From a virus (Duplodnaviria; Caudoviricetes): 64,000 nt of DNA. The notes beneath the pieces were generated by a model, which worked only from the letters and a program-made list of their open reading frames with translations, was not told where the DNA came from and searched no databases. The stretch lies in the IMG/VR virus record IMGVR_UViG_3300036801_000104, positions 911 to 64,910 of that record; one strand, given 5' to 3'. Shown here piece by piece: positions 1 to 64,000 of this stretch (the stretch's first letter is position 1; each line of letters opens with the position of its first letter). The position numbers were made by a program, and so were the translations under genes.

Positions 1-1
1 C

Positions 2-445
2 GAGGCGGCAGAATGGTATGAGTTCGCGCATAACATGGAGACGCGGAAGATCGGCTTTGTCACCAACGACGAAGGCACAATCGGATGCAGCCCCGACCGC
101 CTCATCGGCGAATGGGGGTTGCTAGAGATCAAGTGTCCCGGCCCGCCAGGGCAGGTCGAATATCTGCTTACCGGGAAGCCGCATCGCGATCACCGCCCGC
201 AGCTACAGGGCCAACTATGGATTACCAAGCGGGAGTGGGTTGATATTTTATGCTGGCACGATGAGCTGCCGCGCATTGTCGTGCGCGCGGAGCGGGACGA
301 AACCTTTATCGCCAAGCTGCGCGCCGAGATGGAGAAGTTTAACGACTACATCAGCGGCGTGATGGACAAGATCGGCGCCGTCACCGGGGCGCCGAAAGCC
401 GCGCTCAAGGACATGCTGCGCGCCAGTCTGGAGGCTGTACCATAA
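2..445 (+). CDS. YqaJ/lambda-exonuclease family recombination nuclease, C-terminal part (continues from 63803..64000)
   Basis: Motifs GCSPDRL, LLEIKCP and QLQGQLW; the frame is open from base 2 (EAAEWYEF...). Confidence 0.9.
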   Translation, partial: EAAEWYEFAHNMETRKIGFVTNDEGTIGCSPDRLIGEWGLLEIKCPGPPGQVEYLLTGKPHRDHRPQLQGQLWITKREWVDILCWHDELPRIVVRAERDETFIAKLRAEMEKFNDYISGVMDKIGAVTGAPKAALKDMLRASLEAVP

Positions 446-724
446 ATGACCGACTGGAGATGTTTCCACTGCGACGAAATCTTTACCGATCCCGCAGACG
501 CCCGCCGGCATTTTGGGCAGGACTGTATGTCGGACGCTGCCTGTCAAATTAGTGTCGATGCGGTTCGCGAGATGGAAATGCTACTCGCCAGATATCGGGC
601 TGAGGATAGCGATAAAGACCGCGACATGTATCGTATGCAGGCCGAGCATACGGTTGCCGTGCGAGAGGCTGAGGAAAAAGGATACAGGCGTGGCCTGATT
701 GATCAGGTGTTTACCAATGGATGA
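446..724 (+). CDS. Hypothetical protein with an N-terminal C2H2-like zinc finger
   Basis: WRCFHC...RRHFG; abuts the previous stop codon. Confidence 0.65.
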   Translation: MTDWRCFHCDEIFTDPADARRHFGQDCMSDAACQISVDAVREMEMLLARYRAEDSDKDRDMYRMQAEHTVAVREAEEKGYRRGLIDQVFTNG

Positions 725-926
725 CCAACCGCAATTGATCAGATCTTACACGCTACAGGCGCAGATCACCTGTATTCGGCGTGAGCTGGCAATGAGGAAG
801 AACGTCTACCCAAAATGGGTAATGAGCGGCAGAATGAAGGCGGAGGCAGCCGACCACGAGATAAGCTGCCTCCAAGCCGTGCTTGATACGCTTTCCGCTC
901 TCGTACTGGAGAGGACGAAACCGTGA
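717..926 (+). CDS. Phage hypothetical protein
   Basis: CIRRELAMRKNVYPKWVxxGRM pattern, typical of small phage early genes; overlaps both neighbours. Confidence 0.7.
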   Translation: MDDQPQLIRSYTLQAQITCIRRELAMRKNVYPKWVMSGRMKAEAADHEISCLQAVLDTLSALVLERTKP

Positions 927-1192
927 ACTACCACGCGAAAATAGAGGTGGAATTCTCTGAAGACCCTTTTAGCCGCATACTAGCCATTGAAGACCTGGCC
1001 CTAGCCATGTGCAAGGAGGTTGGCGAAGACCCCGCCGACTGCATAATGATACTGCTAGCGGCTGCGGCTCATATCGGTCGGCAGCATTCAGTATATCCCC
1101 AAAAGACGCCAGACGCCTTGGCCAAATGTCTTGCCCAGGCAATCATTGCCGTAGAGCGCTTTTTCCCCAATGACCATCCCACCCCGCATTGA
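923..1192 (+). CDS. Hypothetical protein
   Basis: GTGA overlap with the upstream gene; GGAGAGG SD. Confidence 0.6.
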   Translation: MNYHAKIEVEFSEDPFSRILAIEDLALAMCKEVGEDPADCIMILLAAAAHIGRQHSVYPQKTPDALAKCLAQAIIAVERFFPNDHPTPH

Positions 1193-1568
1193 GCGCAAAG
1201 TCCCCAAGGGCAAGCGCCGCCCTGACCCGCGACGGGCACTGAAGCATCTGGCTTTCGTCCGGCTGTTGCCGTGCATGATTTGCGGGGGTCGCCCTGCGCA
1301 AGCCGCTCATGTTAGGAATGGAACGGACGGTGGCACTGGGTTGAAGCCGTCCGACAGATACTCCCTGCCGTTGTGCTTCGTTCATCATGACGCGCAACAC
1401 GCGGTGGGCGAGACGACATTCTGGGGGTTCTACAAGATCGATCCGCTTGACGCCGCGAGCCGGCTATGGACCGTATCGGGGAAGATCGAGGCGGGCGAGC
1501 GCATCGTGTTCCGCGCTAGGCAGGCTATCAATTTGCGAAGGACTACCGACGCCTTCCCACTATCCTAA
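1170..1568 (+). CDS. DUF968-like / HNH-like Zn-binding nuclease
   Basis: HLAFVRLLPCMICG...AAHVR...KPSD...PLCxxHHxxQH. Confidence 0.75.
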   Translation: MTIPPRIERKVPKGKRRPDPRRALKHLAFVRLLPCMICGGRPAQAAHVRNGTDGGTGLKPSDRYSLPLCFVHHDAQHAVGETTFWGFYKIDPLDAASRLWTVSGKIEAGERIVFRARQAINLRRTTDAFPLS

Positions 1569-1740
1569 TCCCGCCAGGCCCCAAACTCAGGGTTTTGGTT
1601 TCGCCGCCGACTGAAATGCAGCATTCGCCAGTTTCGTCGTCCGCCGCGACGATATCTCCCTCGACATCGGTATAATCGTCCAGGCGAACGATCTTCCACT
1701 GTCGCTTGTTTTCGGCGGAATCGTGTGATTCTAGCTTCAT
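1543..1740 (-). CDS. Hypothetical protein, last gene of the late operon
   Basis: ATGA overlap with the endolysin gene; converges on the early operon. Confidence 0.6.
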   Translation of the reverse strand: MKLESHDSAENKRQWKIVRLDDYTDVEGDIVAADDETGECCISVGGETKTLSLGPGGIRIVGRRR

Positions 1741-2291
1741 GGGGACACGCCAAGAGGCATGACGGCTCTCATCCTTCGTGGTGCAAAACTGGCTCTGCTC
1801 GTCAGCATTGCCGCTGCTTCCATCTGCGCCTCGACGATGGGGAGCGCGGCTTGAAACTTTAGAAGATATCGAGCCACCGCAGCCACCCAGGCCGCCGAGG
1901 GCATAGCGCCCGGCACAAGATTGTGCCAGCCGCCGTTATATGCCCTTGCGACATCCCACAGCGGCAGCGAGGTTGCATGGCGCGCATTGATGATGCCCCT
2001 GGCGCTATCGTCGATGTACGCGGTGCCGGACAGGATCGATGTCATCGGGTCGGTCTGCGGCCCCGCAGGGATGCCATAGAGCGAGGCCATCGATACGGCA
2101 GTCGCGGGGATGACCTGCATCAACCCATCCTGCCGCCCTGTTCCATTGACGACATAAGGTTGGTAGCCGCTCTCGATTTTCATTATGGTCATGATCCATG
2201 CGGGATCGAGATAGGACCACTTCGGGTGCATGACCAACACTTGGTTGACCATGGTCAGGTAAGTGCGCTGCGAGGCGGATAGGCCAGCCAT
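1737..2291 (-). CDS. SLT-domain lytic transglycosylase (probable endolysin)
   Basis: IES catalytic Glu, GLMQV, and AYNGG motifs. Confidence 0.88.
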   Translation of the reverse strand: MAGLSASQRTYLTMVNQVLVMHPKWSYLDPAWIMTIMKIESGYQPYVVNGTGRQDGLMQVIPATAVSMASLYGIPAGPQTDPMTSILSGTAYIDDSARGIINARHATSLPLWDVARAYNGGWHNLVPGAMPSAAWVAAVARYLLKFQAALPIVEAQMEAAAMLTSRASFAPRRMRAVMPLGVSP

Positions 2292-2294
2292 GTT

Positions 2295-2729
2295 TTATTC
2301 CGCCGCCAGCTGGTTGCCTGTAAGAGGAACAGGCCGCCCTTGGTCGTCGAAACGAAACGTCGATTCTGAGAAATCAAAGCCAGGCAACGCTTGCGCATGG
2401 GGAGCCGTAATCGGGTGCCGGCGCCGCGCATTTGGCGTCACGACTGGGCCGCCTGGTTCCGCGGTGCTGGGAGGAGCTGGCGTTATCACCGGCCCTGACG
2501 GTGACGGGGAGACCACTACCGGGGGCGGCTGTGTCATCACCGGGGGCGGCAGCACCGTCATCGGGGCAGCCGATATCGCGGCTAGGGCAGCCTCAAGCTG
2601 ATGGAGGTTCATGGCGTCTTGCGAGACGACCGGGACACAGGCGGCGACGGTTGGACCACTGCCCGACGCGCCGATGCCGCCCGCACAACCCGCGAGCGCC
2701 ACCAGACAGAACGGAATGAGCGTTTTCAT
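2295..2729 (-). CDS. Proline-rich lipoprotein (possible spanin-like)
   Basis: Lipobox LAGC after a short hydrophobic leader; next to the endolysin. Confidence 0.6.
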   Translation of the reverse strand: MKTLIPFCLVALAGCAGGIGASGSGPTVAACVPVVSQDAMNLHQLEAALAAISAAPMTVLPPPVMTQPPPVVVSPSPSGPVITPAPPSTAEPGGPVVTPNARRRHPITAPHAQALPGFDFSESTFRFDDQGRPVPLTGNQLAAE

Positions 2730-3010
2730 GGGTACGGATACCGTGGGTAATACGATGGCATCAGCGCCACCGCAGGAGGCTGTGGGATGGCCAATCCCGA
2801 AGCGAGGGGGGTTAGGCTCGTCGCCGCCGTTAAGGCCGCCGCAGCGCCCGCTAGAGCGCCTGGGCCGGCCCCCATGCCGCCGACGGCAGCGCCCATCAGC
2901 GCTCCGACGGCAGCGCCTTCCCCCACGCTGATAACGAGGGCGTTAAGCGCAGGGTCAGAGGCACAGCCGGCAAGCCCCAGTACGATGGCCAGGGCCGCCG
3001 GCTTGTTCAT
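2726..3010 (-). CDS. Lipoprotein with a glycine-zipper-like hydrophobic segment
   Basis: MNKPAALAIVLGLAGC lipobox; GAAVGALMGAAVGG. Confidence 0.6.
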   Translation of the reverse strand: MNKPAALAIVLGLAGCASDPALNALVISVGEGAAVGALMGAAVGGMGAGPGALAGAAAALTAATSLTPLASGLAIPQPPAVALMPSYYPRYPYP

Positions 3011-3014
3011 GCTT

Positions 3015-3335
3015 TTATGAGATAACTGCCGTGGTTTCATTAAAAGCACCAGCTTCGGCCACCGGTGCCGCGCTGCAAATGACCGCTATCGGAGCGACGA
3101 CAGCCGGGCCAGCATCGGGGGGAGCGCTGGTTCCCGTATAGGACACGTTCGCCGTGCCGTTGCTGACATATGTCACCGTCCAGGTGACCATGTCGGCGGC
3201 AAGCGATGCCGTTGCGACCGCGGGATTGTCGCTCGCCACTGCGCCGTCAGCCGGCGGTGTGGGCTCGTCAAACGTCAATACGCCAACCGCGGTCTGTCCA
3301 GTTCCATCGGGGCGGGGAGTCAGATTGATCGCCAT
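3015..3335 (-). CDS. Small beta-rich (Ig-like) hypothetical protein
   Basis: SDNPAVATA...GTANVS resembles Big_2-type Ig domains. Confidence 0.55.
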   Translation of the reverse strand: MAINLTPRPDGTGQTAVGVLTFDEPTPPADGAVASDNPAVATASLAADMVTWTVTYVSNGTANVSYTGTSAPPDAGPAVVAPIAVICSAAPVAEAGAFNETTAVIS

Positions 3336-3336
3336 G

Positions 3337-3765
3337 TTACGATACCTTTGCAGTTTGAGGGTTAAAATCTCCCGTCTCGGGAGTCGCAGCCTGGAACTGC
3401 GAGATGGCAGCTTCCAGGTTTGCTCTTTCGGCCCTGAGTTCGTCCAACAACGTGGGAATCAAGGGCAACACGTCTAAATTTGGATAGCCGTTCGCGAGCA
3501 ACCGTCTGCGCGCGGCGACCACCGCATCGAGCGCATCTACAACGGCCTGAAGCAGGATGCGTCGAGACTCGCGGCCCTCATACGCAGCCTGGAACCGTGC
3601 CTGCAATTCGGGCGACTGGAGGATTGTTGGCATCGCCGGATCAGAGGACGGGGTCGTTGATGCCGCCAGAAGACGGACCAACCCCGCGATCTGTGGATCT
3701 ATCACGGCAAGAGCCGCCATCAGCTCGGCCCGCAGAATTGGGTTGGGATCGTTTGGGTCTGCCAT
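3337..3765 (-). CDS. Hypothetical helical protein
   Basis: ORF packed in the late operon. Confidence 0.6.
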   Translation of the reverse strand: MADPNDPNPILRAELMAALAVIDPQIAGLVRLLAASTTPSSDPAMPTILQSPELQARFQAAYEGRESRRILLQAVVDALDAVVAARRRLLANGYPNLDVLPLIPTLLDELRAERANLEAAISQFQAATPETGDFNPQTAKVS

Positions 3766-3773
3766 ATGCTAAC

Positions 3774-3959
3774 TCATCTCAGCAGGGGGTGGCCGGCGTA
3801 AGGCAATAGGAAGCTGATCAGCACTAAAAGCAAAACGATTGCCAGCACGACTTGCGCGATGAGCGCAAAGGGAGGCGGAAGTGGGATCAGGGTTATGATC
3901 CAATACACCAACCCAAAAACCAACAGCACTATCAAAATGGTAATCAACAGCTCGATCAT
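3774..3959 (-). CDS. Two-TM small membrane protein (Thivi_2564-like; holin candidate)
   Basis: Two TM helices joined by IPLPPPF; AAGGA SD. Confidence 0.65.
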   Translation of the reverse strand: MIELLITILIVLLVFGLVYWIITLIPLPPPFALIAQVVLAIVLLLVLISFLLPYAGHPLLR

Positions 3960-3976
3960 TTGAGTTCCGTTCCTTT

Positions 3977-4153
3977 TTAGGAAGCATCGAGATTGAGGGC
4001 GATGTTGATCTCATCTCCGGCCAGCAACAGCTGGGCGTACTCTTGTTTGTGAGCCGCCCGCATTAAAGCGTGAGCAAGGTTATTTGCCCGCACCTCGAAC
4101 GGCTCGTCGATGGTGGACCCGTCGGCCAGGACGGTTACGGTGTATGTGTCCAT
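3977..4153 (-). CDS. Hypothetical 58-aa protein (MDTYTVTV...), not in the ORF track
   Basis: Translated by hand; GAGGG SD; fills the operon gap. Confidence 0.55.
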   Translation of the reverse strand: MDTYTVTVLADGSTIDEPFEVRANNLAHALMRAAHKQEYAQLLLAGDEINIALNLDAS

Positions 4154-4165
4154 GAGATTCCCTCA

Positions 4166-4450
4166 TCAAGGCTGTAGTTTAGGAGGAGGATTACGGCGCC
4201 CGTCGCCTTTTATGCTGCGATATTGATCACGCCAAAACTCGCTCTCACGCATGAGATCGCTAACCTGATTTTTCAGTTCCACGATCTGGCCCCGCAGGCC
4301 AGCTACCTCCGTTCGCAACTCAATAACGACTGAGGACAATTCAGTAGCACGCCTCGCCGGGACGAATGTACTTGAGGTCAGGTATCCGCGAAGCAAAGCC
4401 CCCAGAGCCAACAGCACGGAAACCGTGGCTATCCAGTCACCCCTCTCCAT
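4166..4450 (-). CDS. N-terminal TM plus coiled-coil protein (lysis-associated candidate)
   Basis: One TM followed by heptad repeats. Confidence 0.6.
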   Translation of the reverse strand: MERGDWIATVSVLLALGALLRGYLTSSTFVPARRATELSSVVIELRTEVAGLRGQIVELKNQVSDLMRESEFWRDQYRSIKGDGRRNPPPKLQP

Positions 4451-4895
4451 TGGGTTCCCGCCCCCGCCAAATAATTGCGTTCCAATAGATACCGAATAGT
4501 ATGCCAGAGGGGAGCTGATCGGCGAGAATATGATCCCACGGCATCGGAGTATGGTCGAGGTATGCGCCGCTCCACGCGGCAGATAGCCCGCCGATCGCCA
4601 TTACGCCCAAGCAAAAAAGCTGTGGCATAAAGAGCAACAAACGAATCCGGCCGAGCCGGAACAGGGCGCCGATTAATGCCAAAATTGCCGCGCTGATCAT
4701 AATGGCAGCCACGAGACGGCCGCCATATCCATGCGAGCCCAGAGCCGAAAACACGATCTGCAACGACATAAGGTTGGTCGCGCCTCCCGCCGACGACGAA
4801 TGAAGCAGGAGTCCCGCCTGCGCAATGTGCATGACCGATACGGCCACGATATCGACTGATCCTCTCCGCGAAAATGGGCGAGGCACTAATTTCAT
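4437..4895 (-). CDS. Four-TM membrane protein
   Basis: Four hydrophobic segments. Confidence 0.6.
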   Translation of the reverse strand: MKLVPRPFSRRGSVDIVAVSVMHIAQAGLLLHSSSAGGATNLMSLQIVFSALGSHGYGGRLVAAIMISAAILALIGALFRLGRIRLLLFMPQLFCLGVMAIGGLSAAWSGAYLDHTPMPWDHILADQLPSGILFGIYWNAIIWRGREPNGEG

Positions 4896-4911
4896 CAGCC
4901 TTCGGAGCTCG

Positions 4912-5649
4912 CTATGCTTCCCGGAAAAGATTTGCGCCGATCGTCGCCCGCACCTGGGGATCGCTGAGTTTCCAGACCCGCGCGCTATAAACGAAATGAA
5001 TCATTCCGATTCCGGCACGTATCGCGAGGATCTGCGGGACAACCTGCGCCGATAGAGGGCCATTGCGCAGCACCAGCCAAATGGCCCCAATCGCGAGCAC
5101 GAGCGGAATAAACCCCCAACGCCACCCGGAAGCCTGACTAGACAAGCCCATGTCAGTCAGCCAGTGATTGAATGAGAAGACGCCGAATGAAAGTGCGTGA
5201 GTCCTCGGTCCCTCACCAAAGAAGGGCAGCAGGCCGATCGAGAATGCCGTGAACAGCACGCAGCCCAGCGCCCGCCAAAAGTGCGCCGTAGGACTACCGG
5301 GCCGGTGATAGAGGCACGATACGCCGAATATCTGCATCCCGAAGTGCCAAATGTTCCAGGCGAAGTAGATGCTGAACACCATCTGCCATGGCGCGAGGAG
5401 GCAGCCCGCCACTAGCCCGATCGGCAACGCGATGTGCATCCCCCATTCCCGCGAGACGATGCGGCGCAAGCCCGGCTTCGTCCACGCCAGGATCATCGGC
5501 GAGATGACATGGCCAGTTTCCAGGATCATGATCGTGATCGCCATGTACCAGATACCTGGACCCGGCACGAACAACATCAACGCAATGCCGATCGGCAGGC
5601 CGCTCAATAACCAGAACCCATCCCACCACGGATTGCGAACCCAAGACAT
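4912..5649 (-). CDS. Polytopic membrane protein with four spaced His motifs
   Basis: About 7-8 TMs; TGHV, WHFGMQ, NHW and IHF motifs. Confidence 0.65.
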   Translation of the reverse strand: MSWVRNPWWDGFWLLSGLPIGIALMLFVPGPGIWYMAITIMILETGHVISPMILAWTKPGLRRIVSREWGMHIALPIGLVAGCLLAPWQMVFSIYFAWNIWHFGMQIFGVSCLYHRPGSPTAHFWRALGCVLFTAFSIGLLPFFGEGPRTHALSFGVFSFNHWLTDMGLSSQASGWRWGFIPLVLAIGAIWLVLRNGPLSAQVVPQILAIRAGIGMIHFVYSARVWKLSDPQVRATIGANLFREA

Positions 5650-7502
5650 TAATACCCACCGGGATCAGGATTGCCCGGCGTACTGCACGCGGTTATCTTC
5701 CAACTGGAACAGGACCAGATGTTAATGCTTTTCGTCCATGAGATCATGTCGCTAGGGAGCGTTTGGCCGTTACTGTTGCTCCCATTGTATACTCCCACGG
5801 GAGAATACAAAAACCGCATCCGCGAGGACGTGTCGCTAAGCTGCCATGTAAAATATTCGCCACCTGAACTCCCCGCGACCCAAGATACGCAGTTTTGGAA
5901 CACGTTGTTAATCCACATACATTTGACGATGTTGTTTGCCCCATCACTCGTAATCCGCATACCAATTTTAACGTATCCTTGGTCTACCCGGTAATTACCG
6001 CTCGTAGCTGCGTGCGGCGGAAACGAACCGAACCAATTCGACGAACCATTAATGTGTGAGCCAGACCACGTACCCCAAGCCGAAGCCCACGCTCCACCTG
6101 CGCCTAGATCACAGCAGAGTTCATTGGCATCGAACTCGAACCAATTATATGCGGTGGATGGCCCTTGGGGGGAACCGTCAAATTCGCCTTCCCAATGACC
6201 CTGTGAATATACTGGGTGTGAGTTATCGCCATTGAGCGGCCAACTCGAAACCCAAAGCGTGGACTCTGTGTAGCTGTTAGTCGGCACCTGAATGGCGGTT
6301 GATGGCGGTGGATAGCCACCACCACTCTGTATGCCATTGAAAAAATCAGTGCTTGCGGGGATTGAGTTCGTCCCAAGTTGTATTTTCAGGGCTTTAATCG
6401 CGCTAGGGTCAGCGCTGACCGTTGGGCATGGACCAGATACCGCACCCACATTCACGCCATGATAGAAAATTGGCGTGCTCGCCCCGGCGCAGTCGAGCCA
6501 GGTGTTCGGCTGTGCGGCGTTTACTCCAGGGGGTGCAGAACCGTTGACGAACACGCCGCCCGTGGGCGCAGTGAAATCTATACAAACCACGCAAGTGTTA
6601 AAGTTTGCAACGGACGCCTGCGCAGGAGGGGCGGGAGGCGCGCCGCTCGGCGCCAGTTGGTACGCCCGAACCCAATCGACCTGCATGACGGTCCCTGGGG
6701 GTATCGGGACGCCGTTGCTGCCACCTAAAGTGTTACCCGCTTGCTCTGGCGACCAATATAGATCAAAGAATAGACCAACGTCCCAGCCCGCAGAGAGCAG
6801 CTGCACCGGCCCGCTAAACGGGACACCGTCGAAGTACATCGTTACTGAGCCGTGCGCCGAACCGTCGTTCACCCACAGCAAGCCGTATTGATGGAATCCT
6901 AGCGTAACGTCCGCGCCCACGTCGGGGTCAGACATAAAGCTGAAGCCGGCATTGCCGTCAGCTTGGTATGGCCGCAGGTTGCGGTAATTGCACTCGCTCT
7001 TCCCAGACGCTATCGCCATCTCAGCGTACTTACCAACGGGGAGACCTCCTCCAGTCCAATTATCCCGCCCAAAGAATTCCACGTCGTACTCGCCGCTCGA
7101 ACAGGTCGGCAACTTAATGTTATAGACGAAGTAGCCATAGCGCTGCGAGAAGGCATGATTGCCGGTGCCGCCAGATGTAGTCCATGTATCTATGATAGTC
7201 CGAGTGTCCGGGACATTAGTGTCGATATTTATGGTCAAAATACCATTGTTAGTCGCGGCGTTTGCATTAGGACTTCCGCCGAAATGGTCAATATCCCATA
7301 CGCTTGTATTGAACGCTGAACTGAACTCATCTCCAAACGTTTGGACCCACTGCTGGCCTGAAGGCGGCGCGGGTAAAATAGTCTGCGGACTGCTGACGGT
7401 AACTGAGAGGGTCAGGGGGGCCGATACCGAAGCCGCCCATGCCACAGAAAGGGCAAGCAGAACAGCAAGGAGAGCCAGGCCGGCTATTCTCATTGATGTC
7501 AT
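5649..7502 (-). CDS. Secreted tandem GH16/concanavalin-A-like protein
   Basis: Signal peptide (...SVAWA); WVQTFGDEF, YGYFxxxIKLP, FHQYGLLW and MQVDWVRAYQ; second domain has EFDANE. Confidence 0.75.
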   Translation of the reverse strand: MTSMRIAGLALLAVLLALSVAWAASVSAPLTLSVTVSSPQTILPAPPSGQQWVQTFGDEFSSAFNTSVWDIDHFGGSPNANAATNNGILTINIDTNVPDTRTIIDTWTTSGGTGNHAFSQRYGYFVYNIKLPTCSSGEYDVEFFGRDNWTGGGLPVGKYAEMAIASGKSECNYRNLRPYQADGNAGFSFMSDPDVGADVTLGFHQYGLLWVNDGSAHGSVTMYFDGVPFSGPVQLLSAGWDVGLFFDLYWSPEQAGNTLGGSNGVPIPPGTVMQVDWVRAYQLAPSGAPPAPPAQASVANFNTCVVCIDFTAPTGGVFVNGSAPPGVNAAQPNTWLDCAGASTPIFYHGVNVGAVSGPCPTVSADPSAIKALKIQLGTNSIPASTDFFNGIQSGGGYPPPSTAIQVPTNSYTESTLWVSSWPLNGDNSHPVYSQGHWEGEFDGSPQGPSTAYNWFEFDANELCCDLGAGGAWASAWGTWSGSHINGSSNWFGSFPPHAATSGNYRVDQGYVKIGMRITSDGANNIVKCMWINNVFQNCVSWVAGSSGGEYFTWQLSDTSSRMRFLYSPVGVYNGSNSNGQTLPSDMISWTKSINIWSCSSWKITACSTPGNPDPGGY

Positions 7503-10500
7503 GGAATCGAGTTGACCGCCGTCGGCAGTCCCGGAATGACCACTGTCCGGTCCCAGTTGTTGATCGGCCGTTGGCTGTTATATCCGCCTAGCCGAGGGCC
7601 ATCCCATGCAGCCAGCGAATTGGCCACATTGTATCCAGCGATCTTTAGGCCAATAATTCTTTGCCCGCCATATTCCATATAATTGATCGATGAATATCCA
7701 ACACCGGTATTGGCGGTGTTGTCGTATGTCAAGCGCAGCTTCAGTGTATAGGCGTTCGTATTCGCGATGGCCACGCCGTTGCTGGTGTAGCCGGTAAACG
7801 CTTGGCCAGCTACCGGGCATTGCGACGGAAACGCGGTGTGATCGGCCGAAGTGCATTGTATATAAAAGGTGTGGTTCTGGCCGTTGACGTTGGTCACAGG
7901 ACCAATGATAGAGTAATAGCGGTTTCCAGCTAGCTGGTCGATCGGCCCAGGAGCAAAGAAGCCATGATATCCCGTCATCGCCATCACTTGATCGCCGACC
8001 GTGACGATATAGGTGCCGACCGACCACTGGCCGCCCGACAATAAGTTAATGGTAGGCACGATACCGAAATCCGAGGCATCTACACCATTGGCATAAAGCC
8101 CGGTGCTTCCCTGCTGCGAGGTCACAGAGCCATCGCCGCCATTGTTGATGGCCGAAGAGTAATAATAATCGAAGCAATAGTACGGCATCGCCCCCGTCAA
8201 TCGGCTGCCGCAGTTGCCCTCAATATTCCGCTGCCATTGCTTCATCCAGGTGCTGGCTAGAGGCTCATGCAGCCAGGTCAGCATGTTCCACGCCGAGTCG
8301 AAGAGGTAGGTCTCAATAAAAGGCTCGGCGGAAATTCCTTCATAATAGCCGGTTGGCTCGGTGATCGATGTGCTGTAGTTGGTGTTATTGGGGGCGGCCT
8401 GACTCGGGCCGTCCTTGAACCGCAGCCACATCGAATAGTAATGACGGTTTTCTGTTAGAATGTCGTTGTAATACGAGCGCTCGATATCGTTGTCGCCGCC
8501 AAACGCTGCTGGATACGTGACATCGCGCGTCATCCATGCTTGGCCGCGCCCCTGACAGCAGTCTATTAGAATGCCGTAATAGTGATAGGTGTTGCCATCG
8601 GTGAATTTGGCGTTGTTGTCGCGGTAATAGCCTTGGCCCAGCTCCGGACCTGGGCCGGCGCGCTGTTGAGCATAGTCGGCATTGCCACGAAGCCGCATCA
8701 TGTCAAGCCAATGACGGTCACCAAATATCTCATAAGTGATACTGTTGAATGACGGCATATGGCTAATGTAGGTGCCGCTCGTCCATTGGCCGGACGTGGC
8801 TGGGTAATTTGCATTAGGCAGGCTTGCCGGCGGCCCCACCATATTCACCGGACCAAGCCCCGAATATTCTGTTGTCGGCATCGGAGCGCCGAGACCGGCA
8901 TACGTGCCGCCCGTACCGTTGCCCCCAGGCCCGATGGGCGGGCCATTGTTGATCACCGGAATGCGGCCCGTCGCTTCATTGAGGAGCGTCGCATTCCCAT
9001 ATGTCATGTTCCCGAGCGTGAAGAGCCGGGCATAGTCCCAATTTGCTTCGCTGCCGTTTATGAAGGCTTGCGCCGCCCATTCGGAGATGATTCCTAGATC
9101 TGGCCTGTCGCCACCGCCAACGCCGCCGATCACATTGCCTATGGTATTGGGGTTGTAATAGGGCGTATTGCCAGTGCTAGGGTTAGGCGCATAGACATTA
9201 ACAGACTGCGCAAGATCCATTGGTATAATCAAACCAGTCTTTTCCCAATACAGCTTCTCTCCCGAAGTAAAAGCCGGATAAACCTTGCGCGTCACCCTGG
9301 TCGTGGTGCCGACGGGCGACCAGTTGTCCTGATTCGTTTGGTCGAGCAGCAGAACGCTGTTCCAGTGATAATGCTGGACGCGGAAGCCGAATGTTGTCGT
9401 GCCGGTGCCCTGCGATGCAGTCATAAACCGCACCGGCCCATAGGTGTAATTAGGCGACAGCACCAAGGACGATTTAGTCGACGCAGAACCAGAGGTAACG
9501 ATTCCTGTCGGAGCGACGTAATAGAGTTGGTTATTGTTCATCCCGGCGGGGCATGTGCCGGAGCAAGAAGGCCGCACAGCCATTCCGGCATACCATGAAT
9601 TGGCCCCGGTCGCCGTTGGAACGTCCATGCAATATGCATCGCCCCAGCCCCCATAGCACCCGGCGCTTGCGACAGGCTGGATCGGATTGCTGGCGCTAGA
9701 TATCGTCGCGTCCAACCCTGTCCAGTTTAGGACCGACGCCGCGCCGTCGAGGACTTCCGGCTTATACGATATGGACTGCGGATCGTTGGCAAAGCCCGCC
9801 GGCCCTATATTGCCGGCATTGCCCGTGCTGCCTCCCGCGACATTCATCCAGGCATTGTGAATCTCACATACCCACCTGACATCGCCCGGAGAGACCCCGT
9901 CCGAGGCTTGCGTAAAGATATCGATGTTGCACGCCGCATAAAGCAGCGGGTCTTTATTGCCGCTCGTCGCATAGACGAACATGCCGGAGACGACATACTC
10001 GTCATACACATTCCCGGCCCGAATGTGCCGCGGGGCGTCCCGTCCGACGTTCGCGATGTTGTCGCACACCCTAAAGGTCGCATCCCCCGAGTCGCGCACC
10101 GTGTCGGCTTGGTTGCGCACATCGGAGAGATGGATCTTGAGATCGTGCGCCGCGGGACCGCTGCACAGCACCGAGAGCGCCTGCTTAGAGGTCTCCGAAT
10201 AGCTTCCCGCGGTCGCGACGAACTCGACTTGATAGGTCGCTCCATTCGCCAGGCTGTTGGGCAGCCATGCCGACCACACCGCATGCCGCCACGAGCCGTT
10301 GCTGCCGTTCTCGCGCCAGGTGGAGATCTCATCCCATTGCTGGCCAGGCAACGGCGTATGCGTGGAGGCATCGCGGATCACGGGATTTTGGCCGGGCATG
10401 ATGTCGCCATAGCGGAACCCCTGGCCGAAGCTGATAGGCGTGCCTGCCGGGAGTGTCGCGCCGGAGAGATTTTGGAATGTGAAGGTCGTCAGGAGGCCCG

Positions 10501-12076
10501 TGACCGGCGTGGTGCCGACTATCGTAAAGGCTTTCGAATACGGCGAATTGCCTACGCCGGCTTGAGTGGCCTGCAAACAAGTTCCGGAATAGCTCTGGGC
10601 CAGCCCGCTCGAATTTACCGAAACAACCCCGGTCGCGCTGTTGACGGAGAAAACACTGTTGTTGTTGCATGTCGCGCCGCTAAAGGTGTCCACACCGGAT
10701 GTCTTGATCGACCATGTTGGGGCGTTCGTTCCGGAACTGACGGTGGCGCTCGCGGTCCCGACGGTGCTGGCAGTCCCCGCGGAGAAGTTGAGCCCCGTCA
10801 TCGATAGGTTCGTGAATACGGGCGGCGGCGGTCCCCCGGTGCCGATCAGGGTAAACGCCTGTGAATATGGCGAATTGGTCACTCCAGTCTGGGTCGCCGT
10901 CAGACAAAATCCAGGGTAGTTCTGCCCAGGCGCGCTCGCATTTACCGAAACAAGTCCGGTCTGACCATTTTGAGTTGCCGTTATGCTCGTCGTCGTTCCT
11001 GAATCAGCTGTCGTTATAGCGCGCGCAGTATTGATATTGAGACCGGATATAGCAAAGAGATTGGTATTGCTTGATGTCAGGTTCCCGGAGAATGCAGGGC
11101 CGTTCGACATCGCGACGCTGGCGGTTGCAATCAAAGTTCCCGCGGGCGAGCTGTCCAGCAGAGAGGGGGTTGGAGGGGAGAACGTAATGCCTGTCGGCAC
11201 TCCCGATGTGACGACTGAGAAATAGGGGTAACTGCTGCACTGTGCGCCAGCATGATCCACGCCGGACGTTTTGATTGACCAGGTCGGCGAGTTTACGCCG
11301 GAGCTAACGGTCGAGGTCGCGGTTCCAACCGTGCCAGCCGTGTTCGACGGAAAGCTGAGATTTGACAGCGCCACCTGCGTAAAGACAGGCCCGACTGCCC
11401 CGGTGCCGACCAGGGTGAATGCCTTGGAAAACGGCGAATTGCCCACCCCGGCCTGCGTCGCCCGCAAGCAGGTTCCGGGGTAGCTCTGCACTGGTGCGGT
11501 GGCGTTTACGGATACGATGCCGGTTGGGCCATTGGTGGCCACCGGGGCGGGGCCGCTGTTGGAGAATCCGTTGTTATATGCAAACCATCCCTGGCTGGCC
11601 GTGTTGACGTACATCACGCCGTTAGACACGTCCATTTCGGTGCCGATACCAGTCGCCACACCATTTAACAGCACATTGTACTCACCGGGTCGCCCAGATG
11701 CCGCGGTCCCCCACGTCCATGTTCCGTCGGAGGTGGTAAGCGCTGGGCCACTTGGTGCAGTAGATGTGATTAAGCTGGTCGAGTTGGCGACCGTGAAATA
11801 GGCGCTGTAATCGTTGCACTGTGCGCCAACGCTATCGAAGCCAGAATTTTGGAGATCCCACGTCGGCGAAGCCTGCCCAGTGCTGAGCGCCGCAGTCGCA
11901 GTACCGACCGTCCCGCTAGTCCCGGTAGTAAAAGTGAGGGTCGGCATTGTTATGGACGTGAAGATGGTTGGCACAATGCCCCCCTGCACGCCGCGCGATA
12001 GGAAGAATTCCTTAGTTAATGCGGCTCCCCCGCCGGCGATCAGAAGCAAAAGGGCAAGAGGCAGAAGCCGCCGCAT
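7499..12076 (-). CDS. Giant secreted adhesin/enzyme: three cadherin-like repeats plus a RIFT-barrel/alpha-toroid (PcRGLX-like) region
   Basis: MRRLLPLALLLL leader; three CLxATQxGVxNSPxSxAFTxxG repeats; FGQGFRYGD, DRPDLG and RGQAWMTRD motifs. Confidence 0.65.
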   Translation of the reverse strand: MRRLLPLALLLLIAGGGAALTKEFFLSRGVQGGIVPTIFTSITMPTLTFTTGTSGTVGTATAALSTGQASPTWDLQNSGFDSVGAQCNDYSAYFTVANSTSLITSTAPSGPALTTSDGTWTWGTAASGRPGEYNVLLNGVATGIGTEMDVSNGVMYVNTASQGWFAYNNGFSNSGPAPVATNGPTGIVSVNATAPVQSYPGTCLRATQAGVGNSPFSKAFTLVGTGAVGPVFTQVALSNLSFPSNTAGTVGTATSTVSSGVNSPTWSIKTSGVDHAGAQCSSYPYFSVVTSGVPTGITFSPPTPSLLDSSPAGTLIATASVAMSNGPAFSGNLTSSNTNLFAISGLNINTARAITTADSGTTTSITATQNGQTGLVSVNASAPGQNYPGFCLTATQTGVTNSPYSQAFTLIGTGGPPPPVFTNLSMTGLNFSAGTASTVGTASATVSSGTNAPTWSIKTSGVDTFSGATCNNNSVFSVNSATGVVSVNSSGLAQSYSGTCLQATQAGVGNSPYSKAFTIVGTTPVTGLLTTFTFQNLSGATLPAGTPISFGQGFRYGDIMPGQNPVIRDASTHTPLPGQQWDEISTWRENGSNGSWRHAVWSAWLPNSLANGATYQVEFVATAGSYSETSKQALSVLCSGPAAHDLKIHLSDVRNQADTVRDSGDATFRVCDNIANVGRDAPRHIRAGNVYDEYVVSGMFVYATSGNKDPLLYAACNIDIFTQASDGVSPGDVRWVCEIHNAWMNVAGGSTGNAGNIGPAGFANDPQSISYKPEVLDGAASVLNWTGLDATISSASNPIQPVASAGCYGGWGDAYCMDVPTATGANSWYAGMAVRPSCSGTCPAGMNNNQLYYVAPTGIVTSGSASTKSSLVLSPNYTYGPVRFMTASQGTGTTTFGFRVQHYHWNSVLLLDQTNQDNWSPVGTTTRVTRKVYPAFTSGEKLYWEKTGLIIPMDLAQSVNVYAPNPSTGNTPYYNPNTIGNVIGGVGGGDRPDLGIISEWAAQAFINGSEANWDYARLFTLGNMTYGNATLLNEATGRIPVINNGPPIGPGGNGTGGTYAGLGAPMPTTEYSGLGPVNMVGPPASLPNANYPATSGQWTSGTYISHMPSFNSITYEIFGDRHWLDMMRLRGNADYAQQRAGPGPELGQGYYRDNNAKFTDGNTYHYYGILIDCCQGRGQAWMTRDVTYPAAFGGDNDIERSYYNDILTENRHYYSMWLRFKDGPSQAAPNNTNYSTSITEPTGYYEGISAEPFIETYLFDSAWNMLTWLHEPLASTWMKQWQRNIEGNCGSRLTGAMPYYCFDYYYSSAINNGGDGSVTSQQGSTGLYANGVDASDFGIVPTINLLSGGQWSVGTYIVTVGDQVMAMTGYHGFFAPGPIDQLAGNRYYSIIGPVTNVNGQNHTFYIQCTSADHTAFPSQCPVAGQAFTGYTSNGVAIANTNAYTLKLRLTYDNTANTGVGYSSINYMEYGGQRIIGLKIAGYNVANSLAAWDGPRLGGYNSQRPINNWDRTVVIPGLPTAVNSIP

Positions 12077-13269
12077 TATGATGTCCTCGGGCTCAGCCAA
12101 CACATGCCGAACATAGTGCCGGCAGCAGGAAATAGCTTAATTCCAGTAGTGGCCTGGGATGTAGTCAACGGGCCGACGCCTGCTACAGTCAGCAATTGCT
12201 CCGCCGCGGAGCCGGTATCAAATGACCGCGTTACGGCGTGGATATCGTTTGAGAACCCCATGCCGGTGCCGAATGAGAAGCTCAGGTCTATATCTAATGT
12301 AGCTCCGTTATTGGTGCCTGTAGGAAGCGGAGAAGAAAGCAAAAATCCGTTGGATGGCCCCCCATCAGCCGTGCTAACCCAAAGATCACCCGGACTGATA
12401 ACGTTGCCGGACAGCTGGAGTATATAGCTGTAGCCGGCCGTCTGAAATGTCCCAGCATACGCCAGCTGCAGGGTTATTCCCCCCGATGCCGTCTGCAATC
12501 CCACCCCGCTGCACGCCAAGTGCAGGCGAGGATAGCCGCTCAACCCAAGCCACTGGAAAGAACTCACGGAAGCGCTCGACGCAGCGCTCTGATACCATGT
12601 GCCGGGAAGGAAGCCTGACGCCACATAATTGTTGCTGGGGTTGGCTTGGAGGCATACTTCGCCGCCAGGATAAAGCACGATCTGGCCGCCCGTTACCGCT
12701 GGGTTGCCATTGACTACCCCGGCCGCGCCAGAAATCGTTGAGGTTGTCGCCGTGATCGTCATGAGCGCGGTGCCGTTGTTTTTGAAGCATGACCCGTGCC
12801 CAGGCGGAAAGACCGCCTGCGTGAGGGTCGTGCTCCCGACTGTCTGTGAATTATTCACCGTCCAGGTCGTCCCGGAGCCAGCGGTGACGTAGGTATTGTC
12901 AAGCACCCCGAGTCCAGTGATGACGGAACCAATCGTGACGGCATTAGATGGCGTTGAAAGCGTAGTGCCCGAGATTGACCCAGTGAAAGTTGATACTACG
13001 CTTTGCGGCATCGTATAAGTCGCGGCGGAGGCGCCGGCAAACACCAGGGTCGCAAAGTCGTCGCTCGCCCTTGTGGTGCACCCGGTCGCAATGCTGTTCC
13101 TATATACCACGCTGTAAGAGCCCGCGGCCGGCGAGCAGATCGGCGCGTTGAGGTCGAGGAGTTCACCCTGCAGGCTCATCGACATGCCCGGAACAATGCG
13201 CTGTCCGGACTGGTCGGCATAAGCGTGCGAAGCCGCGAGGATCAGAGCGAGAGCAAGCCAACGTCTCAT
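12076..13269 (-). CDS. Secreted fibre-tip-like beta protein
   Basis: MRRWLALALILAASHAYA signal; FTGSISGTTL...GTTWTVNNSQTV module; C-terminal ATTGIKLF as in tail-fibre tips. Confidence 0.6.
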   Translation of the reverse strand: MRRWLALALILAASHAYADQSGQRIVPGMSMSLQGELLDLNAPICSPAAGSYSVVYRNSIATGCTTRASDDFATLVFAGASAATYTMPQSVVSTFTGSISGTTLSTPSNAVTIGSVITGLGVLDNTYVTAGSGTTWTVNNSQTVGSTTLTQAVFPPGHGSCFKNNGTALMTITATTSTISGAAGVVNGNPAVTGGQIVLYPGGEVCLQANPSNNYVASGFLPGTWYQSAASSASVSSFQWLGLSGYPRLHLACSGVGLQTASGGITLQLAYAGTFQTAGYSYILQLSGNVISPGDLWVSTADGGPSNGFLLSSPLPTGTNNGATLDIDLSFSFGTGMGFSNDIHAVTRSFDTGSAAEQLLTVAGVGPLTTSQATTGIKLFPAAGTMFGMCWLSPRTS

Positions 13270-16200
13270 GGCACTGTCCTCAAAGTAGTAGCGCTCTTGA
13301 CAATGAAATGCCCGCACTGGTTGGCCTGTACGGGAATGCCCACGCCAGCCGCCTGATTATTGATAAAGTGCGCAGTGGTATCTGGGTAGACCAGCAGCGC
13401 GTTGTTCGCGTCTTCGTTGCAAACATACAGATGATTGAAGGCCACCATTAGCGCGGCATCAAACCGCACAGCCGCCGTACCGGCGCAGCCATTTGCGAGG
13501 GTCGTGCAATTCGCGCCGCTCCCGACATAATTCTGCTGGGTCGTAAGGTCGGTCGCCGTTCCCAGCGTCGTGCCCGCGGCGGTGACGCCGGTTGTTCCAG
13601 TGTCATTGGTGGCTCCCCCACCCGTGCCGCAAGACCCTGTCAGGAGGACGACCACGTTGCTGGCATTCAAACCTAGACAGGAAACCTGCGTCCCCGTAGC
13701 AAGCCCCGTTGCTGTGATCGCGCCGGTGGCCGTCAGAGTCGTGAACTTGCCGGCTGCCGGAGCTGTTGCGCCGATGGACGGAGGCGAGGCGAGATAAGTG
13801 CTAAAGCCGGTCCCGGATACGGTGCTTGATGCTGAAAGGGTCGTGAAGGCGCCGGCTGCTGCCGATGTCCCACCAATTGCAGGGGGAGAGGCCAGGTAAT
13901 TACTAAACCCTACCCCGGAAATTCCGGCTGACGCGGATAATGTCGTGAAAGAGCCTCCCGCTGCGGCTGTGCCGCCGATAGCCGGCGGTGACGCCAGATA
14001 CGTCGAGAAGCCAGTACCTGATACTGTGGAGCTGGCCGCAAGCGTCGTGAATGATCCTGCTGCCGCAACGGTGCCGCCGATCCCCGGAGGGGATGCTAGG
14101 TAGTTGCTAAACCCAACCCCGGTTACCGCTCCGGAAGCCGAGAGCGCGGTAAAGGAGCCGGCCGCCGATGTGGTCGCTCCGATTGCCGGAGGAGAAGCGA
14201 GGTATGTGCTGAAGCCAGTCCCCGATACCGCGCCAGAGGCCGACAGCGTCGTGAATGCACCGCCCGCAGGCGCAGTCCCACCAATAGCCGGTGGGGACGC
14301 CAAGTATGTGCTGAAGCCAGTTCCCGAGACGGCACCGGAAGCCGACAGCGTCGTAAACGCGCCAGCCGCAGGGGCCGAGCCGCCGATAGCAGGAGGAGAG
14401 GCTAGGTAAGTCGAGAAGCCGGTGCCCGATACAGTGGAGCTGGCCGAGAGGGTGGTGAACGCGCCTCCCGCTGGAGTCGTGCCGCCGATCGCCGATGGTG
14501 CCGCCCAATTGATGATCGCATTCGACAAGAGGCCGGTTCCGAGCGTCTCTGCGATGGTGCTGTTCCCGGTCGTTCCGACTGGCAGCCCTACATTGCTCAG
14601 GGTATCTGTGCCTGTCCAGAAGGGGATGTTGTTGACAGTGGATGTCCCAGCCGATGTAACGCTTCCCCCGCCGAGACAGGAGCCAGCAACCCAAGCGCCA
14701 GCCGACCCGATGATGCAGTCGCCATTGACGGGCACGATCCCCGCCGGAGTGTTGGTGCCGTTAGAGACAACGATGTCGCCGCTCGTAGGCCAGGTCGGAG
14801 CACTGCCGGCGGTGTTGGTAAAGTCGAGAATGACTTCGATCGGGAAGGAGCCACCCGCGGCATTGGTCGATAGGACATTGCCGATCGTTTGGACGCCAGC
14901 GGGCCGCGTCGCCCCGCCGTCATGGCAGTTGCCGGCTACGGTAGAGCTAAGGACAACGAAATGGCCGGCCGTTGTCGCACCGTCAAAGGTGCATGAAGCC
15001 TGGCCGTGGATGGCGATTTGGGCACTGCCGGTGGTTCCGGCGCCACCGATGACAACCCCTATAGCGGCGTCGGTATCGCTGACGAGCGTCGTCAATGCCG
15101 TTGATGGTGCGCCGGAAAACTTCGCGACTAGCCCTGCGGTCGTGCCGCCGGTCCCGGCGTTCGGGATTTCGACGGCGATGGCCTTAGAGGTAAAGTCAAA
15201 GTGCTCGCTGGTGCTGACGATGGTGCCGTTGTCCGTTAGGCCGGAAACAACAGGCGAGCTTGCGCCGTTTCCTTTATAGATCGCGTTAGCGGTTTGGGTA
15301 GTAAGGCCGGTCCCTCCATTTGCGACTGTGAATGGGGCTCCGAGAAGCGTCAGGACGCTCGCTGTCGAGCACAGCGAAGGCACGCTCGACCCATTAGTAC
15401 AGAGTATCGAACTGGCTGCTGATGGGAGAGCCGCCCATGCTCCGCCTGTCCCGTAAACCAGATCATTGTTGACCGGCGCGAGAGCCCCAGGGGTATTGGT
15501 GGTGTTCGAGACGACTATGCTGCCGGATGCGGGCCACGTCGGTGGGCTGCCCGCGGTATTTGTGAATTCGGGGCTGAAAACCATCGCATAGGAGCCGGCG
15601 CCGCCCCCATTCGTGGCGAGCACGCGCCCGATTACCTGCGCCCCGCCTGGCCGCGTGCCGGACGCGGTATCGTGGCATTTCCCGGCGACGGTCGTGCTGA
15701 TTACGACCCAGTCGCCCGCCGTGGTCGATCCGTCAAACGAGCAATTTGCTTGGCCGCCAACAACGATCTGGGCGTTCCCGGTCGTCCCGCCCCCACTAAG
15801 AACCACACCGATCGCGTTATCGGTATCGCTCGTCAGGGCCGTCAGAGCCCTTGATGGAGCACCCGATAGCTTCGCCAGCAGCCCGTTTGTGGTGCCACCA
15901 GATGATGCATTTGCGATTTCGATTACTTGACTTTGATTGGTAAGGTCGAGCGGTTCAGTTGTACTGACTAGCGCGCCGTTATCCGATAGGCTCGATACGG
16001 CCATATTCGCCGTGCCGGCACCTTTGTAAATCGCACCCGTGGTTAAGGTGGCGAGGCCGGTGCCGCCATTGGGAACCGAAAACGGAGTGCCCAGAACACC
16101 TAGGATGGTGGCGGCGGCGCCATAGGAAACTTGATTTGCTGAAGAAATATAAGGGATTGTATTCGTCAGAGGCGTCGCCGGATAGGATACCCCGTTCACC

Positions 16201-17117
16201 TTCGAATTCGTTACCGTGATCGCAGTCGTACCCATGCCCGACGCGTCGCCGCCGAGAGTGATTGTCTGGTTGCCCGTCAGATACCCCAGGATACCTTGCA
16301 TCGTGGTCGGCGAGCACATCGACAATATGGAGGTAGAATCAACGCAGGGGACCGAACTCGCCACCGGAGCCAGCGCCGTCCATGCATTGCCCGTCCCATA
16401 GACCAAACTATTGTTGACCGGCGCAAGTCCGGAAGGTGAGTTCGTGCTGTTGCTGATAACGAGGCTGTCCGCAGCGGGCCAGGTGACATTGCCGCTTGCC
16501 CCGCCCGACGCATTCAGCGTCGTGCCGCCACCGCTTAGGGTCAGATTTGTGCCGAGCGTGATTGCCCGCAGATGTCCGGACGGATCTGTGCCGAGCAACG
16601 GTGCCATGGGTAGACCGGAGACAGTCACGGCACCAGACAGAGTCGGGGCTGATAATGTCGGCGCGGCCATCGGCGCATAACCCTGCGCCTGGACGTAGGC
16701 TGTCGTCGCGATCTTCGTGGTGTTGTCCGCCGTGGTTGGGGTCGGGGCGAGCGGTGTGCCGGTAAAAGTCGGTGAGGCGAGCGGCGCAAAGCCGGGGATC
16801 GTCAGCCCACTCGGCAGCGTTATGCTGGGCGTCGGCACGCCTGAGCCATTGAACGTGAGGATGCCGTTGTTGACCCCGGTCAGCGGCCCAATGGCATTGA
16901 GCCCGATGTAAACCCCGAGCTGAGTGGCGCCGTTGGCGATCGAGCCCGACGAGAGAGCCGTGCCGCACGTCAGAGCCGTACCATATGCCGTATAGCCGAG
17001 GTTTGAGTTGCCGCCGCCGCAGGCTGGAGCAGCGAGCGGGCCGGGCGGTTGCACCACTTGGCCGGCGTTTGCCGTCGCCGCCCATACCAGCGCTAGGACA
17101 GCGAGTATAATTCTCAT
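13266..17117 (-). CDS. Long tail/head fibre-like protein with a signal peptide
   Basis: MRIILAVLALVWAATANA; APLASPTFTGTP..DNTTKIATTAYV fibre motif; two DUF2190/cement-like domains; 34-aa repeats. Confidence 0.75.
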   Translation of the reverse strand: MRIILAVLALVWAATANAGQVVQPPGPLAAPACGGGNSNLGYTAYGTALTCGTALSSGSIANGATQLGVYIGLNAIGPLTGVNNGILTFNGSGVPTPSITLPSGLTIPGFAPLASPTFTGTPLAPTPTTADNTTKIATTAYVQAQGYAPMAAPTLSAPTLSGAVTVSGLPMAPLLGTDPSGHLRAITLGTNLTLSGGGTTLNASGGASGNVTWPAADSLVISNSTNSPSGLAPVNNSLVYGTGNAWTALAPVASSVPCVDSTSILSMCSPTTMQGILGYLTGNQTITLGGDASGMGTTAITVTNSKVNGVSYPATPLTNTIPYISSANQVSYGAAATILGVLGTPFSVPNGGTGLATLTTGAIYKGAGTANMAVSSLSDNGALVSTTEPLDLTNQSQVIEIANASSGGTTNGLLAKLSGAPSRALTALTSDTDNAIGVVLSGGGTTGNAQIVVGGQANCSFDGSTTAGDWVVISTTVAGKCHDTASGTRPGGAQVIGRVLATNGGGAGSYAMVFSPEFTNTAGSPPTWPASGSIVVSNTTNTPGALAPVNNDLVYGTGGAWAALPSAASSILCTNGSSVPSLCSTASVLTLLGAPFTVANGGTGLTTQTANAIYKGNGASSPVVSGLTDNGTIVSTSEHFDFTSKAIAVEIPNAGTGGTTAGLVAKFSGAPSTALTTLVSDTDAAIGVVIGGAGTTGSAQIAIHGQASCTFDGATTAGHFVVLSSTVAGNCHDGGATRPAGVQTIGNVLSTNAAGGSFPIEVILDFTNTAGSAPTWPTSGDIVVSNGTNTPAGIVPVNGDCIIGSAGAWVAGSCLGGGSVTSAGTSTVNNIPFWTGTDTLSNVGLPVGTTGNSTIAETLGTGLLSNAIINWAAPSAIGGTTPAGGAFTTLSASSTVSGTGFSTYLASPPAIGGSAPAAGAFTTLSASGAVSGTGFSTYLASPPAIGGTAPAGGAFTTLSASGAVSGTGFSTYLASPPAIGATTSAAGSFTALSASGAVTGVGFSNYLASPPGIGGTVAAAGSFTTLAASSTVSGTGFSTYLASPPAIGGTAAAGGSFTTLSASAGISGVGFSNYLASPPAIGGTSAAAGAFTTLSASSTVSGTGFSTYLASPPSIGATAPAAGKFTTLTATGAITATGLATGTQVSCLGLNASNVVVLLTGSCGTGGGATNDTGTTGVTAAGTTLGTATDLTTQQNYVGSGANCTTLANGCAGTAAVRFDAALMVAFNHLYVCNEDANNALLVYPDTTAHFINNQAAGVGIPVQANQCGHFIVKSATTLRTVP
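13715..14510 (-). repeat. Seven full plus one partial 102-bp coding tandem repeats (GTGFSTYLASPPAIGGTAPAAGAFTTLSASxxVS)
   Basis: Seen in translation; synonymous codon positions are strongly diverged. Confidence 0.9.
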
Positions 17118-17127
17118 TGGTGCGCCC

Positions 17128-17502
17128 CTACCGATACCAGCAAGTGTAGGTTGTGCCCGCCCCGCTCCCGATAATCGAAATCGCGGGCGGTATCGGTTCG
17201 ACCGGGGAATTCCAGATGTACGTTGTGCCTGGGAAGATGTGCAGCGATGGCGACGCCGTGGTCGCTGTGCCGCTCGCCAAAATGTTTATCCAGATATCCT
17301 GCGTCGCATGAGTGTTCTGAAGCAGCAGATAGGTTTGCGGGCTGGGGAAGCCGGTTCCTGACGATGGGAACACGACCTGAGCGGCGGATGCGCCGGCTGT
17401 GCCCGAACAATTTGAGACCGGCCCATAAACCTGCTGCGCGTCGGCCAAAGAAAGGGTAAGCCATGACAGCGCGAGCGCCGTCAGCAATGCGCGGAGAATC
17501 AT
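17128..17502 (-). CDS. Small secreted beta-sandwich protein
   Basis: Signal ...LSLADA; LLLQN motif; Cys pair. Confidence 0.65.
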   Translation of the reverse strand: MILRALLTALALSWLTLSLADAQQVYGPVSNCSGTAGASAAQVVFPSSGTGFPSPQTYLLLQNTHATQDIWINILASGTATTASPSLHIFPGTTYIWNSPVEPIPPAISIIGSGAGTTYTCWYR

Positions 17503-17579
17503 TTCATTTCTGTTCCTATTTTGAGCCCTTTGACGGGCCGATGCGCGTCGCTACTTGTGGTAGCGAGAGGAAAAACACC

Positions 17580-17840
17580 GTGAAAACCACAGCAGCACTC
17601 GCGATAGGCTTCTGCCTCATCGCTTCAACCGGACATGCCCAAGGCTGGGCGCAGGCGTTGACTGGGTTCCTACAGGGCGACCAGGAGCACTATCTGCAGC
17701 AACAAAACATCCAGCGCGGCTATCCGGCCCAGGTCTACCGACCAACCTATGGAGGACAATCGTACACGACGTATTTCAACTACAACGGTCGGATCATTAC
17801 CTGTATCCCGATGGGGAACGGGGCGACCTATTGCCAGTGA
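17580..17840 (+). CDS. Small secreted protein (opposite-strand cassette)
   Basis: GAGG SD, GTG start, signal ...TGHA, C-terminal C-x9-C. Confidence 0.6.
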   Translation: MKTTAALAIGFCLIASTGHAQGWAQALTGFLQGDQEHYLQQQNIQRGYPAQVYRPTYGGQSYTTYFNYNGRIITCIPMGNGATYCQ

Positions 17841-18040
17841 GTCCGCAAATGATCAAAGGATGGAAACCCATTAGCGAGGCGCCACCAGAAGTGGCTGATA
17901 TCGTCCGTTTTGCTGCGCCGCCGCAAGTCGGCCAGCATGTAGGGCGCTGTTATACGCTGGATGATGGTCGCTGGGTCGTTCTGATGTTTTCGAGCCACAG
18001 ACCGACAAGCTATTTCATTTTACCTGAGCCGCCCCGATGA
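17837..18040 (+). CDS. DUF551-like protein
   Basis: WKPISEAP...RPTSYFILPEPP. Confidence 0.55.
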   Translation: MSPQMIKGWKPISEAPPEVADIVRFAAPPQVGQHVGRCYTLDDGRWVVLMFSSHRPTSYFILPEPPR

Positions 18041-18234
18041 AGCTGATTTGGGCCGATCGGGTCGCCATCTTCTGGCTGGCCCTGTGCTCCTTATTTTTCT
18101 TCTGCGTAAATGGTCGAGAGGCCATCTCGGGTATGCTGTCCGATCCGAGCGCGATGTTCGTCTTGTTCGTGGTTCCTTGGATCGTGATGCGGCTGTTCGC
18201 TTTACTGTTCCAGGGGCGCCATGTCGCCCGATGA
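18037..18234 (+). CDS. Two-TM membrane protein
   Basis: ATGA coupling; two hydrophobic helices. Confidence 0.6.
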   Translation: MKLIWADRVAIFWLALCSLFFFCVNGREAISGMLSDPSAMFVLFVVPWIVMRLFALLFQGRHVAR

Positions 18235-18433
18235 TCCGGCGTGGCTTAAAGGGCTGGCCGCGTTCTTGGCGGTCGCGGTTGGGCAAGGAATTGCTCGCCT
18301 ACGGCTCCGACGACGCCCCGACCCACGGGGCCATAACGCTGGCCAGCGGTCCGAAGCTCCGCAGACCTTGAGCTATCGGCTGGGCGCCCGCTGGGCGCGT
18401 CGCCATAACATGGGCCAGAGCCGCCCGTCCTAG
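18221..18433 (+). CDS. Small membrane-anchored basic protein
   Basis: Coupled to the previous gene; its 3' end overlaps the antisense ejection gene by 135 nt. Confidence 0.4.
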   Translation: MSPDDPAWLKGLAAFLAVAVGQGIARLRLRRRPDPRGHNAGQRSEAPQTLSYRLGARWARRHNMGQSRPS

Positions 18434-19933
18434 AGGGGAATACATTCCTGCCGTGGCCGCGCCACCGCCAGCAACGCCCAATGCAGTTGCCGGGCTCAGG
18501 GCGTGCCCCGCCAGCGCTCCCCCCAAAATCGTCGCTAAGCTGCGATATGGCGTCCCGGAGTCCGGGACTCGATTGCCGAGGATGCTCTTGCCCGCTTCCG
18601 CGTATCCCTGCATCAGCGCATCGCCCGCGGCAAAGGCATTTTTGCGCATGCTCGGGTCGAGCGATTTGGTCGCCGCCTGCAATTGTGCCGGCGAAAATAC
18701 CCCCGGATCGGCACCGGGCCGCCCCGCCGCGTTGTTGACCCGCAAGGAATGCGCAAAGGCATTGTCAACGTTCGCCATTGCCGCCCCAGCGATCGGATTC
18801 TCAAGATTCTGCGCGTTGCGCATGATTTGCTGGGTTTGATACAAGGCGCCAGCTAGACGCTTATCCCATTCGGTCCCGCTCGGGTTTGCCGCGAGCCCGG
18901 CAGCCAATTTCCCGATGTCGCTTTTCGCTGCGTGGAAGGATTCGCCCGTAATGCCGCCGCCGGATGAGAGGCGATTATTAATCATCAGATTGACAGCATC
19001 ATCGTATTGCGAGACATGACCGGTCGGCAGCGATGCCGCTACGTTACCACGCAAGTTCGCTAGGTCGCTCCGAAACTGAGTGGCAGCTGGTGAACCTACC
19101 GGCCAGCCGAGCTGTGGCTTGATGGCGGCGTAAGCGTCGTCGATTTTGCCCTGCATCTCGCCAATAGCCCCGCGACCCATGCCGCTCGCTTCCAGCCTCT
19201 GGCCTATCGGTGCCAGCGCCTGATTGGCCGCCCCACGGTCGAACTGCTGCACCGCGTTCGCGCGACCGGAGCGAATGAAATCGCCCATGATTGGCACGCT
19301 TCCGGCAGCTTCCTCTAGACGATTTGCGCCACCGCCTAGGATTTGCCCAGGTGTCGGCCTCACCCCTGCATTCATGAGCGCCTGCAGCCCCGGATCTGTC
19401 GCTCCGCTGACGGCGCGCGCCGCGCCACCGAGAACCAGTGGCGCAGCGGCTCCCCCTGCAGCACCATACGCAGCATTCTTTCCGGTCTTAGACCAAAAGT
19501 ATGGGTCGTTCGGGTCGACAGGATTAAGCGCACCAGAAGCCGCCCCCGTAGCTGCGCCAGAACCTAGCCGAGCTAATAGCGATGCACTTCCGGCCCCCGG
19601 CATCAGTGCGGCGATCGGCGCTGTCACGGCCACATTGCCTGCCAATTCAGCGGCTTTCCCGGCCGCTCCGGGGAAAGCGTTTTCCTTCTCAAAGTCGGCG
19701 CGCGCTTGCTGATTAGCCGCGGCAATGCTTGGCGCTTGCGATGGGAATGCCTTGCCCAGCATGGCCGCTGCCTGGTCGATCGGCTGCCGCCCACCTTCGA
19801 GGAAATTCGTCATCAACGATGGCGATCCGGTATGTACGGGCGCAACAGGTGCGGCGATAGCGTATCCCGGCGGTGGCGGCACAATACCAGAGTCTGGGTC
19901 GGCGAGCGTATACCCCGGCGGGAGATCCGTCAT
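18299..19933 (-). CDS. Internal virion/DNA ejection protein
   Basis: Ala/Gly-rich helical protein; third gene of the ejection cluster; PDSGT motif. Confidence 0.65.
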   Translation of the reverse strand: MTDLPPGYTLADPDSGIVPPPPGYAIAAPVAPVHTGSPSLMTNFLEGGRQPIDQAAAMLGKAFPSQAPSIAAANQQARADFEKENAFPGAAGKAAELAGNVAVTAPIAALMPGAGSASLLARLGSGAATGAASGALNPVDPNDPYFWSKTGKNAAYGAAGGAAAPLVLGGAARAVSGATDPGLQALMNAGVRPTPGQILGGGANRLEEAAGSVPIMGDFIRSGRANAVQQFDRGAANQALAPIGQRLEASGMGRGAIGEMQGKIDDAYAAIKPQLGWPVGSPAATQFRSDLANLRGNVAASLPTGHVSQYDDAVNLMINNRLSSGGGITGESFHAAKSDIGKLAAGLAANPSGTEWDKRLAGALYQTQQIMRNAQNLENPIAGAAMANVDNAFAHSLRVNNAAGRPGADPGVFSPAQLQAATKSLDPSMRKNAFAAGDALMQGYAEAGKSILGNRVPDSGTPYRSLATILGGALAGHALSPATALGVAGGGAATAGMYSPLGRAALAHVMATRPAGAQPIAQGLRSFGPLASVMAPWVGASSEP

Positions 19934-22338
19934 CGAGCGGGAGCCTGCGGACTAAAGGGCTGGTTCGTTATCGAGTCGAACCATTGCCCGTTCTGCTCAT
20001 AGATCCGGTGGCCGCCGGGGCCTATCGCCTCGCGTCGAGCAGGAGGCCCCGCAGGCGCGGCGGGAGTGCCGCTACCCTGTCCCCCACCGCCAGCCTTAAC
20101 ATCCTCCGGGAACACCGCGCCACGCTGGCGTAATGCGCCCATGTACTCGTTCGCCACGTCAGGCAAGGGTGCCATGCGGTTATAGGCGCTATCGAATAGA
20201 GCGAGCGGGACGCCCTTGTGCGCGACCGTAAACTCTGTTGCCAGCCTCGCTCGCTCATCCTGCCATTTGGAGCGAGCCAGAACGTCATTCATCATCTGGT
20301 AGTTGGTCTCGCGCGGGATCGCCAGGTTAGGGTTGGCCTTTTGCAGTCCCGTTATCTCGGAAACCCGTGGCTGTCCGGGCAGCGCTTTAAGGGCCGCGAA
20401 CACCAAGTCGGTCGAGGCTTTGTCGAATTCCGCGGCGCTGGCGGGTGCCCATCCGGCCGGATATGCCCAATCCGCCCCAAGGCCATGTGCCGTATTTGCT
20501 AGTTCCGACCCAATGCGCGCGGCGTTGCTCGTTACGAAGCCACGCTCTAGGACGCCATGCAGCCGCAACAAGTCTTGGTTGATCTGCTGGTTTGCTCCTT
20601 GTTCTTTGTTGTATGTGGACAGCCGCTCTGCGTCGGTTTTCTGAATTTCCTTTTGCATTTCAGTCGGTGGGCCAGCTGGGCCGCCCGGCTGCGGTATACC
20701 AGCACCTCCCGGAAACATATCATCGACATGCACCTGAGAGATGTCCCTTTGTCCGGTTGGCGTGTTGGCGACGAAGGACGGTGCGGCGCTATACGGGGTC
20801 TGTTTCGGAGGCGGAATACTGGAAAGCGGAGGAGGTGCAGGCATGCCTCCCTGCATCGCTCCACCAGCGGACAATCCTCCTGTTTGCTGAGGTGCTGCGC
20901 CGGGAGCCGGGTTTGCAAACTGTGGGGCTTGCGCCGCGGTGCCCTGCATCGGATTACCAAACTTGTCGTAATAAGTCTCTGGCTTGAATTGCCCAGCGCC
21001 TCCGGCGTGCGCCGCGGCCACGCCGGAAATGGCTGGCAAGGCGCCGTGAGCCATTGAAATATCTCCGCTCGGACCCTCTATCGCGCCCTCAGGAAGCTGT
21101 GGGTTTTGCACGGCCAAGTGATACTGCATCGTCTCCGGGTCTAATTCGAAAATTGGCGATCCGCGCCGCTCACCGCCAATAAACGGCTTGATGCCAGATT
21201 TGCTGAGAGCCGCGGAAAGGGCGAAAGTCCGCCCCTGGCCAGGGGGCATAAGCTTCGCTGAGAAATAATCCTGAAGCGGCTCCGGAATCTTTGCCCCGTA
21301 GGCTCCCATCAAAGCCTGTTGCTTTAATGCCTCCGTCCCCTCAGGAGACAACATAGATTGACCTGGTGCTGCTCTCGCTCCAGACCCCGCGTCTGTTCCG
21401 GATGACTGCGCCGTATTCTGCGCCACTTGTGGTCGGCCGCCGATGCCCTGGAATGGGGCAATACCGGCGTTCTTCGCTCCTGACCAAGCCCCCCAGCCAT
21501 TCTGCGAGGCATGGCGCAGCGCAAAATCGATCGTCGCCTTTTCGTTGTTCGGGTCCAACGGGTTAAGGCCGGTCTGCGCCATAAACTGGTCGCCGACCGC
21601 GTTGCCTTTGCCGCCGGGCGTGACGTGGAGTTGGAATGCGTTGCCCGATGTGCCGCCATCGCCGCTCGGACCAGCCGGAGCACCCAGCCCCTCGCTGGAT
21701 GCGACCTTTACCGCAGTGGGCGGGTCGATCCCGTATTTTGCCGCGGTCTGCTCTATGAACGGAGCTAGGCCGCGAGGATCGGCGACATTGCCGCCGCCCG
21801 CGCCACTCGTTGGCGAGCCACCACCGCCCAATATCTTGGTCCAATCCGGACCTTGATACGCCCCGGATGTTATTCCCTGTGCGTTGGGCATCGCTCCGCC
21901 GAGAGCAGCGCCTTGCAACCGTGTCTGGCTGAGCGCAGCAAGATTCTTCAGCGCCTCGCCGGTTATCCCTTGCTGCCCAAGCTGGTATTCTTGGGCTTGC
22001 CGTGGGCCACCAGCCAGGAAAGCCGAACGAGTCAGAGGCGAATAGCCTTGAGGGTTTTGCGCCAATTCCTGGTAAGGGTTCGGATTGGCCATTAACCGGG
22101 CAAGTTCTGGTTGAGCTGCGATGCGCGCCTGCGTCGTGTTCTGCACGGCGCTGTTCTGCATGTCGTGGCCTTGGGACGCGCCAAGGAATTTAGCCAATAC
22201 TCCGATAGGTCCATAAGTAGATTCGGGGTTAGCCGCCGCGGTTGCCGAAAGCTGTGCGCCCTGCATCCCTTGCAGCATCTGCGGTGCGAGCGGATCTTGC
22301 CCGGCGAGGATCGCGGCCAGAAGGTTGGAGTCGGCCAT
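19930..22338 (-). CDS. DNA ejection protein with an internal lysozyme-like domain
   Basis: KYGIDPxTAxKVAxSEG...FQL...GWGAW segment within a Q/A/G-rich protein. Confidence 0.65.
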   Translation of the reverse strand: MADSNLLAAILAGQDPLAPQMLQGMQGAQLSATAAANPESTYGPIGVLAKFLGASQGHDMQNSAVQNTTQARIAAQPELARLMANPNPYQELAQNPQGYSPLTRSAFLAGGPRQAQEYQLGQQGITGEALKNLAALSQTRLQGAALGGAMPNAQGITSGAYQGPDWTKILGGGGSPTSGAGGGNVADPRGLAPFIEQTAAKYGIDPPTAVKVASSEGLGAPAGPSGDGGTSGNAFQLHVTPGGKGNAVGDQFMAQTGLNPLDPNNEKATIDFALRHASQNGWGAWSGAKNAGIAPFQGIGGRPQVAQNTAQSSGTDAGSGARAAPGQSMLSPEGTEALKQQALMGAYGAKIPEPLQDYFSAKLMPPGQGRTFALSAALSKSGIKPFIGGERRGSPIFELDPETMQYHLAVQNPQLPEGAIEGPSGDISMAHGALPAISGVAAAHAGGAGQFKPETYYDKFGNPMQGTAAQAPQFANPAPGAAPQQTGGLSAGGAMQGGMPAPPPLSSIPPPKQTPYSAAPSFVANTPTGQRDISQVHVDDMFPGGAGIPQPGGPAGPPTEMQKEIQKTDAERLSTYNKEQGANQQINQDLLRLHGVLERGFVTSNAARIGSELANTAHGLGADWAYPAGWAPASAAEFDKASTDLVFAALKALPGQPRVSEITGLQKANPNLAIPRETNYQMMNDVLARSKWQDERARLATEFTVAHKGVPLALFDSAYNRMAPLPDVANEYMGALRQRGAVFPEDVKAGGGGQGSGTPAAPAGPPARREAIGPGGHRIYEQNGQWFDSITNQPFSPQAPAR

Positions 22339-22341
22339 CTG

Positions 22342-23805
22342 CTATGCCAATCCCAGCGCAGCAAGACCTAGAGGCAGGCCCGCTGCGGCGGTCGCGCCAC
22401 CGCCCAACGCATCTGCGCCTCCCCCAAGGAGCGCGCCAAGCAGTCCCGACGTGGGGCTGACGCCGAGTAAGCCACCAAGCCCCTGCGACCCGAATAGCAG
22501 ATTACTGCCGCCAGCCGCATTGGCTAGCCCTCCAAGCTGGCTAAACAGCTGGTTGTTCAATGTGTTGCCGCCGACGAACGAATTGAGGTTCCCTTGGTTT
22601 GCCGCGCCCTGTAGCCCTGCGATATTGGGTGGGGTGACTGTGGTTGCGGTGCCCCCTTGGCTTGGAAGGCCGCCGGCCCATGTGAAATTCCCGAGCGACC
22701 CCAAGCCCGCAAGCTGACCTGCCGAGCCGCCAAGCAGCCCTTCCCCCAGCCCGGCTAATCCCGACAGCGCTGCTAACGGCTCGCCCCATTGCGTCGTGCG
22801 CTCGTTAAAACCCTGAAGGTTGGCGGCATTCGACAGGTTCGCATTCGCGTAGTTCTGGCCAAAACCCTGCTGTTGCGCTTGGTTGGCAAAATTTCCCTGT
22901 GCCAGCGCCGCTTGGTTGGCTAGTTCTGCATTCGTCAGGTTTTGGCCGAAGCCCTGGGCTTGCGCCTGGTTGGCGAATTGGCCCTGCGCCTCTCTCTCGC
23001 CCACGCCTTGCTGGCGCGAACTGAGGTTTTCGCCGAATAACCTAGCTTGTTCCTCATTCCCCGCGGCGACGGCGGCATTCTGGGCCTGCTGATAGGCGAA
23101 CGTTTGTTGACGGCCGAGGTCGCCTTGCGATCGATCAAAGGCGCTGGAGCCTGCCGAAATCCCCTGGTCGGCAAGCTGCTGAGCGAGGTCGGAACGTCTT
23201 TCGGCAAATTGCGGATCTAAATAGCCTGCTTGTGTATTGTAGGCCGCATTTTGCGCCGCGGTGACCTCGTTCGAGAAGTCGGTCGAACTCGACGGAAGAG
23301 CCGTCAACCCGGAGAAATCGAGACTGTTCTGGATCGGGCCGCCGGCGGCATTTGAAACTTGGTTTACGCTTGTTTGGATTGGCCCCGCAGCGGCTGACCC
23401 CGTAAGCGCCGGTAGTCCTTCCGTGCTGACCGGCGAAGTCGGGAGTTGGCCTCCCCATGTGTTGATGGCCTGATTGACCAGTCCGGAACCTTGTCCGGCC
23501 GTGCCGGCGGCGTAGTTGCCAACCGTATTCGCATTGTTGGCGAGGCCCGACGCAAGACCGGTCTGGGCGTTGAAAACATTGCCCGCCTGCGGGCTGAGGT
23601 ACTGGCTCTGCGTGTAGGAAGTTGGCAGCCCAGTGTTGGGATCGTAGGAATTGGCAGCCCATCCGCTCTGGCCAAGCGGGCTTATTACATTTGCGTTGTT
23701 GAGCGCCGCCTGCGTCTGCGCAGCCTGAATATTCGATCCCGCTTGCTGGCCGATAAGGCCGGCGGCATTTACCGATGGAGGTGCAGTCGCCCCGCCCTTA
23801 GACAC
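22342..23805 (-). CDS. Internal virion/pilot (ejection) protein
   Basis: Q/A/N-rich; repeated FGQN/FANQAQ; follows the GNAT gene as in P22/BPP-1-like layouts. Confidence 0.65.
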   Translation of the reverse strand: MSKGGATAPPSVNAAGLIGQQAGSNIQAAQTQAALNNANVISPLGQSGWAANSYDPNTGLPTSYTQSQYLSPQAGNVFNAQTGLASGLANNANTVGNYAAGTAGQGSGLVNQAINTWGGQLPTSPVSTEGLPALTGSAAAGPIQTSVNQVSNAAGGPIQNSLDFSGLTALPSSSTDFSNEVTAAQNAAYNTQAGYLDPQFAERRSDLAQQLADQGISAGSSAFDRSQGDLGRQQTFAYQQAQNAAVAAGNEEQARLFGENLSSRQQGVGEREAQGQFANQAQAQGFGQNLTNAELANQAALAQGNFANQAQQQGFGQNYANANLSNAANLQGFNERTTQWGEPLAALSGLAGLGEGLLGGSAGQLAGLGSLGNFTWAGGLPSQGGTATTVTPPNIAGLQGAANQGNLNSFVGGNTLNNQLFSQLGGLANAAGGSNLLFGSQGLGGLLGVSPTSGLLGALLGGGADALGGGATAAAGLPLGLAALGLA

Positions 23806-24292
23806 GCTTTCCTCTATCTCCTATCCATCGGCATTCCTCGCGGAGCATGCCGTAAATCACAGCGTCGTTTCCGTTGAGATATGAACGGCGCATTACGCCT
23901 TCTTCGCGGAAGCCGAGCCGAGCGAGGAACGCCCGCACCGACTCGTTGGTATGCTCAGTAACGCAGGTCACCCGATGGCATCCGAGCTGTTCAAAGGGAT
24001 ATGAGAACAGACCTCGCAAGATCCGGCTGGTGCACCAGCGCGGCGACACCGCGGCGCAGGTGATCTCAATGTTGGCTTGGCGATACCAGTTGTAGACGAC
24101 ACCCGCGATTAACTCATGCCTCAGTTTTATCGTGTTGATATCTCCGCAAAGGATGCCGATTGCCGTGCATGGACCGAAATCATCGATGCCGAGCCGCCGA
24201 CCTACCCAATGCGCCACATCTGCATCATGGCCAACCAATAGGGAAATCAGAGCGCGCGTCCCGGCTCGATCAGCAAATCCGTGCGTATCCAT
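23798..24292 (-). CDS. GNAT-fold protein (DUF2824-like virion assembly acetyltransferase)
   Basis: FSYPFEQLGC, LGFREEGVMR and YGMLREEC; true start uncertain. Confidence 0.85.
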   Translation of the reverse strand: MDTHGFADRAGTRALISLLVGHDADVAHWVGRRLGIDDFGPCTAIGILCGDINTIKLRHELIAGVVYNWYRQANIEITCAAVSPRWCTSRILRGLFSYPFEQLGCHRVTCVTEHTNESVRAFLARLGFREEGVMRRSYLNGNDAVIYGMLREECRWIGDRGKRV

Positions 24293-25776
24293 GTCGTCGC
24301 CACGGAAGCATTTGCTGCCAGGCTAATCCCGACCGCCGACCCTTGGCCGCCGCCGATATGCCACCGAGGATCGGTGACGCCGATATTACCGCCCCATACC
24401 CGCGGCGGACCCCAATTGCCGGCTCCCCATATCAGCGCGTTGAGCAGCCCTACCGTTTCGCCGGGAAACGATATGCCGGATAGCTGGTAATCGTAGCCGA
24501 GACCGAGGTTGAACATTGCAACGCCATTGCTCTGCACGACCGGTCGCACGGCGGTGACGCGCTTGATTAGCGGCGTCTGGAAGGTCTGCCATGCCTGTTG
24601 ACCTTGGCACAGGATCGGAGAGCCAGCATCGTGTGCGCCGATATCGGCTTGCATAACCATGCCGCGCGGGCCGCCATAATAGAGATGATCGTTGTAGATA
24701 CCCCAACACAAAGCCGGCATGCCGCGGAATCGACACCATGATTGGTTCGATGTGTTGTAGATATGCTGACTAAACGTCCCGTTGATATTCGGGATGTTGT
24801 AGATCATCCGAGTCCCGATAGCGTAATAGATCGCCTGCCACCCCGGCAAATTCTTGCCCGCGATGTAAGCCGCAGTGGCCGCGCCCGAAATCTTTGTTCG
24901 TGGTGCGGTTTCGCCCAACTTCAGCGCAATGAGTCTCTTGCTAAACTGCTCATGGTCGTTGGCGCTCATAATGTAGATGTCGCCGCCATACCGGAAAATG
25001 CCGCGTTGAGCGACCGGCGCCGGGATCATATAGCGTCCGACCAATGCCCAGTTGTTCGGGTTGCTTGGGTCGGTGCCCTGATAGAGCATGACCTCGCCAG
25101 AAGTCATAAAAAAGCAGGTGTAATCGTCGATCCCCGTTCCGCCGTCATAGGACAGCACCTCGACGGCCATCAGGTTCCCGCCTTCTCGGGTCACCATGCT
25201 CAGCGGGAAATTCGACAGGGCACCGCCAATGCCCAAAACCGGCCCGTACCAGAAGCTCGGATCTTTCCCCGTCCAGAAATAGACTCGATTGTTAAACGCG
25301 CCGACGCCGGAAAATGTGCTTGTGTCCGCGCCGGTATATCCGGCAACGCCCCATGTTGTGCCGTCGTAAATCTGCGCTGGATCTCTGCCGTTTACCCAGA
25401 TCGACCGGCTGTTGAAGTGTACGGTCTGCCATACATCGCTGACAAACCCGCTTGCCAGCGGCGTGCCGGCCGCACCTCCCGACGAGATGTCGAAGATCTT
25501 GCCTCCCGCAGCAGCAAGAAACTTATTGATCGTGCCGGCGCGCAATATCGCGAGGGTCTGAACGCCCGCGATTGGATCAAGCCCCGTGGCAAAACTGACG
25601 GTCCCGCCGCGGCTGGTCAGCCCACCGAAGTCGGGAAACCAGTTGTCGAGCAGGACTGCGTCTTTTGGGTCCATCGCCTCGAACGCATCGCGCGTGTTCC
25701 AGCCGCCTAATGGGGCCGGGACTTGCTGCGGCTGATTCGTGCGGCGCTGTGCACGCTGGCGCTGCTGCGGCGTCAT
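24247..25776 (-). CDS. Tail tubular protein B / nozzle (packaged-DNA stabilisation protein)
   Basis: PAPLGGWNTRD, LDNWFP and GEVMLYQGTDP; beta-propeller-like; synteny. Confidence 0.8.
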   Translation of the reverse strand: MTPQQRQRAQRRTNQPQQVPAPLGGWNTRDAFEAMDPKDAVLLDNWFPDFGGLTSRGGTVSFATGLDPIAGVQTLAILRAGTINKFLAAAGGKIFDISSGGAAGTPLASGFVSDVWQTVHFNSRSIWVNGRDPAQIYDGTTWGVAGYTGADTSTFSGVGAFNNRVYFWTGKDPSFWYGPVLGIGGALSNFPLSMVTREGGNLMAVEVLSYDGGTGIDDYTCFFMTSGEVMLYQGTDPSNPNNWALVGRYMIPAPVAQRGIFRYGGDIYIMSANDHEQFSKRLIALKLGETAPRTKISGAATAAYIAGKNLPGWQAIYYAIGTRMIYNIPNINGTFSQHIYNTSNQSWCRFRGMPALCWGIYNDHLYYGGPRGMVMQADIGAHDAGSPILCQGQQAWQTFQTPLIKRVTAVRPVVQSNGVAMFNLGLGYDYQLSGISFPGETVGLLNALIWGAGNWGPPRVWGGNIGVTDPRWHIGGGQGSAVGISLAANASVATTWIRTDLLIEPGRAL

Positions 25777-26153
25777 TCGGATAGCGGCGTAGCGTCATAG
25801 GGCAGGCCAGGCGGGATGTAGTCCCCCAGCGCATTGACCGCCTCAAAGTCACCGGCAACGCCGGCAAGAAACTCCACCGTCAGGACATTCCCGACGCTTG
25901 CGCGAAGATCTATCTTGGTGCGGTTCACCAGATCACGACCGCCCGCCGGGATTTCGAGCGTTGACTGAAAGAGGATCGCTCCAGCGCCGGTCGGGCCGTC
26001 GCGCACGACCACGGCAGCGCTTCCCGCAGATGTGCCAGCGAGGGTGCAATACATTGCCCGCAAGCGGGCCTGATACCCCAGGTTCTGGCTTGTCGCCACG
26101 GCGATCGACGCCACTCCACCGGCTGCGCTGCGAGTCGTTACCTGCCATGTCAT
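25773..26153 (-). CDS. Beta-sandwich structural protein, paralogue of the C-terminal domain of 26150..29206
   Basis: True start MTWQV with ATGA overlap; YQARLR..VVRDG..IDLRA..LTVEFL.G shared with the upstream gene. Confidence 0.7.
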   Translation of the reverse strand: MTWQVTTRSAAGGVASIAVATSQNLGYQARLRAMYCTLAGTSAGSAAVVVRDGPTGAGAILFQSTLEIPAGGRDLVNRTKIDLRASVGNVLTVEFLAGVAGDFEAVNALGDYIPPGLPYDATPLSE

Positions 26154-29100
26154 GTAAGATCCTTGGGGTCCTCTCCATACGGGATGCCGAAAGGCACGTA
26201 ATCGCCGTGCGCGCTGATTTGCTGCACGGCGCCTGGCGTCCCGCCCAGGAATTCCACCGTCAAGACGCCTCCAGCCGTCGCGCGCAGGTCGATGTTGTTG
26301 AAGTCCAGAACATCGCGGCTGTTGGCTGCGGTATAGAGATCCGCTTCGAATATGATCTGCCCCACCCCTAATAAGCCATCCCGCACAACCATCGTCGCCA
26401 TGCCAGCCGAGCCCCCGGAAACCGTCAAATACAGGGACCGCAAGCGGGTCTGATAGGTTTGATTCGGCCCAAGGCCGATGGCGAGCGAGGCCGCCGCCCC
26501 CGCAGGAGCTGTGCCGCCGCCAACCCAGACCGGACCAGGCTGGCCTGGGATCGTAAACGCCCGGAGAACAAGGTTCTTCTCGGCGTACCGGACGAATTGG
26601 TACGGCCTGAGTTCCGGCCGCAAAAACAACTGGCTGCCAACCGGGCGAATAGCCGGCGGTGCCAGCGTGGACTGGAGGAGATTGCGCTCCGCGCCACGGA
26701 CGAATTGGTATGGCCTTAACTCTGGGCGGCCAGATGACTGAGTCCCCGCGAGCCTCGCATCCTGGCTGCGCAGGGTCGTGAGAACGAGGTTGCCAGCCTG
26801 AGACCGGTCCGGTTGCGCCGCACTCTTGGGAAGCGGCCAATCGTACTGCGCGAATGGCGTCGCCAGTATCAGGAACTGAACCTGGACATTCCAGGCCCAT
26901 GAGCGCGCCGGCGGCGTCTGGATGCGCGGTAGATCGTAGACTTGCGAGCCTACAAGCCGTGCGTCCTGCCCGGCCAGCGTCGAACTAACGAGGGCCTGTA
27001 TCCATGTTTCGTCGATCCTGGCGGCCACTTTGGGCACCGGCCAATCGTATTGATTGAACGGGACCGGGTTTGCCGTAAAGAGGACGACTGGGCTCTGCGA
27101 TATCCACGATCGACCGAACTGCGACGGCCCTAACGGCGGCCTGTCGGATACCTGCTGACCGGCCAGCCGCGCGTCTTGGCCCGCCAGCGTTGTCGTAACG
27201 AGAGACCCGACCCAGGTCTCGTCTATGCGCCCCGCAACCCTCGGGTTCGGCCAATCATACTGATTGAACGGGACCGGGTTCGCTGTGAACAGGACGATCG
27301 GAGACGAGCCTGTCCACGATCTGACGAACTGCGGCGAACCGGACGGCGGATTGCCGAATGATTGATCGCCGGCAAGGGTTGCGTCCTGCCCGACGAGGGT
27401 CGTGCTGACAAGGTTCTGCGCCCAGCTCTCGTCGATGCGCTGGGCGACCCTTGGGCTGGGCCAATCGTATTGCGCAAAAGGCTGCGGCGGTATCACCACC
27501 GCGTAGGCAAAAAAGCTGTTCTGCGCCTGCCGATACCATGCGGGCCACAACGGGGGATCGTACTGTTGCCTGCCGACCGGCCTCGCCGCCGCTGCGACGG
27601 CTAATGTGCTGGTTTGCCCGGACCAACTATAGAACCGATCCGGCTGAACCGTTGCCGGCCCCAGAGCAAACGACTGCTCGCCAGAGAGCGTAGCATCTTG
27701 GCCGCGGAGCGTCGTTTGCAGCAGATTGCTGCCGGCTCCCGGTACGAGCGGGGCCGCGCCTTGCGGTAGCGCGAACCATTGGTCGCCGGGCGGGAGCGAT
27801 GGCACACCTGCCAGCAACGGCTGGTAGGACTGCGCATAGAACCGACCTGGCGAGACCGGGACTGCCGAACGATCGAATGACTGTTCGCCGACCGGCAGCG
27901 GAAAGGTTATGCCGGACTGACCGTAGAACCGGCCCGGCTGCGCCCCGACGATCGGCAGGGCGAAGGACTGCTCACCGACGAGCACCGCGTCCTGGCCCGC
28001 GAGGGTCGTAAGGACGAGGCTGCTAGCCGCTCCCCTGATGAATTGGGGAGGACCAAGATCCTGCCGGGCGGTGACTTGGTCGCCCGCCAGCGTCGCATCC
28101 TTGCTACGGAGCGTCGTCAGGACGAGGTTGCAGGACGCCGATCGGACGAATTGCGCCGGCCCGAGATCTTGCCGGGCCGAGACCTGATCGCCGGCAAGGG
28201 TTGCGTCCTGCCCCGCGAGGGTCGTCAGGAGTAGATTGTATCCGCCGCCTTGGCTCGGCTGGGCTGCGCTTTTCGGCAGCTCAAACCATTGATCGCCTGG
28301 CGGCGCCGCCGCCGCAACCGCAGCCGACGCCAGCAGTGCAAGCGGCGACCCATTTGCTGTTTCGCCGGGCGGGTCAACAATCCACCGCCGTACCCATAGC
28401 GGCTTGCGGAATATTGCGTCCGGCGGGACCAGCGTTAGATAATTCGGGGTGCCGTCTTGGGACCGACGAGATATTCCCGTCGGGTCAGTTTCCCATCGCC
28501 TCGTATAAAGTAGAGGACGAAGGGTAACCGGAGAAGCCGGCGTGTAGGTGATAACAATGAGGCCCGCCTGACCGGCACCAACAGTGCCGCCGGCCGCGGT
28601 GCCGTGCGCACCTCCGCCTCCACCATAGAGGCCGCCCGCAAACCCATTCCCCGTAGAGGTGGCACCCGCACCCCCTGCGCCACATCCGTGCGTGCCATCG
28701 AATTCTGTGCCTGACGCCCCGGCTCCGGCACCGCCCGCTACGGTGCTTGAATCGGCGTTGCCGCCGGTAACACTTGTCGCATTGCTGCCTGCGCCATTTG
28801 GGCCTGCCGCACCGCCGCCGCCCCACGCTACGCTTGTTGTACTATGACCTCCATTGCCGCCATTGAAATGTGTGGTATTAGTGCTGCCCGTTCCCCCGAG
28901 ACCGGTGCTCCCCGCCACCCCGGTAACGCCGTGGTGAGCGGTGATCGTGATGCCGCCCGCAACGATCGAAGTGTTGGTCGTCCCGCCCGCGGTTCCTACG
29001 GTGCAAGATGTGCCGTCCGCGAGGGTGAGAGCGCCGGTTTCGGCGGCATACTCGCCGCCGCCGCCGCCCGTGCCCGCGATCGAGGAAGAGCTTCTTAGTG

Positions 29101-29206
29101 AGCCATTGCCGCCGGACCCAAGACACTCAATCTGGTCGGCCTGCCCCGGCCAATCGCTTGGCGCAGTAAATGTTCCGGTGCCGGCTAGGATATAAAAGAT
29201 CGCCAC
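26150..29206 (-). CDS. Glycine-rich domain plus extended repeat protein (putative virion scaffold/fibre)
   Basis: N-terminal Gly-rich domain; about nine NLxxTTLxGQDAxLxGxQ and four PFxQYDWP repeats. Confidence 0.7.
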   Translation of the reverse strand: MAIFYILAGTGTFTAPSDWPGQADQIECLGSGGNGSLRSSSSIAGTGGGGGEYAAETGALTLADGTSCTVGTAGGTTNTSIVAGGITITAHHGVTGVAGSTGLGGTGSTNTTHFNGGNGGHSTTSVAWGGGGAAGPNGAGSNATSVTGGNADSSTVAGGAGAGASGTEFDGTHGCGAGGAGATSTGNGFAGGLYGGGGGAHGTAAGGTVGAGQAGLIVITYTPASPVTLRPLLYTRRWETDPTGISRRSQDGTPNYLTLVPPDAIFRKPLWVRRWIVDPPGETANGSPLALLASAAVAAAAPPGDQWFELPKSAAQPSQGGGYNLLLTTLAGQDATLAGDQVSARQDLGPAQFVRSASCNLVLTTLRSKDATLAGDQVTARQDLGPPQFIRGAASSLVLTTLAGQDAVLVGEQSFALPIVGAQPGRFYGQSGITFPLPVGEQSFDRSAVPVSPGRFYAQSYQPLLAGVPSLPPGDQWFALPQGAAPLVPGAGSNLLQTTLRGQDATLSGEQSFALGPATVQPDRFYSWSGQTSTLAVAAAARPVGRQQYDPPLWPAWYRQAQNSFFAYAVVIPPQPFAQYDWPSPRVAQRIDESWAQNLVSTTLVGQDATLAGDQSFGNPPSGSPQFVRSWTGSSPIVLFTANPVPFNQYDWPNPRVAGRIDETWVGSLVTTTLAGQDARLAGQQVSDRPPLGPSQFGRSWISQSPVVLFTANPVPFNQYDWPVPKVAARIDETWIQALVSSTLAGQDARLVGSQVYDLPRIQTPPARSWAWNVQVQFLILATPFAQYDWPLPKSAAQPDRSQAGNLVLTTLRSQDARLAGTQSSGRPELRPYQFVRGAERNLLQSTLAPPAIRPVGSQLFLRPELRPYQFVRYAEKNLVLRAFTIPGQPGPVWVGGGTAPAGAAASLAIGLGPNQTYQTRLRSLYLTVSGGSAGMATMVVRDGLLGVGQIIFEADLYTAANSRDVLDFNNIDLRATAGGVLTVEFLGGTPGAVQQISAHGDYVPFGIPYGEDPKDLT

Positions 29207-29242
29207 GGCACCGCCAGTTCTAGAGGATCAGGTTCCCTCGGT

Positions 29243-29623
29243 TTATTGCGTGGCCGTGATGGTTACATTCTGCACCGTTCCGCCATCTCCTGACAGATCG
29301 CAGTTCACGACTAGATTTAAGCTGCCGTCGACCGCAAAACATCCACCGTCATTGCTGTAGGGCGAGCCAAACCCTACAGTGCCAGTGAATGTGGAGCCGT
29401 TATTCCATAGAGGTATAATTCGACCAACTATAGTGCCGATGGCCGCGTTGGAAGGAATGACTGGGCTGGCCGGATTGAGGGAAACCGATAGCGTGAGCGG
29501 TACGGGAACGACGACTTGAGCGTTTGCTACGCTAAACCAGCCAGCGACAAGCAATGCCGCCGTGCCGAAACTAGCGCCAGAAGCCATGAAAATATATAGG
29601 AGGCAGTGCAAATGCTTGTCCAC
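29243..29623 (-). CDS. Secreted single cadherin-like domain ending at ITATQ
   Basis: Leader ...SVANA; DGGCFAVDG...CDL; paralogue of 35337..35666; start uncertain. Confidence 0.7.
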   Translation of the reverse strand: MDKHLHCLLYIFMASGASFGTAALLVAGWFSVANAQVVVPVPLTLSVSLNPASPVIPSNAAIGTIVGRIIPLWNNGSTFTGTVGFGSPYSNDGGCFAVDGSLNLVVNCDLSGDGGTVQNVTITATQ

Positions 29624-29861
29624 CAGGCGGCGGCGGGGCTTGGGCTTGCACGCTAAACACGAAATAGCTCTGGCGCGACATTGCCACGTAGGGATAGGCC
29701 GGCCCCCGCGGCGGCAGTCCCATCACGGCTCTGCCGACGGGTCCTGCCGGCGCTGCGGGCCGCAGCGTCGAGGTGAGAAGATCCTGCGGGACGGCTGATC
29801 TGTTCCACCACATAGGATCTTTCACCCATCGCCGAACGAAGAGCGGCGCGCGGTGCGGCAC
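29571..29861 (-). CDS. Short protein made of the same motifs as 26150..29206
   Basis: PLFVRRWVKDP vs PLWVRRWIVDP; PPGGQAFALP vs PPGDQWFALP. Confidence 0.6.
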   Translation of the reverse strand: MPHRAPLFVRRWVKDPMWWNRSAVPQDLLTSTLRPAAPAGPVGRAVMGLPPRGPAYPYVAMSRQSYFVFSVQAQAPPPPGGQAFALPPIYFHGFWR

Positions 29862-29864
29862 AGC

Positions 29865-30380
29865 TCAATGCGGCTCGTAGAGGATATGCGAGATCAGCAA
29901 TCCCGCCGTGCCGAAGTTCTGGCAGGACAGGACGCACTCTCCGCTCTGCGAGGTCACGGCGTTGCCGAGCTGCATAAACTGCTGCCCAGGCGCCGCGTTC
30001 CATCGGAGGATGCCGCCAAAAGCATTGATCCCGCACGAAATCTTCGCGTCAGATACCGTCGCAGAGCGCTGCGGGCCAGTGGCGGCGGCAGTGTATGTGA
30101 CCACGGGAGCGGCAAGCGCTGCGACCGACGGGTCCAGCGGGGCATCGGTCGCGGGGGCGGCCAGGGCAGTTGGCGTAATCCCCAAGGTCGTGACGTGGGC
30201 ATAAGTCATCGGGGTCGGCGCGCTGGCGCCGGCCATGCCTTCGACTTGGATCTCCAGGATGTCGATCATCTGCGTGGTCGATCCGCCCTTAACCGCCATA
30301 TAAGTCGCGCTGGCGAGCGCGCTGGTGTCCGCCGTGGCGGTCGGTGTCCAGTTGGAGAATTGGAAAGACCTTCTTGCCAT
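29865..30380 (-). CDS. Probable structural jelly-roll protein
   Basis: AAGGAG SD; beta-rich sequence. Confidence 0.65.
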   Translation of the reverse strand: MARRSFQFSNWTPTATADTSALASATYMAVKGGSTTQMIDILEIQVEGMAGASAPTPMTYAHVTTLGITPTALAAPATDAPLDPSVAALAAPVVTYTAAATGPQRSATVSDAKISCGINAFGGILRWNAAPGQQFMQLGNAVTSQSGECVLSCQNFGTAGLLISHILYEPH

Positions 30381-30395
30381 TGTAATGCTCCTTTG

Positions 30396-30773
30396 TCAGG
30401 GGATTATGAGCTTCGGTGCCTGCAACGGCAGGTATTGCTCGGGTTGGTGATACGTTCGGTCGATTAGATCGTCCGCCTGCTTTTTGATCGGGTTGTGGAT
30501 GTAGTCTGGCTGCCGCGCTTGGGCGGCGCAGTAGTCGCAAAGATAGCTGTGATCACACTTAGCGCAGCTCTCGCGCGGCCGTGTGCGCAGCGGGTTCTTG
30601 ATCATGACCGTCGTGCAGTGACAGCACGTCAGCGTGGCCTGCTCATAGATTTTGCCCTCTCGGCAAAACTCTGGCTCGTATCCCATCCGCCGCGCCATCT
30701 CTGGGTCGAGCCCAGGGCTCGCCCGATGATCGACGAAAAGATAGCCTTCCTTTGAGGATTGTGGGTTTCTCAT
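30396..30773 (-). CDS. Cys-rich Zn-binding hypothetical protein
   Basis: CCHC...CAKC...CDYC. Confidence 0.65.
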   Translation of the reverse strand: MRNPQSSKEGYLFVDHRASPGLDPEMARRMGYEPEFCREGKIYEQATLTCCHCTTVMIKNPLRTRPRESCAKCDHSYLCDYCAAQARQPDYIHNPIKKQADDLIDRTYHQPEQYLPLQAPKLIIP

Positions 30774-32536
30774 TACGTGCAGATCTGCGCCATTAAAAAA
30801 GGCACTTGGCCGCTGGGAAGCGAAACGGGCGAGGTGAAGTAGACACCTGCCGCCAGCCTCAAGAAGCCTCCATCATCATCGCTGAACAGGGCTGTAGCGG
30901 TGTTGCCGCTCCACCCGTTCTGGTTGGTGATGGCCGACGGGTTGGTGGTGCCGTCGCCGGCATAGTCGTAATTGGATGTAGTTCCAGATTGGCCTTCCCC
31001 GAATAGAATGCCCGCGATTCCGGCGGCCGCAAAGTTTGCTATGGCGCTGGAATTGTAGATGGAGCCCTGTGCAGTGGGGCTATTCGTAAGGAAATATTCA
31101 GCCTTGTTGTCCTGATAGTGGTTAGTCGTGTCGTTACACGACTTGTAGAGGGTGTTGCCAATCGGCATTTGCCACAGGTAACCCCAGGTCGCGGATGTGA
31201 TTTGATTGTGAAAAGCTGTTAATAATTGAAGGTAGTTCGTGAAGGCTGTCGATGTCCACCACCAGACTGCTGCCGTAGCAGCCAATCCAGAGGAATTGAC
31301 CAGGATTCCGTAATCGGCATCGCGGTCGCCGGTCGTCGTATCGTGAAAGATTAGGTCAAAGCTCGTATTCAGCCCGTTGTAGAAATTGGCGACTCTCTGC
31401 CCCGTCGTTGCGGGCGTCTCGGAAAAACTCGCGTTGGTCGCCACAAATGAGTCATTGGGCGCCCAGGTAGAGCAATGCCACGCCAAATAGACGCCGGGAG
31501 CATTCGTGTCACGCAACTGTTTCAGCGCCTTCGCAAAGCCAACGGCGGTGTTTGGAAGCGACCCAAGTCCGGTGTAGCCCGAGGACGCTACCGATATAGC
31601 GACCTGCGTTGGGTCGTCGGTTTGTGTCGAGCTCGGACCCATCTGCTGCTGCATGAACCCGAACAGATCGGGCTCGATATGCATAATCATCGGAGTGCTT
31701 GCGGGCGAGGAATTCCACGCCGACCATCCGCTTACTACCGGAGGCGTTCCAAATGTTGCCTGGTCGCCATTGTTAACTAGATTAACCCCAGGCGCGAATG
31801 TATTAGGGAAGCTCAGCCCCGAGATACTGGCGGTGCTGCTAAATGCGCCGCCATTCTGGCTAACCGCTATCGTCTTGGCGGTAAGATCGACCTCCAGGTC
31901 TATATCGTCTCCCTGATGTATAGTAATAGCCGGGGTTGCGCTGATTATGGAGTCGTTGAGCAGGACTCCGGTGCCATTACCTTTGATAATTACAGATTGG
32001 GTCGATTGACCGAGATATAGATTAACTAGCGCGGCGCGCGTACCGATACCGACATCCATGGCTCCCGCCGTACCGAGCGCATTTACGTGGAAGCGAACGA
32101 TCCATTTGCCGGACCCGTGGAAGTTTCCTGCAAGCACAGGATCGGCCGTTCCCGAGGTGCCGGTGTAACTAACGGATGATCCGTCAGCCGCTATCGTGCA
32201 TTGGGCGGACCCAGATTTCTGTAAATACCACCCAGCCCAACCCGCCATGCTCTTCAATGCAGATACGTAATTCGTGTAATACGTGTTCATAAAAGATGTG
32301 TTAGTCAAATTTGAACGGGGGGTTGGATTTGTATAATAAGTGATGATCGGAATATATCCATTCATCAGTCCGTCGCTAACGTAAACTCCATTGCTGTGAT
32401 CGGTTGCGGAGGAATAGATAAAGCGATAATCCCACGGCACCCCAGATCCTGTCATCCATGACAGATCCGTCGTGCCGGTGCTCTTGTTATTTAGACCGAG
32501 CGCGAAATGTGCCGGGAGTCCCGCTGGTATGGTCAT
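30773..32536 (-). CDS. Glycoside-hydrolase-like TIM barrel with an inserted SPRY/LamG-like domain
   Basis: WDYRFIY, HIEPDLFGFMQQ, DRDA, LWQMPIGN and DDDGGFLR; central insert GSGKW..DLTAKTIAVSQNG. Confidence 0.6.
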   Translation of the reverse strand: MTIPAGLPAHFALGLNNKSTGTTDLSWMTGSGVPWDYRFIYSSATDHSNGVYVSDGLMNGYIPIITYYTNPTPRSNLTNTSFMNTYYTNYVSALKSMAGWAGWYLQKSGSAQCTIAADGSSVSYTGTSGTADPVLAGNFHGSGKWIVRFHVNALGTAGAMDVGIGTRAALVNLYLGQSTQSVIIKGNGTGVLLNDSIISATPAITIHQGDDIDLEVDLTAKTIAVSQNGGAFSSTASISGLSFPNTFAPGVNLVNNGDQATFGTPPVVSGWSAWNSSPASTPMIMHIEPDLFGFMQQQMGPSSTQTDDPTQVAISVASSGYTGLGSLPNTAVGFAKALKQLRDTNAPGVYLAWHCSTWAPNDSFVATNASFSETPATTGQRVANFYNGLNTSFDLIFHDTTTGDRDADYGILVNSSGLAATAAVWWWTSTAFTNYLQLLTAFHNQITSATWGYLWQMPIGNTLYKSCNDTTNHYQDNKAEYFLTNSPTAQGSIYNSSAIANFAAAGIAGILFGEGQSGTTSNYDYAGDGTTNPSAITNQNGWSGNTATALFSDDDGGFLRLAAGVYFTSPVSLPSGQVPFLMAQICT

Positions 32537-32568
32537 GGCGCTACTTACTCTTCGTCACGGGTTTCTCA

Positions 32569-33261
32569 TTACATGGACGCCTGAGCCATTAGATCATTCG
32601 TCGGTGCCGGAGGGGCAAAGATCACCTCCAGGACAACAGCTGTTTTGGTCGCGGTAACGGTCCACGTCGAGGTTACACTTCCAGTGGTTGTCGTCACGCC
32701 AGAACCGTCCAAGTAGCCGGCTGCAGTGTTTTGATTATTCCGAATGCTCGTCGTCGTAACTCCAGTAATGCCAAGAGATGGAGAAGAAAAGGAAGACCCA
32801 TCGCCAATTATTCCAGCTAACACCAGATCGCCATTGTTTGAGCCGGTCGCTGCGGCGGAGTTTGGCGTTAGGGTGGCGGTTGAATTGTACAGGCCGCTAT
32901 GCCCATCAAGGGTTGGTGTACCAGAGACTGAGTTTTTGAACTTGATCGCGCCCATGGTCTGCATAACCACCGCCGTACCAAATTTTGCGGTGATAGTTGT
33001 CGGCGCGTTCGCGGCAGAAGCGCAGTAGAAACTCGCGAGCGCTTGCCCGCTGCCAACATTCAGAAGGCTGTCCACCGGAGTATAGGTATTTGGCGGCGAA
33101 GCGTTGTCCGTACAGGTGACCGCGTCGATCTGAAAATCCGAGTATTGGACAAAAACCGCCACGCCATCACCAATCGCTATGGCGGGCGATGGCGTGAGCG
33201 TGACAGTTGTTGCCGGTGTCAACGTTCCGGCCGTCCCGAGTGCGGTGACTGTCCACGTCAT
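32569..33261 (-). CDS. Thr/Ser-rich beta protein (virion accessory)
   Basis: Two similar beta modules (GD.V.V / GDLVL); C-terminal LMAQ motif. Confidence 0.6.
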   Translation of the reverse strand: MTWTVTALGTAGTLTPATTVTLTPSPAIAIGDGVAVFVQYSDFQIDAVTCTDNASPPNTYTPVDSLLNVGSGQALASFYCASAANAPTTITAKFGTAVVMQTMGAIKFKNSVSGTPTLDGHSGLYNSTATLTPNSAAATGSNNGDLVLAGIIGDGSSFSSPSLGITGVTTTSIRNNQNTAAGYLDGSGVTTTTGSVTSTWTVTATKTAVVLEVIFAPPAPTNDLMAQASM

Positions 33262-35340
33262 TTATGGCACCACTGAGGAAGTCGCCGCGCTGATGTTATT
33301 AGCGCTGTCCATCGTCCACAGGTAGACCGTGCTGCCGTGCGTGACGGCCAACGACTGAGGCGGCAGGTAGCTCCACGCTAATCCCGTACCGGACTGCCCG
33401 CCACTGGTTGGCCTCGTCGACGAGGTCGAGGCAAGCCACTTAACCGCGCCATACTGGGCCGTGAACGTCGCCGTGCTGAACGGCACCACCGATCCCGACA
33501 GCGGACCCAGCGTAAATGCGGCGGTCGGCGCTGTATTGAACCCGGACGTATTGCATCCCGAGAACGTGCCGCCAGAGCAAAAGTTGGTGTTCTGCGTAGG
33601 GGTAACGGTGTTGGAATCGGTGAGATATTGGACTGTTGGCGCGCTGAAATAGTTTTTCGTGGCGGAGCAGTTGACGCACTGCATGTCGCCGTTGGTGTTT
33701 CCGCCCCCGCAATCTGCCGGCCCTGTGCCAGAGTTGTTGCTTGACGAGGGATCTGGACACCCATTACCCCGGAAATCGATATTTGCACTCGTTGAGCCGA
33801 CAACACTATTGTTGGTGAACACTATATTATTAACTTGCATTCCCGGGCTGGCGCTGACGCCAGACGGTCCACAGCCCTCACCGTCGATGCCACCGCGCCA
33901 CTCGCACGAGCTAAGAAACGCGGCACCGGCAGATAACCAGTTGCCGGTAAACTCCATATCATTGACAATGCCGTTTGTATGCGGATCGTTGACCCCACCA
34001 CCTATTGCACTGTTATTCGTGCCGGTTCCAGCGCTGCCGTTATTCGACATGCTAAAGTAATTATTCGTATTGAAGAAATGGTGGCTTCCATCTGTCTCGC
34101 TCGTGCCGCCACCAGCATAACAAAAGCCAGGGCTGCATCCCGACCACCCGTATCCTGCTGCAGCAACGCTACACGCTACATTGTCGCACCCATAGAATAC
34201 ATAGTTTGCTGTAAACGTTATATTATCTACTACAATATTATTTGGAGTTTCCCCAAGGAATATATTGTTCTTTATAAGGCCATCGTGGAATTCCTGATAT
34301 TGAATTGTCTCTCCGGAGGCATAAAAGCCTCCGCTAGCCGGCATCGCATCTACTGAGTTCAATAGCGTGAAATTATTCGAATCGCGTACCCAAAACTGAG
34401 CATTGGGGCCGTTGAACCCCAGGTATCGTATATCATTAACGGTCGCGTTGGGACAGCTCTGAAAATTAAGCGTACCGTTGTAGTCACCATCTTCGCTCCA
34501 TGCCGTTTGCGACTGGGCGAGGGAACCATCGACGTATATGTGCGATACGGTCGGAACTGGACTGCCGGAAGCGCATCCGAATGTACCAAGCGAGTCGTAG
34601 TTACCGAATACTATATAACCACCACCCATGCCACTCGTGCCGCTCGTATAGACACGCGTAACGGTCCCTCCCGGCGCTACAGTCCCGACCGGTCCACCGC
34701 TCCCATTGTTGGGGTGCCCAAGATAGTCGAAGGTGTTGCCGCTTCCAGCACCTACCAAGTTGATTGATTTATTGCCGGTTATCACGCGCGCATTGGCGAT
34801 CTTAAGCTCCCAATTGCCCGCGGCCAGGAAAATGGTATCGCCGTTTGATGAGGCGTTTATCGCGGCCTGAATACAGGCGGCTTGCCACGGACTGCCGCTT
34901 GAGCCATTGCCGCCGCCGTTCGCCGAGCAGAAGCTCGCCGCGGCGTCTCGCCGGGTGCCGGACACAGTGACGGTAGCTGAAGCGACGATCCCGCCGCAAT
35001 TAACGGAATAGGTCGTCGTGGACGTGGGAGAAACAATCTTTGATCCGATACCAGCCGAGCCCGAGCCATCGGTCCCCGTCCCCGTGCAGGAGCCGGCGCC
35101 AGCAGAATCCCAAGTCAGTGTGGCTGAGCCGCCATTTGGGATGGTGGTATTAACCCCTGAATTGAGCGTTGGCGTACCCAAATTAGTGGCAGAAAGATAA
35201 GCGCTAGGGGAGCCGCCGGATGACAATATGGTGATCGCCAAGTTTGCCGAGGCAGACGCGGCCCAGGAGACTGCCGGCTCCAGCAGCGCAATTAAAGCAA
35301 CAAGAATGAGCGATAAGCGAAGCATCAACAGTATCCTCAT
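33262..35340 (-). CDS. Secreted Ig plus parallel beta-helix (pectin-lyase-like) protein
   Basis: Signal ...AVSWA; ATLTW..VSPTSTTTY Ig; GSSGSPW..IQAAINA..GDTIFLAAG beta-helix cap; many Cys. Confidence 0.75.
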   Translation of the reverse strand: MRILLMLRLSLILVALIALLEPAVSWAASASANLAITILSSGGSPSAYLSATNLGTPTLNSGVNTTIPNGGSATLTWDSAGAGSCTGTGTDGSGSAGIGSKIVSPTSTTTYSVNCGGIVASATVTVSGTRRDAAASFCSANGGGNGSSGSPWQAACIQAAINASSNGDTIFLAAGNWELKIANARVITGNKSINLVGAGSGNTFDYLGHPNNGSGGPVGTVAPGGTVTRVYTSGTSGMGGGYIVFGNYDSLGTFGCASGSPVPTVSHIYVDGSLAQSQTAWSEDGDYNGTLNFQSCPNATVNDIRYLGFNGPNAQFWVRDSNNFTLLNSVDAMPASGGFYASGETIQYQEFHDGLIKNNIFLGETPNNIVVDNITFTANYVFYGCDNVACSVAAAGYGWSGCSPGFCYAGGGTSETDGSHHFFNTNNYFSMSNNGSAGTGTNNSAIGGGVNDPHTNGIVNDMEFTGNWLSAGAAFLSSCEWRGGIDGEGCGPSGVSASPGMQVNNIVFTNNSVVGSTSANIDFRGNGCPDPSSSNNSGTGPADCGGGNTNGDMQCVNCSATKNYFSAPTVQYLTDSNTVTPTQNTNFCSGGTFSGCNTSGFNTAPTAAFTLGPLSGSVVPFSTATFTAQYGAVKWLASTSSTRPTSGGQSGTGLAWSYLPPQSLAVTHGSTVYLWTMDSANNISAATSSVVP

Positions 35341-35666
35341 TGTGTTGCCACGGCGGTTATGTTTTGGACCGTTCCGCCATCTCTTGTTAGATCGCATGCT
35401 GTGATTACGTTAAAACTTCCGTCGATCGCAAAACATCCGCCATCGCTAAAGTTGGGCGGACCGAACGCTACGACTCCGGTAAACGGGCGCCCATTACTCC
35501 ATCTCGGCACGATTTGGGCGATGATGGTGCCGCCTGGGGAGTTAGGCGGAATGCTTGGGGCGGGCGGCACAAACGAAACCGACAGAGTCGGCCCGGCGCC
35601 ATGCGAGTGGTTCGCCGCTCCAACCGGCGTAATCGCCGCCATAATAACTAGCGCCAGATATTTCAT
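35337..35666 (-). CDS. Secreted single cadherin-like domain ending at AVATQ
   Basis: Short leader; paralogue of 29243..29623; ATGA overlap with the next gene. Confidence 0.7.
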   Translation of the reverse strand: MKYLALVIMAAITPVGAANHSHGAGPTLSVSFVPPAPSIPPNSPGGTIIAQIVPRWSNGRPFTGVVAFGPPNFSDGGCFAIDGSFNVITACDLTRDGGTVQNITAVATQ

Positions 35667-35908
35667 GGGGTTTGGCCGCTCTGTAGCGCCTGCATGAGAG
35701 CCACTGCCTGCGGATTGCCCGACAGCATTCCCAAGCCGAGAGGTTGCTGCGGCACCCCCGGCTGGGCCTGCTGCTGCCCCTGCCCCAATTGGCCTTGGGC
35801 GAGCTGCTGGTTCATCAGGTACTGGCTCAACAGGGGCGCGATGCCTTGGCTGGCCTGCTGGTAGGGATTGGCGCCAGCTCCGGCCAGAATGCCTGCGAGG
35901 CTTTCCAT
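35663..35908 (-). CDS. Gln-rich small protein
   Basis: Packed between the adaptor and the next gene. Confidence 0.55.
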   Translation of the reverse strand: MESLAGILAGAGANPYQQASQGIAPLLSQYLMNQQLAQGQLGQGQQQAQPGVPQQPLGLGMLSGNPQAVALMQALQSGQTP

Positions 35909-35909
35909 T

Positions 35910-36644
35910 TTACGGTCCGAAGCCGGTTTCGGGTACGTTGTACGGGCCGATCAGCGTCAGCCGATCATACGGCGCTATGTCGAGGATTGCCGTTCCGCCA
36001 TCTCGGGCGACCAGCATGTCCAAGCGATAGTCGAATTCGTCCTTTTCCACGCTGTAATCGAGCCCCAGGCGATGCAGCAGCCGCCAGATGACCCCAAGCT
36101 CAAGGACGCTCTCGTCGAGCAGCGAAACATCGGTATCTGCGACCCAGTCTGGCTGCGTCACGTTGGCCAGCGAAATGCACCAGTTCCGCGAGACGTACTC
36201 ATAGACGAAGGTTGATGTCGTATCCCCGGTTATCGGCGGGTCGATCTCGAACTGCACCGTAGCGCCAGCCGGGCTTCCGCTCGGTAGGCGCAGCCGCCAT
36301 CGGCGCTCGATCGTGGCGCGGCCGATAATCGAAGACTTGAACAGCTGCCATTGCTGGGGCGACATCGCGCCGCGCATGCGCCAGAACCTCGACCGGTCCC
36401 ACAGCGTGTCGTTGACGAGCGAGCGGAAATCAGCCGGAAGCGTGTAATCGGACGTGCCGTTCGCGACGAACACGTGTTCGACCGTGAGCGCAGTCCAGTT
36501 GACGCGCTCGGCCATGTCCCGCCCCGTGCGCCGCGCCATCTGCAACAGCCTTGCTGCCGCAGGATCGGCGTTCCCGATGATCGATGTCGGGACATTCACC
36601 CCGGCGTCGTTTGCGGCGTTCTGGCAGATCGAGAGAAGACTCAT
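35910..36644 (-). CDS. Tail tubular protein A / head-tail adaptor
   Basis: MSLLSICQ..., YTLPADF and EYVSRNW..ADTD; synteny. Confidence 0.8.
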   Translation of the reverse strand: MSLLSICQNAANDAGVNVPTSIIGNADPAAARLLQMARRTGRDMAERVNWTALTVEHVFVANGTSDYTLPADFRSLVNDTLWDRSRFWRMRGAMSPQQWQLFKSSIIGRATIERRWRLRLPSGSPAGATVQFEIDPPITGDTTSTFVYEYVSRNWCISLANVTQPDWVADTDVSLLDESVLELGVIWRLLHRLGLDYSVEKDEFDYRLDMLVARDGGTAILDIAPYDRLTLIGPYNVPETGFGP

Positions 36645-36817
36645 TTCCGCTTAGCGGCCTGCTTACCCCGCGCAGTGGCCTTATTCCCGCGCATCAAGCC
36701 GACTTTGTTCGCAATCGCATACTTCTCGCTCTTTCCGCCCGGCAACTTGCTGGCATCCACCTTGTCCTCGAAACTGGCGAGCTTGGTCTTTTTGCCCGAA
36801 GGCGTTAAACGCGGCAT
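36641..36817 (-). CDS. 58-aa basic protein (MPRLTPSGKK...), not in the ORF track
   Basis: Translated by hand; coupled on both sides. Confidence 0.55.
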   Translation of the reverse strand: MPRLTPSGKKTKLASFEDKVDASKLPGGKSEKYAIANKVGLMRGNKATARGKQAAKRK

Positions 36818-37030
36818 CTATTTCCCCTTCTTTTTTCCCAAGACCCGATTGGCCTTGGCATCGATCTTGGCCTCTACGGCTTTCGAGATGCGTCCCGCAT
36901 TGGCCGCTTGAGATGCCCGTGCCTTCGCGTTTGCGGCATGGCTCCGATCGGGCACCGGATAGGAGCGGTCGGGGCCGGCAAAGTCGCCTTTCGGGAGCGC
37001 CTTGCGCGCCTTTGTCGACAGCTTTGCCAT
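36818..37030 (-). CDS. DUF6582-like basic protein
   Basis: RKALPKGDFA..RSYPVPDRSHAANAKAR. Confidence 0.7.
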   Translation of the reverse strand: MAKLSTKARKALPKGDFAGPDRSYPVPDRSHAANAKARASQAANAGRISKAVEAKIDAKANRVLGKKKGK

Positions 37031-37783
37031 TTATTCGGCCTCAGCGACCTGCGGGGACCGGCGCCGGCGCTGTTGCCTCTCATCGGCGAACGTCGCGAGC
37101 GACGATTGCGATGGAGCCCGCGTCTCCGATGTGCCTTGCTGCATCCGCATCGCCTCCATGGGATCGAGGCTCGCCGGCACTACCCCGGCAATTGCGTTGG
37201 GCTGGTTCTTCAAGCCCAGCAATTCGCCGTGCATGCGCTGCGTAATCGAACCAAGCTCCTCGACCTGCTTATTCAGTCTGGCAATGTCGGCTTTGAGCTC
37301 GTCATTCTCTTTCATCAGCGCGTTGCTCAGCGCTCCCGCCGCAGCGTCGTCGAGATAAGCACGGGCCAGCTTGCGCAGTCCCACCAACCCCATCGCCCGC
37401 TGCGTGCCGCGATCGTCGAGCCCAGCGATTTCTTCGACGGTGCGAATGCCGAGTCCCCTTAGCTCGTCGACATTTGCGCGCTTGAGCACCGGCCATGCCT
37501 CGATCGGCGTCCCTTCCGGAGCAAGCTCAATGCCTTTTTTGAACGCCTCGTCTTCGCGCGGGAATTCGGCCCGGTCAGAATCGGTCACCTTGTTGACCGG
37601 TATCGTGTATTGCATGACCGATGGCATGAGGCGCTCAATCATCTCGATTTCGCGATAGATCGGACGCCCCTCTCGCGCCGTCCCGAGTTCGTCTTCAACC
37701 GACTCCATAAAGAACCGCGGGCGGGTGCTGCCGGGAAGCACTTCGCCGCCCGCCCAGGAGCGGGTGTACTGTGGTGCGGGCAT
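37031..37783 (-). CDS. Phage head-region protein with an HhH-like motif and coiled coil
   Basis: EGTPIEAWP...GIRTVEEIA. Confidence 0.7.
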   Translation of the reverse strand: MPAPQYTRSWAGGEVLPGSTRPRFFMESVEDELGTAREGRPIYREIEMIERLMPSVMQYTIPVNKVTDSDRAEFPREDEAFKKGIELAPEGTPIEAWPVLKRANVDELRGLGIRTVEEIAGLDDRGTQRAMGLVGLRKLARAYLDDAAAGALSNALMKENDELKADIARLNKQVEELGSITQRMHGELLGLKNQPNAIAGVVPASLDPMEAMRMQQGTSETRAPSQSSLATFADERQQRRRRSPQVAEAE

Positions 37784-37802
37784 ATTCTGCCTTTCTTCGG
37801 GG

Positions 37803-38156
37803 TTAGGCGCTCAGGTTGCCAATGTACTGATTGCCGGAACGGTGGAATGACGCGGTTTTGGCATTGGTGACGGTAAATGCCGCGTTCTGCACCCCGTTCA
37901 TGAAACTGCCGACAGGAGGATAGACGGCGACGGGGCTCGCTCCGCCGTTAAACACAGAAACGGAATCGGTGTTTGATGGCAAAATCACTCCCGTACTAGC
38001 GGCAGCCGTCCCTATCAGGTTGAAACCTGCCGTCAGGACGGTCGCCGTTGCCTGGCTTGAACCAGCCGCGGTGACTCCCGTGGCAACGTCCGCCCCGATC
38101 CTGTTGGCCAAGAGGGCAGGCATGCCCGCGGCCATGAGTTCAGCTGGAGTGCTCAT
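37803..38156 (-). CDS. Putative capsid decoration protein
   Basis: GVTAAGSSQATA...VYPPVG; downstream of the capsid gene; AGAGGAG SD. Confidence 0.6.
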   Translation of the reverse strand: MSTPAELMAAGMPALLANRIGADVATGVTAAGSSQATATVLTAGFNLIGTAAASTGVILPSNTDSVSVFNGGASPVAVYPPVGSFMNGVQNAAFTVTNAKTASFHRSGNQYIGNLSA

Positions 38157-38173
38157 TTGCGTTCTCCTCTGGA

Positions 38174-38689
38174 TTAGGTGATCTGACCCTGCACGGTTGG
38201 CCGGTCGATTTCGACGACCCCAAACCCGGCTGAGGGTTGCCCGTCAGCAATAACCGATCGCGCATTGAGAACTTGCTTGCCGGCCGCTACGGTCGTCGTT
38301 AGTCCGCCGGCAGCACCGAGGAAAACCGCGGCACCAGCAGTAAACGTGCCGTTCTCGACGACAACCGCCTGACCCTCGATCTGATACCAGCCATATTGCG
38401 ACGCGACATTGGCGGACATGGCAATGGCTACAGGTTGTCCTAGGTTGGCCGTCGATGGCGCAAGCACGGTCTGCCAGCTCGGTATAGCGTTGGGAATGGT
38501 GCCGCTCGAACTGCCCCAGGTGACGACAGAGCCCACGACGGTATTGGCGACGCCGACCAAGTAAATAAATTCGCCCTCACCATAAACCGGGTCATAGGCC
38601 CGCACGGTCTTGCCGAGCGGGTGATTCTGGACTGCGGACGAAAAGGCGACCGGCTGAAGACCGAGTTGATTGTCAACGGGTGTGTACAT
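38174..38689 (-). CDS. Capsid cement/decoration protein
   Basis: Start MYTPV with AGGAGAG SD; GEFIYL, ANVASQYGWYQIEG. Confidence 0.7.
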   Translation of the reverse strand: MYTPVDNQLGLQPVAFSSAVQNHPLGKTVRAYDPVYGEGEFIYLVGVANTVVGSVVTWGSSSGTIPNAIPSWQTVLAPSTANLGQPVAIAMSANVASQYGWYQIEGQAVVVENGTFTAGAAVFLGAAGGLTTTVAAGKQVLNARSVIADGQPSAGFGVVEIDRPTVQGQIT

Positions 38690-38709
38690 TTTAGCTCTCC
38701 TTTCTCGGC

Positions 38710-39744
38710 TCAGGCCGTGATGACGGCTTGCAAGAACGCGTTCGACATCGCCAGATTGCCGGCCCAGCCGATCAGCTTGACCATCGCGTCTTGGTTTACC
38801 GAGAAGCGGTCGGGATCGAGCGGGACCATGTCGCGCTCTTTGTGTGGGCGCAGAAAAATGTAATCGGTGTTGAGCAGGTACATATGGCTCGCAGGCGCGC
38901 CCTGACCCGAGGTCCATGTGTGACCAGCGCCGTCGATGCTGCTTCCCTGCCCAGCCGCGACGCCTTGGAAACCGCCGTCATAGACCACGTCGGCGTCCAT
39001 GAACTTGAGGCTGGCGAACCCGGCCATCGCCGTGCGATCCGAAGTAATGCGCTGGATTGCCTGGAGCGATTCCCAGTAATACCGGAAGTAGATATTGTCG
39101 GCGATAAAGAGGTCGGGCCGATCTGCCTGTCGCGATACCGCCAGCCATGCCCGGTTCATCATCGTCTGCATCGTCGCCGCGCCCGGTGTGAGAGCCGCGG
39201 TGGCAAACGACTGAACACTGTTTTGCCAAAACGCCCAGGTAGCGCGATTGATGCCGCCGACCGTGCCGCTAGTCGGCACATCCGCGACCAGCAATTGCAG
39301 GCCGCCGATCTGCTTGCCGCCGTCTGCCGTGCCGGTGCTGTAGCAGTCGGCGCTCAAGTTGTTCTCGAATGTGCGCTCGGCATTGCCGATCCGCGCCTCG
39401 AGGAGATCAATCATCTTCTCGCGACCGGCGTTTTGCAGCATTTCGAGGCCGGATATCGACACCGCAACCGCGGCTTGCGCTATCGGAAACTGCGCCGCAG
39501 TAAAGACATCGGACGGAGAGATGTTCAGGACATCATACCCGGAATATCTCTTGTAGGTGCCGTTTTCCGAGTATTCCAGCTCCTGGACGATCGCTTGACC
39601 GCCATCGAAGCTCTTGACCTTGCCCTTTTCCGAAAGCCGCGCGAGCAGGGCGTTATTCTTCGTGACGTTGTCGGCCAACTTGCGCGACCGGTTAAACAGA
39701 GTTGTAGTGGTGATTTCACCCCAATTGGTATTCGGGCTTGCCAT
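38710..39744 (-). CDS. Major capsid protein
   Basis: LADNVTKNNALL, IDLLEARI and YLLNTDY; follows the scaffold gene. Confidence 0.9.
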   Translation of the reverse strand: MASPNTNWGEITTTTLFNRSRKLADNVTKNNALLARLSEKGKVKSFDGGQAIVQELEYSENGTYKRYSGYDVLNISPSDVFTAAQFPIAQAAVAVSISGLEMLQNAGREKMIDLLEARIGNAERTFENNLSADCYSTGTADGGKQIGGLQLLVADVPTSGTVGGINRATWAFWQNSVQSFATAALTPGAATMQTMMNRAWLAVSRQADRPDLFIADNIYFRYYWESLQAIQRITSDRTAMAGFASLKFMDADVVYDGGFQGVAAGQGSSIDGAGHTWTSGQGAPASHMYLLNTDYIFLRPHKERDMVPLDPDRFSVNQDAMVKLIGWAGNLAMSNAFLQAVITA

Positions 39745-39836
39745 CTGTGTACTCCATCAGGCGGCCCGCTGATGAAACGGGCCGCACTGGGATGAGGGGC
39801 GTCATCACGACGCTCCGGATTGCTGAAAACGGAAAC

Positions 39837-41015
39837 CTATGCGGCGTCGTACTCTGCCGTATTGGCTTCCAGTTCTTCCCGCAGCGACTTCGCCCGGCCG
39901 CGGATATCATTTGGCGACTGACCTGACCCCGGAGAGCCGGTGACGCTCGATGACGCCCGTTGAGCTTGTGCTGCTTTCGCTTTCCGGTCGGCTGCCGCTT
40001 TCTGCTTGGCCTGCGCCTCTGAGGCAGCAAGCAGCTTCGCGCGGGTCTCGCGGTTGGCGTATGCCGCCCTGTCATACAGGTCGGCCAGATCGATGGTTTT
40101 GCCTTGGGCTTGATCAAGCCGGGCCAAAGCCATCATGTCTTGTTCCAGTTCGGAGAAGTAGGGATGCGCCAGGTTACCGGCAGCATCTTTCTCCTGCGCG
40201 AACGTACCGATCTGCCGCTCGGCAGTCGAAAGGCGCTCGGTTTGCGTCGCGCGCTCGGTGTTGGTTTTCCACTCCTCAAGGGAGTTGATCTTCTGCAGCA
40301 ATTCCTGCGGAATCGCGGGAGCTGGCGGGGCCGCAGCCTCATTCGTCTGCCAGACTTGGCCTTGCAAGATGGTCGCGACCGCGACCGGGTCGACTCGGTA
40401 TTGCTGAATCATTCTGGCGACCAAGGTGGCTCCCTTGTCGTTTGGTCGCCCCATCTGCGCGTCCTGGAGCCCCTCCTGGAATCCGCGCTCCACCGAGGCC
40501 CATGCCTTCACGACATCCGATGCCGTCTGGTTGCGCTGCCGCAATACCTCCGCATAGGGTTTGAACACCTCTTCGGCGGCTCCGAACTGCTTCTCCAGCT
40601 CGGCCGCCCGCATCAGTTTTGGGGTAAACCCGGCCTCGATGGCCTTGTATCGGTCGACGACAGCCTGACGGTGCTCGGCGGGCAACTTGGCGACGAGATC
40701 CTTATCGGCCTGCGACCAGTGCGCGGGAACATCGACCTTCGGTTCCGTAATTGCCGGGGCTTCCAGATCGGCTTCGCCTTCTTCGGGCTCGGTCTCGGTC
40801 TCGGACGGCTCCTCTTCGGTCTCCTCGGGCTGCTCTGCGTCCTTGGGCAGGAACTTGCCGTCTGGGCCGCGCGGGCGCTCGCCTGATGGCGTCTCTGGCT
40901 TTTCTGGGGTATCGGTAGCCGCTTCCGGCTTTCCGCTCTGTACGGGCTCCGCCGCGGTTTCCGATGCGGTGACCGTCTCGGCCAGCAGATTGCGCAGCTC
41001 GGAGGGCTCAGCCAT
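39837..41015 (-). CDS. Capsid scaffolding protein
   Basis: Acidic N-terminus, RGPDGKF, PAHW, helical body, C-terminal SLREEL. Confidence 0.8.
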   Translation of the reverse strand: MAEPSELRNLLAETVTASETAAEPVQSGKPEAATDTPEKPETPSGERPRGPDGKFLPKDAEQPEETEEEPSETETEPEEGEADLEAPAITEPKVDVPAHWSQADKDLVAKLPAEHRQAVVDRYKAIEAGFTPKLMRAAELEKQFGAAEEVFKPYAEVLRQRNQTASDVVKAWASVERGFQEGLQDAQMGRPNDKGATLVARMIQQYRVDPVAVATILQGQVWQTNEAAAPPAPAIPQELLQKINSLEEWKTNTERATQTERLSTAERQIGTFAQEKDAAGNLAHPYFSELEQDMMALARLDQAQGKTIDLADLYDRAAYANRETRAKLLAASEAQAKQKAAADRKAKAAQAQRASSSVTGSPGSGQSPNDIRGRAKSLREELEANTAEYDAA

Positions 41016-41029
41016 AAATCACACCACCC

Positions 41030-41239
41030 TTATTTACGCGCAAATAGTTTGCACCAATCTTCAGGATATATCGTACCTATCACGAGTTCGCACGACTCTG
41101 GCCGCCTAAAATGCCGGCACATCCCGCAATGATTGCGCTTCGCTGCGGGGCGCTCATATTCAACTGACGCCTTAGGTATTTTTGCGGCCCTGACGATTGT
41201 GGCGCGTAGCGCCTGCAGCCCTTTGCTTGACATCAGCAC
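41030..41239 (-). CDS. HiPIP-like four-Cys protein
   Basis: VEY...CGMC...C.LVIGTIYPEDWC. Confidence 0.65.
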   Translation of the reverse strand: MLMSSKGLQALRATIVRAAKIPKASVEYERPAAKRNHCGMCRHFRRPESCELVIGTIYPEDWCKLFARK

Positions 41240-41634
41240 TCCGGCTTTCTGACGGTCTTTTGCGCCTTCGCTTCCGCACCACCGGATCGGCCCTCAGCCT
41301 CGCGGGTTGCCGACTCGACATCGTCGCGCACCGATTGCTTCCCGTTAGAGGCTTTGGGCTCCGCGCCCATGTGGTGGATCACAATCTCGATTGAGTGCAC
41401 TGGCCCCTCGCCCCCGTCCGATCGCGGCTCTTCGCGCGAGCTGACGACGCGAGCATGGCCCTGCACATGGTATTCGTCTCCGGTCGCCGGCGGCTTTGAC
41501 ATGCCGATCTTTTGCATCCGATCGTGATCTAGGCGAACGCGCGGGCCTTCCTCCTCGCCGCCCCAGGCGCCCACCACCATGCCTTCCTTGCCTTTGCCTT
41601 TCGGCTTGGCGCGGCCCATGTCGACGATCTTCAT
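41233..41634 (-). CDS. Phage head-associated protein (capsid staple-like)
   Basis: MKIVDM...RVRLDHD..KIGM..P..GD. Confidence 0.5.
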   Translation of the reverse strand: MKIVDMGRAKPKGKGKEGMVVGAWGGEEEGPRVRLDHDRMQKIGMSKPPATGDEYHVQGHARVVSSREEPRSDGGEGPVHSIEIVIHHMGAEPKASNGKQSVRDDVESATREAEGRSGGAEAKAQKTVRKPEC

Positions 41635-41966
41635 AACGGCACTTCCGCCTTTCCTGCTCGTTCGCTCGCCGCTCGTGCCTCGGCATGGGTTTCCGGCGAC
41701 GCCTCTAGCGCCGCGATGGCGTCCGCCCGTATCGACGGCAGTGGTTCACGTGAAACCCGCGGCATCTCGTTCCCGACCTCGATACAGCCATGCTGCCGTA
41801 AGTGCTCGCGGTGCTGCGACCGGGAAGTGATCATTTCCCCTGTCACGATGGATGGGTATTCCCTCAGGTCCGACATGATGTAAGGGCCGCGGCGCAGCGG
41901 CAGCGGCGCGTTGAGATCGACCTCGACCAATTCCCCGTTGCGGAATACCCACCTGCGGCGCGCCAT
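41631..41966 (-). CDS. Phage hypothetical protein
   Basis: TGEMITSRSQHREHLRQHGCIEVGNE. Confidence 0.7.
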   Translation of the reverse strand: MARRRWVFRNGELVEVDLNAPLPLRRGPYIMSDLREYPSIVTGEMITSRSQHREHLRQHGCIEVGNEMPRVSREPLPSIRADAIAALEASPETHAEARAASERAGKAEVPL

Positions 41967-42305
41967 CTAACTAGATCTCGCAAACGCCCGGACGACAGCC
42001 ATGATATCTTGCTTGGGAGACAGCAATTCACCGCATGTGTGGGTATGCCACAAAACCCGATCCGGCGGAATCGTTGGCTCAAGAGCAGGGACAACAGATC
42101 GCTCGATATCCTCTTTCGACCGTCTTTGCTGCTCGCTTAACATCGATTGAACATCTGCATGATATTCCGGAGGGGCATCGCAGGCGCCCGCTATAGTCCC
42201 CCTAAGATCCCGATTGGCCATCAGATACCAGATCAGTATTGAGTCGCCCCATGGCCTCATCAGGGTTGCGTCCCATAAATCGTGAACGGCTCGACTGTGT
42301 TGCAA
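41967..42305 (-). CDS. Hypothetical protein
   Basis: ORF in the operon; start uncertain. Confidence 0.45.
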   Translation of the reverse strand: MQHSRAVHDLWDATLMRPWGDSILIWYLMANRDLRGTIAGACDAPPEYHADVQSMLSEQQRRSKEDIERSVVPALEPTIPPDRVLWHTHTCGELLSPKQDIMAVVRAFARSS

Positions 42306-42886
42306 TTTGCCTTCGTGATGCCGGTCGGGCCGATGACGAGTTTATCGCCGCTAATCGCAAGATCGGTCGGCGCCGGTGCCCCAAATGTATAGGTGACCGG
42401 TTTCCCGTTCCCGCCTGTTATGCCCATCGTCATTATCACTCTGCCGGGAGCCCACGCACAATCGGCCATTACTCCTGTGACGCCAACCCGTAATGGAGCT
42501 ACCGAGATTTCGGCGCTTTTAGCGGGAGAGGTCCAGCTGTTGTTGGTAAAAAACCTGACTTCGTACTGCCCAGGTTGTGTCGGCACAACAAGGTGCACAG
42601 TCCCGGATGTAACGCCCGTCGCGGGAAAGCCGGTCGCCAGATCGGTCGAAAGCCACTTCCACGACAGCCGCCGGCTGGTCTGGGCAACCGCGCCAACAGC
42701 ATAAACCCCGAGCCAATCCCCCCGATTGCCTGGACCTCCGGTCACCGTGGCAGAGATTGCAGCGCCTGCCGGGACCGTCAGCGGACCTCCGCTAGGTGGG
42801 CCACTAGCAGTCACGGTCGGAGCGGCATGCGCCGAGTAGGCCCCCAGAGCGAGCGCAGCAATCGCCACACCGAGGGCTCTATTCAC
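42260..42886 (-). CDS. Secreted two-domain Ig protein; C-terminal cadherin-like domain ends at GTQP
   Basis: Signal ...SAHA; DWLGVY..PGQYEVRFF Ig; LAISG.KLV...FTIYGTQP. Confidence 0.7.
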   Translation of the reverse strand: MNRALGVAIAALALGAYSAHAAPTVTASGPPSGGPLTVPAGAAISATVTGGPGNRGDWLGVYAVGAVAQTSRRLSWKWLSTDLATGFPATGVTSGTVHLVVPTQPGQYEVRFFTNNSWTSPAKSAEISVAPLRVGVTGVMADCAWAPGRVIMTMGITGGNGKPVTYTFGAPAPTDLAISGDKLVIGPTGITKANCNTVEPFTIYGTQP

Positions 42887-43113
42887 TACGCACCCGTCTC
42901 CGGAACGCCATCAGTCTCGGCCGGATATTCGGGTAATTGTGGCAATACGCCATCCGTCATCAACGCCAACGCGAAAACAATGACCACATCCGGGCTGCTC
43001 ATCACCTGGAGCGCCTCCAAATATCGCCCGGCAGACACCGCGCGATGGTGATTTTTCGCCCACTCGACCAAGAAAGCGGCGTCTCTGCGGGCTCTTTTGT
43101 AATCCGTGATCAT
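42886..43113 (-). CDS. Hypothetical protein
   Basis: Coupled ORF. Confidence 0.5.
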   Translation of the reverse strand: MITDYKRARRDAAFLVEWAKNHHRAVSAGRYLEALQVMSSPDVVIVFALALMTDGVLPQLPEYPAETDGVPETGA

Positions 43114-43128
43114 GGGCCAGTGGTCCAG

Positions 43129-43473
43129 CTAAATGAAATCCTTCATCGCCCACATATGGCTTTCTTCAAGCGCCATTGCGGCCCGGCCGCGGGTTCCGCT
43201 ATTTCCCGGCATTTTCTGTAGCAGAGCGTCCAAATCCTCAAACGCATCCGTAATCTCATCCCGAAGCTTTAGCTGGTCGGGCACCAGCTTGCGCTCCTCG
43301 GGCCTGAACTTGGTCGCCGGGCGACGGCGGGGGACGAGGCGCGCTGCGGGGTTATCGTGGTGATCCATCGCGTGGCCATCATCAATTGCGCGTTCCTGGC
43401 GCTTGGCCGGAGTGGATGCCTCCTCCCGCGACGCCCGCGATGGGTGATCGTGTTTGTCCTGACTGGTGTTCAT
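43129..43473 (-). CDS. Acb2/Tad1-like helical hairpin protein (candidate nucleotide sponge)
   Basis: KFRPEERKL...LRDEI...RAAMALEESHMWAMK; AGGAG SD. Confidence 0.5.
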   Translation of the reverse strand: MNTSQDKHDHPSRASREEASTPAKRQERAIDDGHAMDHHDNPAARLVPRRRPATKFRPEERKLVPDQLKLRDEITDAFEDLDALLQKMPGNSGTRGRAAMALEESHMWAMKDFI

Positions 43474-43489
43474 CTTTTCTTCTCCTGGG

Positions 43490-44236
43490 TTAAACGAGTC
43501 CCTGCATCTCACGCGACTGCATGTGTGAGATTTTGGCTTGCTCAAGCTGCTCTTTGCCTTGCATCTCGCGGCCCCGCATCGCCAATTCCGCCGCAGCCTT
43601 GTCCTGCTCAGCTTGGAGCTTGTCGGCCGCGATCTTCTGCTGCGCCTGGACCTGCTGCATCTTAACGGCGTTGGCTTGCTGGTCGGTCTGTAGCTTGACC
43701 GCGCTGGCTTGCTGGTCCGTTTGCATCTTGCCTTGCGCTTCTTGCAATTGGGCCTGGATCTCCATCGGAGATTTGCCCCCGCCCTTTTGTGGCGGCGGCT
43801 GACCAGGCGACTGCAGCATGTGCTCCATCGCCGTCTCGAATGAATCCTCAAGCTGCCGCGATGTCGGAAAGGCCCGCACCCCAAACATGATCAATTCAGA
43901 GATGAGCGGCTTGAAGTCCGGATTCGACTGCGCCAGCGGCACCATTGCCTCCATAAACGGCGTAATCGCCTGGAGGAATTCGGTGCGCGATTGCTTTTCC
44001 GCCTGCTCGTCGGCCGCAACCGTCGAATCTGCCTCAATGTCGATCTTGTAGGACTTGGCCGCGTCCGTTTTGATCAACTCGCACGCAGCCATGAACTGCT
44101 TTTGCCGGCGCGTCATCTCCTGGTCGCGCATCTGCTTCAGCTGCAGCCACTGCATGAATGCCGGATTTGGCATCATCGCGGGCTGCTGGGGCGACATTTG
44201 CGGCCCAGGCTGGGGCATGCCGCGCAACTCGCTCAT
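43490..44236 (-). CDS. Portal protein, C-terminal part
   Basis: LIKTD..SYKIDIEADST..DEQAEKQSRTEFL, followed by a Q-rich coiled-coil barrel. Confidence 0.85.
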   Translation of the reverse strand: MSELRGMPQPGPQMSPQQPAMMPNPAFMQWLQLKQMRDQEMTRRQKQFMAACELIKTDAAKSYKIDIEADSTVAADEQAEKQSRTEFLQAITPFMEAMVPLAQSNPDFKPLISELIMFGVRAFPTSRQLEDSFETAMEHMLQSPGQPPPQKGGGKSPMEIQAQLQEAQGKMQTDQQASAVKLQTDQQANAVKMQQVQAQQKIAADKLQAEQDKAAAELAMRGREMQGKEQLEQAKISHMQSREMQGLV

Positions 44237-44442
44237 TGCGCTTCGCGAGCCTCTCTAAACAGGGTTGCGCGATCGGCGTCAGATAGGCCGTTAAGGGCGC
44301 CCTTTGCGTCCAATTTGGCCAACTCCGTCTCGGAATATAGGGGAGTACCGCGGCTGCGGAGATAATCAGCCCACGGCGACGATAGATCAGCCCTGCCACT
44401 CTTCCAGATAGCGGGATCGTATATCACGTGGGTCGTCTTCAT
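44233..44442 (-). CDS. 69-aa hypothetical protein inserted within the portal gene
   Basis: ATGA overlaps at both ends; AAGGAG SD. Confidence 0.6.
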   Translation of the reverse strand: MKTTHVIYDPAIWKSGRADLSSPWADYLRSRGTPLYSETELAKLDAKGALNGLSDADRATLFREAREAQ

Positions 44443-45992
44443 GCTGCTGTCGCTCCTTGCATTGCCGGATGCGGCACGACATTGCCCATCGGCTGCGGTT
44501 GCGGCGGCGGCGCCGGGATCATCATCTGCGGCGGCGGTGGCGGCAGCTCCGGCAACGGCTCAGGCAAGCCGGTCATTTCCATCAGCGTTTCCGCTGAGAA
44601 ATGCGCCGCGATCACGAAACCGCGCAGCCGCATCAAGTCCCGCGCAAACCGCGCCACCTGCTTCTGCGCCTTCGAGATGCGCCGCGTCGCAAACTGCGAT
44701 TTCAGCTGCTGCGCGCCTAACGTTTCGTTCGGATTGGTCTCACCCCGCAGAATGTCGGCCATTCCGGTGATCTGGTAGAGCGTCTGCAATACCTTATCGC
44801 GCGCTTCGTGCAGCCCGATCAGCACCTTTGCGATTTGCTCAATCGGCAACCAATGAATCATGTTCTGAAGGCCGCCCTTGTCCATGAAGGCCGCCCAATT
44901 CTCGATTGGAATCAGCTTGTTTTCCGAACTTTCGTCGACTAGCTGGGTGATCGTCGCCTTTTCGGACCCAGGATAGATGCCAGCGACCTTTAGCACGCTC
45001 TGTAATTTATCAATCCGCGCCGTCAGGATGTCGAGTTCAACCGCTTGATCCTGATATTCGGCAAAATCAGGGACCGGCGTAAGCGTCTCATTAGTGGTAG
45101 TGGCAGATAACGGCCGCGGGGACGGAAAAAACCCAGGAAGCCCAAGGGGATCGTCCTTCGTATCGCAGGGAGCGTCCTTGTATGACGTAGCGATCCATAT
45201 GACACGCTGCTTTTTGCCATCCCAGATTTCCCATACCTGCGCTTTTTTGAAGGCGTCGGCCTGGGGTCCATCAACGCCATCCTCGCCAACGCCCTTCGGT
45301 GAGTAATCCAAAGTTACCGCGTTGCCAATTTTGGCTCCAAACCGACCCTTCAATTCGTCGCGCGTCATGTAGGTCCGGTACGCCTTCCACCACACCTCTT
45401 TGTGGTTGCGCGCCGGGCTCTCGCGGTAGTCTTCCCAGAACACATAGCGCACCGGAGCGCGTTCGCTGCTTACGGGTCGAAAGGTCGGCCGGTCCCCCGT
45501 CTCTTCGTCCGGCTCGGCGTCGGGGTCTTCTTCAGGATCACCAAATTTTGCTTCGTAATATACACGGGCCACCCCTCGGCCGGGCAGGAGTCGATCCTCG
45601 ACGACAGCCTCCATAACTTCGCTGAACTCGTCGAGGTCATCTTCATACGATAGCGCTCTCTCGATAATTTCGGCCCCAATCCTTGCCACGTCGTCATTGT
45701 TCTTGTGTCTCCTCTCCACGTCTGGCTTGGGCGTCCGGCCATAGAGGATCGGCTTCAGCGTCTCGACGTTCGCCCATAAGATGTTGAACCGCGCGCCCTG
45801 CTTGCCGGTCAGCGCCCGCTCATCACGGTAGCGCTTGACGACCTTGCGGCCCCGCCTGATCCATAGCCGGTCCTCGCGCTCGGCCAGCCTGAGTTGCTGC
45901 AGCCAAAACCGCACGACATCGCCCGGCTCGTCCCCGATGTCGGCGCGCGTCTCGATCGCGCCAGTCGACCCGCCGTAGGTTTGTTCAGCCAT
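44439..45992 (-). CDS. Portal protein, N-terminal part
   Basis: FNILWANVETLKP, DRLLPGRG, VWEIWD, YQITGMADILRG and ETLGAQQLK. Confidence 0.9.
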   Translation of the reverse strand: MAEQTYGGSTGAIETRADIGDEPGDVVRFWLQQLRLAEREDRLWIRRGRKVVKRYRDERALTGKQGARFNILWANVETLKPILYGRTPKPDVERRHKNNDDVARIGAEIIERALSYEDDLDEFSEVMEAVVEDRLLPGRGVARVYYEAKFGDPEEDPDAEPDEETGDRPTFRPVSSERAPVRYVFWEDYRESPARNHKEVWWKAYRTYMTRDELKGRFGAKIGNAVTLDYSPKGVGEDGVDGPQADAFKKAQVWEIWDGKKQRVIWIATSYKDAPCDTKDDPLGLPGFFPSPRPLSATTTNETLTPVPDFAEYQDQAVELDILTARIDKLQSVLKVAGIYPGSEKATITQLVDESSENKLIPIENWAAFMDKGGLQNMIHWLPIEQIAKVLIGLHEARDKVLQTLYQITGMADILRGETNPNETLGAQQLKSQFATRRISKAQKQVARFARDLMRLRGFVIAAHFSAETLMEMTGLPEPLPELPPPPPQMMIPAPPPQPQPMGNVVPHPAMQGATAA

Positions 45993-46102
45993 TCACCGAT
46001 GCCATCCGATGCGCAAATCGGCACCCCCGATCATTATGTGCAGCGACCAATACCAATGATGATCGCGCGTGCGCCACCATCGGACCGGACCAAACCTGCC
46101 TT

Positions 46103-46153
46103 GCACATAAGACCAAGGGCTTGGAGCCGCACATAAGACCAAGGGCTTGGAGC
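46103..46153. repeat. Direct tandem duplication with 26-bp period (GCACATAAGACCAAGGGCTTGGAGC x2)
   Basis: Exact 25-mer at 46103 and 46129. Confidence 0.9.
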
Positions 46154-46165
46154 AGTCATTCGCCA

Positions 46166-48040
46166 CTAATGCAGGTTGAAGCAGCTGCTGGCGACATTCC
46201 ATCGGCCGACCAAAAAGCTCCCGGCAACGCTAGTCACACTATTGCAGATATTGCTGGTGGCGCCACCGGTCCCAATAAAGTTAATCGCGGCGGCCGGGGT
46301 TACGATATGTATTAGTCCGTTCTGATACCATTTACCGGAAGCGCCGCCAAGTAAGTTGGTTACGTCTGTGCCGCTACCAGTAATGGCAAAGGTAGGATGG
46401 TTCACGTCCGGCAACGATAGCGTCGCAGCATCCGCTACCGTCCCGGTCATGTTCTCTATGCCGACATTATTAGAGATAACAATTGATTCGTTGTTTGGCG
46501 TATAAGAAATCGGCATACCACCAGCATCAGCGACCGCGCTGAAGTCGTTGTTGGTGATTATAAAGTTTGGCCTTATCGGCGGCCCAACTCCGGTTGCGGT
46601 GTTCGTGAAGTGTAACGCAATGCCTACCGGTAACGCTGTGCCGGGGCAGGTGTTGAAGCGGTTCCCCGAAATGAGAAACCGCCCAATTGCGCTATTCGTA
46701 TTCGAGAGATTGATGTCTAGCGCTTCGGCTCCCGCCACCGGCGGCGCTCCCAAGTAGCCGCAAATCGACGAGTCCACCAACGAGAAGTCAAAGAACCCCC
46801 CAGTCCCGCTAGATTTCAGCTTCATAACCGGCATTGACTGCGCTGCACCAGCATGAACGGTAAACTGCACAAACGAAAGGTTGACGCAGCTTCCGGTAGA
46901 GCAATCAATCAGGACGCTTGTCTTGTTGAGGGTGGCCGCCGCCCAGCTGCCAGTGCTCTGCATGTCGATAACCCCGCCCAGGGGATCGGTCGGCTGTATA
47001 AGTAGATCATTTAACCCGGACTGATCGCCGAACACGCCCCTGAACAGGCCACCGGCCTCTTGCGCCACTCCACCTATCGCACCAGGCGCGATCTTGAACC
47101 CGATGTGGCAACCCTCGGGACCGTTTTGCGTGCCGTCGTAAGATATGCCGCCGTCATACAGCGCAAACCCGACCGAGTTAGCCGGGGCAGGCCCGGTGAT
47201 CGTGGGACAGATGATCAAGTTGTCGTTGTAAGTGTTGCCGGGAGACGCGGCTTGGACAGTAAACTTACCGTTGCTTATCCCTTCATCCGCGGGCGAATAA
47301 ATCGAATTGCGATTAAAAACGTTGCCGTCCGCTGTCGAGTCCTTCCCGCAGCAATCTACGGAATTGGCCCTCCCGCCAACCGCGATCCCGTCGAACGGCC
47401 TAATGATCGTATTGTATTCGACGCGCAGCCCGCTCTGGTATTTCCCTACCGGGGGACCGAACCGCATCGCCGCGCCAGCTGTGGGATTGGTCCCGTCCGT
47501 GGCGCTCATCTGTATACACAGCCCGACGATCGTCGCAGTCACCGCTGTGACATTCAGCATGTCGATGCCGGTGGCATTATTAATCAGCCCCCAGGGGCAA
47601 GCCCGCGACGAGGAACCGGTCGGATCTTGCGCCGTCCATCCCCCATAACGTAGCTGACCCTCAATCGAGATCGGCGCGGTGATGTTCAATGCCGCCGTGA
47701 TCAGGTACTTGTGGAGCGTGTCGAAATAGAGCGGCACGCCAGCCGCGGCGGCCCCATTGATCGCAGCCTGAACAGCCGCCGTATCATCGGTCCCGCCGTC
47801 GCCGACCGCGCCAAACACCTGTGGCGTTAGCCGCACGCCAGGGCTCAGATTGTTGAGGCATCCGGCCAGGGCGTTAAAGTTGTTCATTACCTGATTAGCA
47901 TCGGCAACCGTGCCGTTCTGCAATACCTCCGGTAGCGTACAACCCGTAACCTGTGCCCGCGTCTCGTAAAGGAATTCCCAAGAGATCGCGCCTACCACAG
48001 CCACCATCAGGGATGCGGCAAGCAGGGCGCGACGGATCAT
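46166..48040 (-). CDS. Tailspike-like beta-helix (pectate_lyase_3-type) protein with an N-terminal export signal
   Basis: MIRRALLAASLMVAVVGA; NGTVADANQVMNNFNAL; FGAVGDGGTDDTAAVQAAIN. Confidence 0.8.
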   Translation of the reverse strand: MIRRALLAASLMVAVVGAISWEFLYETRAQVTGCTLPEVLQNGTVADANQVMNNFNALAGCLNNLSPGVRLTPQVFGAVGDGGTDDTAAVQAAINGAAAAGVPLYFDTLHKYLITAALNITAPISIEGQLRYGGWTAQDPTGSSSRACPWGLINNATGIDMLNVTAVTATIVGLCIQMSATDGTNPTAGAAMRFGPPVGKYQSGLRVEYNTIIRPFDGIAVGGRANSVDCCGKDSTADGNVFNRNSIYSPADEGISNGKFTVQAASPGNTYNDNLIICPTITGPAPANSVGFALYDGGISYDGTQNGPEGCHIGFKIAPGAIGGVAQEAGGLFRGVFGDQSGLNDLLIQPTDPLGGVIDMQSTGSWAAATLNKTSVLIDCSTGSCVNLSFVQFTVHAGAAQSMPVMKLKSSGTGGFFDFSLVDSSICGYLGAPPVAGAEALDINLSNTNSAIGRFLISGNRFNTCPGTALPVGIALHFTNTATGVGPPIRPNFIITNNDFSAVADAGGMPISYTPNNESIVISNNVGIENMTGTVADAATLSLPDVNHPTFAITGSGTDVTNLLGGASGKWYQNGLIHIVTPAAAINFIGTGGATSNICNSVTSVAGSFLVGRWNVASSCFNLH

Positions 48041-48216
48041 TTTCCGAGGCGTTCAGCCTTGATCGCTTGGATGATGAACAGCACTCCCGCCGCATAAATC
48101 ATTAGCCTCCAATGCGGCCAGAAGGTAAAGGCGTAAACGCCGACGATCATGCACAAGCCAGCCAGCCCGCCATAGGTGGAGGGCTCTGCTAAGCGGGCGC
48201 TCAGCCATTTCATCAT
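48037..48216 (-). CDS. Two-TM holin-like small protein
   Basis: RLAEPSTYGGL motif plus two TMs. Confidence 0.55.
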   Translation of the reverse strand: MMKWLSARLAEPSTYGGLAGLCMIVGVYAFTFWPHWRLMIYAAGVLFIIQAIKAERLGK

Positions 48217-49253
48217 TTCAGCAGCGCGGCGATCCTGGTTCCGATCGGCGAGCCTAGCCCAGTACAAGGGTCCGGCCCAACCCTGGCTCTGAACTTCCCG
48301 TTGTTGCCCCTGGTGATGTCGTTGAAAGCCATATGATCGGCCCACAGCAGCGGGCCTATGCCCTCCGCCATCAGAAGCCCACGCTTCTTTCCACAAGCGG
48401 CGATGAGACCGGCATAAAAAGGAGAAACAAAACTCGTGCCGCCGAAGACCTCAACCTGACCATTCAGCACCACCTTTACGCCGGTTTCCGGGTCGGCGTT
48501 CGCCGCCAGATCCGGGACCATCCGGTTGCCATGCGGCGCCCCCGACATCCACATCGGCATAGGGAAGATATTCGAGAAGCCGCCGCCTCCCTCGCTCCAC
48601 GCGGTCTCGGCCCGAGACATGAATGTTGAGCCGGTCTTCCGCGTCCCGCCGCACGCGATCACGTGCGGGCAGCTGGCGGGCGAGTCGACATTAGCCCGAG
48701 GCGTGGCTGCAAGGAAATCCTTCGAGCCATTGTCCCCGGACGCGGCAAGCACAACCATGCCGAGACTCAGCGCGCGCTGCACCGCCCTTTCCATCGACCA
48801 GCAGGCGGCTTCCCTCGTTACATACTCGTTCGCGCCCCACGACCAAGCCAGCACGTCCATGCCATCCATCGCCGCCTGGCTAGTCACCGCCTCGATCGAA
48901 TCGTTGGCATTCGGCGCGTAGTAAACATGAATCTCAGCTGGCTTACCGGTAGCCACCCAGTATGATGCCGCCGCCGTCTGTATATCGAGCGCCACTTCGC
49001 CAGAGGCGGGGTCGGTCAAGTCTCCGCTGTTGGCGCCGCCATTCACCGAGTGGTCTACGATGGTCGGACGCGGCATCCCGATCATCCCGCAGAATTGATC
49101 GGTGTCGGTCATCCGAGACCCGCCACCCAACTCTCCGATCGCGATTACCCCGCCACCGTCGAGGCCAGTCGGCCAATCATAGGCGCGGGCGAGCGCATCT
49201 ATCATCCACGGGCTCGCCGAGACGCTCGGCGTTCTGATGTAGCTTCTCGGCAT
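48213..49253 (-). CDS. S53 (sedolisin/kumamolisin) peptidase, catalytic domain only
   Basis: GEVALD, AASGDNG, VPDLAANADP, GGTS and DPCTGLGSP. Confidence 0.9.
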   Translation of the reverse strand: MPRSYIRTPSVSASPWMIDALARAYDWPTGLDGGGVIAIGELGGGSRMTDTDQFCGMIGMPRPTIVDHSVNGGANSGDLTDPASGEVALDIQTAAASYWVATGKPAEIHVYYAPNANDSIEAVTSQAAMDGMDVLAWSWGANEYVTREAACWSMERAVQRALSLGMVVLAASGDNGSKDFLAATPRANVDSPASCPHVIACGGTRKTGSTFMSRAETAWSEGGGGFSNIFPMPMWMSGAPHGNRMVPDLAANADPETGVKVVLNGQVEVFGGTSFVSPFYAGLIAACGKKRGLLMAEGIGPLLWADHMAFNDITRGNNGKFRARVGPDPCTGLGSPIGTRIAALLK

Positions 49254-49267
49254 GACTCAGACAATCC

Positions 49268-49504
49268 TCATTCGCCGTGATCTAGTTTGCAGCCATCAGC
49301 GATTATCCAATATCCATTCGGCGAGCCGCCCCAGTGGCAGCCGAGCGGATGAGCCCCACATTCCGGAGAGCATTCGCCGCCGCATTCTGCGCAAGCCCCT
49401 CGGGCAAGCGCCCGCTTGAATTCAGACGCGGTCGGGCCGATGCGCATAACCTGCGCTACCACGGGAGCCAACTTGCGCCTACCGTACAGATTGTGTGCAC
49501 CCAT
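49268..49504 (-). CDS. Cys-rich hypothetical protein
   Basis: CxxC..CSPECGxHPxGC. Confidence 0.5.
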   Translation of the reverse strand: MGAHNLYGRRKLAPVVAQVMRIGPTASEFKRALARGACAECGGECSPECGAHPLGCHWGGSPNGYWIIADGCKLDHGE

Positions 49505-49730
49505 CAGCCTCAGAAACCCACCCTCTCAAAAAAGAAGTAAAGAACCACGGCAATCCAAAAGACTATGTCCACCAGAGCATCATCTCGGCCAGCGCATCAG
49601 TCGCCATTTGCGCGCAAACTTCGTTACAGCTTCGCTCGTAAAGATGCCGGCGCCGCGGACGTGACGGTTTGCCATCGCGATAAGCATATCCACCTCTCGC
49701 GCTTCCGCGGCGCTTAGCGTCATCGATCCG

Positions 49731-49928
49731 TCATCGTTTCGGGTCATGCTTCACCAGCGCATAGTCGTCGATCTGGATATACCCCTCGCCATCCTCGTCC
49801 AGCTCGCGAGTCAGGCGCTCCGGATCAGTTCTGAAGTCCATCCACTCGATGTTATCGTTATCCTGAACGCCCTTGGCTTCGGCCCATTCCTTAAACTCTT
49901 TCCATGTCACCGGTAGCCGTGCTCCCAC
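49731..49928 (-). CDS. Acidic hypothetical protein
   Basis: TWKEFKEWAEAKGV; probable GTG start near 49910. Confidence 0.55.
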   Translation of the reverse strand: MGARLPVTWKEFKEWAEAKGVQDNDNIEWMDFRTDPERLTRELDEDGEGYIQIDDYALVKHDPKR

Positions 49929-50155
49929 CGATGCTCTTCGTGCAGCGGCATCGGGGTCCAGTCGTGATGCTCATGCCATCGGTGCCAAGCGCGGCGCTCG
50001 CGCCATTCTGGCTCACGCCATTCCGGCCGCGGCGTCGAGCACACCCAAAGCCCGCGCCCGTCGTAATGGCATTCCCTGGGTTCAGCGAAAGCCGGCAGTG
50101 CGATCCCCAACCCAACGGCAAATGCCGCGAGCCTAAGAAGCAGTTTCATTTGCAT
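49907..50155 (-). CDS. Small secreted W/R/E/H-rich protein
   Basis: Signal ...PAFA; EWREPEWRE repeats; GGAG SD. Confidence 0.6.
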   Translation of the reverse strand: MQMKLLLRLAAFAVGLGIALPAFAEPRECHYDGRGLWVCSTPRPEWREPEWRERRAWHRWHEHHDWTPMPLHEEHRWEHGYR

Positions 50156-50304
50156 TCTCCGTTAAACGGTGTTAAACAGGCACTTATGAATGATCGGATA
50201 TTAGGTGCCGTGCTCATAGCCTGCGGGGTGGCGCAGATCGTTATGGCTATCTGCGCCTACAACCACTGGCTCGGAATGAGCCCTCACGGTTACTAGAGGG
50301 CGTC

Positions 50305-50640
50305 GTGCAGGTTCAGCTTTGCAAGATCTGTGGGGAGCGGCACCACCGCTATGAGCCGCATCGCTTTGAACATTACGGCGATGCTCGTCGGGTTGCTCCC
50401 GAAGCCCCTCGCAGCAATGCTCGATCCCCGAGCCCCCGCATTCGAGACAAGGACCATAAATCGCCAGCCAGCGGTTTATCTGCTCAGGAGCCCGACGTAA
50501 GCCTCGGCACGCCTGACACTCCGCCATCCACACCCCCACTAAGCATCGCCGCGCTCGACGACACCGCCTTACGCAATCTCCGCAATCTCGTTATGGCCGA
50601 GGTTATGCGCCGCACTCGCGCACGAAAGGAACCGAAATGA
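50305..50640 (+). CDS. Hypothetical protein (opposite-strand cassette)
   Basis: CKICGERH motif. Confidence 0.55.
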   Translation: MQVQLCKICGERHHRYEPHRFEHYGDARRVAPEAPRSNARSPSPRIRDKDHKSPASGLSAQEPDVSLGTPDTPPSTPPLSIAALDDTALRNLRNLVMAEVMRRTRARKEPK

Positions 50641-50855
50641 CCCAAGACGAAGCTAACGCTATCGCCCGCGTTATCGAAACCGCAGATGGCGGATGCGATG
50701 TGTGTATTAGACGACTATGCGATGAACTAAACGCCGCGGACCTAGACTTTGAGTTCACGATGATTGATCTTGAGCAAGACACTGTATGTGAGCAAGACAT
50801 TGTACATGCCACGCGCCGAAAGGAACCGAAATGCAAGACCACAGCCTACTACTAG
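50637..50855 (+). CDS. Hypothetical protein
   Basis: TADGGCxxC; starts at the repeated AAAGGAACCGAAATG. Confidence 0.55.
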   Translation: MTQDEANAIARVIETADGGCDVCIRRLCDELNAADLDFEFTMIDLEQDTVCEQDIVHATRRKEPKCKTTAYY

Positions 50856-51088
50856 GCGCGCTCGGACTGAGCGGCACTCCGAATTATCCCCATCCGACGA
50901 TACAAAGCCAGATTGCTCTCAGCCAGGCTCAAATTCAAATGCGCGCCGCAGCCCAAGCGTACGCTAACCAACAAGCTATGTATTGCCAGCCCAAGGTATC
51001 CCCTGTCGTTTCAAAGGGCTGGTCGCAGCGGTATTTAGATGCCCTGATCGATGTCGAGATCGGCCGGGCACAAAAGGAACAGAAATGA
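50831..51088 (+). CDS. Hypothetical protein
   Basis: Starts at the repeated AAAGGAACCGAAATG. Confidence 0.55.
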   Translation: MQDHSLLLGALGLSGTPNYPHPTIQSQIALSQAQIQMRAAAQAYANQQAMYCQPKVSPVVSKGWSQRYLDALIDVEIGRAQKEQK

Positions 51089-51189
51089 TCAATCCGCTCG
51101 CCATGGTCGCCATCGCCGTCTTCGCCCTTGCCGTCGCCGTGGCGCAATCGCTTATGATCGGCTGGCCGCAACGCTTGCTTGGTCTCTAA
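51085..51189 (+). CDS. 34-aa single-TM peptide
   Basis: Starts at AAAGGAACAGAAATG. Confidence 0.5.
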   Translation: MINPLAMVAIAVFALAVAVAQSLMIGWPQRLLGL

Positions 51190-52670
51190 ACCCGCTCCCG
51201 ATGCGCCGAGTACCCCCGCGGCCGAGCCTGCTCCCATACCTCGTCCATCGTCATCTCGCTGAGCCCCCGCATCGGCTCCGACGCTTTCGGCACCTCGCCC
51301 GCGATCAGGTCATCAAGCATGCGGCCCACTAGGCTTAGCACGTCCACCTGATCGTCATTCTTGCCTGCCGGGAATCGCAGCAGCTCCGATACTAAGTCCG
51401 TCGCCCAGGGCGCGCGCCTCGGAAGATAGACCTTCCCCATCGCCATCCGACCGCGGATCGATTGCGCCTTCGTCGCCTTGTTCGTCGCCGAGCTGAATTG
51501 CTTGCGATAGCAAAAGAGCAGCCGACGCTCAATCTGCCGCTTCAGTAGGAACGGGCCGACGCTCTTCTCGATTTGCGCGTTCTCCTCGGCCCACATTATA
51601 GGCCGCCACAGCTCCATCAGGTCGAGAGCAGCTTCCACCCAAACGTCAGATGCGGCTTGGTCTCGCCAGATGTCCAAGATGTAGATATCGTCCGAAGGGT
51701 CCACCCCAATGATGCCATGGACGGTATAATCGCCGCCTGCCGCGGTGACAGCGTAATCACTTGCTCCATACACCACGAGATGCTCTCGGGGCGGGGCTGC
51801 GTCATACCAGCGTATCCATTCGTGTTTGAAATAGTCGCCGCTCTCCGGTGTCGGCTCTTGCTGATAGAGCGCCGACCAATTGCGCACGTCGCGCTTGGCC
51901 TCAGCGAACATCTCCGGCCGAAACCACTCGGGCCACAGCGGAGCCCCTACAGCGCGTCCAAGCGGGTCCCCTATCCTAGCCTCGGCCGGGAGCGACAAGA
52001 CCTCCCACGCCTCGCCCCCGGTGTCCTGCTCCGCGATTAAGCGCCCGGCAAGGTCGTCCTCATGCCAGCGCGTCATGATAAGCACGATCCGCCCACCGGG
52101 CTTGAGGCGCGGCCAGAAGTCCGACCGGTACCAGTCCCATATACGATCGCGGATCGTTTGGCTGTCTGCCTCAGCCCGGCCCTTTACAGGATCATCGATG
52201 ATACCCAGATCGGCCCGTCGACCGGTGACGCTTGCGTCGACCCCCACAGCGTAATACTCACCGCCACGCTCCGTCTCCCATCGACCCGCCGCAGCGCTGT
52301 CTCCCGACAAACCAAAGCCAAACACGCGCCTGAAATCGGTCGAACCGACAAGATTTCTGACCCTTCGGCCAAACCGCTCGGCGAGTTCCCCGGAGTGGCT
52401 AGCCCCGATGACAGACCGCGCAGCATTACGCCCAAGGAACCAAGGCGGGAACAGGATTGATGCATATGTGCTCTTCGCGCTCCCCGGCGGCATGAAGATC
52501 ATTAACCGGGAGATCTCGCCGGCCTCGAGGGCCTCAAGGCGCCCGATCAGCAGCCGATGGTGCCGCGCCGGCTGGATATCAGGTGACGCTAACTCGATGA
52601 ACTTGAGGAGGCTCGCCTCCGCATCGAGCCGCAGCAGCAGCTCTTGCGCGACATCCTCAGCTGTTAGCAT
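51186..52670 (-). CDS. terL: Terminase large subunit
   Basis: MPPGSAKST Walker A, IIDDP Walker B, MTRWHEDDL, YQQEP and DDQVD. Confidence 0.95.
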   Translation of the reverse strand: MLTAEDVAQELLLRLDAEASLLKFIELASPDIQPARHHRLLIGRLEALEAGEISRLMIFMPPGSAKSTYASILFPPWFLGRNAARSVIGASHSGELAERFGRRVRNLVGSTDFRRVFGFGLSGDSAAAGRWETERGGEYYAVGVDASVTGRRADLGIIDDPVKGRAEADSQTIRDRIWDWYRSDFWPRLKPGGRIVLIMTRWHEDDLAGRLIAEQDTGGEAWEVLSLPAEARIGDPLGRAVGAPLWPEWFRPEMFAEAKRDVRNWSALYQQEPTPESGDYFKHEWIRWYDAAPPREHLVVYGASDYAVTAAGGDYTVHGIIGVDPSDDIYILDIWRDQAASDVWVEAALDLMELWRPIMWAEENAQIEKSVGPFLLKRQIERRLLFCYRKQFSSATNKATKAQSIRGRMAMGKVYLPRRAPWATDLVSELLRFPAGKNDDQVDVLSLVGRMLDDLIAGEVPKASEPMRGLSEMTMDEVWEQARPRGYSAHRERV

Positions 52671-53053
52671 CCCACAGGCGGTGTAGGCATCGGCATCCAA
52701 TGTGTGGGGCGACGCGCGCTATACTGATTGTCTCGCCACGGCCATGTGCCAGCCTCTTGGTAATAGGACACTATGAAAATGTCTTCGTTGTCGGCGTCCC
52801 ACACCAAGATAACAGTGCCGTCTTTTGGCGCCGACGCGATCGATGACCACTGCGTCATCTGCCCCGGACATCCCGTTCTATGCTCGTAGCCAGGATAAGA
52901 CATTTCCTCCAGCTCGTCCTTGACCTCACACCAAAAGCAGGTGCCGCGTTCCGTGGCCTCTGTCTTGCCGTGTAAGGCGCATACAATGATCGTGGGGGTA
53001 TCGGCGCGGGGAGCGTAATCGCGAGAGGGCGGCAATTCAGCTTTTAGCGTCAT
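52664..53053 (-). CDS. Protein with a C-terminal DUF551 domain
   Basis: WSSIASAPKDGT...PTHWMPMP. Confidence 0.65.
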   Translation of the reverse strand: MTLKAELPPSRDYAPRADTPTIIVCALHGKTEATERGTCFWCEVKDELEEMSYPGYEHRTGCPGQMTQWSSIASAPKDGTVILVWDADNEDIFIVSYYQEAGTWPWRDNQYSARRPTHWMPMPTPPVGC

Positions 53054-53360
53054 GCTCGATCACCCTCGTTTGCACGACCATGCCGGCGGATGCGGTTCGC
53101 ATATTCTCAAGCAGCGTGAGCAAATCCTCGCGGGTCATCTCCGCTACCTCGCGCCGGATCGTGGCGTCGATCTGCTGCGGGATGATCTTACCCACCAGGC
53201 TCATATACGACGCCGGGTTTAACGTCGCCTGTTTAACAAGGTATGCCACGCCGCCAGCCTTGTCGAGAGACTCGCGGATCATCTCGCGGATATCGCGAGT
53301 TACTTTATTTGCTGCACCCGCAGGTCTGCCCGGCCCAGCTTTGCCCGCTATTAACGGCAT
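53037..53360 (-). CDS. terS: Terminase small subunit
   Basis: GRPAGAANKVTRDIREMI..GGVAYL..LVGKIIP; upstream of terL. Confidence 0.75.
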   Translation of the reverse strand: MPLIAGKAGPGRPAGAANKVTRDIREMIRESLDKAGGVAYLVKQATLNPASYMSLVGKIIPQQIDATIRREVAEMTREDLLTLLENMRTASAGMVVQTRVIEHDAKS

Positions 53361-53707
53361 AATCGCTGGGCCGAAAGAGCCAAGGCGGCACCGCAATGCC
53401 CCTTGGCCATCCCGCTAAGTCTCGCGCTCAACATCCTTGCGGGGATTTTCGCGTCCGACCGGGAGATCCGTTTCAAAGAAACCAGTCACATAGGGCTGCG
53501 CCTATTACGCCACATACGAGCGAGGCGAGGAGCAACACGATTATAACCTCGGCTTGAGATAGAGATGGCGGTTTATGACGCGGGCGTAGGAGCCAAGGGT
53601 TAAACATCGTCAGCTCACGCATCATCGAGCTTCTCGACGAGCGCCCGCTCCGTTAAACGCAGGCAATTTTGGAGGATGCTCGCTCTCGTGCGCCAAAATT
53701 CTAATTC

Positions 53708-53713
53708 TGTCAA
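53708..53713 (-). promoter_or_regulatory. TTGACA -35 element, candidate late promoter
   Basis: Perfect TTGACA facing terS; overlaps an AATTTTGG/CCAAAATT inverted repeat; no clear -10. Confidence 0.4.
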
Positions 53714-53959
53714 CTACATTTTGGCGAGGGCGGCCTCAACACATCTGGAACAGCAGAGGTCTAGCTGTGGCCGCTGCCGCTCGCCGGCCCACGATTGGCC
53801 GATCCAAGGACGACCGCACACCGCCTCTGAATGACCAGCGCGGAACAAATGCGCTGGTCCCATAAGAGGTGTAATCCATAGATCTTCTTGCGTCGGATCA
53901 GATTTGCACACCTTGCCCTCACTTTCTTTCAAGGGCGCGCGCGCCTGCGAGCACCCCAA
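53714..53959 (-). CDS. Hypothetical protein
   Basis: H..CG..CSRC; start uncertain. Confidence 0.45.
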   Translation of the reverse strand: MGCSQARAPLKESEGKVCKSDPTQEDLWITPLMGPAHLFRAGHSEAVCGRPWIGQSWAGERQRPQLDLCCSRCVEAALAKM

Positions 53960-54446
53960 GCGCCCCGATGAGAATCCCCGACGCCGCTTCCTGAGACACC
54001 CGCCGGCCGCTCCAACCCTGCTGCGATGCCCATTCCTTCAAGCTCTGCTGCCAACCCAGCACATGCCACAGACATGAGCCGCCGGCCGAACCGAGGCCGC
54101 CTACAGACATTAGGGTTTCCCATACCAATCGGCGAGCTTGCTCGATACGATGACCGATCCCGACGTTAAACACGCCACCACTTACGATGGGACGCGATAA
54201 ATCAGCGGCCATTAATGGGTCCAACTGGGCCACGCGGAATAGTAGCTGAAACTCTTCCCCTGCCTCCCGCATCTCTGCGGTGATCGCGCCGCGCCGCTCC
54301 ATCGCAGCCAGGATGTCGATGCTGCGATAGGGCTGCGCTGGTCGCCCCTCATCGTCGGCAATGGCCTTGTCGACCAACTCTACCCCCCTTCGCCACCGCT
54401 CCGGAGTGGGAGAAATGTAGTCGGCAGATGTCGGATGGCGGCTCAT
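53919..54446 (-). CDS. DUF6456-like putative late transcription regulator
   Basis: RGAIT...AG..F; LWHVLG..SLKEWA HTH-like region; position equivalent to Q. Confidence 0.6.
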   Translation of the reverse strand: MSRHPTSADYISPTPERWRRGVELVDKAIADDEGRPAQPYRSIDILAAMERRGAITAEMREAGEEFQLLFRVAQLDPLMAADLSRPIVSGGVFNVGIGHRIEQARRLVWETLMSVGGLGSAGGSCLWHVLGWQQSLKEWASQQGWSGRRVSQEAASGILIGALGVLAGARALERK

Positions 54447-54960
54447 TCCTCAAGTCCCAGCTCTATCCGGCCCCGGCGCAGCTCTTCGGGGTCTTCGTAT
54501 TTGGGCTTGCGTTGCTCTGTTGCGGATACGCCCATTGCGGCATTGATTTGCGATTGCGTCATGTGCGCTTCAGGAGCCCACGCTTTGCGATTGCGTTGAT
54601 CGTAGATTTTGGCGTTGGCCTCAGCTTGGCGCGTGCAACACCGCATGAACTCCAGCATTGCCTGTGTGGGCGCGCCATTCGGCAGCCGCTCGCCGTGGAC
54701 CTGGACCTGACGTTTGAGCGGGAGGCGCTCAGCGTCTTGCGCGCGGAAGTGCGCTCTAAGCTTCGGGTCGCGGGTGACGTCGGCCGGTCGCACTGGTGTG
54801 CCAGTGTACAGCGGTTTGCGTGGCTCATAGATCTGCTCGGCAGCCTGCACCATCGTCTCGTTAAACCAGTCGCCATGCGGGTCTAGCGGATAACTCCGCT
54901 TGTCGATGCCGTGCCGCACCCGCAGGAATGCGTAGTCGTAGGCATGGTATTCCCACCGCT
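54443..54960 (-). CDS. Hypothetical protein downstream of the replication gene (start unclear)
   Basis: Open frame coupled to the next gene by ATGA; no ATG near the expected start. Confidence 0.45.
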
Positions 54961-54965
54961 GCGCG

Positions 54966-55673
54966 CTAGTGATGCCGGCCCACTGGAAAGAAGCCTCCTT
55001 CAGGGATCGGCGGAGGTTCCTTAGGTGGCCCACCGAAGGGAAGCTCGCCACCGTTGCTGTAAGCGCCATTGGAGGCTGGGACATCGAGCCATCTTTCCTG
55101 GTTGAGCCACGTCGACGGATTGCACCACGGTCGATCAATGGGCTTGGTTGCCTTGTACCGCTCAACGCCGGCAATGAGCTGGTCAAGTGAGGTCTTAGCC
55201 AGGGCCTTAAGGAATGCCTTGCGAGCGGCACCCTTGCCTACTTTTTCGGGGTAGAGCGGCCACCACGCTTCAAACGCTTCTTTCGCGGGTTTAACCCTAA
55301 TGTCCGCGGACTCATTCCCATGATCCTGGGGTTGGCCCCGAAGGCTCTCGCGTTGGTTCGATCCCTTCGCAAATTCGAGAGTTTTTTCGGCATTCGACAG
55401 AGGTTTCTCTGAAGGAAGGGTTAAGGAGAGGGGTAGTTCTTTAGAGGGGTGTGGGGAGACTTTTCTTAGGGGGGAACCATTGGGGAGGAAACTCTCTTTA
55501 ATGTCGCGACATGCCATGTCGGCATCATGTCGCGAGGCGTGTCGAAAAAGCTCCGCAACCCCTTGAATTATCTGGGGAAGCATTTCGCGCAGCGTGTCGC
55601 ACACCATGTCGCGAAGCATGTCGCGATCATGTCGGCGACGCCGATAGCTGCGACAACGGTCAGCATTGCTCAT
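54966..55673 (-). CDS. Phage replication initiator
   Basis: FEAWWPLYPEKVGKGAARKAF...PSTWLNQERW; internal iterons. Confidence 0.75.
   Translation of the reverse strand: MSNADRCRSYRRRRHDRDMLRDMVCDTLREMLPQIIQGVAELFRHASRHDADMACRDIKESFLPNGSPLRKVSPHPSKELPLSLTLPSEKPLSNAEKTLEFAKGSNQRESLRGQPQDHGNESADIRVKPAKEAFEAWWPLYPEKVGKGAARKAFLKALAKTSLDQLIAGVERYKATKPIDRPWCNPSTWLNQERWLDVPASNGAYSNGGELPFGGPPKEPPPIPEGGFFPVGRHH
55501..55640. repeat. Iteron-like (C)ATGTCG(CGA) repeats, putative replication origin
   Basis: About eight TGTCG-core copies inside the rep gene. Confidence 0.6.
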
Positions 55674-55680
55674 CAGGATA

Positions 55681-55707
55681 AATCCGACTCTGTACCAGAA
55701 TCAGATT
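55681..55707 (-). promoter_or_regulatory. 12-bp RNA hairpin directly upstream of the rep start codon
   Basis: AAUCUGAUUCUG-GUA-CAGAGUCGGAUU pairs fully with two G-U pairs, on the - strand only. Confidence 0.55.
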
Positions 55708-55738
55708 CCGGACCTACTTCGTAAGTGCTTGATTTTTA

Positions 55739-55788
55739 TGGTGCTGCCGGGGTGAATCGAACACCCGACCTTTCCCTTACCAAGGGAA
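55739..55788 (-). mobile_element. attP core: 3' half of tRNA-Thr(GGT)
   Basis: TTCCC-TTGGTAA-GGGAA anticodon arm, GGGTG-TTCGATT-CACCC T-arm, CGGCAGC-ACCA end; no 5' half; next to the integrase. Confidence 0.88.
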
Positions 55789-55813
55789 TTCTCCACCGAG
55801 ACTTTGAGCCGTT

Positions 55814-56920
55814 TTAGAGCCATTTTGTGCCCTCCAATTGGTCGTTTAGGTCCGCTGAATCCCTTGCGGTTGACTCGGTTTCTGCGCCACTGGCACAGAA
55901 ACGAATTATCCTCGGCCCAGGCTCGCCCGCGAGCGCATCCGCTGCGCTGCGCAGGAAGTCGGGAGAGTGCTTCCCATAGGTGGATTCAATCATTGCCACC
56001 GTATCGCCAAGCATCCGCGCTATCTCGACCATTGGCACGCCGGCCATGACCATGTGCGTCGCCGCGGTATGGCGTAGGACGTGCGGCGTGCATGGCACAC
56101 CAGCAAGGCGGCTCGCATGGGTAAACCCGGTCTTGATCGACGCGACCGGTTTCCCGCGGAATTCGATAACGTGATCGGAGACCGCTACCAGGCGAGCCGC
56201 CTGCAGCTCGGCGAGGGCGACAGAGTTTATCGGCACTGTGGCTCGCCGCTTGCGGCTGCGGGCGCGGCCAGGGCGATCATAGGTGATGAGTCGATGATCA
56301 AGGTCGACGCGATCCCAGGTAAGATCAAGAATAGCGCCGGTGCGCGCAGCAGTGTGATAGGCCAGTACGATGAACAGTCGGACGTGGGCAGAGCCGGCGG
56401 CACGGATGAGGCGGTCAACGTCAGCGCGAGGGAGCCAGAGATCACGTGGCGGAGGCTTGGGAGGCATCTCGACATAGGGAGCCTCAGAAATCCAATGCTC
56501 TCTCACGGACCACGATAACGCCGCACGCAGCACAGTAACTTCCCGGCGGATTGTCCCATCGGCAACCGAGTGCCTGGCACGAGTATAAGCTGTCCTGGAT
56601 AGCATCCGGGGCTCCAGGTTGCCGATCAGTCGCGTGATCGTCGCCGCCGACACCCGCAGCACCGCCTTGCTTTGGACGTGGGGTAGCCGGGCGGTCATAT
56701 AGGCTTGCATGATCGCCGCAATCGTCGCCTGGGGCGGCGGTATAGGCTGCTCCCGTCCGGCTATCCATTGGTCCCTCCAGATTTCGGCTGCCTTGCGCTC
56801 CCTCTGCCCCGTCGAAACGCGTCTAGTGCGACCGGTGACCGGGTCGGTGTAGTGGATTGCCCAGAGCTTCCCTCTGAGCCGGAGCCGGTAGTTTGGTCGC
56901 TCAAGCTTGTGTGGCGGCAT
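55814..56920 (-). CDS. int: Tyrosine integrase
   Basis: TAAR (R), K, PHVLRHT (HxxR), LGD and TY catalytic set; N-terminal arm-binding region. Confidence 0.93.
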   Translation of the reverse strand: MPPHKLERPNYRLRLRGKLWAIHYTDPVTGRTRRVSTGQRERKAAEIWRDQWIAGREQPIPPPQATIAAIMQAYMTARLPHVQSKAVLRVSAATITRLIGNLEPRMLSRTAYTRARHSVADGTIRREVTVLRAALSWSVREHWISEAPYVEMPPKPPPRDLWLPRADVDRLIRAAGSAHVRLFIVLAYHTAARTGAILDLTWDRVDLDHRLITYDRPGRARSRKRRATVPINSVALAELQAARLVAVSDHVIEFRGKPVASIKTGFTHASRLAGVPCTPHVLRHTAATHMVMAGVPMVEIARMLGDTVAMIESTYGKHSPDFLRSAADALAGEPGPRIIRFCASGAETESTARDSADLNDQLEGTKWL

Positions 56921-57078
56921 CGATCAAAGTCGTCCAATTGCTCGCGGCGAAACCGGTAGTCTCCCCCAGGGAGCCGGATCGCGACGATTAGGCCAGCTTT
57001 GATCCAAGCATAGACCGCCTTCGGCGTAACCCCATATTCGCGGGCGACATCCCGAACGGTGATGGCGCGGTCAGTCAT
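56761..57078 (-). CDS. xis: Excisionase-like HTH_17 protein
   Basis: TVRDVAREYGVTPKAVYAWIKAG...YRF; its tail overlaps the start of int. Confidence 0.75.
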   Translation of the reverse strand: MTDRAITVRDVAREYGVTPKAVYAWIKAGLIVAIRLPGGDYRFRREQLDDFDRCRHTSLSDQTTGSGSEGSSGQSTTPTRSPVALDAFRRGRGSARQPKSGGTNG

Positions 57079-57302
57079 GCGCCACCAGCCTTACGTCGCC
57101 GCATCTCCGCGCAGGCATCCAGCCAAGAACCGTACGAGTCCATCTCCTGCCAGTTGGCCGGGAGGGCATAACGGGATGCTATGCGTCTGGCCTCGTCTTC
57201 CTCCCGCTGCTCACGGAATGCCCTCGACACCCGTAGGCCCACAATGAGCCCAAGAGCAAACCACACTAGAATGCCGCCAAGCCATAGAGGAAGACCGTTC
57301 AT
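57075..57302 (-). CDS. Single-TM hypothetical protein
   Basis: N-terminal TM; coupled. Confidence 0.55.
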   Translation of the reverse strand: MNGLPLWLGGILVWFALGLIVGLRVSRAFREQREEDEARRIASRYALPANWQEMDSYGSWLDACAEMRRRKAGGA

Positions 57303-57695
57303 TCATGGCACCTCAAGGAGGAGCTTCCGCCTACTTTTGGCCGCGTGTTTGGAGCAATAGTTTCGGTTGTCTGGCGCGTTACTCTCCCCACAGAAATGGA
57401 ATCCTGGCTCCCCCGGACTGCCGATGCCCCATAGGCAGCATCCACGCTCAGGGAATGGATTGGGGGTTGGAGGGGTAATTCGCCTTGAAGTGTTGCTGCG
57501 CGGGAGAGTGATGTAATCGCGATAACACTTACCTATCACCATATTTTTGGTGCACCCAAGAACTTTGCCGACTTCGGATGCAGTGAGGTTGTCGCTGATT
57601 AATCGGATCAGTTGTTTGACCCTGTCCTCAGTCCAAAAGTACGGGTGATAGACTTTGTAGCCGGTATTTACATCACAAATTGCCCGTCTGGTCAT
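57303..57695 (-). CDS. gcrA: GcrA-like transcription regulator
   Basis: WTEDRVKQL..TASEVG..TKNMVIGK; CLWGIG.P..FHFCG..YCSKH. Confidence 0.85.
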   Translation of the reverse strand: MTRRAICDVNTGYKVYHPYFWTEDRVKQLIRLISDNLTASEVGKVLGCTKNMVIGKCYRDYITLPRSNTSRRITPPTPNPFPERGCCLWGIGSPGEPGFHFCGESNAPDNRNYCSKHAAKSRRKLLLEVP

Positions 57696-57769
57696 AGTGC
57701 GCATACTCCCGATAATAGCCGCCGCTTGGTTGGTCCCTAGCGGCGGCGCTTTACTGGCTATTCAGCTAA

Positions 57770-58081
57770 TCAGTAGTCGCGATCAAGGTCGTGGACTAGG
57801 AATGCTGGCTGCGTCCCCTTACATTGGACGACTTGGGGAGGATCATACAGCTCGAACGAGATCGTCGCGCCGTCGGAGGCAGCAAGCAATAGCTTTACTA
57901 CCTGTCCGTTGTAAATATTTTCAACCCCATACCACTGTCCGTTGACTTTCATGCACGTGCGAAGCGTGCCTGAATGCGTCTGCTTTATGATGCCAACGAC
58001 ACTTGGATCTGCAAGCGCAGATGTGGCGACGAGTAGCATTCCCGCCACTGCGGCGGCCGTTGTTAGTAAGGTTTTACGCAT
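57770..58081 (-). CDS. Small secreted protein
   Basis: Signal ...SALA; Cys pair. Confidence 0.6.
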   Translation of the reverse strand: MRKTLLTTAAAVAGMLLVATSALADPSVVGIIKQTHSGTLRTCMKVNGQWYGVENIYNGQVVKLLLAASDGATISFELYDPPQVVQCKGTQPAFLVHDLDRDY

Positions 58082-58637
58082 GGCTATATCCCTCGAATAG
58101 TGGTCCGGTTGGTTGCTTCAGCACCCGAGGCCGGCATAAGGCGGCATCGGGGAATCGCTTGGCCTCCGCGAGCAGAAACACTGCAATCGCATCGGCTTCG
58201 TCTTCAGTTGCCTCCCATCCTCGCGCTCGGCACGCCTCGACAGTCGCTGCTTTCTTCTCCTTGCGCCGGGCCGCATAATTGTCGCCTGGATATTTATTGC
58301 CTCGGCCGGTCATGCCTCTAGTAGCCTCGCCAGCCATGACTGATGCAGGCTCAATGCCATATTCAGTCGCGATGGTATCGATAAGAAACCCCAAACCCTG
58401 CAATATGAATGACGTTTTGCCATTTATGAATCGCGTCGAGAGGAATGGCTGTTCATAGACGATCAGATCTGGATTTATCGCCACGATAGTCTCATTGAGG
58501 AATTCTTTAAGCGCAAAACCGACCGCTCCCGGTGCTGCGCCCCGGCGCGCAAGCTCAATATGCCCAAAGGCTAATGCCCCACCGGGCTCGCCACGGCACC
58601 AGCCGAGCACCCGGCTCGGATCAAGGGCCAGGATCAT
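58074..58637 (-). CDS. RuvC-like Holliday junction resolvase
   Basis: ILALDP, IVYEQP, K..K and DEADA. Confidence 0.8.
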   Translation of the reverse strand: MILALDPSRVLGWCRGEPGGALAFGHIELARRGAAPGAVGFALKEFLNETIVAINPDLIVYEQPFLSTRFINGKTSFILQGLGFLIDTIATEYGIEPASVMAGEATRGMTGRGNKYPGDNYAARRKEKKAATVEACRARGWEATEDEADAIAVFLLAEAKRFPDAALCRPRVLKQPTGPLFEGYSHA

Positions 58638-58975
58638 TTGCCGCTATGCCAGTCAGGATGCACTGCTTTGACTGCGGCCTCGCCGAGTGGGGTATGCACG
58701 AACTCCCGCAGTGCCCGCACGATGCGCTCGGCTTCTGCCCACTTCTCCTCGCGTGCAGAGCGAGCCTCATCGCTTTCCATGTACAGCTTCACCGCCAGCT
58801 TTATCGGCCCAACCTTCAGGTCAGCTTCGCGGATATCGACGGACACCGCCTTAACGTCTTCCCGCAATTCTTTGATATGCGTTTCAAGCGCCAGTATGCG
58901 GTCGAAGAATGGCTTCTCCTCCAATCCAATATTATGTCCCGGACCATTGCTTGTGCTTTTTAGATTGCGCGCCAT
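58634..58975 (-). CDS. GapR-like (DUF2312) nucleoid-associated protein
   Basis: GHN..FFDRILALETHIKELREDVKAV..; TPLG. Confidence 0.7.
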   Translation of the reverse strand: MARNLKSTSNGPGHNIGLEEKPFFDRILALETHIKELREDVKAVSVDIREADLKVGPIKLAVKLYMESDEARSAREEKWAEAERIVRALREFVHTPLGEAAVKAVHPDWHSGK

Positions 58976-58994
58976 AGCTTATCTCCGTTGAGAG

Positions 58995-59396
58995 TTACCC
59001 TTTGTTGATCCAATCACTCGCAGCCTTAACGAGGTATGCCACAGCATCGACGCGAGCTGCCGCAGCACCAACGATACCGGCAGCAGCATTAGCGAGATTG
59101 GTCGAAGACACGATTTCAACTTCATTGACGATCCCCGCCATTTTCAGAATCTCAGGGAGAAGATAGTCTTCTTCCCACTTCCTCTTGGCATAGTATCGTT
59201 CGAGTAGCCGCTGGCCGACTTCCTCGCGGCGGTAGATTGGCACGGTCTGCTCCGCCCAGAATCGCGCGGTACGCACGGGTATTTCCATTAACCGAGCTAG
59301 CCATTTCGCCGTATCGCGACCGGGCGGGCTCATCGCCCGGATAACTGCTTGATCGTTAACCACTTCTTTGCCGCTTTTCGACAATTTCCCTGTCAT
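58995..59396 (-). CDS. CII-like hypothetical regulator
   Basis: DTAKWLARLMEIPVRTARFW HTH-like segment; position downstream of cro. Confidence 0.55.
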   Translation of the reverse strand: MTGKLSKSGKEVVNDQAVIRAMSPPGRDTAKWLARLMEIPVRTARFWAEQTVPIYRREEVGQRLLERYYAKRKWEEDYLLPEILKMAGIVNEVEIVSSTNLANAAAGIVGAAAARVDAVAYLVKAASDWINKG

Positions 59397-59963
59397 CGCT
59401 CTCGCCTATGTTTGGGGCGTGAGCGAGCAAGCAGACCTCAACCTCCTCATCGAAAGGCCGGCGGCGGCGAGATGCTGCCGCCGCCGGCCCCGTAGGACGC
59501 TGCCGCCACGAGCAAGCGTCCATCCCCTGGAAAATGAGTCCGAGAGCACAGAGCGGCCGGGGAAGCCGCTGTGCGGGAGGATTGCACGGCTCTCGGACTC
59601 GCCGCGCCGGGGGAGGCGCGGATCTCAGAAAGGTGCAGCGGATGACGCCATTACAGACCCACGAGCGACCCCCTAGCCTGTCCTCGATGGCGCCTTTGTC
59701 CAAAGCGAGCGAGAATTCTTTAAAAGAACCCTCCGGACTTAACCGGCCGCTGCTGCCCGCCGGGAGGAAGCGTGCTAGGGGTAACTTGCTAAAGCAGGGC
59801 GACTGGCTCGGCTGGCCGGACCCGTCGCCGGTAGGCTGGGTTGCCGTCACGGACGGCGCGCGCATCATCGCGCTGTTCGAAAGCCCGTATGACGCGGAAG
59901 CATTCATTCGTGCTCGACTGGTCTGAGCCGCTGGCAATGCTGGTGTCATGGCTCGTGTTAGGG

Positions 59964-60161
59964 TTAGGCGCGGTTGTCGCGCTGATCGCGCTGGCGCAGA
60001 CCGCGCTGAGCCGCCGCAATAACCGCTGGCCGGGGTTCCACCGGACGGGTCATCTTGCCGAGACGCCTCCCGACAATATTGCCGAGCAGGGTCGCCAGAA
60101 GAAGGTAGAGGAACGCCCCGAGGACAATGATATCCCACGATAGGCTTGGCATAACTGACAC
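59964..60161 (-). CDS. Small TM protein
   Basis: GGGAG-associated start; one TM. Confidence 0.45.
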   Translation of the reverse strand: MSVMPSLSWDIIVLGAFLYLLLATLLGNIVGRRLGKMTRPVEPRPAVIAAAQRGLRQRDQRDNRA

Positions 60162-60175
60162 TCCCGCGTTGGGGA

Positions 60176-60379
60176 TTACTCGGCGGCCTCGGCGGGCCGC
60201 CAGATATCGGGTCTGATTTCGTGCAGCGGAATTCCCAGCGCCTCATGAATCTTGAGAGCCCGAAGCGGTGGAATTCGACTGCACCGTTTCCAGCCAGAGA
60301 CGGTGGAGTGATCAACCCCGGCAATTTCGCCGAGCTTCTTCAGACCGCCCGCTAAGGTGATGATCTTTTGGATGTCCAT
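60176..60379 (-). CDS. cro: Cro-like HTH protein (YdaS-type)
   Basis: GGLKKLGEIAGV..STVSGW..IPP..EIRPDIW; divergent from the repressor. Confidence 0.85.
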   Translation of the reverse strand: MDIQKIITLAGGLKKLGEIAGVDHSTVSGWKRCSRIPPLRALKIHEALGIPLHEIRPDIWRPAEAAE

Positions 60380-60389
60380 CGTAGAGGCT

Positions 60390-60453
60390 ATGTTGGCGCA
60401 GCAAACTTACTTCGTCAAGCCCCTCCAACAAAAATATGCTGGTCCCGCCAACT
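60390..60453. promoter_or_regulatory. Cro-side promoter and operators
   Basis: TTGACG-N17-CAACAT on the - strand; TGYTGG-N5-CCAACA-like palindromes at 60391 and 60437. Confidence 0.7.
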
Positions 60454-60485
60454 CACGGGATTCACGAATGCGTTAATCTCTCCGG

Positions 60486-60944
60486 ATGGCTCAATCAGGA
60501 GCATCGACGCTCGGCAACTTGATCAGAGCTTGGCGGAGGAAACAGAACGTCTCACAAGCGGAAGCCGCGGAGGCTATCGGAATCTCACGGGCGCACCTGG
60601 CAAACATAGAGACGGGCCGGGATCATCCCGGCAGGGCCACGTTGATGGCTATAGCTGCCTATTACAGAGCAAGCCTAGACGAGCTTTTCTCTCATACACG
60701 CAGACCGATGATCGAGAACGAAAAGACCGCCGTCCTGCCCGAGCAGCTTCTTGAGCTAGCGATCCGCTTTCTGGGACAGGACCGGAGTCTTGATCCCGCG
60801 CGCTATGCTAGGCGTGTCGCGTTAGTCCATAAGGCGCTGCAGGAAGCGCAACGCGATGGGCAGACGATAACGGCCGAGACGGTGCCGGGGATCGTGGCCG
60901 ATGCCCTTGAGAAGGCCCCCGACGATCCCGGCGGCTCCCGATAG
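60486..60944 (+). CDS. cI: CI-like XRE repressor without an S24 domain
   Basis: IRAWRRKQNVSQAEAAEAIGISRAHLANIETG. Confidence 0.8.
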   Translation: MAQSGASTLGNLIRAWRRKQNVSQAEAAEAIGISRAHLANIETGRDHPGRATLMAIAAYYRASLDELFSHTRRPMIENEKTAVLPEQLLELAIRFLGQDRSLDPARYARRVALVHKALQEAQRDGQTITAETVPGIVADALEKAPDDPGGSR

Positions 60945-61311
60945 AGGCGATAAGCGCCAGCGTGGCAACCGTCAACACGGTCCACACCGGCTCCGCCACC
61001 CTCGCGTCCCAACAGACCGGCAGCAGGGCAAACAAGAACGCATACCACCCGATGCGTCGGTGCCCGATAAGCGATCCCAGCGTTACGGCGCAAGCCACAC
61101 CCAGATAGAAGGGCATCAGGCTGATAGGCAGATGCGGCGGGGCGGGGATGGCCGCCGCAATCAGGCAGGCTCCGCCTGCGCAAGCCGCGCCTACAGCCAC
61201 ATTCCATAATGACGGATGATCGACGGGCGGCGATTTCCACGTGCGGGAAGCCCGATCATAGCCCATCTCCGCGAGGATTTCGGCTAGTTCCCGCTGTTCA
61301 GTCTCGGTCAC
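60808..61311 (-). CDS. Four-TM membrane protein in the immunity region
   Basis: Hydrophobic segments; convergent overlap with cI. Confidence 0.5.
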   Translation of the reverse strand: MTETEQRELAEILAEMGYDRASRTWKSPPVDHPSLWNVAVGAACAGGACLIAAAIPAPPHLPISLMPFYLGVACAVTLGSLIGHRRIGWYAFLFALLPVCWDARVAEPVWTVLTVATLALIASIGSRRDRRGPSQGHRPRSPAPSRPLSSAHRVALPAAPYGLTRHA

Positions 61312-61432
61312 CGCCGGGTCTCCAATCTATCTTCAATTTGCTTTCCGCCTGCACCAGGCGGGCGGGGTACACCGTACACCAGAGCAACGCGGAAAGGGTT
61401 AACGGTCCATTACGTGCGGCATTCCGCCACAC

Positions 61433-61485
61433 TGTTGGGTGATCCATCACAAACGGTTGACAAGATCTGCTGGTAATGCCAACAT
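61433..61485 (+). promoter_or_regulatory. Early rightward promoter and operators
   Basis: TTGACA(61457)-N17-CAACAT, flanked by TGTTGG-N5-CCATCA and TGCTGG-N5-CCAACA. Confidence 0.75.
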
Positions 61486-61512
61486 CTCCCCATACCAACC
61501 GGGGAGCATCGC

Positions 61513-61719
61513 ATGTCCGACCCATCGCTGAACGACCTGAAGCGGGCCTTTACCGAAAACCAGCTTCCAGAGTTGCAAGGGGAGCTGGCGGCGTTCATCT
61601 TCAATCATCCGATCTTTGGCGAATTGCCTGCGTATGATCAGAGGGCCGCCGCGTATAGTGCGGCTGTCCATCTGCTGCTGGCGATCCGCAGCCAATCGGT
61701 TGTGGGGCTCGTGCAATGA
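61513..61719 (+). CDS. Hypothetical protein
   Basis: GGGGAG SD. Confidence 0.6.
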   Translation: MSDPSLNDLKRAFTENQLPELQGELAAFIFNHPIFGELPAYDQRAAAYSAAVHLLLAIRSQSVVGLVQ

Positions 61720-61910
61720 CGACACCAACCTACGCTGAAGGGCGATTTGACGCCGAAACGGAGGCCGCGAAATCTCATTTCGACTTAGCTGAGCTATGCA
61801 AGTGCATCGGCGACTTCGGCGACAGTCCTCCCGCCAATTTATATCAACGCGGCTACCTGAAGCGGCTTCTTCAACTAGCCAACGACGCACTCAAGGTGCA
61901 CCCACAATGA
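61716..61910 (+). CDS. Hypothetical protein
   Basis: ATGA coupling. Confidence 0.55.
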   Translation: MTTPTYAEGRFDAETEAAKSHFDLAELCKCIGDFGDSPPANLYQRGYLKRLLQLANDALKVHPQ

Positions 61911-62143
61911 CAGACCTAAGCGAGCGCCGCACTGAACTGCGCGCCAAGGAAGAGGCGCTCCATAACGCCTACATGGCGAGCGAGCCCGGCTCGCAAGAGG
62001 AACGTACCCTCGAATTGGCGCTGGAAGAAGTCATGGACGAGCTTGATGCGCTGTTCCGCGAGGAGCAGGCTGAGTGGGAAACGGAGTCTGCGCGGTCCCG
62101 CCGCGTATTTTTGTTGGATGCCGCTTATGGGAGGATGTTGTGA
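61907..62143 (+). CDS. Acidic hypothetical protein
   Basis: ATGA coupling. Confidence 0.55.
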   Translation: MTDLSERRTELRAKEEALHNAYMASEPGSQEERTLELALEEVMDELDALFREEQAEWETESARSRRVFLLDAAYGRML

Positions 62144-62322
62144 TTCAAGTTATACCCACTGTCGATGAAGTTGAGGCGTTGGCGGCGAAGCTCTGGGCAG
62201 AGAGGGAGCAAATGTATCCGCCTTTCGTCCGAATGGCATGGGATAGAGGAACGGCACTCGCCAAGGGGCGCATGCTGGAGATGGCCGAAGCGATCCTGCT
62301 CGGTCAGGAATTTAGACTATAG
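62140..62322 (+). CDS. Hypothetical protein
   Basis: GGAGG SD, GTGA coupling. Confidence 0.5.
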   Translation: MIQVIPTVDEVEALAAKLWAEREQMYPPFVRMAWDRGTALAKGRMLEMAEAILLGQEFRL

Positions 62323-62334
62323 AGGGGCGCTCCG

Positions 62335-62898
62335 ATGATCCGCTTGATTTCCTTCTGCGTAGGGGTCGCTCTAGCAGGGTCCGCCGCTGCGGCGCCCGTC
62401 GAGTGGGATTTGGTCGCCACGGACTCACAGATCACCGTGGCCAGCCTCACCTTGGCCGGGCCGGATTCGACAGGATCGGCAAGCTGGCCGCTTCTCTCTC
62501 CGACCGCCACTTACACAGGTGACAGCTTCTCGTTCAATTTCGATTTCCCCCATCACCAACCCCTGACACCGGCCTTTGCCCCCGATGCATTCGGCTGTGG
62601 GGCGCGCTACCAGCTCTGCGACTTCAACATAAGCTGGTCGGAAATCGGTGACCAGCTTACCGCTGTCAATATTCGGGTCGACGCTTTCGATGACAGCATT
62701 TTCGCAAGCCTTTCGGCAGCCGTGATCGGTTCTATGGGGCTGCCTTACGACCCCTGCGCCGCCGATGAATCGTGCCGGCTCAGCGGCGCTTGGGTTGACG
62801 CTCCCGGAGCTGTGCCAGAACCAAGCAACCTCGCGCTGCTTGCTGTCGCCTTTGGGTTTTTGGGGCTTGTTAAACTGTATGGGAGATCCTTGTTGTGA
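62335..62898 (+). CDS. PEP-CTERM sorting-domain surface protein
   Basis: Signal ...AAAA; C-terminal VPEPSNLALL + TM + K/R. Confidence 0.85.
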   Translation: MIRLISFCVGVALAGSAAAAPVEWDLVATDSQITVASLTLAGPDSTGSASWPLLSPTATYTGDSFSFNFDFPHHQPLTPAFAPDAFGCGARYQLCDFNISWSEIGDQLTAVNIRVDAFDDSIFASLSAAVIGSMGLPYDPCAADESCRLSGAWVDAPGAVPEPSNLALLAVAFGFLGLVKLYGRSLL

Positions 62899-63641
62899 GC
62901 GAAGTGGCCACTATTGAGAGCCGGGAGGAGGAAGCCCCTCCCCAAACCGGCGTTCTGGCGCTAATCGAGCGGGTCGCACTGGACCCGGCCGCGGATGTCG
63001 AGAAGCTGGAGCGGCTATTCGCGATGCATGAGCGCATGCTGGCGAACCACGCCAGAGAAGCGTTCGCCGCGGCGTTCGTGCGGATGAAGCCGCAGCTTCC
63101 AAGGGTCATCAAAACCCACAAGAACGATCAGACCAACTCGCTCTATGCCAAACTGGAGGACATCAACCAACAGCTCGATCCCCTTCTGGAGAGGTTCGGC
63201 TTTGGCACCGCGACCAAGATAGTCGCCCAAAGCGACGCACTGATCACGATCCGATGCGAGCTATGGCATCAACAGGGCCATGTCGAGTTCACCGAGCTGT
63301 CTATGCCCCCGGATGACAGCGGAATTGCCGGCAAGGTGAACAAGACGAAGCCGCACGCCATCGCCTCGACGGTCACATATCTCAAACGCGTCGGATTGTG
63401 CGCGCTGCTCAACATCAGCACCGGCGACGACAAGGACGGCAATGCACCGGACACAAAGATCAGCGAGGAACAGGTCGGGGAAATCCGCCGGATGATGCTG
63501 TGTATCAAGGACGGGGAAGCCCGGCTGCTAAAATACATGAGGGTTGAAACGGTAGAAGAAATCCCTTCCCAGAAATACCGGAAGGCGATCAGCGCGCTTG
63601 ATCAGCAGATCGCAAAGGAGAAAGGCAATGACGCCAGTTGA
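62895..63641 (+). CDS. erf: ERF-family single-strand annealing protein
   Basis: YAKLEDI, H..GH, STVTYLKR..L..LLNI..DDKDG. Confidence 0.88.
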   Translation: MSEVATIESREEEAPPQTGVLALIERVALDPAADVEKLERLFAMHERMLANHAREAFAAAFVRMKPQLPRVIKTHKNDQTNSLYAKLEDINQQLDPLLERFGFGTATKIVAQSDALITIRCELWHQQGHVEFTELSMPPDDSGIAGKVNKTKPHAIASTVTYLKRVGLCALLNISTGDDKDGNAPDTKISEEQVGEIRRMMLCIKDGEARLLKYMRVETVEEIPSQKYRKAISALDQQIAKEKGNDAS

Positions 63642-63819
63642 GGAACAGATCCTTCGGAACCAAACCGCTATCCTGGGAATGTTAAACAACATTATGCCAG
63701 TGAGCGAGGATAGCCTGAAGAAGAGCATCCAGCGAGCGGCGATGTGCATAAAGGAAACTTGCCTTCTGCTGGAAGCTGAATCGGCACAAGGGAGCACGGT
63801 CCATGCCTATCCTGCATGA
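63628..63819 (+). CDS. Hypothetical protein
   Basis: AGGAG upstream; overlaps both neighbours. Confidence 0.5.
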   Translation: MTPVEEQILRNQTAILGMLNNIMPVSEDSLKKSIQRAAMCIKETCLLLEAESAQGSTVHAYPA

Positions 63820-64000
63820 CTGCGCCCAATACGGCGAGAAATACGACCAACTAAAACTAGGCCTGCCGACCAGCTCGAACTTCTCCAGGATCATCACGCC
63901 GGGTGGCGAGCCGTCGCGCCAGTGGAAAGGATACGCCTACCACCTGATTGCCGAGCGGCTGTTGGGGCGCAAGGTCAACACATACACATCCCCGCATATG
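63803..64000 (+). CDS. YqaJ exonuclease, N-terminal part (runs off the window end)
   Basis: MPILHDCAQYGEKYDQLKLGLPTSSNFSRIITP...TSPHM; GGGAG SD. Confidence 0.85.
   Translation, partial: MPILHDCAQYGEKYDQLKLGLPTSSNFSRIITPGGEPSRQWKGYAYHLIAERLLGRKVNTYTSPHM

Follow-up and report, generated by a model that had tools for sequence, protein, structure and literature searches.

A candidate donor-strand joint between two adjacent, putatively exported proteins of a phage of soil Alphaproteobacteria

Introduction

In this phage of soil Alphaproteobacteria a small protein with a predicted cadherin-like fold (gene A) ends before the last strand of that fold, and the next gene (B) overlaps it and encodes a strand-like segment directly behind a signal-peptide-like leader. 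The locus raises the question of whether the second protein supplies the strand that the first one lacks. As judged from the evidence given below, with a probability of about two in three, the products of A and B are exported separately via Sec and together rebuild one cadherin-like β-sandwich in trans. The strand-less domain is termed here the socket and the donated strand the plug. Both genes sit in the tail module, directly after an SU10-type adaptor gene. An odd trait of the phage is that many of its late, tail-region genes bear export leaders.

Positions in Table 1 and in the text are those of the window, that is, the whole stretch of 64,000 nucleotides that was analysed. Signal peptides were called by eye from basic residues, a hydrophobic core and an AxA-like site.

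Table 1. Candidate sockets, plugs and the genes that carry them
Feature	Position	Strand	Description
Gene A, socket	35337..35666	-	109 aa; leader (aa 1-18) and 86-aa cadherin-like domain without G strand
Gene A, domain part	35340..35597	-	Terminates NITAVATQ-TGA
Gene B, leader	35260..35340	-	Signal-peptide-like, judged by eye; aa 1-27, MRILLM...AVSWA
Gene B, plug	35218..35259	-	aa 28-41; predicted mature N-terminus ASASANLAITILSS, then GG
Gene B, remainder	33262..35217	-	Ig-like module (~aa 43-147), then right-handed β-helix (~aa 150-692)
Gene C, second free socket	29243..29623	-	Leader and domain, ITATQ-stop; no adjoining plug gene
Gene D	42260..42886	-	Secreted, 208 aa, IYGTQP-stop; marginal family match
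Gene E	5649..7502	-	Leader, plug, possibly GH16-like domain and C-terminal domain; overlaps F by 4 bases
Gene E, second plug	7389..7433	-	aa 24-38; predicted mature N-terminus ASVSAPLTLSVTVSS, after leader MTSMRIAG...SVAWA
Gene F	7499..12076	-	1525 aa; leader, three cadherin-like repeats with cis G strand, then ~1000 aa
A-like insert in F	10970..11200	-	F aa 293-369, ends SITATQ, in loop of repeat 2

Results

Predicted fold of the gene A product

The reading frame of gene A opens with a leader-like segment and closes with NITAVATQ followed by TGA. The AF2 model of the domain (66-sequence alignment, pLDDT 96.7, pTM 0.84) contains six strands (residues 5-10, 25-33, 42-45, 56-58, 63-66 and 82-85); a run with three sequences only (pLDDT 37.7) was discarded and the 66-sequence run was used instead. 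The confidence with which AF2 folds this domain without a G strand tells nothing about stability in either direction. All 40 Foldseek matches listed and all 50 VIA-align matches listed for the model are cadherin-type EC domains (cadherin, protocadherin, CELSR, Fat or desmocollin). None of the listed Foldseek matches reached E ≤ 0.001 (E 0.05-0.5), and the best VIA-align match among those listed was 7t80_A (Z 8.3, rmsd 2.6, 82 aligned). In the 102-residue chain of Cdh23 EC1 (2wbx), residues 3-87 pair with residues 1-86 of the model (Z 7.2, rmsd 2.9, 82 aligned), so that the last 2wbx strand has no counterpart. These structural matches of a predicted model are middling and indicate a resemblance in fold to EC domains that does not imply family membership; Pfam detected neither Cadherin (PF00028) nor any other family in A at E ≤ 0.1. 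The reading frame and the fold comparison bear out an earlier note on this DNA, according to which protein A stops at ATQ, has no G strand and is cadherin-like.

Pfam and PHROGs searches with A, B, C, D, E, F and three neighbouring genes gave nothing useful. A word-indexed search with A as query matched only A itself, and an exhaustive profile search was needed to find its relatives.

Gene B and its N-terminal strand

The ATG of gene B, at 35340, overlaps the TGA of gene A as ATGA, and its reading frame runs in the order MRILLMLRLSLILVALIALLEPAVSWA, ASASANLAITILSS and GG. The overlap, the leader, the isolated strand and the GG had all been described correctly before, but the β-helix had been placed immediately after the GG; in that place an Ig-like module of ~100 aa is found, and the β-helix begins only at ~aa 150. 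Comparison of B with Beta_helix, NosD and pectate-lyase-like clusters gave ESM Atlas features of 0.90 and structure TM values of 0.45-0.56, and the β-helix is probably a glycan-cleaving enzyme; gene B has no Pfam match. Among the homologues of B (n=41), at least 11 start with a leader and a plug.

A recoding event or a broken gene at the A/B junction was considered and rejected: B carries its leader in a different frame, and equivalent splits at other loci involve TGA, TAA and TAG stops.

Predicted structure of the A:B complex

Residues 19-109 of A and 28-150 of B were modelled together with ESMFold2 in three runs, with controls. The pair scored 0.66 (0.64, 0.69 and 0.66 in the single runs) versus 0.14 for the best control, with a contact agreement between runs of at least 68% and a partner pLDDT of at least 54; of 78 solved complexes 51 attained this mark, as did 2 of 108 mismatched pairs. 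The predicted interface is wholly formed by residues 28-42 of B, packed against residues 96-109 and 27-41 of A, with the B strand lodged between the last and the first strands of A. Its register is antiparallel to the F strand (A107-B30, A105-B32, A103/104-B34 and A101/102-B36). The modelling of A alone and with the N-terminus of B, suggested in the earlier note, returned the strand of B in the G position of A. A predictor may also complete a strand-deficient sandwich with a β-prone peptide from its memory of pilins.

Strand-less and fused relatives

The exhaustive search with a profile of the A domain retrieved 441 proteins at E ≤ 1e-3. Among the best 150 of these 441, 72 stop exactly at ATQ, the last position of the profile, 6 end one residue past it and 23 carry exactly 11 further residues. 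Relatives that continue past ATQ do so with a loop and a B-type strand, such as GATTASANIAITVTAG or NGVTVSGSIAVQVT. A position matrix for the G strand was built from 52 cis segments following ATQ; when each of the 40,168 positions in the window ORFs was scored with it, the N-terminus of E ranked 2nd and 3rd and that of B ranked 4th. Judged by sequence, the shared ATQ endpoint and these ranks exceed chance, and the strands at the predicted mature N-termini of B and E are supported as counterparts of the G strand that fused relatives carry in cis.

Fused forms were found as single chains: P0033 joins domain, strand and GH16; P0081 joins domain, strand and the enzyme that is found split in locus L010; and P0152 joins a lectin-like domain, complete repeats and a B-like enzyme (59% identity). 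The socket proteins of relatives also carry a DUF4082 or lectin-like module, the DUF4082 standing behind its own leader. The 11-aa cis-tail subfamily yielded six loci, with a clear cis tail in L025 only, and offers no usable control. Sockets and plugs were further sorted by eye (ATQ, AVQ or AIE endings; NLAI or VPI plugs), and the idea of a covariation between socket end and plug type was dropped because AVQ sockets join both plug types.

Other candidate sockets and plugs in the window

The arrangement recurs in the window. As the earlier note had described, complete repeats run from ATQ into a G strand: three such repeats, each made of ATQ, loop and strand, are present in F (ATQ at aa 206, 394 and 503), a protein with no Pfam or PHROGs match. 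The insert in its second repeat is similar to A (BLASTP E 2e-8), and the layout reported for F and E, with SITATQ in the insert, the short gene overlap and the strand at the N-terminus of E, was found as stated. By its sequence E bears the same plug type as B, and the candidate partners of this plug are the orphan socket C and the F insert. Pfam gave no match for E, which possibly carries a GH16-like domain, as a weak BLASTP similarity to the Pfam GH16-bearing P0033 suggests (E 4e-4 over 33 aa).

The two further G-less domains that had been proposed fared differently. Over the domain, C shares 58% identity with A; its only Pfam hit, DUF2759 at E 0.079, is at chance level, and the gene downstream of it (26150..29206) has no leader. 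D is marginal: hmmsearch within the window ORFs places profile positions 21-85 of the family on its final 62 aa (146-207) at E 0.0018, with the match ending one residue ahead of the stop, and hhalign gives a probability of 6%.

Gene neighbourhood in related DNA

Related loci were searched with a 7-sequence subset of short family members, and pairs of socket and plug genes were found in related phages as well as in MAGs of Alphaproteobacteria and on contigs from soil metagenomes. Among the viral loci that could be evaluated, a plug gene directly follows the socket at 6 of 10; it does so at all 5 strand-less MAG loci. In the pooled, deduplicated set, a gene with leader and plug lies right after 24 of 63 evaluable strand-less domains; at the other 39 the position is taken by a leader-bearing ORF without the motif (17), an ORF without leader (12) or no ORF (10). 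Some of these 39 loci are tandem socket arrays or detector misses, e.g. L007. Because no adjacent plug gene was detected at them, the domain may also work alone. The plug core is present in 18 of 41 leader-bearing ORFs beside sockets versus 3 of 127 leader-bearing ORFs elsewhere, which served as control (Fisher p 2.4e-10), and the plug is 32-fold enriched beside sockets. The co-occurrence of socket genes with genes for leader and strand, which the earlier note had singled out as a check, is borne out by these figures. The plug counts are rough: L007 and E escape the detector, and the 24 positives include a doubtful locus (L076, offset 269); a stricter first detector (regex and 9-residue hydrophobic run) missed L047, L049, L066, L100 and L107, and the looser one was used.

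For B, for E and for the 24 plug-positive loci alike, the plug opens right at the predicted cleavage site, and its sequence and its place directly behind the leader are conserved across unrelated enzymes. Both partners bear leaders of the basic-hydrophobic-AxA type at all loci read, among them chromosomal ones on MAG contigs of up to 2.6 Mb.

Discussion

A probable strand donation in trans and the alternatives

The reading that we favour would proceed as follows. Signal peptidase would cut off the 27-residue leader of B, exposing ASASANLAITILSS as its N-terminus. This strand would settle between the F and A strands of the six-stranded A domain, antiparallel to F, in the site held by the G strand in complete domains. 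The outcome would be a non-covalent heterodimer, with a small Ig-type module placed on the N-terminus of a β-helix enzyme, formed one-to-one, without polymer and without a PapD-type chaperone or usher. As the sockets of relatives carry DUF4082 or lectin-like modules, the joint would hold a sugar-cleaving part and a probable sugar-binding part together, in parallel with the covalent linkage of the fused single-chain relatives.

Gene fission could have left the same arrangement with no reassembly at all: the six-stranded domain would be self-sufficient, the strand would belong to the protein that follows or be a flexible leftover, and the adjacency of A and B would reflect only their single-gene ancestry. 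This is unlikely, although several observations agree with it, namely the 39 of 63 strand-less domains with no plug gene detected downstream, socket C in the window without a plug gene, the pLDDT of 96.7 reached by A without the strand, and the A-like domain within a loop of F, whose two ends must therefore be near each other. A functionless leftover would, however, decay, whereas the plug keeps its sequence and its post-leader position across unrelated enzymes and is 32-fold enriched beside sockets; moreover, the cis forms use this segment as the final strand of the domain, and a model with clean controls sets it in the G position.

The position of the genes directly after the SU10-type adaptor gene, a slot kept in a related phage, together with the tailspike-like β-helix of B, would fit tail-fibre parts that keep their leaders uncleaved and are joined in the cytoplasm by a split Ig fold, for which the Tuc2009 BppU-BppA pair (PMC4742702) is a precedent. 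If A and B were virion parts, their export would be hard to reconcile with this slot. We consider a virion joint quite improbable in view of the leaders on both partners in all loci read, chromosomal MAGs included, of plugs that always start at the predicted cleavage site, of DUF4082 modules lying behind the socket proteins' own leaders, and of the lack of an alternative start codon behind the hydrophobic segment of B. It is harder still to credit a pilus-like fibre that polymerises by donor-strand exchange from subunits bearing both plug and socket: its appeal lies in a general likeness to chaperone-usher pilins and TasA, but a plug-like N-terminus was found in 0 of 150 family proteins examined, in A and in C no additional strand precedes the first one of the domain, and the phage genome gave no PapD_N or Usher match at E ≤ 1.

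Comparison with known systems

Chaperone-usher pili (Fim, Pap, Caf1, Saf) are built by donor-strand complementation and exchange of Ig-type folds that lack the G strand. The predicted A/B joint resembles them in that another exported protein would complete, with a strand at its N-terminus, an Ig-type fold without its C-terminal G strand; the predicted strand is antiparallel to F, the orientation that pili show after exchange. It differs in that cadherin EC domains, not pilins, come closest in fold, the cargo is an enzyme, and no PapD-like chaperone or usher is present in the 64,910-base phage record (PF00345, PapD_N, and PF00577, Usher, without match at E ≤ 1). Since A is socket-only and B plug-only, a 1:1 joint is expected and not a polymer as in these pili. 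In cohesin-dockerin pairs a calcium-dependent helical dockerin binds an intact cohesin sandwich, joining secreted enzymes to binding or scaffold modules non-covalently. The likeness to them is functional, a small dedicated plug and socket that would couple a secreted enzyme and permit module exchange; there is no homology, and the plug would here itself be one of the strands that make up the socket fold.

In TasA of Bacillus subtilis, residues 28-38, directly behind the cleaved signal peptide, are the donor strand that completes the β-sandwich of the next secreted subunit, and the N-terminus of TapA is predicted to complement TasA heterotypically (PMC9674648). TasA is a jellyroll homopolymer that self-complements as monomer (PMC9674648). 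The plugs of B and E likewise stand directly after a predicted signal-peptide cleavage site; unlike in TasA, the acceptor is cadherin-like and truncated at a stop codon, two different proteins take part and no polymer is expected.

In Tuc2009, a hairpin of BppU completes the Ig-like (titin-like) β-sandwich of BppA, attaching a carbohydrate-binding accessory protein (PMC4742702). The two cases share a phage origin and a short β segment of one protein that completes the sandwich of another. The Tuc2009 donor is a C-terminal 25-residue hairpin, and assembly is cytoplasmic, on the virion baseplate and with no signal peptides (PMC4742702); in contrast, the donor here would be an N-terminal single strand and both partners have leader-like N-termini. 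No sequence relation to BppU or BppA was found, Pfam and PHROGs being empty for A and B. Given this precedent, the statement that nothing of the kind had been described in a phage was too strong; the parts of the donor-strand reading that are supported are the G-less fold, the G-strand match, the A+B model and the recurrence of the pairing. For exported or cadherin-like trans-strand joints in phages, a survey of the open-access literature at the level of search results returned none.

Implications

At one related phage the same locus shows a module swap, and this single case is the basis of the putative "mix-and-match" assembly. A wider reading, which we put forward only tentatively and hold to be doubtful, is that of a widespread chaperone-free docking, in which Alphaproteobacteria and their phages combine interchangeable sugar-binding socket modules with interchangeable secreted plug enzymes. 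Orphan sockets, such as C and those of host chromosomes, would then be docking sites for plug enzymes encoded elsewhere, and phage enzymes could hang on sockets that the host makes, or host enzymes on phage sockets; this would amount to a natural non-covalent system, SpyTag-like or cohesin-dockerin-like, operating via strand complementation.

If the A/B joint forms, it would be a compact, chaperone-free, one-to-one assembly of two exported proteins through a socket of 86 residues and a plug of 14, and a possible natural peptide-tag/catcher pair for periplasmic or secreted proteins. Donor-strand complementation would then reach beyond fibres into the coupling of enzyme modules. It would account for more than 400 protein clusters so often stopping at the same residue, and would give a rationale for module swaps at one locus of related phages. 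The joint also bears on the odd export leaders of late, tail-region genes in this phage.

Organization of the A/B gene pair

The 64,910-base IMG/VR virus record, of which the window covers bases 911-64910, is rated complete by CheckV, and all the genes treated here lie on the minus strand. Gene A encodes a socket protein, that is, a cadherin-like domain that stops at ATQ without a G strand, and its ATG overlaps the stop of a small Gln-rich gene, itself preceded by a gene whose Pfam match to SU10_adaptor points to a podovirus-type head-tail adaptor. The A/B cassette thus starts two genes downstream of the adaptor gene, and this neighbour, together with the start/stop overlaps, places A and B in a tightly coupled late operon.

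The product of the next gene, B, comprises a leader (MRILLMLRLSLILVALIALLEPAVSWA), a G-type strand directly behind it, hereafter the plug (ASASANLAITILSS), a GG, an Ig-like module of ~100 residues and a right-handed beta-helix beginning near residue 150. The helix is assigned from ESM Atlas features (score 0.90) and structure clusters (TM 0.45-0.56 to Beta_helix/NosD/pectate-lyase-like clusters); B has no match in Pfam. The ATQ-stop, the ATGA overlap and the succession of leader, strand and GG read from the sequence in the earlier note were all confirmed, and its GG linker and beta-helix are both present, although the Ig-like module between them had been left out.

Features of the proposed socket/plug system in the window
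Feature	Position	Strand	Description
Gene A	35337..35666	-	109 aa: leader-like N-terminus and 86-aa domain, end NITAVATQ, then TGA
Gene B start	ATG at 35340	-	overlaps the A stop as ATGA
SU10_adaptor gene	35910..36644	-	Pfam E 3.3e-9, 37.9 bits (cut-off 27)
Gene C	29243..29623	-	58% identity to A (tblastn); end ITATQ-stop
Gene F	7499..12076	-	1525 aa with leader; three repeats, ATQ at aa 206, 394 and 503
A-like insert of F	aa 293-369	-	inside loop of repeat 2; BLASTP against A, E 2e-8
Small aromatic module in F repeat 1	11528..11779	-	contains …TSDGTWTWGTAASGRPGEY…
Gene E	5649..7502	-	four-base overlap with F; leader, then ASVSAPLTLSVTVSS
Gene D	42260..42886	-	marginal match to 66-sequence family profile, E 0.0018 among window ORFs

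The socket domain and its missing strand

With 66 family sequences, AF2 modeled the A domain as six strands (pLDDT 96.7, pTM 0.84; with three sequences, pLDDT 37.7). A Foldseek search of the PDB gave no match at E <= 0.001; those listed were only cadherin-type EC domains, all weak (E 0.05-0.5). VIA-align placed residues 1-86 of the model on residues 3-87 of the 102-residue Cdh23 EC1 chain 2wbx (Z 7.2, rmsd 2.9, 82 aligned), the final strand of which has no counterpart, and Z reached up to 8.3 (7t80_A, rmsd 2.6, 82 aligned); since Z values under 8 are commonplace, these alignments indicate a likeness of fold to cadherin EC domains, not membership.

A word-indexed sequence search with A returned nothing beyond A itself; a profile of the three domains of this genome, run exhaustively through HMMER, retrieved 441 cluster representatives at E <= 1e-3 (182 at E <= 1e-10). 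Among the best 150 of these, which were re-scored, the chain ends at the last profile position in 72 (47 of them in ATQ), one residue beyond it in 6, and exactly 11 residues beyond it in 23, as in ...ASQGSQSLSMKFSI. This pattern of end positions rules out contig truncation as the source of the shared ends, and the codon after the Q was a stop (TGA, TAA or TAG) in every locus inspected. DUF4082 is frequent on socket proteins: of the 10 scanned, 4 match it with E 1e-37 to 3e-40.

Chains that run on past ATQ add a short loop and then an alternating strand (GATTASANIAITVTAG, NSTTVSASLDIAVT, NGVTVSGSIAVQVT). When an ungapped matrix from 52 distinct post-ATQ segments of this same-chain (cis) kind was scored at all 40,168 positions of the window ORFs, an unrelated protein ranked first, the leader/mature junction of E second and third, and that of B fourth. 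The strands at the N-termini of B and E are thus counterparts of the cis G strand, a match that extends to the SA-N/P-L-x-I/L-x-V/I pattern.

Other copies in the genome

A tblastn search with A found three places: A itself, C and a stretch inside the large secreted protein F (42%). Of the further G-less domains proposed earlier, C stands and D is marginal, its alignment joining profile positions 21-85 to residues 146-207 of 208 with an hhalign probability of 6%. The repeats of F run from ATQ through a 7-residue loop into a strand (e.g. ATQAGVGNSPFSKAFTLVG). The A-like insert lies in a hairpin loop, which needs both its ends together and so fits a six-stranded domain; the equivalent loop of repeat 1 holds a different, aromatic module, which also recurs straight after socket domains in P0041, P0045, P0010, P0012, P0113 and P0119. 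By adjacency, the insert would be the partner of the plug protein E. It falls, however, in a subfamily often carrying an 11-residue cis strand, and the segment after its own ATQ might serve as its G strand.

Directly after E lies a multi-pass membrane protein (4912..5649, minus strand) matching no Pfam family, with a 35%-identical homologue (L006:5754-6377, E 2e-32) downstream of the socket/secreted-enzyme pair of that related locus; it may belong to export or modification of socket and plug proteins. Three more late genes with leader-like N-termini occupy 12076..17502 (minus strand), one encoding a 1283-residue protein with tail-fibre-like repeats that contains …FSTYLASPPAIGG… many times. A probable lysis block at 1737..3049 (minus strand) encodes a 184-residue protein and, after it, two small proteins whose leaders are lipoprotein-like (…LAGCAGG, …LAGCASD).

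Predicted A:B joint

ESMFold2 modeling of A 19-109 with B 28-150 gave a score of 0.66 (runs 0.64, 0.69 and 0.66), the best of three controls reaching 0.14, with a contact agreement between runs of at least 68% and a pLDDT of at least 54 for the partner and 72-74 for the other chain. At this level 51 of 78 solved complexes pass, as do 2 of 108 mismatched pairs; an older blind test also passed 7 of 44 neighbouring genes. The confident interface is limited to B 28-42, facing A 96-109 in antiparallel register and A 27-41, so that in the model this segment occupies the place of the G strand, between the F and A/A' strands, as the earlier note had anticipated for the N-terminal peptide of B. Because the PDB contains donor-strand complexes the pass may partly reflect known structures of that kind; the model shows a likeness to a donor-strand joint and lends support to the predicted binding. 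We put at about two in three the probability that A and B join by strand complementation.

Neighbourhoods of socket genes

Viral contigs provided 11 related loci, one cut at its end, with ten evaluable strand-less sockets. A leader-plus-plug gene directly follows in six (L004, L005, L007, L008, L010 and L011, the last with a B homologue), mostly through an ATGA or GTGA overlap and with plugs such as ATATKNLAINIT, ASVSKNLGILVT and ASVTKNLAITVT; it is absent in L009, L013 and L014, and L006 is ambiguous. There, a 915-residue beta-helix-type enzyme (L006:1508-5760) ends in a strand-less socket, and it and the next secreted protein have similar post-leader segments (QLFNIASF... and QLLNLTHSS...), which may represent either another kind of plug or chaining. 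Species-representative genomes yielded nine loci, eight in Alphaproteobacteria MAGs and a weak Planctomycetia match (L023, left out); a plug gene lies downstream in 5/5 strand-less MAG loci, the other three being fused forms. Metagenome contigs contributed 80 loci.

Pooled and collapsed by identical C-termini, these gave 72 strand-less sockets, nine with <300 nt downstream and hence 63 evaluable. A plug gene follows 24 (one doubtful), a leader-bearing ORF without the motif 17 (several being the next socket of a socket-socket-plug array), an ORF without leader 12, and no ORF 10. Tandem arrays of two DUF4082-type sockets and one plug gene occur in metagenome and MAG loci (L047, L058, L072, L017 and L042), where one plug protein may be common to several sockets. 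Scored with this detector, which is crude, 18 of 41 leader-bearing ORFs starting right after a socket stop contain the plug core, compared with 3 of 127 others drawn from those loci and the window (Fisher p 2.4e-10). The co-occurrence that the earlier note proposed to test is thus strong but far from universal, and orphan sockets, C among them, are frequent; its donor-strand interpretation is partly supported, by the G-strand correspondence, the modeled joint and this enrichment, with the incomplete association on the other side.

Module exchange and fused forms

L004, a 65,305-base IMG/VR contig, is syntenic with the window (adaptor 86%, 250-residue protein 74%, Gln-rich protein 58% identical). 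Its A/B slot (L004:2157-6400) encodes a 265-residue protein with a lectin-like domain and a socket 65% identical to the A domain, followed by a 692-residue plug protein with a different enzyme, without a BLASTP match to B at 1e-5. Judged from sequence, this slot is the single case of modules swapped around a conserved joint and the sole evidence here for the proposed 'mix-and-match' assembly.

Single chains unite the same parts. P0033 (414 aa) runs from leader and domain through GAAQSSSNLSIQVTQG to a Pfam GH16 domain and is weakly similar to E (E 4e-4 over 33 aa). P0081 (901 aa) joins an N-terminal part, domain, strand and an enzyme that in L010 is a separate gene opening with a leader and ASVTKNLAITVT. 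P0152 (1209 aa) combines a lectin-like domain with complete repeats and a B-type enzyme (59% identity over 82% of B). Cis and trans forms, the latter with the strand supplied by a separate protein, interconvert inside one large family.

Comparison with known systems

None of the best 150 of the 441 family proteins has a plug-like N-terminus, and PapD_N and Usher found no match in the phage genome, which argues for a one-to-one joint, not a pilus. The principle is common to chaperone-usher pili, TasA and, among phages, Tuc2009. Published accounts place the TasA donor strand (residues 28-38) straight behind the signal peptide (PMC9674648), and have the titin-like sandwich of the CBM-bearing BppA of Tuc2009 completed by the C-terminal hairpin of BppU (PMC4742702). 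The earlier view that nothing of the kind was described in a phage is too strong as regards the principle; for the A/B type, a proposed exported cadherin-like trans-strand joint, the open-access listings searched gave no description. What distinguishes A/B is that both partners, by their leader-like N-termini, would be exported and leader cleavage would create the plug; that the acceptor has a cadherin-like fold and terminates at a stop codon; that the cargo is an enzyme; and that the family alternates between cis and trans. The predicted A/B joint is, in these respects, a new form of donor-strand complementation.

Follow-up and report, generated by a model that had tools for sequence, protein, structure and literature searches.

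The soil phage represented by the 64.9-kb virus contig IMGVR_UViG_3300036801_000104 encodes its portal protein, which forms the ring for passage of DNA into and out of the capsid, in two separate genes, an N-half and a C-half, and probably builds its portal from the two separately translated chains. The seam between the genes would serve as a swappable cargo slot, in which a gene for a 69-amino-acid (69-aa) protein is the cargo of this phage. The analysis was performed on a window of 64,000 nucleotides (positions 911 to 64,910 of the record).

Organization of the portal locus

An earlier note on this DNA described three open reading frames (ORFs) of 517, 69, and 248 aa in three frames, two ATGA junctions, Pro/Gln linkers, and a YKIDIEADST motif, all of which were detected again (Table 1). 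On the minus strand, the TGA stop codon of the N-half gene is at 44441-44439 and the ATG of the 69-aa gene is at 44442-44440; the stop codon of the 69-aa gene is at 44235-44233 and the ATG of the C-half gene is at 44236-44234. The start coordinates of the N-half, 69-aa, and C-half ORFs are 2, 0, and 1 modulo 3, and the three ORFs are therefore in three different frames. Instead of one polypeptide per subunit, the window contains two portal ORFs in different frames and 207 nt apart. The Pro/Gln-rich tail of the N-half spans ∼40 residues, and a similar stretch of ∼26 residues opens the C-half, in which YKIDIEADST forms residues 63 to 72. The Shine-Dalgarno sequence ahead of the C-half gene is weak (GAGAGG, 13 nt upstream). 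The GC3 value of the 69-aa gene is 0.61, compared to 0.71 and 0.78 in the flanking halves.

Table 1. Features of the portal locus in the window
Feature	Coordinates	Strand	Description or basis
Portal N-half gene (517 aa)	44439..45992	-	Putative stem, clip, and most of wing; PHROG 12082 and L031 alignment
N-half tail, ∼residues 477-517	44442..44564	-	Upstream part of predicted disordered linker; PHROG match stops at 476
AAGGAG Shine-Dalgarno sequence, 10 nt 5' of 69-aa gene ATG	44453..44458	-	Read from sequence
ATGA overlap, N-half stop/69-aa gene start	44439..44442	-	Read from sequence
69-aa cargo gene in seam	44233..44442	-	ORF; known family, none; predicted mostly helical
ATGA overlap, 69-aa gene stop/C-half start	44233..44236	-	Read from sequence
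C-half head, ∼residues 1-26	44159..44236	-	Downstream part of linker; PHROG match begins at residue 34
Portal C-half gene (248 aa)	43490..44236	-	PHROG 12082 and L031 alignment

The locus lies within a head-morphogenesis module, with TerL (51186-52700), a scaffold-sized ORF (39837-41015), and the major head protein (38710-39744) encoded on the same strand. The earlier note had named a defective phage as a possible objection; the CheckV completeness of the contig was 100%, and the TerL and major capsid genes were intact.

Identity of the two halves and position of the cut

Profile searches matched N-half residues 22 to 476 to positions 16 to 473 of the 715 positions of PHROG 12082 (E = 3.9e-158) and C-half residues 34 to 227 to positions 518 to 710 (E = 1.4e-28). 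Judged by these matches, the two halves are members of a single portal family and represent adjacent parts of its profile. The halves of a related locus, L027, and of Bradyrhizobium phage ppBjS10J-1 likewise covered adjacent parts of the portal profile in PHROGs, and both parts were present in one chain in 142 of the 150 best family representatives. Neither half had a match in Pfam or NCBIfam, and searching the PDB sequences with each of them returned low-complexity noise only; the portal identity therefore rests on PHROGs and on the fold of a fused homologue, L031 (54% identity to the N-half and 36% to the C-half). In an alignment with this unsplit homologue, a kind of check proposed in the earlier note, N-half residues 13 to 478 aligned with L031 residues 11 to 492 and C-half residues 44 to 218 with residues 526 to 706, on either side of its linker.

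An AlphaFold model of L031 (pLDDT, 85.6; pTM, 0.80) was used to stand in for the halves of the window, and its top Foldseek matches were solved podophage portals (E = 9e-13 to 1e-6; probability, 1.00), among them Pan3 (9vyf; E = 9e-13) and those of N4, SU10, T7, and P22. The model has its fold in common with Pan3 9vyf, Pa223 9nwm, N4 9yf8 and 9lbz, SU10 7z44, T7 gp8 6qwp, and P22 gp1 9jg6, a similarity that was undetectable from the sequences of the window halves. Residues 491 to 515 of L031, in the linker, were modelled as coil with a pLDDT of 56 to 58. Where the cut lies, fused homologues carry a low-complexity linker of variable sequence, and the N tails and C heads were also variable among relatives. 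In the L031 model, the cut falls within this disordered Pro/Gln/Gly linker, with a predicted stem/clip/wing core before it and crown and barrel-like helices after it; these domain names follow the order of the secondary-structure elements in the model together with the general portal topology. In the region corresponding to the C-half, the model has a helix, then the conserved YKIDIEADS strand, a set of crown-like helices, and finally a long helix at the C terminus that is barrel-like, and the strand and subsequent helices lay within one compact, high-confidence fold. The long C-terminal helix resembles the P22-type barrel; an excerpt from PMC9320234 lists the domains of the P22 portal.

Distribution of the split and selection on both halves

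The same N/C split recurred in 20 of 33 related IMG/VR contigs, which argues that the arrangement did not arise by chance; four distant relatives had a fused portal, and nine contigs ended too early to be scored. All 15 rows of the window's clade were split, and this clade (SH-aLRT, 99) was nested among fused forms in a 114-row portal tree, a quick version built with LG+G4. Stand-alone C-halves from several data sources formed 143 protein clusters at E ≤ 1e-5 (136 to 434 aa; median, 251 aa), and the strand motif was present in 104 of the 120 clusters listed, at a median position of 64.

In the close relatives L027 and L028, the halves abut through an ATGA overlap with nothing between them, and those of ppBjS10J-1 abut in the same way through a GTGA overlap. 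The ppBjS10J-1 arrangement is an independent split in the same linker; it is documented in one record only and might reflect erroneous base calling. An excerpt from PMC10127595 indicates that Bradyrhizobium japonicum S10J, the host of this phage, releases short-tailed, SYBR-stained particles. A break point differing between subclades was considered and dropped: the N tails had the same ending pattern and, on these sequences, a common break point appears more likely. A scan of genome contigs with the N-half returned five distant matches in Priestia/Bacillus prophages (25% identity) and nothing else, none of them pointing to a host.

Purifying selection acts on both halves, the dN/dS values being 0.04 to 0.16 in unsaturated pairs. 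The values for the N- and C-halves were 0.043 and 0.057 for L010 versus L015, 0.067 and 0.037 for L024 versus L027, and 0.058 and 0.164 for the window versus L005. A split that is common to the whole clade, with selection maintained on both halves, upheld the view that it is natural and not a one-off sequencing error.

Contents of the seam

The seam was the most fluid spot of the portal locus. At least 12 different states were detected among 22 split loci, ranging from halves that overlap by 4 nt to an insert of 4,471 nt filled with unrelated genes, and all ORFs within the slot were on the portal strand and tiled the insert. L024 and L027 exhibited 92% DNA identity on both sides of the seam and differed by a 2.3-kb cassette with exact borders, identity running up to the PPPVP codons and returning at the C-half ATG. 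Homology between the window and L005 ended at 44455 and restarted at 44196. No terminal or target-site repeats were found around the insert; one 14-nt direct repeat stems from peptide stretches that resemble each other in the N tail and the C head. Two proposals of the earlier note, that the mini-gene splits the portal and that it is a passenger locked into this locus, had to be abandoned: L027, L028, and ppBjS10J-1 are split without an insert, other relatives have quite different seam genes, and the L024/L027 pair shows a fluid seam.

In some relatives the cargo consists of ART-PolyVal proteins. The L013 cargo matched PF18760 (E = 1.4e-14; 55.4 bits versus a cut-off of 31.2), the L014 and L025 seam proteins matched it below the cut-off, and the 69-aa protein of the window had no PF18760 match in Pfam. 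The large ART-PolyVal-type seam proteins carry a peptide resembling L-I-P-V-D-H-D-P-F twice at the start and once at the end; such a peptide was found nowhere else in these loci, and the N-half gains a related 24-residue tail in exactly the same loci. The 69-aa protein family has an invariant N-terminal V-I-Y-D-P-A-I-W, which is only loosely similar. The seam might conceivably act as a loading dock, in which seam proteins would be made beside the nascent portal, captured, packaged at the vertex, and injected with the DNA, although we consider this rather unlikely. Delivery would then be specified by the position of a gene inside the portal gene, with the 69-aa protein as a minimal example of such cargo. 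The peptide and the N-half tail in relatives hint at this arrangement.

The 69-aa gene

Two homologues of the 69-aa protein were detected, one of 74 aa at 67% identity and one of 80 aa at 56%, with 43 positions invariant, and the earlier description of the ORF as a real passenger gene was thereby supported. No match was found in Pfam, PHROGs, or NCBIfam, no homologue was present in 50,697 phage records or among longer proteins, and a three-sequence alignment of the family detected nothing in genome, viral, or metagenome contigs. The ESM Atlas gave no usable feature match, and all of its structure rows were below a TM score of 0.5. AlphaFold predicted four short helices (pLDDT, 63). The gene was absent from all 33 related loci, where its position was taken by other genes, and among the loci compared it was found at the portal seam in this contig only. 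A consensus scan of 43300-46300, limited to sigma-70-type signals, detected no promoter or terminator belonging to the gene; the single promoter-like site lay inside the N-half, and shuffled sequences gave as many. We tentatively suggest that the 69-aa protein may be an accessory factor that, like the ART-type cargo of relatives, is associated with the virion or directed at the host.

Proposed organization of a two-chain portal

We propose that the N-half would supply the stem/clip/wing core and the C-half the remaining wing strand, the crown helices, and the barrel-like helix, with the cut in a linker predicted to be intrinsically disordered, hypervariable, and rich in Pro, Gln, Gly, and Met, which single-chain relatives also possess. 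The two chains would reassemble noncovalently in each of the twelve portal subunits, and the stop-start overlaps would couple their synthesis inside the late head operon. The seam could have become a cargo slot because any sequence would be tolerated there, and same-strand, tightly packed accessory genes would be swapped in and out by recombination, with conserved sequence on either side, where the N-half ends and where the C-half starts. Expression of the 69-aa gene would be late, would rely on the Shine-Dalgarno sequence of the gene itself, and would roughly coincide with portal synthesis. The gene is neither the cause of the split nor a requirement for it.

Alternative explanations

The C-half could instead have left the portal, with the N-half alone forming a short portal (stem, clip, and wing) and the 248-aa protein having become a separate head or ejection protein that has simply stayed at its former position. 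The structural matches include portals of this short kind, lacking a barrel, such as T7-type chains of ∼470 to 530 residues. In deeper comparisons, where dS was saturated, the C-half evolves faster than the N-half (dN/dS, 0.24 to 0.43), so that some relaxation or a changed role is possible; in closely related pairs, by contrast, dN/dS was 0.04 to 0.06. The C-half also keeps the YKIDIEADS strand, which is nearly invariant in fused portals and forms part of the same compact fold as the adjoining helices in the fused model, and in relatives the C-half is invariably encoded downstream on that strand, even where 4.5 kb of cargo intervenes.

An AlphaFold heterodimer of the two halves, another check proposed in the earlier note, gave a weak pass. 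Using separate alignments of 75 and 71 rows, an ipSAE of 0.55 was obtained (runs of 0.54, 0.55, and 0.55) versus 0.00 for the best control, with at least 55% of contacts agreeing between runs and partner pLDDT values of at least 62. Of 80 solved complexes, 58 attained the ipSAE mark, as did 2 of 110 mismatched pairs; at values of ≤0.60, however, it was attained by only 7 of the 80 solved complexes and by both of the mismatched pairs that passed. The pass may also reflect likeness to solved portals, since the partners are halves of a known fold. The prediction gives weak support to association of the halves, and the weakness of the pass counts in favor of a C-half that has left the portal. Overall, we regard loss of the C-half from the portal as decidedly unlikely, and the two-chain portal put forward in the earlier note is the most economical reading.

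A dedicated assembly factor, joining or chaperoning the portal halves, is a very improbable role for the 69-aa protein. Its gene lies exactly between the halves and would be coexpressed with them, and the nearest Atlas structure row was automatically labelled "putative chaperone" (TM, 0.41 to 0.46, below any bar); however, relatives exhibit the same split with an empty seam or unrelated genes, and a homologue was present in 0 of the 33 related loci. As relatives are split without any homologue, a split portal does not in general depend on the 69-aa protein.

Restoration of a single chain after transcription or translation, whether through splicing of the RNA, bypass or frameshifting by the ribosome, or trans-splicing of the protein, is extremely improbable. 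A single -1 shift would fuse the frames at the abutting ends of L027 and L028 (ATGA) and of ppBjS10J-1 (GTGA), and the terminase gene of a related phage, Brucella phage Pr, has annotated introns and inteins. In the window, however, such a mechanism would have to overcome two frame changes and pass over a gene of 207 nt that has a Shine-Dalgarno sequence of its own, and in relatives it would have to pass over as much as 4.5 kb of genes; the halves are in different frames even where nothing is inserted. An Rfam search of 43000-46500 at E ≤ 1 detected no intron, the only match being isrG (14.1 bits versus a threshold of 100), and Pfam detected no intein or endonuclease domain at the seam, the N tail and C head included.

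That the split is an artefact of assembly or sequencing, or belongs to a defective phage in decay, with a real portal ORF broken by errors or mutations, is scarcely credible: the contig is a metagenome assembly and the seam lies outside 45912-46100, the part spanned by contigs of a soil run sharing 96% of sampled words, but the same architecture was present in 20 independent IMG/VR contigs and 143 stand-alone C-half clusters, both halves are under purifying selection, the ATGA junctions are clean and the inserted ORF is conserved, and CheckV completeness is 100% with TerL and capsid genes intact.

Comparison with known systems

Solved podophage portals are single polypeptides, and every portal structure returned by the fold search was treated as a single-chain subunit. 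Their genes lie between the terminase and scaffold/capsid genes, as in the window, whereas here a cut after the wing helix divides the portal between two genes that lie in different frames and flank a third. No published description of a two-gene phage portal was found in the literature searched.

The nrdA gene of Aeromonas phage Aeh1 is reportedly an essential gene carried as two ORFs with a gene between them, the product of which is assembled from two chains. An excerpt from PMC3045599, on T4-like genes in pieces, describes this nrdA gene as split by the homing endonuclease gene mobE. The portal locus is similar in having a phage gene in two ORFs around another gene, but the insert of the window carries no homing endonuclease or other mobility gene; no endonuclease gene (HNH, GIY-YIG, LAGLIDADG, and the like) was detected in it with Pfam, PHROG, or NCBIfam. 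Furthermore, the portal is split in relatives without an insert, and many alternative cargoes are found in place of one selfish element.

Morons of the lambda/HK97 type are variable, nonessential genes within structural operons that are present or absent among close relatives. The 69-aa gene varies in this manner but differs from morons in having no flanking promoter- or terminator-like site and in overlapping its neighbors at stop and start codons, and the hot spot is inside what other phages have as one coding sequence. ART-PolyVal domains are reported by Iyer et al. (2017) for phage polyvalent proteins and for head effectors linked to portals or MuF. Seams of relatives similarly carry effector-like ART-PolyVal proteins encoded beside the portal, but as separate genes between the portal halves and not as domains fused to a head protein.

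A natural and widespread two-chain portal reveals where the fold tolerates a cut. Apparently, its crown and barrel module could be supplied in trans, which would be useful for dissecting its role in packaging, genome retention, and ejection. The seam would be a natural site for late-expressed cargo, including ADP-ribosyltransferase-like proteins, and thus a place to seek new host-directed effectors; it may also offer a safe site for insertions when soil (Bradyrhizobium-type) phages are engineered. With respect to annotation, Pfam and NCBIfam supply no name for either half; every source that names C-halves labels them "hypothetical," and both halves of ppBjS10J-1 are likewise annotated as "hypothetical."

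Organization of the portal region

The portal of this phage is very probably a real two-gene portal found throughout a clade and cut in a putatively disordered linker. The seam (the stretch between the stop of the N-terminal ORF, or N-half, and the start of the C-terminal ORF, or C-half) is a fluid cargo slot, and a 69-aa passenger gene is its rare cargo here. Positions 43490 to 45992 of the minus strand contained three ORFs in three different frames, and both junctions consisted of an ATGA in which each stop overlapped the next start. An AAGGAG was present 10 nt upstream of the ATG of the 69-aa gene, and only a weaker GAGAGG was found 13 nt upstream of the C-half ATG. PHROG 12082 ('portal protein', profile length 715) matched the 517-aa protein over positions 16-473 (E 3.9e-158) and the 248-aa protein over profile positions 518-710 (E 1.4e-28). 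The PHROGs search gave no match for the 69-aa protein, and none of the three proteins was recognised by Pfam or NCBIfam. The earlier note had claimed that a translationally coupled mini-gene naturally splits the portal into two chains, and the ORF calls and PHROG 12082 indicated that its description of the region (three ORFs, ATGA overlaps, three frames, N and C parts of a portal) was right in every detail.

Features of the portal region and of the surrounding genome, in window coordinates
Feature	Length	Position	Strand	Basis
Portal N-half	517 aa	44439-45992	minus	ORF call and PHROG 12082
Passenger gene	69 aa	44233-44442	minus	ORF call
Portal C-half	248 aa	43490-44236	minus	ORF call and PHROG 12082
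Large terminase		51186-52700	same as portal	
Subtilase-like gene (Peptidase_S8)	346 aa	48213-49253	same as portal	
Pectate-lyase-like tail-spike gene	624 aa	46166-48040	same as portal	
Several small ORFs			same as portal	
Scaffold-sized ORF		39837-41015	same as portal	
Major head protein		38710-39744	same as portal	

Split and fused portals among relatives

The N-half matched 51 of 50,697 phage records, all at <60% identity. A single portal ORF was detected in Myxococcus phage Mx8 (663 aa) and Brucella phage Pr (774 aa). In Bradyrhizobium phage ppBjS10J-1, the stop of a 522-aa N ORF overlapped (GTGA) a 236-aa ORF in another frame, and the two corresponded to PHROG 12082 positions 5-500 and 500-695. 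Both ppBjS10J-1 halves are called 'hypothetical protein' in GenBank (L001, OP596615.1). The annotated C-half CDS starts at an internal ATG (173 aa), although its frame is open from the GTG in the overlap with the N-half stop (236 aa; locus 4509-5219).

A scan of IMG/VR detected 33 related loci (L numbers), 9 of which ended before any C-half could be seen. Both parts were visible in 22 loci, 18 split and 4 fused (L031 at 54% identity; L033, L034 and L035 at 39-40%), and in two further split loci, L021 and L022, the C-half was located 4,471 nt downstream. For the N-domain, a quick maximum-likelihood tree was built from 114 rows, leaving out redundant loci and, among the protein-library cluster representatives, P0088 and P0100, which appear to have truncated tails, and P0101-P0153. 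The window fell within a 15-row clade that was entirely split (SH-aLRT 99) and nested among fused forms. The split portal of ppBjS10J-1 is of independent origin, because its sister in the tree (SH-aLRT 99) was the fused portal of the Brucella phage. Four further rows of the tree are candidate 'N-only' representatives, known as proteins.

The portal family had 3,647 members at E<=1e-3 in a library of 1.84 billion proteins; among the best 150 of these, the C-domain was in the same chain in 142 and absent in 8. Stand-alone C-halves formed 143 clusters with a median length of 251 aa in a search limited to proteins of 136-434 aa, and 104 of the 120 clusters listed had the conserved strand motif, at a median position of 64 compared to 63 in the window. 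Overall, these analyses indicated that the split is a clade trait and not a local accident.

Selection on both halves and alternative explanations

Nei-Gojobori dN/dS values for the N-half and C-half were, respectively, 0.043 and 0.057 between L010 and L015, 0.067 and 0.037 between L024 and L027, and 0.058 and 0.164 between the window and L005. Values for the C-half were higher (0.24-0.43) in deeper comparisons, where dS was saturated. These results indicated that selection maintains both portal halves.

Restoration of a single portal chain by splicing, bypass or trans-splicing is very unlikely: there was no Rfam match and no intein or endonuclease domain, and the halves are in different frames even in loci with nothing inserted. 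The C-half could have taken on a changed role, but this is unlikely, as the portal strand motif was retained and strict synteny was kept. The many independent contigs and clusters, together with the selection acting on both halves, excluded an artefact or a defective phage.

Soybean Bradyrhizobium strain S10J spontaneously releases short-tailed, SYBR gold-stained particles (mBio 2023, PMC10127595; the word 'portal' is absent from the main text). This is a hint of particle formation, not of infectivity, for a phage split in the same linker independently of the window. A full-text literature search found no paper describing a two-gene portal; in one candidate paper, 'split' referred to samples and not to a gene. 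The closest published analogue in kind was nrdA of Aeh1, which is split by mobE (PMC3045599). Unlike in the window, a homing endonuclease is responsible for that split.

Position of the cut in the portal fold

Alignment with unsplit homologues, a check proposed in the earlier note, detected a low-complexity linker at the cut position in fused portals, with a very variable length (~35 residues in L031 and ~130 in L033). The fused portal of L031 was modelled with AlphaFold (125-row alignment, mean pLDDT 85.6, pTM 0.80), and in Foldseek the model matched solved podophage portals, namely Pan3 9vyf (E 9e-13), Pa223, N4, SU10, VP1, T7 and P22. In this model, the long helices of the stem and the clip region (H323-347, strands and short helices, H398-423) were followed by a loop and a 40-residue helix (H439-478). 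Next came a coil at 491-515 with a pLDDT of 56-58, the helix H516-540 and the RIDIEADS motif, which formed a short strand at 547-551. Three more helices extended to residue 624, and a 78-residue terminal helix lay beyond a low-confidence gap. The window N-half aligned to L031 residues 11-492 and the C-half to residues 526-706. Because these alignments end and resume around the L031 linker, the cut is predicted to lie in a disordered linker that follows the wing helix and precedes the last wing strand, crown helices and barrel-like helix. These element names follow the usual portal topology and presumably hold for L031. Portal domains are listed in PMC9320234.

A peptide, M-M-G-H-N-G-G-P-P-M, was conserved within the otherwise low-complexity linker of the fused portal L033:3983-6730 and in the N tails of the split portals of L008, L012-L014 and L024-L028. 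The window lacked this peptide, which may be a short linear motif with a function.

The 69-aa gene and other seam occupants

The 69-aa protein had two homologues in 5.8 billion clusters, one of 74 aa (67% identity) and one of 80 aa (56%), and none in phage records, related loci or longer proteins. Across these proteins 43 positions were invariant, mostly in the C-terminal half, and a low-confidence model (pLDDT 63) had four short helices. The GC3 of the gene was 0.61, compared to 0.71 and 0.78 in the flanking halves, which over only 70 codons is a weak hint of foreign origin. No promoter-like or terminator-like sites flanked the gene. As relatives are without it, the gene cannot be required for a split portal, and many alternatives to it occupy the seam elsewhere.

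The distance from N stop to C start ranged from -4 nt (L027, L028 and likewise ppBjS10J-1) to 4,471 nt, with intermediate lengths of 121, 250, 390, 927, 1,124, 1,447, 1,548, 1,579, 2,160 and 2,250 nt. In seven loci the seam held an 85-aa gene joined to both halves by ATGA overlaps; other seams contained sets of two to four small genes or large proteins of 405-680 aa, and every insert was tiled by same-strand ORFs overlapping by 1-4 nt. The 569-aa seam protein of L013 scored above the Pfam threshold for ART-PolyVal (PF18760, 55.4 bits versus a cut-off of 31.2), and two other large seam proteins matched it weakly. L024 and L027 were 92% identical up to the PPPVP codons and again from the C-half ATG, with 2,327 nt between these borders in L024 versus 16 nt in L027. 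Homology between the window and L005 (81% in the N-half, 75% in the C-half) broke off at 44455 and resumed at 44196, and a single short, low-depth contig from another soil run matched 44114-44236 and diverged exactly at the C-half start codon. The borders of the seam cassette are sharp.

Within the 4.5-kb seam of L021 and L022, a 591-aa ART-like protein was followed on the same strand by at least four further ORFs (117, 64, 108 and 239 aa; L022:7521-9470), the last having hydrophobic ends. Large seam proteins carried a nonapeptide, approximately L-I-P-V-D-H-D-P-F, in two N-terminal copies and one near the C terminus (L013:5732-7441, L022:5749-7524, L024:5961-8003, L025:2627-3967); the 60-aa ORF at L008:5704-5886 consisted of little beyond three copies. 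Among the 37 loci scanned the strict pattern was confined to these places, and it was absent from the window. The nonapeptide may serve as a signal for junction, cutting or loading. An extra conserved N-half tail of ~24 residues (…PDGRHYVPDPxRPGK[FY]LMVA) was present at the N-half ends of L008, L013, L024 and L025 and in P0004 and P0005, exactly in the loci with large motif-flanked cargo, L027 having a short ending instead. This tail belongs to the swapped cassette.

Genome around the portal

The window represents nearly the whole 64,910-base IMG/VR virus record, with a CheckV completeness of 100%, and nothing in it suggests a decayed element. The large terminase is separated from the portal by the tail-spike and subtilase genes (46166-49253), an unusual site for a tail spike; unlike in the window, the terminase adjoins the portal directly in ppBjS10J-1 and Mx8. 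A second variable spot was observed directly downstream of the C-half (42260-43113), where the window has two ORFs (75 aa and 208 aa) that belong to no known family; in L005, the closest relative of the window, only ~240 nt separate the C-half from the next shared gene.
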